From assembly GCA_032718475.1 (NCBI GenBank), contig JAUCBJ010001420.1:1-35894 (forward strand): DNA of 35,894 nt, in the 5' to 3' direction. Origin of the DNA: Nemertoderma westbladi (lineage: Eukaryota > Animalia > Xenacoelomorpha). Positions within the stretch are counted from its first letter, which is position 1. Each line of letters begins with the position of its first letter. The notes beneath the pieces were generated by a model, which was not told the origin of the DNA, made no database searches, and saw only the letters and a program-made list of their open reading frames with translations. Shown here piece after piece: positions 1-35,894 of the stretch. A program made the position numbers and the translations under genes.

Positions 1-626
1 GGTGGCTTTTCCACTTTTAACATCCGGTTGCAAACATTCAATAATGGTCTATTTAGCACTCCGGTTTTCCATACCTCCGCTGGGATTTCATCTAATCCAC
101 TCGCTTTATTATTGGACATGCTTTTAATGCTTCTTTGGAGTTCGGCAGGTGTGAAGTCCCCTGTTTCTATAGGTAGTGTCTTGTCATATATTTTCCTTGT
201 AGGGCTGACCTCGATGTTTGGTGGCTGCCCAAGCAAGTTGCTGAAGTGATTTTTCCACTTCCCAACACGTTCTTCAGGACTATCGGCTTTGAGGCGCCCC
301 TTTGCACAACTTTTCCGACCACATACCTCATTTACAGTTTGCCAGGTAAGTCTTGATTGTTGCTGTATGTGAGCAGTTGTAATTGCTTCAGTTTTATCCT
401 GTATGTACTTTTCCTGGCTGATGTTGTAGGCCAATTTAAGATCGTCCTTAGCTTTCTTAACCTTGTTAATGTTTTCGGTTGTTGGTTGTTCGGTTTTAAC
501 TTTGTAGGCTATCTTAAGATCTTCTCTCTTACAAGTAACCTCAGAGTTTTGCCATGGCACATACTGTTTTCGTTTAGGTTTCTGGGGGATATGCCTCTTA
601 GCTGATTCCTTAGCTGATAACATTAT
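1..626 (-). mobile_element. 5'-truncated RTE-type LINE ORF2 fragment (endonuclease-RT linker and start of RT), running off the left edge
   Basis: My minus-strand translation is open for about 200 codons: ...LTWQTVNEVCGRK...ERVGKWKNHFSNLLGQPP...DFTPAELQRSIKSMSNNKASGLDEIPAEVWK. This includes the KAxGxDxIPAE motif that precedes non-LTR RT domains. Confidence 0.85.
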
Positions 627-921
627 TGTTCTAATTTAATTGAACGTTTAGTGCATTTGTACTGTACGTGTTATAAGTCATGGATGGATGGAAGGATGCG
701 TCATCATGTGATTGTGCACTGGTGCCTTATATAAATATTGAACATTAAAGTAACTAGTTTTTCTTGACAAATGAAACGTCACACACCGTTCCTAATTAAT
801 CAAGGTTGCACCAACACGATTCTCGATAATCAGGCATATAATTTACTATGACAATTATAGACAGCAATAATGCTAGCCAAACTCAATTTATTCTAATCTG
901 GTGGTGTTTATTTATTATTAG

Positions 922-1194
922 GGATGCTTCTTACCTCGGACCATCCGTAAGTCTTGGACCAGGCCGATATCCAACATGGACGGGTTTCCTTCCACCAGGA
1001 GGTGATACAATAACGTCAATAGAACAAATACAAGCATCAGTGACAACGGCTTGCCCCAGCCCAAAGATAACGTTTTTTGAATACGAGAATTATCAAGGAC
1101 ATCAAGTTCCTTTTCATGGGGAGGCAAACACGCAATCATTCAATATGGCATTGATAAATAATGCTGCATCCAGCATTATTGTTGAATGTGGAAG
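922..1194 (+). CDS. Beta/gamma-crystallin domain protein, internal exon (phase 2 to 2)
   Basis: Acceptor tttattattag|G and donor AAG|gtgagt. Encodes the Greek-key motifs DASYLGPSVSLGPGRYP...GDTITSI and KITFFEYENYQG...NNAASSIIVECG. No upstream exon was found in the window. Confidence 0.85.
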
Positions 1195-2320
1195 GTGAGT
1201 CATTTTGTTACTTCACAGTTATCTTAAGATGCCATATTAACCGCTCATTGATTGTGATCATATAAGTCACTCCACTCTTGTTAAACTAAAGGGGTATCCT
1301 TAGTAAGTATCCTTGTTGCAGAGTGGATAATGAGAATTAAAATCATAAAAAACAATGTAAATCATAGATTATAATAATAATAATAAAATAGTTATACAAC
1401 ATTAAAAATTTCAAATTCCCCCCCCCCCCCCCCCCCCCAACCCCTTAATTTTTGCCTAATTTTTATTAAGAAATCGATCAGTTCAGGAGAAAAAAATGTC
1501 TTTGAAACAAATTATTTAGCCAATTCGGATAGAGAGTGAAGGATGAGATACTTTTTTAGAGACTAAAAGTGACCAAAAAATGAAAAAGAGGAAATGACTA
1601 AAACATCATGTCTTTTTTTGAACCTTACTGTCCAAAATGTCTCTGAACAAGAAAGAATGTCAGTTTAATAATGTGCGGCCTATGATAAACTGATTAAATA
1701 TTTCGTTATGGGGTTTTTGTGGTCGGAGTTTTGATTTCCGATGGCACTTTTAATGTTGAGTGGAATGCTGTTTTTCTGTCGGTCTGTATGTATGTCTGTT
1801 TGTCAATCAGTTAAACACGAAAAGTTAAATTTGTTTAAAAAAATATTAGAGACTTTGTCGGGTGTTTTTACAAGTGTTCTCATCGGATTTACCAACCTCA
1901 AAATCCCACAAGAATGTATATTGGGGTAATTAAAAAAACCTCAAAGATTTTGAAATTTTGTTATTGTACGAAAAGTGTAACTAGTGAAAAAAGCCCAATA
2001 TCTGGAAAACGAAAAGAGATATTGCTAAACTGCATAAATACTTTAAACCTCATAAAATTTCGTTCATAATGAAATATATTAAAAAATGATTTTTTCAACT
2101 AATTCGACACCCCCCATGTGGGTAACGTGGGGGATTGTGGGTAACATAGGGAAACATGGTGGAACAATTTCATTGTTATAGCAATCATAGCAATCTGACT
2201 CAGTGCAGCTGCAGTGTAGCCGTTTATATATTATAGATAGAAAGATTACTCTAACGAAAACGACTTTAATTAATTTAATTGGCATCAGAGAATAACAGAA
2301 ACAATTAAATTATTTTACAG

Positions 2321-2437
2321 GTGGATTGTGTATGATGGAGAAATAACTGGAAGGAATAAAATTCTCGAAGAAGGTGAATACCCAAATGCATTGAGTTGGT
2401 GGGATGATGGTGCTCCTCTAGATAATACCATATCAAG
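2321..2437 (+). CDS. Beta/gamma-crystallin domain protein, internal exon (phase 2 to 2, putative GC donor)
   Basis: Acceptor tattttacag|G. Encodes (R)WIVYDGEITGRNKILEEGEYPNALSWWDDGAPLDNTIS(S), in frame with the previous exon. Donor AG|gctagt. Not in the ORF track. Confidence 0.85.
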
Positions 2438-2517
2438 GCTAGTGTAAATCTTTACTTTCCATATGAATATTATAGCCACTCTGTCAAATTTTAGTTTTCA
2501 TATATGTGGCACTTTAA

Positions 2518-3153
2518 CCCTTTCCATACCGCAGAAGATAATATTGCATATGTCTGGTGGACAAGTCATTGTGATGTCCATCCTGGACCGTGGCTCATAC
2601 GGGTGAGCCATCAATAAAACAAGAAATGTCAGCCTTAAATGACCAAGATTAGCATATCATTTTGATCAGAAGTAAAATAGAAATTTCCCAGGCTGTCTGA
2701 TTTGGCCACTAGAATAACAGGACGAGCACACCGAGGCTTTTAAATGATACGAGTACTGATAGGGACATAGTTATAACTAGTGAAATACAGGCAGCATGAA
2801 TGTCACATTTACTATTCAAGCATAATAAACCGTGAAGTACTGCAGTTGGCGCTATTTATTTGTGTATACTAATGCTGTACAGTTAGTTAGACTATACATT
2901 CTTCAATACTGCAGTGCTACTGAATTATACAGAAATGCATGACATCTTTCACTATTGATAGGGACTGTCAGACAGCTGCTGAGTGTAGGGATACTCATTT
3001 TACTTGTCCCCAATACCGTATGGGAGCATAGATATCTGGCATCCCAGTCATACTTAGGAAACCATAGAACATAACATAATATCATGGTTCATACGGATGT
3101 GCCACGGGAGGGTAGGTTGTGGCTCATACGGGTGTGTCCCGGTATGGAAAGGG
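2518..3153. mobile_element. piggyBac-like non-autonomous element (MITE), 636 bp
   Basis: Perfect 14-bp TIRs CCCTTTCCATACCG / CGGTATGGAAAGGG flanked by TTAA on both sides (2514-2517, 3154-3157). Subterminal repeat GTGGCTCATACGGGTG near both ends. No transposase ORF. Confidence 0.9.
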
Positions 3154-3349
3154 TTAATGAAAATGGAATAAAATTATTAATTTAAAAAATTAATTAGTAA
3201 TTAAAGTAATTATAATTTTATAAACAGGTATTAATTAAATTCAGGTCTCAATTAAACTGGTATAGTTTTTAGGACAACTGGAAAATAATTAAATTATCTT
3301 GGCACAATATTTATTTTATGACAAATTAAATTTGGAGTTCTTATCTAAT

Positions 3350-3950
3350 AAAGGAAATCTTGGGTCTTCTTGGAGTTTACAAAAATACTAACGCTGCTCG
3401 AAAGAGCAAATTTGTCTTTGGGCTCCCTCCAGTGGTTCCGATTGTGATAGCTCCTAAGTGATCCGCAAATACTAGATAAGTAAGGTACATGGTTGCAACC
3501 ATGGTTGCATGGTTGCACTGGGCCTATACTACTTGTGCCAGTACTACGTGTTACCATAACCCCATTTTTAAGAGTGTCTAAGGACATTCGTAGAACATAA
3601 TCGACCACAATTATGAACCCGGAATGGTGCAAGTGTGTCACCGTGATGGACTCCACAAAGACTTTGATTGGATCTGTGTTACCGTAAGCAGCAGACACAA
3701 ATGTTGTGACAGACACTAAATGATTGATCTGATACTGCAATAAATTCCTCAGGAATGCTGCAATTATGCTGAACAAATCTAATAGAAGGCCTCATAGATG
3801 TCAACATAGATATCAGCCAAATGTTTCTTTCTTTGTTGATAAATGTTTCTTTCTTTGTTGTCTATATTCTTCTAAGCACAAGAATAGGCTGGCTACATGG
3901 TGCCAGGACCTTTACATAACCCATTTTTGTTCCCACATAAAAGTCTCTTA
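3350..3950 (-). pseudogene. Heavily decayed LINE reverse-transcriptase remnant (tentative)
   Basis: Across frames on the minus strand, in the expected order: KNGLCKGPGT (cf. QxGFRxGRST), KHLADIYVDIYEAF (cf. FxDxxKAFD) and IIAAFLRNLLQY (cf. WIxxFLxxRxQ). Confidence 0.4.
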
Positions 3951-3979
3951 ACAGGATCCCTCATGAGCTTTAATATAAT

Positions 3980-5106
3980 GGGGTTCACGACACAAATTCA
4001 AAACCAGATTAATTAGATGCAATAATATCACAGAAACACAATGGCGTTTACAGAATTCAATAAGATGCTAAAATAGCCGAGATATTTGTGTGTTCAGTTT
4101 AAAAATTATTCAAAATATGAAAACGATCTGTGATTGGTCGTGACGTCACTATACGCCTCCGAATTCCATTTATATCAACATTCAGATAGTTAATACTATC
4201 TTTGTATAAATTGGGGCAGTTTGTTACTGCAGGAATGCTATATTAGTACTGTAGTACAGCAGTACAGTGCAGCAGTCACCGGTAGACAGTAGTGCACTGC
4301 AGCACTGTAATGCTGTATACTTGCTTATGCCTGGCCAAATAGGGTTAAAGTAGGATATACTGATAAAAAATATTCAAATTAAAGTCAGGACAATAATTAA
4401 TGTTGGCACTTCCTCATGGTAGTTCCGGCCCTGGGTACCTCCCGTTCTCTGTACACCGACACCGTATTCGCTCCTCCTCTGTAGGTGTACAGTACACCCT
4501 GTTCGCCATATTTGCTGCTCCTTGCCGTTGTCCCGGCCCCGGTACCTCCGGTTCGCTGTACACCGTATTCGCTCCAACTCGTTGTTCCGGCTCTCCGGGT
4601 ACCCCATTCGCCGTATTCGCTCCTCCTTTCCAGCATTCCGTTTCTGTTGTCCCGTTTACTTACCGTATTCGCTACTCCTTGCCGTTACCCCAAGTACTCG
4701 CCGTTCGCATATTCGCTAGTTCTTGCTGTTGTCCCAGATACTCTCCGTTCGCCATATAAATAAACAAGTATGCAGTGCTGGAATGCTTGTCGTTGTACCG
4801 GTAACTGCTGCACTGTACTACAGTACTAATGTAGCAGTAGTACCTGTGTAATAAACTGCCTAATTTGTACTGTAATTTACACAAAGATAGTATTGGGTAT
4901 CTGAATGTTGATATCAATGGGATCCCATGGTGTACAGTGACGTCACGACCAATCACAGATCGTTTTCAAATTTTGAATAATTTTTAAACTGAAAACACCA
5001 ATATCTCGGCTATTTTAGCATCTTATTGAATTCTGTAAACGCCATTGTGTTTCTGTGATATTATTGCATCTAATTAATCTAGTTTTGAATTTGAGTCGTG
5101 AACCCC
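3980..5106. mobile_element. Foldback-type non-autonomous DNA transposon with about 350-bp inverted arms
   Basis: GGGGTTCACGAC... (3980 to about 4328) is the reverse complement of about 4760-5106 (...GTCGTGAACCCC), near-perfect over the outer 170 bp or so. It is flanked by AT on both sides, compatible with an ISL2EU-like AT TSD (inference). Confidence 0.9.
4400..4755. repeat. GC-rich degenerate minisatellite in the spacer of the foldback element
   Basis: The motif CCGTATTCGCT(C/A)C occurs at about 4462, 4563, 4611 and 4663 plus variants. CCGGCCCyGGTACCTCCsGTTCkCTGTACACC occurs twice. Confidence 0.7.
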
Positions 5107-5204
5107 ATTCATATATAACTTTGCAGTAATAGAGATTCCATGAAAAGATCCATATTGTTTTGTTTGCCCTTTTTGGTACCAACTAGTTTTCATTTATTGG
5201 AAAA

Positions 5205-6064
5205 TTTTTGTAATTGTGCTGGATTACGCAATGAGGGACGGCCACAAAGAGTGAAGATCTGAGATTCACACTTCAAGAATGCAGAAGTAGTAGATTTCCG
5301 GCAACTACAGTCACAGACACCGACTTTGCAGATGACATTGCCCTGCTCTCTAATACGCTAGCAGATGCACAGCTTCTACTAAATAAAGTGGAGAGGGAAG
5401 GAGGTTGGATTGCATATAAATGCTACCAAGACCGAATTCATGACCTTTAATGTTGATGGAAACTTGACAACCATTGATAATAATCAACTAAGGAAACTCA
5501 ACGACATGGATAGAGAGTAGCAAAAAGGACATAGAAGTTAGGAAAGCAAAGGATTGGGTAGCTCTATCAAAAATGGATACCATCTGGAAATCAGATCTCT
5601 CCAGACACCTAAAGACTAAGTTCTTTCGAGCCACAGTGGAAAGTGTATTTTTAACGGGGGTGAGACCTGGACACTGACTAAATCACTTCAACAACGAATT
5701 GATGGTTGCTACAAAAGACTACTAAGGGCAGCCCTAAACATCAGCTGGAACAACACATGACAAACGCCGAGCTTTATGGTACAATACCACCTGTATCAAC
5801 CCCCCCCCCCCCCCCCCCCAGAGCAGATTAAGATTCAGTAGGCACTGTTGGTGAAGTAAAAACGAGGTCATACCAGATCTACTTTTCTGGCAACCAACTC
5901 ATAGAAAGCATAGTCGTGGACAACCAACCATAACATATAAAGATCAACTTGCAAGGGATACTGAACTTGGGAGAAACGAAATTGCGACAACTATGGAGAA
6001 TTGGGAAGCCTGGAAGGATCTCATTTCCACTGTCCGAGTTCGCTCGACCTAGTAGTAGTAGTAG
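5205..6064 (+). mobile_element. 5'-truncated RTE-type LINE: RT C-terminal half, ORF2 end and (TAG)n tail
   Basis: Frameshifted translation FVIVLDYAMR...TDTDFADDIALLSN...GLHINATKTEFM...FFRATVESVFL...DGCYKRLLRAALNISW...WQPTH...VRVRST*, followed by TAGTAGTAGTAGTAG. Confidence 0.9.
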
Positions 6065-6469
6065 GCCTAGCTGTATTGAAAACTAGTTTTCAACTCTTTG
6101 GCCTATGTAATTCCACGATAATTGGGTGAATAAACTCCTCGATCATGGGGTGTATGAATATTGGGAAGAATTTTAAAGACCTCACTGCCCATCGACCTCT
6201 CCCATCTCCCATATTGAGGTTGTCCTGGTGTGGTCAGCGTGATATGTCTTCTTCCAACTTGACAGTCGTGATTTCGAGCCCCAGAAAAGAAAGAGGAAAA
6301 TATGTTAAAAAAAGGTTAAGAAGTTAACAATCATGTTAACACCCTAACATGCTTCAGAATCTTAGGTATAATTGGAGAACCTGGCATATGCTGGTTGTTA
6401 AGAATATCGTTGGATAGTGAGAGTATTCAATCTTGAGAGTTAGTTTGTTTCTGTTTCACTGATCAATTA

Positions 6470-6630
6470 TATCATCTGGAAAGAATAAATTTTTCAAGCC
6501 ACAATGGAAAGTGTTCCTTTATATAGACACTGAAGAAATCATGAATGAATTGATGGTTGTTACACAAGACTTCTCAGGGTACCGCTAAACACCAGCTGGA
6601 GACAATACATAACAATTCCCGAGATGTCTG
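6470..6630 (+). mobile_element. Short decayed RTE LINE fragment
   Basis: KNKFF..ATMESV and DGCYTRLLRVPLNTSWRQYIT are homologous to the 5620-5770 region. Confidence 0.6.
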
Positions 6631-6649
6631 CACAAATTACTCTATGTGA

Positions 6650-6890
6650 CTACTACTACTACTACTACTAGGATCGGCATGCTGCATTGCAGCTGCATTT
6701 TTAAGAATGCTGTGCCGGCTTGTCAACAAAATTGCACCACCACAACTCCCTATCACCCATGACATTTGCTAGATCATCCGCATCTTTAAGGCCAGTGTCC
6801 TTTAAGATGCGTCTCAAGAAAGTCATGGGCTGTCCACCATGCTTATTCACTCCATGAGGCTGCCAAAGTACAAGATTATGTGAACACAGC
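6650..6890 (-). mobile_element. RTE LINE 3' end (second family) with (TAG)n tail
   Basis: LVLWQPHGVNKHGGQPMTFLRRILKDTGL...VMGDRELW matches the RTE ORF2 C-terminus. A (CTA)7 run lies at 6650-6670 on the + strand. A near-identical copy lies at 12058-12186. Confidence 0.8.
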
Positions 6891-7087
6891 AAAAAGATGA
6901 CACTGCTGGAGAAATAAAGGATATGACGGTCTCATACCAGACTTGTCCTAACAGTAGTACTATCATTATTGAAGGATTAAATTATATATGATGTTACTGA
7001 TAATTAAACAATTATCATGTTTTTATTAATATTTTAATTATAAGGCTAATTATAGAGGTTGTTATTAGGGATAATATTCCATTACAG

Positions 7088-7270
7088 TGCGCGGCCGCTG
7101 ACAACCCTGAACAACACTCGTCCAGTGATAGCTTGTTTCCAGAACCCAAACTATGCTGGAAATTACATTCTTCTAGATGACACACTCAATAACCTCCATG
7201 AGGCTGGAATTCTTCGCCATGAACAAATCTCATCCTTCATCATAACACGTGGAACATGGACACTTGCTGA
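7088..7270 (+). CDS. Beta/gamma-crystallin domain protein, internal exon (phase 2 to 2)
   Basis: Acceptor ttccattacag|T. Encodes (S)ARPL...VIACFQNPNYAG...HEQISSFIITRGTWTLA(E). Donor GA|gtatgt. Confidence 0.85.
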
Positions 7271-7459
7271 GTATGTTGTACACTTTATAATAGACATTTC
7301 AGGAATAAAGATCACACACATATCCTAAAATTAAGTATGCAAATAATCTCTAACGAAATTTATAATGCAGCAAATTCGCCTCCACAATTGGAGTAATACG
7401 CTGCAAGTAGGCCCACTAACTTTTATCGCAGTAATGAAGTCTAGTGTTTTGTTACGCAG

Positions 7460-7580
7460 GGGCATTAATCTTGATAACGACCAAGAGACTTTTTCAGTGG
7501 GTGAATACCCAGATGGAAACTTACCTTATCTCAATGAAAGAATTTCATCTATAGGCCTTGATAGCAACTTAGATACAAGC
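7460..7580 (+). CDS. Beta/gamma-crystallin domain protein, internal exon (phase 2 to 0)
   Basis: Acceptor gttttgttacgcag|G. Encodes (E)GINLDNDQETFSVGEYPDGNLPYLNERISSIGL...DTS. Donor AGC|gtgagt. Read-through would stop at 7593-7595. Confidence 0.8.
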
Positions 7581-8240
7581 GTGAGTATCCTATAAATACG
7601 CAAAATTGTTCATATTTGTAAAAATTACAAAAAATTAACTAATATATGTTCAGAATAAATTAAAGAAATACAACTACTAATATATTTTACCAATAACATA
7701 CTTTAATTTAATATTTAGACCAAACATATATTTTTTAAAAATAAATAAAGATTGGCTAGAGCATCTCATACAGAGTACAGATGCCTTGACACATAAATTA
7801 CGCAAAGAAGCTACTTCTACTACTACTGCATCGAGCGAGATGGAAGCTCACAAATTAATGAACTTCCCGGAAATATCTCCTTTCGGATATATACTCTAAG
7901 ATTAGGTGTGCTTACTACAATAAGATATAAGCGATTAGCCTAAAAAACATCGGGGTCAAATACAGACACCCAAGAATGGAAGAGAATTGCTTCATGATTA
8001 TTTTTTACATGCAAAGTATTTGGACATCATTTGGTAAAATAATATTAGTGCAAATTGGACAAAAAGCCATAATAATATTTATACGTATCTATTTGGAATA
8101 TTCCTTTCTAATAATTTGTGAAATAGTTTATCATGACCTATTCCATCAATTGCCTTACGGCACTTACCTTACTTGCCTTTGCATCAACGAAACATACATA
8201 AGCTTAAACAAAAATTGCAAATCATCCACTTGTAATCAAA

Positions 8241-8996
8241 GATGATAGAAAAAATAAAGTATTGAGGGTCTTTAGCTGGTTATATTATATTAGGTAAAGA
8301 TACAAAAAATAAAGTATTGAGGGTCTTTAGCTGGTTATATTATATTAGGTAAAGATACAATTGTAAACGTTTTCGACCTACCGGTCTGCATCAGACTATG
8401 TACTGGCAACTAACAGGAAAAGGTGGGGTCTATATATATATATAAGTTTTAAAGGGGAATATCTGATAGGTGAATCCCAGAAAGGTTAATGTGTATGTAT
8501 GCACTGTATAACGTAAGGTAATTGTGATAGGGAAAATACACCGAGTTAGTTGTAAGCTGTCAATCTAAAGTACAAATATAGGGTTGCAGGTTGGGTTATA
8601 AGGTTGGGAGAAGTTGATAGGGAAATCCCAGGAGTGGTCATGTGTCTTCATACTGAATGGTATAATTGGATTAGGTAGCTTACATAGGATTATGAGGTAT
8701 CTACTTAAAGCGCATTGTTAGGTAGAATGCAACATAATGATAGCTGTAATTTTTACAGAGTAAGAAATCACAAGAAACAGAAAAACCAAGACAAAAACAA
8801 AAAGGAAGGTAGGGGAAAAGCACATAAAAACCCCGGAAATTCGCTATAGAGGGCACTGTAGTTGTGTAAGATATAGAATATAGGGTGTATTATATAGTGT
8901 GTATATAGGGTGTATATATCACCAGCTAAAGACCCTCAATACTTTATTTTTTCTATCATCTTTACACTATGCTGCCGCTGGTGAATGCCTACCACT
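8241..8996 (-). mobile_element. Penelope-like non-autonomous retroelement fragment with inverted termini
   Basis: Perfect 43-bp inverted repeat (8238-8280 vs 8921-8963). 55-bp tandem duplication (8249-8358). Flanking direct repeat TCATyCACTTGTAATCAAA (8222-8240, 8997-9015). Contains a PLE-type hammerhead motif. Confidence 0.6.
8360..8399 (-). ncRNA. Degenerate minimal type I hammerhead ribozyme motif
   Basis: The minus strand reads AUAGU-CUGAUGCA-GACC ggua GGUC-GAAA-ACGUU-U-ACAAU. That is a core with one substitution relative to CUGAnGAn, a 4-bp stem II, a palindromic AACGUU stem III and an imperfect stem I. Confidence 0.55.
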
Positions 8997-9204
8997 TCAT
9001 TCACTTGTAATCAAAAACGATTATATACGAGCAAGTAAATTATATTCAAATAAGAATTACCTTTATCATCAATGGGGCTGTTTTTATCCTTTTTAATAAT
9101 AATTAATAGACATGGTGAGAACTTGATACTAGCTTACTTGGCTAGGAGCTTTTCCACTTTTTTTCAGTATTATTTATTAATATATTTATTTTATCACATT
9201 TCAG

Positions 9205-9324
9205 CAATGCGATCATATTACATTGTACTCAGACTCATACTACCAAGGAGATTCTCATAGTTTCCATGTGTCTACCATCCTACTAGGATATCCCCATATA
9301 CTTCGAAAGGCATCGAGTATTAAG
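9205..9324 (+). CDS. Beta/gamma-crystallin domain protein, internal exon (phase 0 to 0, GC donor)
   Basis: Acceptor ttatcacatttcag|C. Encodes QCDHITLYSDSYYQGDSHSFHVSTILLGYPHILRKASSIK, the first Greek key of a further domain. Donor AAG|gcaagt matches the GC-AG consensus. Not in the ORF track. Confidence 0.8.
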
Positions 9325-9396
9325 GCAAGTTTTAGCTAGTAATGTAAATTTTGACCAACTTTGACCAATACACATGACCTGTAATGGTATATTACT

Positions 9397-10400
9397 ATAG
9401 ATAGATAGATAGATTTATTTATATATTATGCAAACAATAGAAACCAATACATTAACTTGATACAATTGATGTATAATGAGTATTGCCCAACATAACATAA
9501 ACGATAACCCACAAAGCTTTGCAGTTTATTTCCAAGGGGGTCCTTCAAGTTACTTGGTTACCAATACAAACTAAACTAACTACTGAAGATAGACTAATTA
9601 TATATAATTTAAACTAACTAAGGTACAAGAAATACAAAATTGATCATTATTACTAATTATTGCATATGCAATATGTACATGTAATATTGAACTAAATTAA
9701 ATACTGCTATATAACAATTTGCACTATGAGAAATGCGTTTGTAAGAAATGAACGTGCAGCGTCAGTGCAAACCATATGGTACAGCCACGAGTGGGAACCG
9801 TGTGCGGAACTAACAAACTAACAAAATTTTGAGGCAAAATTTATGTGTCACATATTGACGCATTGTTTTCTTCACACCAAGTGGTTTAATAAGAAAAGTA
9901 TTGTGAACCTACATTTGCATTAAAATCTCCAAATGCAAAACAATAACTAGTACCCGAATTTTCTATAATATTACCTAATTTACCAATATAGTCTAACCAT
10001 TCGTCATCGTGCTCTGCACATTGATAAGGCAGATATAGAATTAAGAACAACATGAATTGACGGTTTACTAGATTTAGTTTAATTCCAAAAATTACAGTAT
10101 CCTCATCAAAAGTAATTATTTCAACATGATTAGCTATTTCCTTTTTATATAAAATTCCTAAACCACCATGTGGTTTACCTTTGAAGAGGTGGGTTGTCAT
10201 ATCTTCAGGTGTTATCCAAATCATTCAAAAGCCCCAGTTCTTGGGTGGGAAGCATAAGCTCCTGAATAAAAATAATACCGCACGATAGGTTACATAGTTC
10301 ACATATTACATATCTGGAATGAGAAGTACGCACAGAGTTACAGTTAAATGAAGCTAATTTCATACCACAAACTTATGAGCTACTACTGTTGCCATTATGG
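9397..10400 (-). mobile_element. Internally deleted APE-type LINE (endonuclease plus 3' UTR; RT missing)
   Basis: From ATG 10363: MKLASFNCNSV...IIFIQE...GKPHGGLGILYK...LYLPY...FGDFNA...FVSSAHGSHSWLYH (frameshifted). It then passes directly into an AT-rich 3' UTR with GGACCCCCTTGGAAATAAAC...GGGTTATC, AATAAA and a (TCTA)n tail at 9397-9414. Confidence 0.8.
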
Positions 10401-11422
10401 AAATAAATATTATAAACAAATAAATATTGGCCATAGTTTAAAATTGACTAATTATAAAAACCCTATATATAACTATATAGACCTAAAAATGTATAAAAGT
10501 AATAATAATAAAAAATAAAATAAATAAATATTTTTCTCACAAAGGTACCGGTATTTATAAATCAGACTGTACCAGAGCAGTGAAAGAGGCTGTTACTGGT
10601 ATAACATTAGGCTCACCAGCATCATTTTGAAGTAAATCATAAGTATTAGTTGTCGGACAGGCGTTAAAGGTAGGAGATATATTTTTACCTAAAACAACAT
10701 TATCCTCATTAACCGGTTTATTTACCGATATAATACTATGTTTGGTGCTCCCGAATATCAGAGTAGTTACGACTGTCAACAAAGTAGCTGATAGTAGCGT
10801 ACTCTGGCCAGTTGTCACCATTAATCCGCCGAAGACTGTTTGATTCAGGTTACAGCAAGGACCGTTTGGGTCAAATTGACCCACAGTATATTATTGATAA
10901 TATTATGAATCAAAATGACCAACAGTGAGGTTTTATCAGTGTGGAAACTCATTTGCGACTTACTGACAACTTTTTTAGGATATTTACATCCGATTTGGTT
11001 TCAATAACGAACGTAGCGAGTGACACAACGAAACGAGGATTTCTCATTTTGTTCAGATATGAACTTTACATAGAAATGTTAACAACTCCACCAGAACAAG
11101 CATGTGTATCAATATGAGTTTCATAATATCATTCACTTAAGTACTCAGACTATTTACATCAACCTGGGATTGATTAACGAGCGAAGTGAGTGACACAAAA
11201 ACCGAGTCCACTTTAATTGAATAATTATTCGCAAACAATGAGAGAACATTTGAGTGGCGCTGATTAAAGGCTAAACAACTGTGACAAATGATATTCTCTG
11301 ATAGCACCTTTCTAACACCCATATGATATACATTTACATATACTTGTATAGAAGAATTCTAGAGATAATCTTATTTGTTTCCCAAATAAATAGTGAAGTA
11401 AATATATCATAAATATGTTTCT

Positions 11423-11975
11423 ACTAAAGCTACGGGACCTAAACACTACAGGACCTACTACTACTGACCTAACTCAGTACTGTAACTGCATAAAATATAC
11501 CGATTTGGACCTAATGCTACCAGGCTGTTTTGTACATTACCCACAAAAGAGATTCTCAAAAATGTTTCCATTTTGCACACAACTGTTATATATTAGCCAA
11601 TTTATTAATTTATAGGCCTATAGGCTAATGACAGAATGACTACTGGTTGCCGGTAGGTGTAGGCCTTGACAGCTAGATTATTATATTTACGGCAATATAG
11701 CCAGACACCAGTCCTGGTACTGTAGCTTTAGGTTTTGGCAACCTGGTAGCTTTAGGTCCGGAGGATTAGGTCTGTGGCATTAGGTCCTGGCAGCCTGTTA
11801 TGTTAGGGCCGAGCCATTTGGTCAGTCTGCCTCCATAGGCAGGCAGGTTAGTAAAGGAGCAGGTTATAGAGGAGAGTTGAAAAGAACCAAAGCAATAAAC
11901 AAGAGTTAGGAATAATGTAATGTAATGTGTTACAGGACCTAAAGTATACCGGTTTGAACCTAAAGCTACATTACC
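11423..11975. repeat. Cluster of short GGACCTAA(A/T)GCTAC repeats in alternating orientation; probable MITE remnants
   Basis: Forward copies at about 11423-11525 and 11935-11970; inverted copies (GTAGCTTTAGG, GGCATTAGGTCC) at about 11720-11790. Confidence 0.5.
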
Positions 11976-12057
11976 ACTGACTAGGCCTAATTAGAAGACG
12001 TTCCATACAGGAAATATGGTTCATAGACAATACTAGGTTTCCATATTACACACACAC

Positions 12058-12186
12058 ACTACTAGGATCGGCATGCTGCATTGCAGCTGCATTTTTAATG
12101 TGTCGGCTTATCGACAAAATTGCACCGCCACAACTCCCTATCACCCATGACATTTGCTAGATCATCCTCATCTTCAAGGCCAGTGT
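12058..12186 (-). mobile_element. 130-bp 3' fragment of the same RTE family as 6650-6890
   Basis: CTACTAGGATCGGCATGCTGCATTGCAGCTGCATTTTTAA...CACAACTCCCTATCACCCATGACATTTGCTAGATCATCC is shared almost verbatim. Confidence 0.85.
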
Positions 12187-12812
12187 AAAGGCTTTTGCGG
12201 AATTAGCCGGTTATTTTCCCGGTAAAGTACTCTGTAGTTGGTTTAACAGGCATAAAAAGCCGTGTCCCTACTGTACTGGTGTTTTAGAGGACATAAAAGT
12301 CATTTCTTCTGTATGTGTACTTTAGCGGACATAATTCGCAATTTTATGACGCAATGCGCCAAATCCTCTGTAAACAGTGTAGCTACCATGACGACGGCTA
12401 ACAGCTGATGCTGTACACGTGGAGCTTGTTCTTTGTTCTCTGTTCCTTCTTTGTTCGGTCGACCAATCAGAGCGTTTTTTGCCTCTGTGTTGGAGATTGT
12501 ATATAGAAACTCGTGGAGTTGAGTCAGTATGTGATTTTGTCCACAGCCTACAACACCGGCTTTGGAACCTCCGTGTTTCAGTCTTTAGTCCAACATTAGT
12601 AGGCTTAATTATAGAACGTATATCCGTTATCTTAACTTAACATATCATACCTAACTAACCCACGATCATATCAATTTATACCTTAACATTTTACTGCTTT
12701 TACTGTCGGTTATTCATTATATTTGTTGATGGAATATTATATTTGGAATACTGATAAATAATCAGACACCCCAATCTTCTTGATATACTAAAGGTTAGAG
12801 AGACCGGTTACA
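12184..12812 (+). mobile_element. Possible solo LTR
   Basis: Starts TGTAA and ends TTACA (629 bp), with an internal CCAAT (about 12463) and a TATA-like TATATAGAA (about 12500). No matching TSD is seen; the left flank is occupied by the RTE fragment. Confidence 0.35.
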
Positions 12813-13428
12813 TATAACAATTGCGACTTACATTAAGTGGTTTGAAGTGAATCTAATGCTATTTTATAGGCCCTACATGCCAGCCTGGAAAAAGTCACCC
12901 AGGCGCGCACAACGCCCGCGCACTTCATTGCCAACCGCGCATTCCCATATAGAAAAATCGCGCACCCCAAGAATCTTAACCGCGCACCCCAAGAATCTTA
13001 ACCGCGCACCCCAAAAATCTCAACCGCGCACCCAAAAAATTCAACCGCGCACCCCCAGACCCCGAAAATAAAAGGTAGGATAGGCATACCTTAGTTTAAA
13101 TTGCGCGAGACTACTGCTACGACTACCGCAAGCCTGACACGTTACAATTTGTGCAATTTCTGTACAATTTAGACAATTGTACAATTTGTGTCTGTACAAT
13201 TTAGTAGCAGACTGATTGCTGCCCAAGCTGCCAAGCCCAACGAAAATCGTATAAATCGTAGGCCTACTTACTGCAATACTGTATTAGGCCTACACATTTA
13301 TTTATTTTATTTATTTATTTATTTACATTTATTATTAGCAAAAACACTAATTATTATCACAATAATAGTTAATGATTAGAAAAAATTGAATCAAGAAGTA
13401 GGTAATTAAACTAAGTTGTTAGGCGCAT

Positions 13429-13535
13429 CCGCATATACTGTACACGTACAGTTCGTACCTTACCGCATATACTGTACAGTGTACACGTACATTTCGTACC
13501 TTACCGCATATACTGTACACGTACAGTTCACGTAC
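13429..13535. repeat. Tandem repeat, three copies of about 34-40 bp
   Basis: CCGCATATACTGTACACGTACAGTTCGTACCTTA occurs three times with small indels. Confidence 0.85.
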
Positions 13536-14010
13536 GTACTATTATTTTACTGTATTATTATAGTTATACTGTAGATACAGTAAGAGTATTTGAGTAACAA
13601 CGTAAACCAATCTCGATGTAAAACAATCGTATGTTTTTCAAAATTGTTGATCAGTTGTTTAAAACAAGTGTGACGTTATGCTGTTATGAAAGGTTTCATT
13701 AAAAAAATTTATATTTAAAATTGTATGCCTACAGTATATTTCTCTAGTTCAATTTGGAATAAAAAATTTCATTGCGAAATCTAATAACTATTTACATACA
13801 TGTATAATGCGTACATGGAGTTCTTGGAAATGCTGCGACCAGAGTAAGTACGGAAACGGAAATAAGGTAGCATAATGTAATCAGGTCATACTGTATGTTT
13901 AGGTTAACCGATCACAGTTCTGAATTAAAAATGTAATGTTCTTAGTGGAATGATATACTTTTATTTGTATATTTACATTCATATTTATGTACTTTTATTT
14001 GTTTATTTAA

Positions 14011-14577
14011 AGGTCAGCAATAATATTAAAGGTATTAAAAGAATATTAGAGAATTTCAAAACATATTTTCGGCCGAAATTTCGGCCGAAATATTTTTTTA
14101 CATTTGTTCAGCTCTTTCATTTGCTGTCATTTTCGGCCGAAATTTCTACCGAAATTTAGGCCGAAATATTTTGTTACATTTATTCAGCTCTTTCATTTGA
14201 TGTCATTTTCGGCCGAAATCGCGATCGAAATTTCGGCCGAAAATGTCATCAAATGGAAGAGCTGAAAATGTAGTAAAATATTTCGGTCGAGATTTCGGCC
14301 GAAAATGACATCAAATTGAAGAGCTGAAAAAATGTAATAATATATTTCGGCCGAAAATGACATCAAATGAAAGAGCTGAAAAAATGTAATAAAATATTTC
14401 GGCCGAAAATGACATCAAATGAAAGTGCTGAAAAAATGTAACAAAATATTCTAAATGTTAAACTAAATATCATAATAAACTAGGGCCTATAAAACAAAAT
14501 ATTTTAAATTTCGGCCGAAAATATGTTTTGAAATTCTCTAATATTCTTTTTAAAACCTTTAATATTATTGCTGACCT
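14011..14577. mobile_element. Nested foldback MITE (Kolobok-like ends) with palindromic TTTCGGCCGAAA array
   Basis: About 70-bp TIRs AGGTCAGCAATAATATTAAAGG... / ...CCTTTAATATTATTGCTGACCT. TTAA is present on the left; the right flank is TTTG. More than 10 copies of TTTCGGCCGAAA lie inside. It sits within the hAT-like element. Confidence 0.85.
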
Positions 14578-15815
14578 TTTGGCGTTAACGGCGCCTCATA
14601 TTTACCTTGCCAAGTAATAGTGTTATGATAAAAAACTAATAAATTTTGAACTAAAAAATTAACTGTTTTCTGCACATATGCTTAAAACATATGTAAGTAT
14701 GGAAATCGAAAACGAAATAGTTGAAATAACCTGCCACGAATGCATATGACGACATAAATCAGTAAATAGATACAAGACAATACATATGTCAATTAAAATT
14801 TCCGTACTTACATATGTCAGTATGTTTTCAGCATATGTGCAGAAACAGGAAAATTTTTGGCGCGCAAGAGCGCGCACACACACGCCATGTGCGCGCAAGC
14901 GCGTACACATATGCCATGTGCGCGCAAGCGCGCACATGTGGCTTGCTCTGTGGGCGCACGGCGCACGTTTTTGGCCTTTTCTGCGCACGCGCACGCGCAC
15001 CCATTATTTTACCGCGCACAATGCGTTTTAATTTTTGCAAACATTTTCCAGGCTGGCCTACATGTATTGTCTGTTGTTCTCTTTATATGTGACTAAAATT
15101 AGTGAAGGTCGGCAGATTAGTGTGCAGCATTGTGCAGTATTGTGTATGATCGTGATTGATAACGAAGCATTTCCTAAAGAATGCGCCATATACGTGAATC
15201 TATAGCCATCCGTTGTATATAGTTTAAGTCATAACTCTGTTTATATATTTAAAGCGCCACGTCCTAAAGGAACTGTTAATATTTCCCGAAAGTGAATAAC
15301 ATTTGTCAGAGATTATATATATTACGATCAGTCGAATAATACAGTAGGCCTACACCGCAATACAATTAGGCTTCCGAATCCAGTCTCCCGGGTATATCCA
15401 GCGGGTGAATGATCGCGCATAGACTGGTTTCGGCTAATGTAGTGTATCAAATATTTGTCATAGGCTAAAGACGATCTATTATCTAGAAGACATCCCAATT
15501 TGGCAGGTTAAACTGCTAAAGGTCTGAAAGCGCGAACAATAACGGATATCGCTTCTGTATTGCAGTAGGCAATAAAGCTGAAGTACCGGACAACCGGTAC
15601 CTAGTAGGCCTGACTACCTAACCACCCGGACCGGTACCTACAGCAGTACAGGTACAGCAGTATTATTCGATTGTGAAATTGTATACCGGTAGGCTGTTTA
15701 AGAGATTAGGGACTGTACACCCCTTGTTTCTTTTGGAGCTTACTTATTTCTGTCAGTTTTATTTATTTGTAGGCCAGTATTGAGCAGAAGGCGTGTAAGC
15801 CTGCTCAGATTGTAC

Positions 15816-16397
15816 AGACAATTTGTAGGCTGGACTGTTGTCTGACTGTTGTTAAGTCTGAGGGGACTGTAGTGTATGTAGAGCGTATGTCCGAAAAAGT
15901 ACTAGTTAGGAAAGTAGGGGCTGCCAGTGCTGTGAGGTGAACCCCCTCGAAAGAATAAGTCGTACTACTCGGTTAGAACGCATACTAACTAACCATTTCG
16001 GAGTCTGCATATACTGTAGTGTATTTAGGCTTGATAGTAGTCTGCCAGCGTTTGGTTTGTACTTTGTTTGTGTAGTCTGTACGGGTAGCGTAATATTTCT
16101 TACTTAGATAATTTGTAGGCTGGATTTGTCTGGCTGTTGTTTAGGTCTGAAGAGATTTCGGTGTGTGTAGAGTGTATGTCCGATAAAGTGCCAGTTGGGA
16201 ACGTAGGGGCTTCCAGAGCTGTGAGGTAAACCCCCTCGAAAGAATAAGTCGTACTACTTGGTTAGAACGCATACTAACTAACCATTTCGGAGTCTGCATA
16301 TACCGTAGTTTGTTTGGGCTTGATAGTAGTCTGTCAGTATTTGGTCTGCATTTTGTTTGAGTAGTCTGTACGTGTAGCGTAATATTTATTATTCAGA
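15816..16397. repeat. Two-copy tandem duplication with 290-bp period in an unclassified repeat region
   Basis: ATTTGTAGGCTGGA at 15821 and 16111, with long identical blocks such as CCCCCTCGAAAGAATAAGTCGTACTACT and GGTTAGAACGCATACTAACTAACCATTTCGGAGTCTGCATA. Confidence 0.9.
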
Positions 16398-17363
16398 GTT
16401 TATGCGATTATTCACAACAACCAAGTTAATTCCTACAGTAATTGTGCTTGTTATATATACCGTTATAGTTAAACTAACCCCGGTACTACATCAGGGCTGC
16501 TTGGCGTAGGTAAAGACTGGTGATTTTGTGCCCCAGTCACTCCAGCAGATACCGTGGTTCTTTTAGCTGTTCAAGTATTTTTAACTACTGATTATTTGTT
16601 GTATAAGTACTTGTACCTAATTTAGGGTTTACTGTACAGTGCTTTCCGAAGGTGATTAGTGTGTAGGCAGTATATTTGTGTTGTAAAGTGGTTAATAGGC
16701 ACGTTGGTTCTGGTAGACCGCGGTAATTAACTTCTAGGTAGGAACACTCCGTGATACATAACGTAGTACTTATAGCGCCACGGCTATAAGTCGTCAGACG
16801 GTGGTATTTTTCTATCTGGACAACGCAGTATATTTACTACTACTTATTATTTTCAAATACCGTAGTAACCTGTCCGTTTTAATAACCAGATATTCTAACC
16901 CTTTGTTAGGCTGGTTAGTAGACTTCTTGTAAAATTACCCTAAAAATTCGTACTTGTAATTTTTGTGTTTATTTAGAGATTGTAATCTCACCCCGAATTG
17001 TACGTAATTTGTAGTATTAAGTAACTTAGGTAAATTAGAATTATTTGTTTTAGTGTCCAACAAGTAGCACTCCACTGAGAGCGCACAGCTTCTGTGTAGT
17101 GACTCCCCCCAGAAATAATAACATTTATTTCAAATATTGACAAAACCCATTAAACGGGTATATATATATTATAAATCAACTCAAAGATTTATAAATAGTA
17201 GGCCTGCCATACAACAATTAGGTCTAAATATCAGTTGGACTACTGCTTAAATAACGGTAATAAAGTAAGTTAAAGTAACCAAGTAACCCCTGAAATTTCA
17301 GAAATTCAGTTATTCTAAAATAACTGACATACCGGTATATACCATATATTTATTTTTACTATA

Positions 17364-19900
17364 TTGATTGCTCGGAGTTTAGTACAACAAATGTGGCTTG
17401 AAAACCACTCATGGGATGATCCACTTAAGGGAGAATTGTTAAAGAAGTGGATGAAATGGGAAGATTCTCTACCAGCCATCGAGAACTTTATAATTTCCCG
17501 TTCATATTTTGGTCATGTTCTCCCTACGTATTCCTATCAACTCCATGTGTTTGGAGACGCCAGCGATATGGGAATAGGTATAGTAGCCTACCTAAGGGTG
17601 GAAACTCCGGATGGAATCAAAGTCGCCTTGGTTACCTCTAAGGCACTGATAAACAACAAGTTGAAAGTTCCTCGAGCGGAGTTAAAGGCGGCTCTATACG
17701 CTACAGCCATCGGCCGGAATGTAACAGAACAGATCGACTATCCACTGGAGAAAACTGTCTATTGGACCGACGCTTTACTCGTGTTGGAGTATATAACCAA
17801 TGAAGTCTGTCAGTTCAGCGTCTTCGTTACCAACAGAGTAGCCATTATACTCAGTCGCACAACGATGGATCAATGGAGACATTGCCCCGGAACGATTAAT
17901 CCAACAGACATCACCTCCAGGGGAGCAACTCCACAAGAACTGGTAGACACACCAGACTGGTTAGGTGGACCCGACTTCCTCTACAAAGAAGAAGAAGAAT
18001 GGCCTCCTCATCTTACTACAGCAGAGATTACACAGGCCAAGGGAGCGGAGAAAGTCAAACCTAAAACTCGGGCGAGTAAATCGAAGTTATTCAAACCCAT
18101 GGTAGATCTGTCTGTACTACATATTTCCGGAGACGACGCTTTGGATCAGAAACCCACAGCCACAAATAAACTTGTTGTGGAAATCCGTGAGAAGGATTGG
18201 AAATCTGGAATACCAGACGTCTCGCAAGGACTCTCACCTCTTCTGCAGAGAGCGATACATCACTACAGTTCCTGGAATCGGCTCTGTAAGGCCGTTACAT
18301 ATTTAAAGAGATGTTTTCACCATCACTACTCCGGGATGAAGGCCAAAGGTGATACCGCTCCAATAACATCAGTGCAGGTCCATGTTATTAAAGATCTTCC
18401 CAAATATAAGATATCCGACAGGTTTCTGAAGGAGAAGATCAGTTATCAGGAGCATGAAGAAACCAACAAGCAGATGCTGAGACTCCTGCAATGCTATGAG
18501 GATTCCGATAAGTATTTCCTGTTGTTGAGAAATCCACAGATGCGCTTAAGGGATCATTTCTCTAGCACAATGATAGATGGGTTGATACGTGTTGGAGGAA
18601 GATTAACGAATGCTCCATTATCCTTTGACACTAAGTTTCCCATACTCATTAGAAATCTTGAAATACAAGTCAAGATGATTGTAGACGTTCACAGCAAACT
18701 TTATCATGCTGGTAGGGAACGAGTTCTTAGCGAAATTCGAACTCGCTATTATTTTTATAAACCCCGTAGAGCTCTGAACCAAGTTCTTAGGAACTGCATA
18801 CCCTGTAGGAAAGCATTCAGTAGGCCTTTAACACAGCGAGAGGCAGAATTACCTAGGGAACGAGTAAGCTTCTATGAACCACCCTTTACTAATACCGGTG
18901 TGGATTTATTTGGCCCTATTGAAGTATATCGTGCTAGGACTATAGTCAAGAGATGGTGTGTCATCTTTGTTTGTATGACTTGTAGAGCTATCCATCTCGA
19001 TATGGTGAACGATTTATCTACCAACAGCTTTCTATTAAGCTTACGACGACAGATCACTCGCTTTGGCACTAGTAACACGATGAGATCTGATAAGGAAACA
19101 TACTTCATTGGTGCCAACAATGAAATCAAAGCTTACGTCAAAGATTGGAACCAAAGACAGGTGGACGATCAGCTACGAGTAACAGCATCTAGCTGGACGT
19201 TCAACGCCGCCGACGCCCTTGGTGGGGAGGAAGTTGGGAGAGATTAATAAGAAGTGTGAAGACAGCATTTCACTTTATAGTGCCTTGCCGCGCGTATCTC
19301 ACCGACGAACTTTTGCGGACGTTAATGGAGGAAATCGCCGCCTATCTCAACGAGAGACCGCTTATGCCAGTCTCATCGAGTCCCGATTCCCTGGAAGCGC
19401 TAACACCCGCGCATTTCCTACTGAAGAAACCTGTAGCCATGCTCCCACAATCGGATATCACAGACGGAGACGAATACTGCCGGCAAACTTGGCAACTCAT
19501 GCAGTTGTTATCCCGTCGTTTCGCTGACCATTTCGAAAAACATTATCTGCCCACGCTACAACTTCGAACTAAGTGGTTTGCGCAGCAAGAAAACGTCAGC
19601 GCTGGAGACATGGTTCTCATTGTGGATGTAGATCTTCCACGTAAGCAGTGGCAGACAGGTCGTATCATCGAGACTCACATCTCGGATGATGGTTTGGTGT
19701 GATCGGTAGAACTCGTCGTCATGCGACGTAACTTGAAGAAACCGGGAATTGTCTTCGAGACACAGCAGCTCAATCGCCCAGTTGGTCGCTTATGTTTACT
19801 GGAAAGAGACAGAGAACTCTCCGGAAACTATGGGAGGCAAGATACTCTTCCTACGACCACCTCCCTAATCCAACAAACATCTAGGGACTCCCCAACTTAA
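17364..19900 (+). pseudogene. pol: Bel/Pao retrotransposon A pol, 5'-truncated (RNase H plus integrase), disabled
   Basis: WDDPL, LHVFGDAS, WRHCPGTINPTDITSRG, HHCC finger, TGVDLFGP and NERPL...LTPAHFL. A 1-nt deletion near 19217 breaks APWWGGSWERLIRSVK, there is a premature TGA at 19700, and the true stop is TAA 19898-19900. Confidence 0.95.
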
Positions 19901-20409
19901 CAACGGCTGGAGTGGGTGTATGACTGTATTTTATATTTGTTTTATTCTTTTATATTTATGTATATATTATTATGTAATTTTATTATAATCGTTTTCTTTA
20001 ATTTTATTTAATAGAACGTTATTTTAGCGATTATTTAGTAGATTAGTGCAATATATATTCGCGTTTATTACTTAATTACTTATACATTATATATTTAGTG
20101 CGACGGCGAGAAATAATTCTTTTTCTCCTTCCTTACTGTCCGTATTACATTACAAATACGTAACTACAGTAAGATGAAATGTCCGTACTTATTAAAGTAC
20201 AATAAAGCTCCTACTATATTTAAGTATTATTGGTAGGCAGAGTATTAGGAATGCAAAATTCAGATCCTCGTGTCTCGGCTAAACCAAGCTCTGGGTAGAC
20301 CTTGGAAACGACTTGCCTCTTCTCACTGACATTGCTTCGTCTTCATACCGTATATTAAATAATACATATAGTAGCGTGATGTCCTTTTAACAGTAGCGTA
20401 TAACGCAAA

Positions 20410-20740
20410 ATAAATCTGTTAAACCCTTTGACCATCTGTAATTCTAGTCGATTAAGATATCGCGGCACCCACCGATATACTTGAAAGACAAATTCTAGAA
20501 TCAGTGGTTAACGTCACCAGACAAGTTTTGGAATAAACTGGTGCCCATCCTAAATATTAATTATTAATATTTATAAAATCTGTCGAAATTTTAGATCCTT
20601 TAAAATTCTATAGTCGATTAAGATATCGTAGCACTTACCGATACTCTTAAAAAGACAAAATTCCTAGAATCAAGGATCCCAGTCCCCAGACACATTCTGG
20701 AATAAAATTGTGTCTATTTAACATTAAATAATAAAATTTA
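20410..20740. repeat. Diverged two-copy tandem repeat (166-bp period) in the post-pol spacer of copy A
   Basis: TAGTCGATTAAGATATCG at 20445 and 20611, each followed by similar ACCGATA...AAAGACAAA...CTAGAATCA...TGGAATAAA. Confidence 0.8.
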
Positions 20741-21240
20741 CGGGAATAAATTTAAATTCATATATTTCAATGAATTTAATAAATTGTCATTTTATACAAT
20801 TTATAACATTCCCAAAATTCCATTAATTAATAGATCATGGGAGCGGAGATTCACTCTATTAAGTGTATTTGTGTGCGCGAATCTCCAATATATAGTCAAT
20901 AGCCGATAAAATTCATAAAATCATATATAGAGAGGATATTGACAATTAAAGAATTACTATTAAATAGCATCCCAGATCTGTATGCATAAGAATTACCCTA
21001 ATTCTACCGCTAGCTTTCCATAATGTCACCATGGCAACAACCACGCTAGAATTAGAAGTGAGTTAAAAGAACAATAGAAGGCTTGCCCCATTGAATAGCA
21101 TAGGGAATAAATAGCGCACTGCTAGTATCCAAGGATACATAATAAATACAGTGACATTCTGGAAGGTACTGACTAACGGACAAATGGCCCGAATGTGTAC
21201 AGTTTGTGGCAGTTGTGTTGAATTTGTGCGTTCATAGGTG

Positions 21241-21495
21241 AATGTTACTGCTAAAGTGTGTTTACAGTAGCTAGTCGCAATTGTGAAAGTAGCCCTAACT
21301 CTCCAGAAAGAACCTGAAGTACATCTAAGCCTTTGGGACGGACAGTGGAGTGACTTGTGCCGGTTATCGTTGTCGTTGTGTAGCTACATCGTTGGCGAAA
21401 GCACAGCGACGACGGTACATCGGCGCTGAGGATCTTGCACTGTCCGGGGGCAAAAGAGGGGTAGGCAGCGACGCCCGCTAGCCTAATATATAAAC
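21241..21495 (+). ncRNA. Conserved structured cis-RNA element of Bel/Pao copy A (function unknown)
   Basis: About 85% identical to the reverse complement of 27483-27736. Nested stems such as 21339-21347/21438-21446 and 21365-21380/21402-21417 show compensatory changes between the copies. Confidence 0.75.
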
Positions 21496-21526
21496 TCATT
21501 ATAATATTGATAAACTCATAGCAGAT

Positions 21527-24126
21527 ATGACTGAGTTGATAGAAGATGATCTTGGTATCAGGGAGCGATATACTCTACCTTTACTCTACCGTTTGTCGAT
21601 AGCTTGATACGCGGCGACGCTGGTCCAACTACTACGGAGGATGATGGTCGTTATATCGAACCGCCAATGTCCCAGGAGCAACTTACGCGTGAATTGGATT
21701 ATAGAAAGTTCACCGCTCGCTATACGCATCGTAATGGTACGTATATGGACTTCTTAACTACTGGCCTTCCTACCGATTTACACGATACGGACGATGTAGA
21801 CACCGAAAGGGAAATGGTTTTATTTAAATACCATACCCAGCGGAGTCGGAACGATAAACCGAGAATGGAACACGAGAATTCTATTCGAAATCTACTCGAA
21901 AGATAGAACGTGGAAGAAGGCTTGTAAAGACAAATAGAGGAGAACCACTGGAGAAGAGACATGTGTTAATGTCCAGGGTCCATAATGTGAATAGTTTTCC
22001 CCGGGGCACGGGTGCTCGCGGGCGGTCTCCTTCGGGAGGATTTAATTTTCTCTTCCTTCATCGTTTTCCTGTAATTATTGTGATCAGTGTCACAATTAAA
22101 AGGCAAGAATGAATGATGACGTGACGGAAAACATGTCCATTGTGGTATCTTATGGATACTACCATATATCCTCCCTCCTCTTTACTTCCCTTATCCCTCT
22201 ATACATCGCTATTGAAAATACAACATACTTCGTCCCACCTTCTCTTCCCAATGTGCTCGGAGCTTTGGGAGACGATCGACCAATCATTGCCGTATCGTGG
22301 TATGGATCATACCGCCTCCTAATAAATCTCCCCACCCCTTACTGTTTATTTGGATGCTCATATTGGTGTCCGCACCTCCTGTCCATGTACCATTCTGTTG
22401 ATATTTATGATATCAACTTCCACCCTCTCGTTGTTGATTAGATAATCAACCACCAAGGATTTCCTTAAGTCCACGACAGTGATTCAAGGACTAAAAGGAT
22501 ACGCGGCTAGTCTGTGAACAACTGGTACCATTGTGTGTCATAAATCTGGTTGTCCACCTCCCTTAATGATTGGGGATATAAATCTTATGTAGAACAACTG
22601 AGACAAACATATCTTTGAACTGGTTGTTCCCTGGGCAGAAGGCCGAGGTTTCTTCCGCACTATGTATGCCAATACACCCAGCGGCATTACTAAAGTACAA
22701 CGAACCTCCATCGGACATCTTGCCTTTCAAGAATACGGATGGAATTTCAAGGTTGGAAATCCTATAAATTACCAACAAGTATATGGAGATCATTATTCTC
22801 GTTTATACTTTGATGGACCATTGACCGCACCTGGCGCCGTGTATAGCTTTATGAGTGTTCCACTTCGTCCCTCCTTAGCTATATACACGATCTTTGAAAA
22901 CGCAGCACTTGCCGGTTGGCTAGCCGATGTGTGCAGTCGTACCATACGCGCCCATCCCTTAATACTTGGAACCAAACTCGCCAAGTTAGATGAACACAAT
23001 AAATTCATCCGCTTCGAATGTTTCAGGCGCTTTCTGACTCCGTTCCGTAACGTTGATAGTCAGTTCAAGGACCGCGCTCTGACCAAACTCAGCCTAAGAG
23101 ACTCAGCTGCGGAGAAGCTAAACAGCGCGGGATTTGCCCTCTTTCAGGACGTTTGTATACAGAACTTACATTCATCTGTTATACAAAGACCCCGAATACC
23201 CACGGGTTATTCTGTCGTGGAAGTTCAGACAGTGGGTCCGCTTGCGGAGACAGCTGCACCTACCTCAGCTATGCAATTGGAAGACGAACCAATCTGCTTA
23301 GAGTCTGAAGCGATCCAGCCTACAGCGCCCCGGAGCAGCGATAACAATTACGTCTTGGAGTGGTATCAAGGTCCACAATGTCTCACCGCATACGATTATC
23401 GACACACCAACTATGTTTCTCGAAAACGTTGTCGATTATGCGCATCGAGAGACCATTTCACCCCTATGGACTCAGACGTACCCTGCTCCTATTTCCACGA
23501 ACAACCGATGATGGAGATCTATTGTGCGTATTGCAGACTTAATAACTCGCATATTTTTGCAGCCTGCCCCCAATTTATGACCCAATGCCACCACTGTCAA
23601 CTTAAAGGACATGCCGAGTTATAATTGCCCCTTTAACCGCGATTTAGAAAGCGTAGATGAGATGATTACCCTGCGCTACATCCGAGCTTGGGAAGCGAAT
23701 GCGGATTTACATTGTGAGTCCCGCCATCGCTACTACCCTGGACGCTCTTATGAGGGAGTTTACGCGTTCCATCCTTATTTATTCGCGTCTGTGGAACAAA
23801 AAACACGCACACCGAGTTACGAACTAATGAAGCGTGTTGGTGAGTGTATTTCCACCAAATTTGTTCGAAAATATCTTAGGAACGTCAATCCTAATGATAT
23901 TACTTCATACCATTTGATCAATTACATCCGTCAAGACCCTGAGTATGGCGATTTATTTATCAACTCGCACCCTGAGTTACAGGAAGTATCTCGACGGCCC
24001 TACGAATATCGAGCCCGAGAACGCGAGCTAGAAAGAACCATTAAACCAAGGAAGTTTCTCACCACTCACAGTCCGCCTACCGCCATTGTCCAGACGACCC
24101 GTCAAGGACCCGTAGGAGTCCGTAGG
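21527..24126 (+). pseudogene. Decayed extra ORF(s) of copy A encoding a triple CCHC zinc-knuckle protein
   Basis: ATG 21527 joins ORF 21604 if an 11-nt tandem duplication (about 21580) is removed. ORFs 22662-23624 and 23611-24165 join if one extra T (about 23620) is removed, which restores CHHCQLKGHAEYNC. The knuckles lie at 23430-23628. Continuity across 21970-22660 is uncertain. Confidence 0.65.
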
Positions 24127-24482
24127 ACGACTACGCTTCCCATGAGTTGGTTGGCAGAGAAGTAGATCTGGTATGACCTCATCTTTACTTCGCCAGCAGT
24201 GCCCACAGAATCTTAATCTGCGTTCATCTGGTTGATACAGGTGGTATTGTACCATAAAGCTCGGCGTTTGTCATGTGTTGTCTCCAGCTGATGTTTAGGG
24301 CTGTCCTTAGTAGTCTTGTGTAGCAACGAAATAATTAAAATTAAATTAAGATTAATTCGTTGTTCAAGTGATTTAGTCAGTGTCCAGGTCTCATCCCCGT
24401 ATAAAAATACACTTTCCACCGTGGCTCGAAAGAACTTAGTCTTCAGTTGCCTGGAGAGATCTGATTTCCAGATGGTATCCAT
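24127..24482 (-). mobile_element. Internal fragment of the same RTE family as 5205-6064
   Basis: MDTIWKSDLSRQLKTKFFRATVESVFLYGDETWTLTKSLEQRI...RRLRFCGHCWRSKDEVIPDLLLCQPTHGKRSR, colinear with about 5573-5917. It lacks both the 5' part and the (TAG)n tail. Confidence 0.9.
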
Positions 24483-27482
24483 ATATAGATCATATATATA
24501 CAATTTTGAGTTGAACGAATTATGTTTTTGACAGACCAATATCAAGCAAGTAAAATTATTTGGAAACAGAGAAACAACATGTTCCTATCTGTTCAACCGT
24601 AAGTAGTCATCGTTTTATTTAAGCAGGGACACAAAGCGCAACCCTGTTTAAATACTGTAAGTAAAATTATCACATTGGTTACATTTTTGCATATGTGTTT
24701 CGCCGGGATTTGGCTCATCAGCTACACTAACCCGTAGTTATATATGTTAAGTGCAATCCCAAATCCCCCGAAAGGGCAGAATTAACCGAGATCAAAACTG
24801 AGGGAAAGCTATCGCTATTGCGAGTAAATGTTTTAATTCAATGGTGGAGACCTCAACACCTTTTTACAGCAGCGCTCACAATAAGTAAGTTCAATAGATA
24901 TTTGTCGTTCGATTTTGGCAGGCAGTAAAGGCTAACATATAAAGTACTGTAAAACACCAGCAACCAAAACAATAAACCAAACCTATATCAGAATGTACAG
25001 CAATTATGGCTGAAAATTCGTAATTCATGCTAGACCAGTAGGCTCTTCTAACTAATCCCAAAACGAGCAAATACTAATTTTTTATCTTTCAAAATATGTA
25101 TAAACAAATAAATAAATTTTATACTTACAACAGTTTGGTTGTCAATCTATACGGAATTTAGGATACTAGGGCTGAGAAAGAAATAATTAAATGGCCTAAC
25201 TATTTTACCATCCCAAATGTTCCCTCAGCGCTATAATAACCACCAATTTATCCGTAGGGCCTAAGAATGATCACAAACTATCTAAAATAATTATTAGAAA
25301 ATTAGTAAGTTAGAATTCCTAACGTGTTATGGTAGACCTAGCTACCGGTCTGCCGGTACATGAATTAGAAATCAATATAGGGGCCTCTGAAAACTATAAT
25401 CTAACCCCTTCACCAATTGGCCTACAGCCTTAGCACTTAGGGGCAATTGATTGACATTTACTAATCCAATTTTAGCGAGCCCAAACTTATGCCTAATGGT
25501 TCGATCAACTTCCCTGATAGTCCAATTTTGCTTCCGTACCGCCACTGATGTCCCACATCCCATTGCCGGCCTCACCGCACCGCAGCTAATCTTAGCCGGA
25601 CATCGCGAATGTTTTCGATAATTGACTCATGTCAGAATGCGATCTGATCCGTTAATCAGGAACAACAATGTTATTGAACGTGTTCTAATCGACTAAGACA
25701 TTATATTGAATATCGTATCACAGTATCACAGTTTTATATCAAACACATCCAGACATCAGACATCTGAATGCAAAACAACAAGGCTGATAAAATTTAAATA
25801 CACGTCCAAATGTAAAAGATTAAACCATATAACGTACCGGTACTGCGGTACTTAATGCAGTAACAGAGTAATGAATGAATATATATAACTTCAATTCTAT
25901 ATTGAAACAAGCATAAAAAGAATTCAAAGGCTGTCATTGGCTAATCATGTTTAAAAAGCCTTAATTTGAAATACCTCCAGTAGGGCTTAGTTATACTGTA
26001 CTGTATAATAATAATAATCTGGAAATAATTATAGATACTGGACAATTAACCGACTGGTGATTTATCATATAATCAGGTAGTATTTCACATAATGAATCGT
26101 ACAGTATTTCTACTGCAGTAAGTAAAGGAACTGAAACAAACTTAACTTTAAAGAGAATCCATAAGATTTTCGTTAATTAATATAGTAGAATATAGGTATA
26201 GAATATAGGTTTTATACTTTAAACGTACAGTAGAAGTTATCGGAACAATATAACGATTATAAAATAAAATTTTTATACTCTTACCAAATACAATACACCG
26301 CTCCGATCAGACGTTTAACGCTCTGATCCCATCACCGGACATACCGAATAAATCTAAAAACTACTATATAAAATTATGTAGAATATACTAGATTAATCTG
26401 AATTTATCAATATTTCAAAAGGACATACAATTGTATAACATACTACCTATAACACAAAGATTTATCTGAATTATTTCAATTATTACATAAAATATCTAGC
26501 ATAATAATAGGACTGACTTACACATTTTCTTAAAATATTGTAAGAGTCCGGTTCACTTTTAGTACCTTGTCAGGTAGTAACTACCTTTTACTAAGGCATA
26601 AATAATATAAATCGAATGAGTTAGTGAAATATTTGTTAACATCGTAAATAAATTGAGGCTAATATATGATTAGGTAAGCATATAAGACGGTAAGCATATA
26701 AGACTTATTAAAAAAAATACCCTAATCCTGGTATTGCAATCGGCAGTGACAACGTCGGTCACATCCAGCCCAATCGCAATTACTTCGCATCGAACGCTCG
26801 TATGGGATTTGTGTATTCTGGAATTCTTTGAGTTTCTTACTGTTCCAACTCCGCTGGTGGCCGGTATCAATGGGAGTTCGGGTAGAACCATTCATCCCCC
26901 CCTCCTTTTCCACTCATCAACCATCAGATGGCGCAATATCTTTTCTGTATCGCCCAGATATTTCGATCGCATCCACAGTCAAATCGATGGGGTAGGTCAA
27001 CAGGTTCTTATGCGGTACCATCCTGTAACTAGTAACTTATAGAAAGATTATTGATGGATGGATGAATGGCAGGTACAGTATCACAAACTTTCAGCTAAGC
27101 CTGGGTTTACCTCCATCAGTTCAGCGTTTGTCAACCAATTGATATTAAATTATCTTATTCTAGCGCTGACCCCAAATTTTGACATTTGCGAAACAAAATC
27201 ATTCGCTTTTTTATATTACTATCTAAGAAATTTAGAGAGAAATTATGTCAATAAAGTGTTAATCAATAAAGAGATATCTTGATTTTGGGATCTGTCTCCC
27301 CTTCTACAAAACATGTTTTAAACATACCCCTAAGACAGCTACAATACCTGTGCCAATATATCTGTGAGACCCTTTTTGATAAAAATAATTTAATGTTACA
27401 GCCTCCAGATGTAGTACTCCAATCTTTTTGACACAAATTTAAAGTTAAATAAATCAACTAGTTAAAATTATTTAACTTTTTT

Positions 27483-27736
27483 GTAAATATATCAGGGAGC
27501 GTGTGAGCTGCCTCCCCCTCAATGCCCCCCGGACAGCGCAAGATCCTCAGCGCTGTTGTACTGTCGCCGCTGTGCCTCTCGCCAACGTCGTAGCTACACA
27601 ACGACAACAATAACCAGCGCGAGTCACTCCACTGTCCGTCCCAAGGGCTTAGAATTACTTCAGGTTCTTGCTACAGAGGTAGGGTAACTTTCACAACTGC
27701 GACTCGCTACTGTAAACACACTTTAGTAGTAACATT
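27483..27736 (-). ncRNA. Conserved structured cis-RNA element of Bel/Pao copy B (function unknown)
   Basis: Homologue of 21241-21495, in the same orientation relative to pol, starting about 195 nt after the pol stop codon. Confidence 0.75.
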
Positions 27737-27931
27737 TTTTAGCAATATCATTTTCGAAATTCATATGATTTTCAAATTCAAATGGGATGTAATAAATAAT
27801 AAAAGTGTTGTCGGTATTCCAGTACACAATAATCCGCTCCTATGTGTAATCGGACGTAATCCGAAATACACATAACAGACACTGGAATATCGAGCACTAG
27901 AACACCACAGTAAAATAAAGTACACTTTATT

Positions 27932-30900
27932 TTACTTTGTCTTCTTGGAGGTTTTTACATTTCCTGTCTCATATAATTTGTGGGAAGTATAATCACTGGG
28001 TTTTTTAAAGATTTTGTAGTCTCCAGTCTGACAACGTGACTCTTCTAATAAAACGAGATGTTGCACTGGTCTAGTTACTACATGTTTGTCTAGTGTTCTA
28101 ACTGTCACAGTTCGAACTGTTCCGTCTGATCCTGGATGAACCGCTATTACAACACCTGTTAACCAGTGACGCCGTTTTAGGTTCGCCTCGGCTAAGAGAA
28201 CAGAATCTCCTTTACAAAGATTCCTTGTTGTTTGATACCATTTACTTCTGGCTGAAATAGTGGGCAAATAGTGTTGTCGCCATATTTCCCAGAAGTTATC
28301 TGCTAACAATTGTACGATTTTCCACGCTTTCCTGGAGTACAGATCGCTGTCATCTGGGACAGAGATTGGTACAAGTGGTGCGGGAGATTGCATTAATATA
28401 TGGTTTGGTGTCAGGGCAATAACGTTGTCTGACCTGTCTGGCACCAGTGCAATCGGTCGAGAATTCAAAGTATACTCGATCTCTGTGAAAAGAGTCACTA
28501 GTTCATCGTCTGTGAGTACTTTGTTCGGTGGGATGGTCTTATGGAACGCCAATTTTATGGATCGTATAAGACGCTCCCAGCTACCGCCTCTCCAGGGGCT
28601 GTCAGCCGTGTTAAAGTTCCATGTGATACGACTGGGTATTAATTCGGCAGCAATTTTATCATGGTCAATAGTATTAAGAGATTTATTAATCTCGTTGTCC
28701 CCACCGACAAAGTTCGTACCTTGGTCACTATAGAAAGCCTGAACCAACCCGCGTCTGGCTATGAACCGACGCAAAGCAAGTAATAAGGCATTTGTGGACA
28801 TGTCTGTGACGCGTTCAATGTGTACCGCACGGGATGCCATACAAATGAATATGACACCCCAACGTTTTACCATCGACCGTGCACGCTTTGTGAGGATTGG
28901 ACCAAAACAATCCAGTCCCGTATGGGTAAATGGTGATTGGTGTGACTGCACTCTAGCTAAGGGTAGTTCACTCATTTGTTGCTGGGTAATGCGTGCGTTC
29001 AACTTTTTACAAACTATACAGTTTGATAGAACTGTATTTAATGCCTTTGTTGGTTTTATTAAGATAAAACGTTGTCTTAACAAAGAGATGCAATGTGAAC
29101 GGCCAGCATGTTTCAGCTTCAAGTGAGCATCCCATATCATGGCGCATTGTAATTCTAAGTATGCTGGGATTATAATTGGATATATGAAGTCTCGTGCTAG
29201 GTCTGTAGCTTGTAATCTAGACCTGTGACAAAGGAGTCCTTTGTGTATGGTCGGGCTCAACCTGACTAATGGGGAAGAACTAACCGCTTTCTTAATCATA
29301 ATGGCGTTGTACTCACGGGTGTAACTTCGCAGCTGAAAATGAAGGATGATCTTCAATTCCGCCTGGTCTATTTCCTCGATAGATAGTCTCCTGGGAAATC
29401 CTCTAATAACCCTTTGTCTCCAATCAGATAGTGAGTATTCCTTTGATTTACCCAAGAATTTACTAAGTCTACTGATCCAAGCGGCTTTCCTACATAGCTT
29501 TAGCCAAGATGAACTGGAATTTACTAACCTGTCAAAGAAATTCCTTAAATTACTGTTAAGTGGTTGTGTTACCATAACATTAGGCGGTGGCTGTGATGCC
29601 ACATTTTTTACAAGATCTTGCTTACTATTGGTCAAGGGTGATTCTAGAAATATCGCTTTTACTTCATCGAATTTTTCATCACCAGGAACTGGATGCATGT
29701 CAATATATTCATCGTCGTCTGATATATCTAGGGCTAGGTCAACTTCGGACTCAATCTCTAAATTAATATCTGAATCTGGCGGATTTGGCGGTGGTAACGA
29801 CGCAGGAACTATATCACTTGTATGTGTCACTCGCGATCTTAGATTATATAATGTGGTACGGGACGTAATCTCATTTGTGTCTAACATCTGTTCACTCATG
29901 GCATTTCTCGGCCGCTCCATATAATTATTTGACATTACCTGATCAGTCAATGATGTTGGTATATGGGATAAACCTGTGGCCTTCGCCTTTGACTTCTTTA
30001 CTTTCTCGATCTTAATCTCCGCTTCCGGTGGAAGTTTATGTAAGTGGCAGTGAAAGATTGGAGGCCAATGCTCTGTTGACTTCCTTAAGAATTTGGGTCC
30101 ATGCAGCCAGAAATCTTGATTATCTGGTTGACAAAACTCCTTCGGCATCATTCCTCGCGAGGCAATGTCTGCGGGGTTGCGATCACCCGGACAGTGACGC
30201 CAGTCTTCTTTGATAGTAAAATCTAAAATCTCGGCTTTCCGATTTGCAACAAATGTCTTAAATTGTACATCATCAATATTTAAGTACATTAATACTAAAG
30301 TGGCATCAGTCCAATAGGTTATATGTAAACGTATCCCAATCTCGCGTTTTATGAGTTTCGCAATGGTTACGCCTATCAAGGCGGCTTGTAGCTCACCCCT
30401 CGGTATGTTCATATATTTAATTGGCATAGTTTTAGCTCTAGACGTAATGAGCGATGTCTCAAACTCACCTGACTCAGTCTCTCTCCTGAGGTATAAGGCA
30501 ACTCCTAACCCATTCGAGCTTGCATCACTAAAGCAGTGGAGTTCCAACTCAGTAGGAAAAGTTGTCTGATCTGGAAAATATAGTCTAGGAAATTCTAATT
30601 CCTGCAGAGCTCCCAACTCTGCCTCCCAGAGTCTCCACTTACCTGCATGTTCTGAGGATATTGGCTCATCCCAACCAATTCCAGTTTGCCAAATGCTACG
30701 AAGATATATCCTTGCCTGTAATACAACGGGGCTAATGAGGCACAGTGGGTCGAATAGTCGACTCATTGTGGATAGGCATTTCTGCTTAGTCAATGTCTCA
30801 GCTGGCGGCAGTACTTGGACACGCACCTGGAAGTTATCATTATTTGGATTCCATCCTAGGCCGAGGACCTTCGATGTGGGGATATCCTCAAACTCTAGCT

Positions 30901-33900
30901 CGATGTCGCCGCTCCTCCGATCTTCTGAGGGAAACGAGTTGATTAGTTTGGCTGAGTTAGAAGTAAACTTTGTTAACCGGAATCCTCCAGTCTTCAGACA
31001 CTCCTGTAAGCCATGGGAAATTTTAATTGCTTGCTCCTCGGAATCAAAACAGTCTAACCCATCATCCATGTAGAAGTTATCACCTACTGCCTCAATTACT
31101 TCAGCAGGGAAATGTTCACTTTGTCTTTTTGCAGTTTCTTTCAAAACAAAGAGGGATCCATTTGGGCTATCTCGTGCTCCAAAAATTCTAACCAACATTT
31201 GATATGTGATAGGTTCACCAGACAAGTCGTCATTTGGATACCAAAGGAACCTTAGGCTGTCCTTATCTTCCTTTAAGGCATATACTTGGTGGTACATAGC
31301 TTCTATGTCGCATGCAAAAGCGAATCTACGTCTCCTAAAACGAAGCAATATCCCGATCAGGTAATTATTTTGATTTGGGCCATCCATAAGCTCAGAGTTG
31401 AGCGACATTCCTAAATATTTCCTACGACAATCGTTAACAACTCTAACGCGTCCAGGTTTATCAGGGTGAATGATATAATGATGAGGAAGATAGTATGTCT
31501 GATCAGTAGTTTTGTCTGGGTAATCCATTTTCTCAGCATATCCCTTTTCTAAATAATTGTTTATTTGAAATCGGTATTGCATGTGTATCTTTTCGTCTCG
31601 CAACAATCGTTTACGGATAGATTGAAGGCAACGTAAAGCTAGTGGTCGATTATTAATGAGTTTTGGCTTGTCGTGTCGCCATAGCATTCCTACCTCAAAA
31701 TGCCCATTTGGTAGGCGATTAATAGTATTTCTCATTATATCAAGGGAACGTTTGTCATTCGCTGACATCGCTATATCGTAGCTACCAGGTTCCATAGCAT
31801 ATTCTTCTAGCCATTTAAGGGTCCGATAATTCATTTCATGATCTTGGTCCATGAGATCACGGATGTACTCAATATCTTCAACTTCAGCTGAGGGATTACA
31901 CATAACCTTATTGTAGTCTGGTCTACTTAGTACTTCAGTGAAATTCCTAGCATCACTTAAGAATGTAAAAGCAGTTTCACCACGTATATTACTGTCGTCT
32001 TGATCAGAATCCACAGAGTGATCTGACTGGTTGTCATTTAGATCTGTAGGGTTAATCTCACCTTCCTCTAGACTCATACCTAAACCAAACTCCTTATTAT
32101 CTTCTATTGATCTGTTTACATAATGTCCAGGTTTAGTTCGTTTAAAAACTACTATAAAGTCCTTTGGTGACCTGGTATACCAACCTAAAATGGTTCGAGT
32201 AGCATAGGGCTTACCTGGTTGAGGTGGATGTGGCCTAGTATCCCAGGCATGATGAGCATCAAAGACATCTAATCCGATCAACATTGCAATATTTCTATAG
32301 TTAACATTACATTCCGGGATACCTAAACATCCGAAGTATTCTCGTTCTTGTTTGGTCAAAGCAGGCACTCCCCCCAAAAGTCCAGAAAATTCTTTCAAAG
32401 CAATGAAGGATACATTCTTTATTGGTAGTAGACTTTGTTCTGGTAGAGTGTGATGATTTCGTGGTAATAAGGAATCTAATGAGAGGTTTATCGATTTACC
32501 ATTTAGTTCTCCTTGTCCATGCATAGATCCTAAATCGATCCTACGGCTCTTCGCACTCAAAGTGTCCGTAACAGCGCTGGCTACTTCTAAATCTACATAG
32601 CTATGGGTAGAGGCAGGATCTAGTATGACATAAATTCTCTTCGTTCCATGTTCTCCAATAATCTTAATGGGAATTACGCTAAATGAAGCAGATTGTACTG
32701 CTGTAAGGTATGTATTTGCACATATGATGTCATCAATATTAGTGGCATCAGTATCTCCTACCTGACACTCATCCTTTTCATCATCCTCATCTGAAGAACC
32801 GGATTGATCAGCATTGACTGAAGCAAATGTAACCTTATTTGGGATTGGGTTAGGATTTCTAGCAATCCTACTTGGATGGTCCATGATATATTGTTTTGTA
32901 GGAGTGTGCTGACTAGTATGTAGCAACCGATGATGCAACCTACCACAATCTTGGCATCCTTTCTTTATGGTGTCTGGACATTCTCGGCGTTTATGACCAG
33001 TGGAAAGACACTTCCAGCATGCATCTAAAGATCGTATTGCCAGTCTTCTCTTATCGACGTCGAGTTTTGTAAAGAAATCGCAACAATGCAATTTATGATC
33101 CATATGTTTTTGAGATTGCTGATAACAATATTGGCAACCGCGAAAGTTGGAGGGCAGCTCCTGACGCTCCAGGGTCACTCCTATGGGGGCTGAAACTTTA
33201 CTCTTCTCCAATTGGTATCGCGATTTTGATATATTCGAGTCAATCCCAGTTGGTCCTAAAGTGTTGTAGGTTAGACACGTCCCCTCTGTTGTCATCAAGG
33301 ATTTAGGTTTTGCTATTGAGCGCCTTTCAACCTGTAAATATTCTTCAGAGTAATTTGAACGGGAATCTGCGAGTGCTTCTCTAGCGATTAACTCATGTAA
33401 GTGTCGTAACTTTAAAGTCTCTCCACGTTCTTCTATTTTGCTCTCTAATTTCCGCCACTTTTGACGGTGACGGTAACTTAACCTTCTAATTATATCTTTC
33501 AAGATGTCTGGTCTATCTCCATAGTTTTCACAACCAATATCCGGTAATATTGATATTGCATTCTTTATTTCATCCGCTAGTTTTAATAATTCATGAGATG
33601 TAGAAATAGGACCACCTTTTCCAAGTTCATCTACAATGGATTGAGCCACCCTGGTGTTACTTCCATATACAGAGGTTAATCGCTCATAAGTAAGCTGAAA
33701 TGCATTTGGGTTTCCTGTAAAAGTCTCAGCTAACCCTCTAGGTTCCTTCTGTAGTAGTTGTAACAGGTAATTGAATTTCTCATTTGAACTGAAATCCTTT
33801 TCTTTTATTTGGGAGTCAACATAATTTATAAAGGTGCGCCAATGTTTTGCATTACCATTAAAACGTGGAGGTTGTTGGGTTGGCAGACTCTGGCGAGCAG

Positions 33901-35869
33901 CAAAGCGAGCAATTTCGGTAAGGACAGCCGTAGTCTCTGTCTGTTTTTCCTTCTCCTTCACCAAACTAGATTTATTTCCTCTATGAAATTCTCCACAGAA
34001 ACTGCTAGAAGAGCTCTCAACAACCTCGGAATATAAATTTTGATGTGGGGTTGAACGACGCTGTGCATACGTCGAATTGAAGTGAATCTTCTTTGACAAA
34101 CTTGGCTCTCTAACTCGATTTTGTGATATTTCCTCCATTTCTGAATCAGTTTTTAAGTTTCTCCAGACTGGTGTGTCCATCCAATCAACCTTTTCTTGAA
34201 CTTCCTTCAGTTGTTGTAGTAAAGGTGCATTGCATTCTTGCATAGCAGCTTTCATTTGCTCAATTGAAACCTTCGGTTCTATGGGAGTCTCAAAATCAAA
34301 TAGATCGAACTTATCGGCTCTGTGTGAATGTTCCCAATTCTGTGAGTAGGGCTCATCACCACCAGTTCTATACCTCTCCCGAGATCTATTACCATAATGA
34401 TACCAAGGATTCTGGGGAAGTAGATATCTTTCCCTACAAACGAAACATGGGCAATCTCTTTCATGAGGCTGTGGTCTGTGCTCGCCCTCACATTGCCAAC
34501 GTTCGTCTACAAATTTGTCTGGGGTATACAGCGGTTGGAAGGGTTTCTCGTATGGCTTTGTCTCAGGCTTCCTCACTATGTTCTGGTTTAGTCGAGGAAT
34601 GGGTCGTTCTTGGTGAACTTCTTGTGCTATCCTGCCCTTATGCAATGACGATACATATGCTTCTGTTAGAGGGAACCTTCTTTGGGCGGACTCACATATG
34701 ATTGGAGCTTCCTCCACTTGGTCTATAATACTACTGTGCTCTTCTTCATACTGCTGCCTATCATTTACTAACTCAAGCCGTGCATCCTGCAACTGAGCTC
34801 GCTTATGTTCCATTTCAATCTCATGGATACGCCTTCGTTGCTTTAATTCTAATTCTCTTCGCTTTTCGTCTACTTGTGCGCGTCTCTGTGCATGTTGATG
34901 CTCTAAATTTGCCGCTGCTTCACGCTGTTGCCTCTGTAATTCATCACGCAAATGCTCTGCTTCTTGGGCTGCAGCTTGTGCTTCACGCCTAAATTTAGCT
35001 GCTGCTTCCTCATGCTGCTCTTGCTGCTTTAAATCTGCTTCTTGTGCTGCTAATTTATGTATCTCCTCTTCAGCGAGTTCAACTTCCTGCCTACGCGCTT
35101 CCTCTACTTCGAGCTTTCTCTCTTCAACTGCAATTAGTCTATCTCGTTCTGTGAACGCTCGCAGGGCCTTTTGTGATTCTGTTATCGAACTCCGACTACG
35201 TACTACACTCGTACTTCGTCGCGACCTTGTTGTGCTTTGGCTGGCAACAGATAAAACTTCCGCTCCACTGTTTAACCCACTCACTGTCTCTTGGTTTGCA
35301 GTTAATGGCAATGGTAATCCAATGATAACTACTCCTCTCTTACTTAAGTACCGGGTTAATTTAGTAACTCGATGCTGAGTCTCAACCACAATACGTTCCT
35401 CTGATTCTCTAAACTCGACTTCATTGACTGTTAGAGATTCACAAACTGCTTCGCTCCATCGTGTATTACGAATTTGGGAAAAGTGTTCAATTACTCTTAT
35501 ATAACTCACTCTTGCCTTTTTCAATTTCTCGAATAAGAAAGTCAGGGTTTTATTCTCTTGATATTTTTCTGCTCTATCCACAAGAGCTTGTAGTTCAGCT
35601 ACTGGATGGATCATCTGGGTGTTAAACTTACCTTGTAACTCCAAAAGTTGTTGTCTGTCTAATGTAGCACCCTCTTGTAATAATAATGTAATTACCTTGT
35701 TTGTGCACTTTGTAATTTGTGCCATATACCCACCAGCACTCCTACTTATCGGTGGCCCTCTTTGTGAATCTAAACTACTTACTCTCACCACCTCCTCTAT
35801 TTCGTCATCGTTTGAGTCAGAACCTACTAGAGTTATGTCCTGTATAGTCGATGTCCTATGTATACTCAT
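27932..35869 (-). CDS. gag-pol: Bel/Pao LTR retrotransposon B gag-pol polyprotein, intact single ORF (2645 aa)
   Basis: Coiled-coil N-terminus, capsid-like PRFNGNAKHWRTF region, and the Bel-type triple knuckle (CQYC..H..C, CWKCLSTGHKRREC, CQDCGRLHHRLLH). Then protease ILDPAST, RT YYLPHH/DIEAMYHQV/FYMDD, RNase H LHCFSDAS, and integrase HHCC, GLDCFGP, SDQGTNF, GSWERLI. The 5' LTR lies outside the window. Confidence 0.97.
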   Translation of the reverse strand: MSIHRTSTIQDITLVGSDSNDDEIEEVVRVSSLDSQRGPPISRSAGGYMAQITKCTNKVITLLLQEGATLDRQQLLELQGKFNTQMIHPVAELQALVDRAEKYQENKTLTFLFEKLKKARVSYIRVIEHFSQIRNTRWSEAVCESLTVNEVEFRESEERIVVETQHRVTKLTRYLSKRGVVIIGLPLPLTANQETVSGLNSGAEVLSVASQSTTRSRRSTSVVRSRSSITESQKALRAFTERDRLIAVEERKLEVEEARRQEVELAEEEIHKLAAQEADLKQQEQHEEAAAKFRREAQAAAQEAEHLRDELQRQQREAAANLEHQHAQRRAQVDEKRRELELKQRRRIHEIEMEHKRAQLQDARLELVNDRQQYEEEHSSIIDQVEEAPIICESAQRRFPLTEAYVSSLHKGRIAQEVHQERPIPRLNQNIVRKPETKPYEKPFQPLYTPDKFVDERWQCEGEHRPQPHERDCPCFVCRERYLLPQNPWYHYGNRSRERYRTGGDEPYSQNWEHSHRADKFDLFDFETPIEPKVSIEQMKAAMQECNAPLLQQLKEVQEKVDWMDTPVWRNLKTDSEMEEISQNRVREPSLSKKIHFNSTYAQRRSTPHQNLYSEVVESSSSSFCGEFHRGNKSSLVKEKEKQTETTAVLTEIARFAARQSLPTQQPPRFNGNAKHWRTFINYVDSQIKEKDFSSNEKFNYLLQLLQKEPRGLAETFTGNPNAFQLTYERLTSVYGSNTRVAQSIVDELGKGGPISTSHELLKLADEIKNAISILPDIGCENYGDRPDILKDIIRRLSYRHRQKWRKLESKIEERGETLKLRHLHELIAREALADSRSNYSEEYLQVERRSIAKPKSLMTTEGTCLTYNTLGPTGIDSNISKSRYQLEKSKVSAPIGVTLERQELPSNFRGCQYCYQQSQKHMDHKLHCCDFFTKLDVDKRRLAIRSLDACWKCLSTGHKRRECPDTIKKGCQDCGRLHHRLLHTSQHTPTKQYIMDHPSRIARNPNPIPNKVTFASVNADQSGSSDEDDEKDECQVGDTDATNIDDIICANTYLTAVQSASFSVIPIKIIGEHGTKRIYVILDPASTHSYVDLEVASAVTDTLSAKSRRIDLGSMHGQGELNGKSINLSLDSLLPRNHHTLPEQSLLPIKNVSFIALKEFSGLLGGVPALTKQEREYFGCLGIPECNVNYRNIAMLIGLDVFDAHHAWDTRPHPPQPGKPYATRTILGWYTRSPKDFIVVFKRTKPGHYVNRSIEDNKEFGLGMSLEEGEINPTDLNDNQSDHSVDSDQDDSNIRGETAFTFLSDARNFTEVLSRPDYNKVMCNPSAEVEDIEYIRDLMDQDHEMNYRTLKWLEEYAMEPGSYDIAMSANDKRSLDIMRNTINRLPNGHFEVGMLWRHDKPKLINNRPLALRCLQSIRKRLLRDEKIHMQYRFQINNYLEKGYAEKMDYPDKTTDQTYYLPHHYIIHPDKPGRVRVVNDCRRKYLGMSLNSELMDGPNQNNYLIGILLRFRRRRFAFACDIEAMYHQVYALKEDKDSLRFLWYPNDDLSGEPITYQMLVRIFGARDSPNGSLFVLKETAKRQSEHFPAEVIEAVGDNFYMDDGLDCFDSEEQAIKISHGLQECLKTGGFRLTKFTSNSAKLINSFPSEDRRSGDIELEFEDIPTSKVLGLGWNPNNDNFQVRVQVLPPAETLTKQKCLSTMSRLFDPLCLISPVVLQARIYLRSIWQTGIGWDEPISSEHAGKWRLWEAELGALQELEFPRLYFPDQTTFPTELELHCFSDASSNGLGVALYLRRETESGEFETSLITSRAKTMPIKYMNIPRGELQAALIGVTIAKLIKREIGIRLHITYWTDATLVLMYLNIDDVQFKTFVANRKAEILDFTIKEDWRHCPGDRNPADIASRGMMPKEFCQPDNQDFWLHGPKFLRKSTEHWPPIFHCHLHKLPPEAEIKIEKVKKSKAKATGLSHIPTSLTDQVMSNNYMERPRNAMSEQMLDTNEITSRTTLYNLRSRVTHTSDIVPASLPPPNPPDSDINLEIESEVDLALDISDDDEYIDMHPVPGDEKFDEVKAIFLESPLTNSKQDLVKNVASQPPPNVMVTQPLNSNLRNFFDRLVNSSSSWLKLCRKAAWISRLSKFLGKSKEYSLSDWRQRVIRGFPRRLSIEEIDQAELKIILHFQLRSYTREYNAIMIKKAVSSSPLVRLSPTIHKGLLCHRSRLQATDLARDFIYPIIIPAYLELQCAMIWDAHLKLKHAGRSHCISLLRQRFILIKPTKALNTVLSNCIVCKKLNARITQQQMSELPLARVQSHQSPFTHTGLDCFGPILTKRARSMVKRWGVIFICMASRAVHIERVTDMSTNALLLALRRFIARRGLVQAFYSDQGTNFVGGDNEINKSLNTIDHDKIAAELIPSRITWNFNTADSPWRGGSWERLIRSIKLAFHKTIPPNKVLTDDELVTLFTEIEYTLNSRPIALVPDRSDNVIALTPNHILMQSPAPLVPISVPDDSDLYSRKAWKIVQLLADNFWEIWRQHYLPTISARSKWYQTTRNLCKGDSVLLAEANLKRRHWLTGVVIAVHPGSDGTVRTVTVRTLDKHVVTRPVQHLVLLEESRCQTGDYKIFKKPSDYTSHKLYETGNVKTSKKTK

Positions 35870-35894
35870 GGTCGGTAAATTTTAATTCTGTATT

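Follow-up and report, generated by a model that had tools for sequence, protein, structure and literature searches.

A structured RNA domain common to two deeply diverged Bel/Pao retrotransposon families, with pairing preserved on the pol-sense strand

Cis-acting RNAs that serve export or packaging have been described for several retroelements. The RTE of IAP elements, located in the pol/RTE/ppt region, acts through RBM15 to recruit Nxf1 (PMC2674570), and the musD MTE is a structured export element that needs long-range contacts (PMC5767303). VL30 RNA is packaged by MLV via the psi signal (PMC4859993), and the dimer initiation site is a conserved palindrome in a hairpin loop (PMC5874298). Cer1 of C. 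elegans is an LTR retrotransposon that needs its own export protein, CERV (PMC10309623). For Bel/Pao elements, export, packaging and translation of the RNA have been little studied, and the literature searched describes no structured RNA for them; this is a weak negative, the slash spelling being unsearchable and most subscription journals missing from the collection.

Here we describe an RNA domain of about 255 nt found twice in a window of 35,894 nt, the whole stretch of Nemertoderma westbladi DNA that was analysed (contig JAUCBJ010001420.1), each time behind the pol of a Bel/Pao element. Both neighbours are Bel/Pao elements: by Pfam, element B contains PF05380 (Pao peptidase/RNase H region), an H2C2 integrase, DUF5641 and, in gag, DUF1759, and element A the first three. 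The relevant features of the window are the following.

17361..19900, + strand: element A, a 5'-truncated Bel/Pao pol (RNase H, integrase, DUF5641), interrupted near 19217 by a frameshift and at 19700 by an in-frame stop
19909..19921, + strand: purine tract and TGTAT just behind A's pol stop, a putative polypurine tract with the 3' LTR start at 19917
20572..20620, + strand: putative LTR promoter with a TATA-like box and the TAGTCGATTA motif, belonging to the second copy of a 165-nt duplication (first motif at 20445)
21241..21495, + strand: structured RNA block, copy A (self-BLASTN, folding)
21527..21906, + strand: orphan ORF directly behind block A, with a frameshift within its first 30 codons here; five of six listed variants synonymous
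22602..24165, + strand: two overlapping orphan frames of 340 and 194 aa, with CCHC-like knuckles; nine of 12 listed variants synonymous
24790..26297, - strand: putative 3' LTR of B, its end not fixed, with TAGTCGATTA at 25695; contig depth 388-465 against 177-238 inside the element
26293..26304, - strand: purine tract and TGTAT, a putative polypurine tract with B's 3' LTR start at 26297
27483..27736, - strand: structured RNA block, copy B; the pol stop is 196 nt upstream of it and the putative LTR start 1190 nt downstream
27932..35881, - strand: element B, an open Bel/Pao gag-pol frame of 2649 codons (Pfam, ORF)

Self-BLASTN of the window aligns 21241-21491 with 27736-27487 on opposite strands at 85.3% identity over 252 columns (E 5e-75). 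Column by column, the copies differ at 40 of 248 positions, slightly other figures than the roughly 39 of 257 given in a preliminary description of this DNA, whose point is nonetheless real. As stated there, the flanks do not align on either side, and identity does not run on into them as in a recent recombination tract. At the DNA level the pol genes have a single 101-nt patch in common (68%, self-BLASTN). The pol proteins are 35% identical over 335 aa and 45% in a C-terminal piece, with tblastn values of 41% for the RNase H part and 35-40% for the integrase; the integrases had been called about half identical, which slightly overstated a pol identity of 35-45%. The distance between A and B is about that separating B from elements of fish and corals (37-38% identity). 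In a quick protein tree of 45 rows (the two window proteins and 43 of 120 matches, namely the first 12 and then every third, less those removed by a length filter), A and B group as sisters with an SH-aLRT of 99 on very long branches of 2.4 and 2.1 changes per site, on which, by the tree program's own caution, placements are unsure. Ten invariant runs are left in the block, among them unpaired AGUCGCA and UCUAAGCC. A covariance model made from the two sequences matches, in the window, both copies and the mirror of the hairpin and nothing else.

Good folding is limited to the pol-sense strand, with z-scores of -4.5 and -3.1 for the two copies against -1.1 and -1.0 on the other strand. The fold consists of the following parts, all on the + strand in copy A.

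21248..21270: 5' hairpin of 8 bp with a GUGUG loop and a CA bulge; a single G-U/A-U difference separates the copies, and no listed family variant falls here
21273..21279: unpaired invariant AGUCGCA, leading candidate for long-range pairing (6 bp, with 21350-21355), without covariation
21324..21338: near-invariant UCUAAGCC-Y-UUGGGA, 5' of the long hairpin (column comparison)
21339..21446: long hairpin domain (42 bp) in which 21351-21353 faces 21431-21433 in a tandem G-A internal loop; it holds every compensatory change
21464..21475: small 3' hairpin with a 3-bp core, weakly supported

All 53 pairs of the model are valid in both copies, 45 of them unvarying, six with one-sided and two with both-sided changes, and nine of the 53 are G-U pairs in each copy. 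Differences are rarer in paired than in unpaired columns (10/106 vs 30/142, P=0.015). The ten changes at paired sites break no pair and include two compensatory pairs; placed at random on paired sites they would break 3.2 pairs on average (P(0)=0.003), a test biased towards the model because the model was built from these same two sequences. Covariation is judged here from two full sequences and a table of family variants, the shuffle control of the covariation program being uninformative with two rows (124/500). The preservation of pairing and its dependence on the strand, both read at first from the letters alone, are borne out by these figures, and the 5' hairpin, the CGGACAGUG helix, the 6-bp helix and the tandem UGA/GAU loop are all present in the fold. 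Three details of that reading need adjustment: the long stem exists but has 17 bp and not 16; the basal GCCUU/GGGGC helix is a weak point, with a pair probability of just 0.03-0.04 in copy A; and the long-range AGUCGC/GUGACU pairing (6 bp), the longest of the additional helices that both copies can form and no listed variant disrupts, competes with local pairs and, being invariant, is possible but without covariation.

Public contigs extend the comparison to a family. Block A is covered by 2258 contigs in run X1, 695 in X3, 34 in X4 and 30 in X5, and 40 of 48 variant rows are listed. Nine of the 11 listed variants at paired sites of the long hairpin keep pairing on their own (null mean 6.0, P=0.017; second null, P 0.014). 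The tenth, 21416, changes together with 21366 in one contig, turning A-U into G-C, a linkage read from matching depth figures (558.3 in X4, 11.3 in X5). The eleventh, 21405, breaks its pair with no partner change listed, in a contig that has gaps nearby. Listed variant places are not significantly rarer in stems (11/106) than outside them (26/141, P=0.10). Some further pairings are rejected on these variants: a local UCGC/GUGA hairpin, as 21285 varies in 24%; a long-range AAGA/UCUU pairing, broken by variant 21436 (66% in X1); and a CCCU/AGGG pairing, broken by variants 21459/21460. The earlier proposal of a cis-acting domain under selection is supported by pair-preserving and compensatory changes between the copies and among the variants, by the strand asymmetry and by the mostly retained flanks.

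The fraction of contigs that continue into unlike sequence is 0 in X1 (2258 contigs), 0.02 in X3 (695), 0.29 in X4 (34) and 0.13 in X5 (30), and the last two values indicate that some more diverged contexts exist. Run X5, labelled as another organism and possibly RNA, shares haplotypes and depth shape with organism A, and its contigs were therefore taken as evidence neither of expression nor of a second species; runs X7 and X8 yielded no aligned contigs. The flanks are the same in most family contigs and are as deep as the block itself, and no box B pattern is present; the block is therefore not an independent SINE or MITE inserted twice, an origin that had been raised as an objection. Summed X1 contig depth is 0.57-1.45 million across 20900-21900, flanks included, 0.1-0.29 million across 22650-24160 and 177-179 in B's flanks; summed depth is not copy number, and after division by 31 for overlapping words the gap between A and B is still about hundredfold. 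One B-type contig (X1, depth 179) skips 27659-27770 (112 nt) and with it the first 78 nt of the block, including the 5' hairpin, at a joint whose short side has just 25 nt and where 4 letters fit either side. The 5' part of the block may be dispensable, or that copy may have decayed.

The two copies stand at non-equivalent places in their elements, a point missed when both were first described as downstream of pol: this is correct for each, but A lies past its putative polypurine tract and LTR start and B before them. A purine tract followed by TGTA, a pattern formulated after both sites had been seen, occurs exactly twice in the window, at 19909 (A) and 26304 (on B's strand). For TAGTCGATTA, 0.15 occurrences are expected and three are observed: two lie at +528 and +694 relative to A's TG and one at +602 relative to B's, and TATAAAA lies 33-43 nt upstream of two of the three sites. 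These sites, 20445 and 20611 (+) and 25695 (-), fall in both putative LTRs, and the doubling in A is due to the 165-nt duplication (72% identity). Contig depth about doubles past B's TG, as expected of an LTR. Homologous LTRs thus probably start at 19917 and 26297, which would put block B in the 3' UTR and block A 1324 nt inside or beyond the LTR, some 630 nt behind the promoter motif. The 5' end of B lies outside the window, and none of the 15 CA..TGG sites after A offers a convincing LTR end or primer binding site, so that the link between the abundant unit and pol A rests on adjacency in one copy, and the unit may either be one long LTR or share the LTR as a non-autonomous partner. GGAGYGG is found 11 times in the window against 3.1 expected, nine of these being in sense orientation within A, B or the unit that follows A; this polypurine-tract word is thus enriched throughout.

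No Rfam covariance model matches 21200-21540 at E<=10, in agreement with the first reading, which had recognised no known RNA family, and across 20800-28200 three chance matches lie elsewhere, none on the block. The block is a real RNA motif under structural selection whose sequence is described neither in Rfam nor in the literature searched; it adds to the cis-acting RNAs of retroelements, with a putative function. The pol-to-PPT location of block B matches that of the IAP RTE as placed in PMC2674570, whereas block A, beyond the PPT, is unlike the location of RTE, MTE and CTE. The block further differs from the IAP RTE, the musD MTE and the MPMV constitutive transport element in having no Rfam match, in belonging to Bel/Pao and not to a betaretrovirus-like host, and in that its export role is putative. 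The leader-like position in the A family recalls retroviral packaging and dimerisation signals, and the abundant unit, which may depend on another element's proteins, recalls VL30 on MLV (PMC4859993), while copy B in the 3' UTR is unlike packaging signals. As with Cer1, an invertebrate LTR retrotransposon may here possess a dedicated export route (PMC10309623), and the extra proteins predicted for the A-type unit have CCHC-like knuckles that could bind RNA; unlike Cer1, for which the export account in PMC10309623 concerns a protein and describes no RNA element, the extra proteins here are without a homologue found.

Export and packaging signals can act independently of position. The reading that we prefer, with a probability of about 0.5, is that the block is a position-independent, protein-recruiting signal on the genomic RNA for nuclear export or packaging, the two taken jointly. 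Given LTR starts at 19917 and 26297, each genomic RNA would contain a single block, which in the A family would be close to the 5' end and in B within the 3' UTR. The structure of block B is unbroken though no ORF adjoins it, and position-independent action would be the simplest account of a domain that is intact both at a 3' UTR site without an ORF and at a leader-like site with one. Invariant unpaired segments, among which UCUAAGCC-Y-UUGGGA is a possible protein-binding face, would form the binding surface together with the tandem G-A loop, with the G-U-rich stem as scaffold, and the module would have moved by recombination during reverse transcription. Against an export or packaging signal stands the comparison with known elements of either kind, to which the block appears to bear no sequence likeness; the real gene 32 nt downstream in A, moreover, favours a role in translation.

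That gene belongs to a set of coding frames. In 21550-21906, 22602-23624 and 23581-24165, 14 of the 18 listed variants are at synonymous third positions (P 1.4e-4; variants from 40 of 540 rows listed), and these orphan frames are coding and under purifying selection. The CCHC-like knuckles are in the 340-aa frame (22602-23621), for which no homologue was found, including among 1.84 billion representatives; single-sequence structure predictions gave pLDDT values of 31 and 43, too low for use. By tblastx the orphan genes have no counterpart in B. The Cys-rich frame that ends at 21237 was rejected as a coding sequence, with one of its six variants synonymous. The run of orphan ORFs at 21527-24165 (+) lies in the very abundant unit, downstream of the putative Bel/Pao LTR promoter. 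Between the ORFs, a GC-rich patch at 22005-22050 (+) has two small hairpins (z -2.5), and family depth there drops at least 30-fold. The last orphan frame is interrupted by a LINE-like fragment at 24127-24482 (-), which we take to be RTE-type, with a weak DUF6451 match and a partner copy at 5573-5917 (+).

The main rival reading is that the block is an IRES or another translational control of ORF 21527, acting from a long LTR-initiated leader and being in B a leftover or a relic of a lost ORF; from the sequence features we rate this as possible but unlikely. It draws on the AUG at 21527, which begins 32 nt behind block A (about 30 had been noted) and opens a coding ORF with five of six listed variants synonymous, on the eight ATGs between the putative promoter motif and that ORF, on the invariant unpaired GGG at 21335-21337, and on the IRESs reported for some insect LTR elements, the errantiviruses (PMC3383448). 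Third ORFs of LTR elements are typically spliced according to PMC5408684, though, and the suggestion of an IRES, which fits copy A, does not fit copy B: here no ATG follows for 162 nt and ATG-started ORFs in the next 500 nt have just 15-34 codons, yet no pair is broken.

In type IV (HCV-like) IRESs, as outlined in PMC13034579, a IIId hairpin with a GGG loop is followed by IIIe, IIIf and two pseudoknots, 3' of the apical domain. With these, including the megrivirus E 3' IRES, the block shares a length of about 250 nt, one long apical stem-loop and an unpaired GGG and, in copy A alone, an AUG close behind. The order and loops of the type IV core are not found, however: the GGG of the block lies 5' of the long hairpin and not in a later hairpin loop, and IIIe/IIIf hairpins, closing pseudoknots, shared helices and an Rfam match are all missing relative to the features in PMC13034579, so that membership of this class was rejected.

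Passive capture, in which the block functions only in the abundant A-type unit and B received it, unused, through a recent recombination tract from a rare subfamily, is improbable. An 85% DNA identity is indeed very high for pol branches of 2.4 and 2.1 changes per site, the position in the two elements differs, and a B-type contig has lost the first 78 nt. Yet on both sides the tract would have ended where the folded domain ends, without any flank, and none of B's ten paired-site changes breaks a pair. Nor are B's own stem alleles among the common family variants listed (40 of 48 rows), and B is therefore not a copy of a major A subfamily.

The long hairpin might also serve as a precursor of small RNAs or as a double-stranded decoy that dampens host silencing of the element, which seems very improbable. 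The 42-bp stem would suit such a role, and so would a 5' arm that is invariant at 21369-21380 facing a 3' arm with eight listed variants; this asymmetry, however, is explained by wobble pairing in a stem with a G/U-rich 5' arm, the 5' end of that arm does vary (21366 and 21368), about 100 nt outside the hairpin are conserved too, and neither copy has a run of four U.

A self-cleaving ribozyme of an undescribed class, processing the element transcripts, is highly improbable despite several invariant unpaired segments round a helical scaffold, a possible pseudoknot and the frequency of ribozymes in retrotransposons (PMC6765202), given that no Rfam ribozyme matches at E<=10, that the hammerhead-like CUGAGGA and GAAA are both variable (15-24% of family depth) with a stem II that stays open, and that cleavage within the genomic RNA of an LTR element would presumably cut its template.

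Candidates among known classes were also tried. A hammerhead has invariant CUGANGA and GAAA, joined by stem II, with a cleavage triplet before stem I. CUGAGGA and GAAA are present in the block, but 15-24% of family depth shows variation at 21431 and 21285, and a stem II, as read from the sequence, would open with U-U and does not close; the known families to which the early ribozyme suggestion would point are not found. Twister, pistol, hatchet and HDV-like ribozymes have no Rfam match, although a 110-nt insertion could hide one, and a fit by eye of the twister consensus failed. The dicistrovirus IGR IRES is marked by UAUUU and CAGCC loops and three pseudoknots; CAGCC is absent from both copies, and UAUUU is absent from A and found only at the AT-rich edge of B. 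A dimer initiation site was rejected as well: the 8-nt palindrome GUAGCUAC near the hairpin tip is present in both window copies, yet it is broken in about 40% of family depth, its positions 21381 and 21382 varying in 40% and 38% of X1 depth. The ENE triple-helix element has a U-rich internal loop, and no run of 4 U occurs in either copy. SECIS elements and kink-turns have tandem G-A pairs with the right flanking helices; here the UGA/GAU loop is present, the helix above it has about 30 bp, and 21431 changes from G to A in 15-24%.

More speculatively, a movable RNA module could make this deep Bel/Pao clade a two-part system, a tentative idea that we think less probable than not. Autonomous gag-pol elements would hold the module in the 3' UTR or leader, and a far commoner LTR-driven unit with orphan zinc-knuckle genes would use the same export or packaging route. 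If so, the block would be the first structured cis-acting RNA family for Bel/Pao in the literature searched, and possibly a new IRES or ribozyme fold. A compact domain that is 85% identical where pol is 35-45% identical, at differing places in two families, is a ready object for probing and reporters, and it also draws attention to a genomic unit of very high abundance whose orphan genes are under purifying selection.

No homologue of the block was found outside the runs of the host organism, in collections that are mostly prokaryotic or viral. An exact 15-nt motif hit 15 loci in viral contigs, none extending past 24 nt; a gapped 24-base pattern had 0 hits in metagenome contigs; and blastn against phages returned just chance matches of 26-27 nt. 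Alignment of the integrase to pattern-matched loci gave 0 of 41 in viral contigs and one of 110 in metagenomes, where 33 residues match at the end of a contig of 1 kb.

Other structured features occur in the window. Between B's pol stop and the block, at 27815-27935 (-), there is a second strong hairpin (z -8.5 in a 120-nt window, 20 shuffles), for which no counterpart was found in A. Elements with long terminal inverted repeats, MITE- or foldback-like, lie at 3977-5109 and 14009-14579; they have 236-nt arms at 93% and nested arms of 32-77 nt with internal tandem units.
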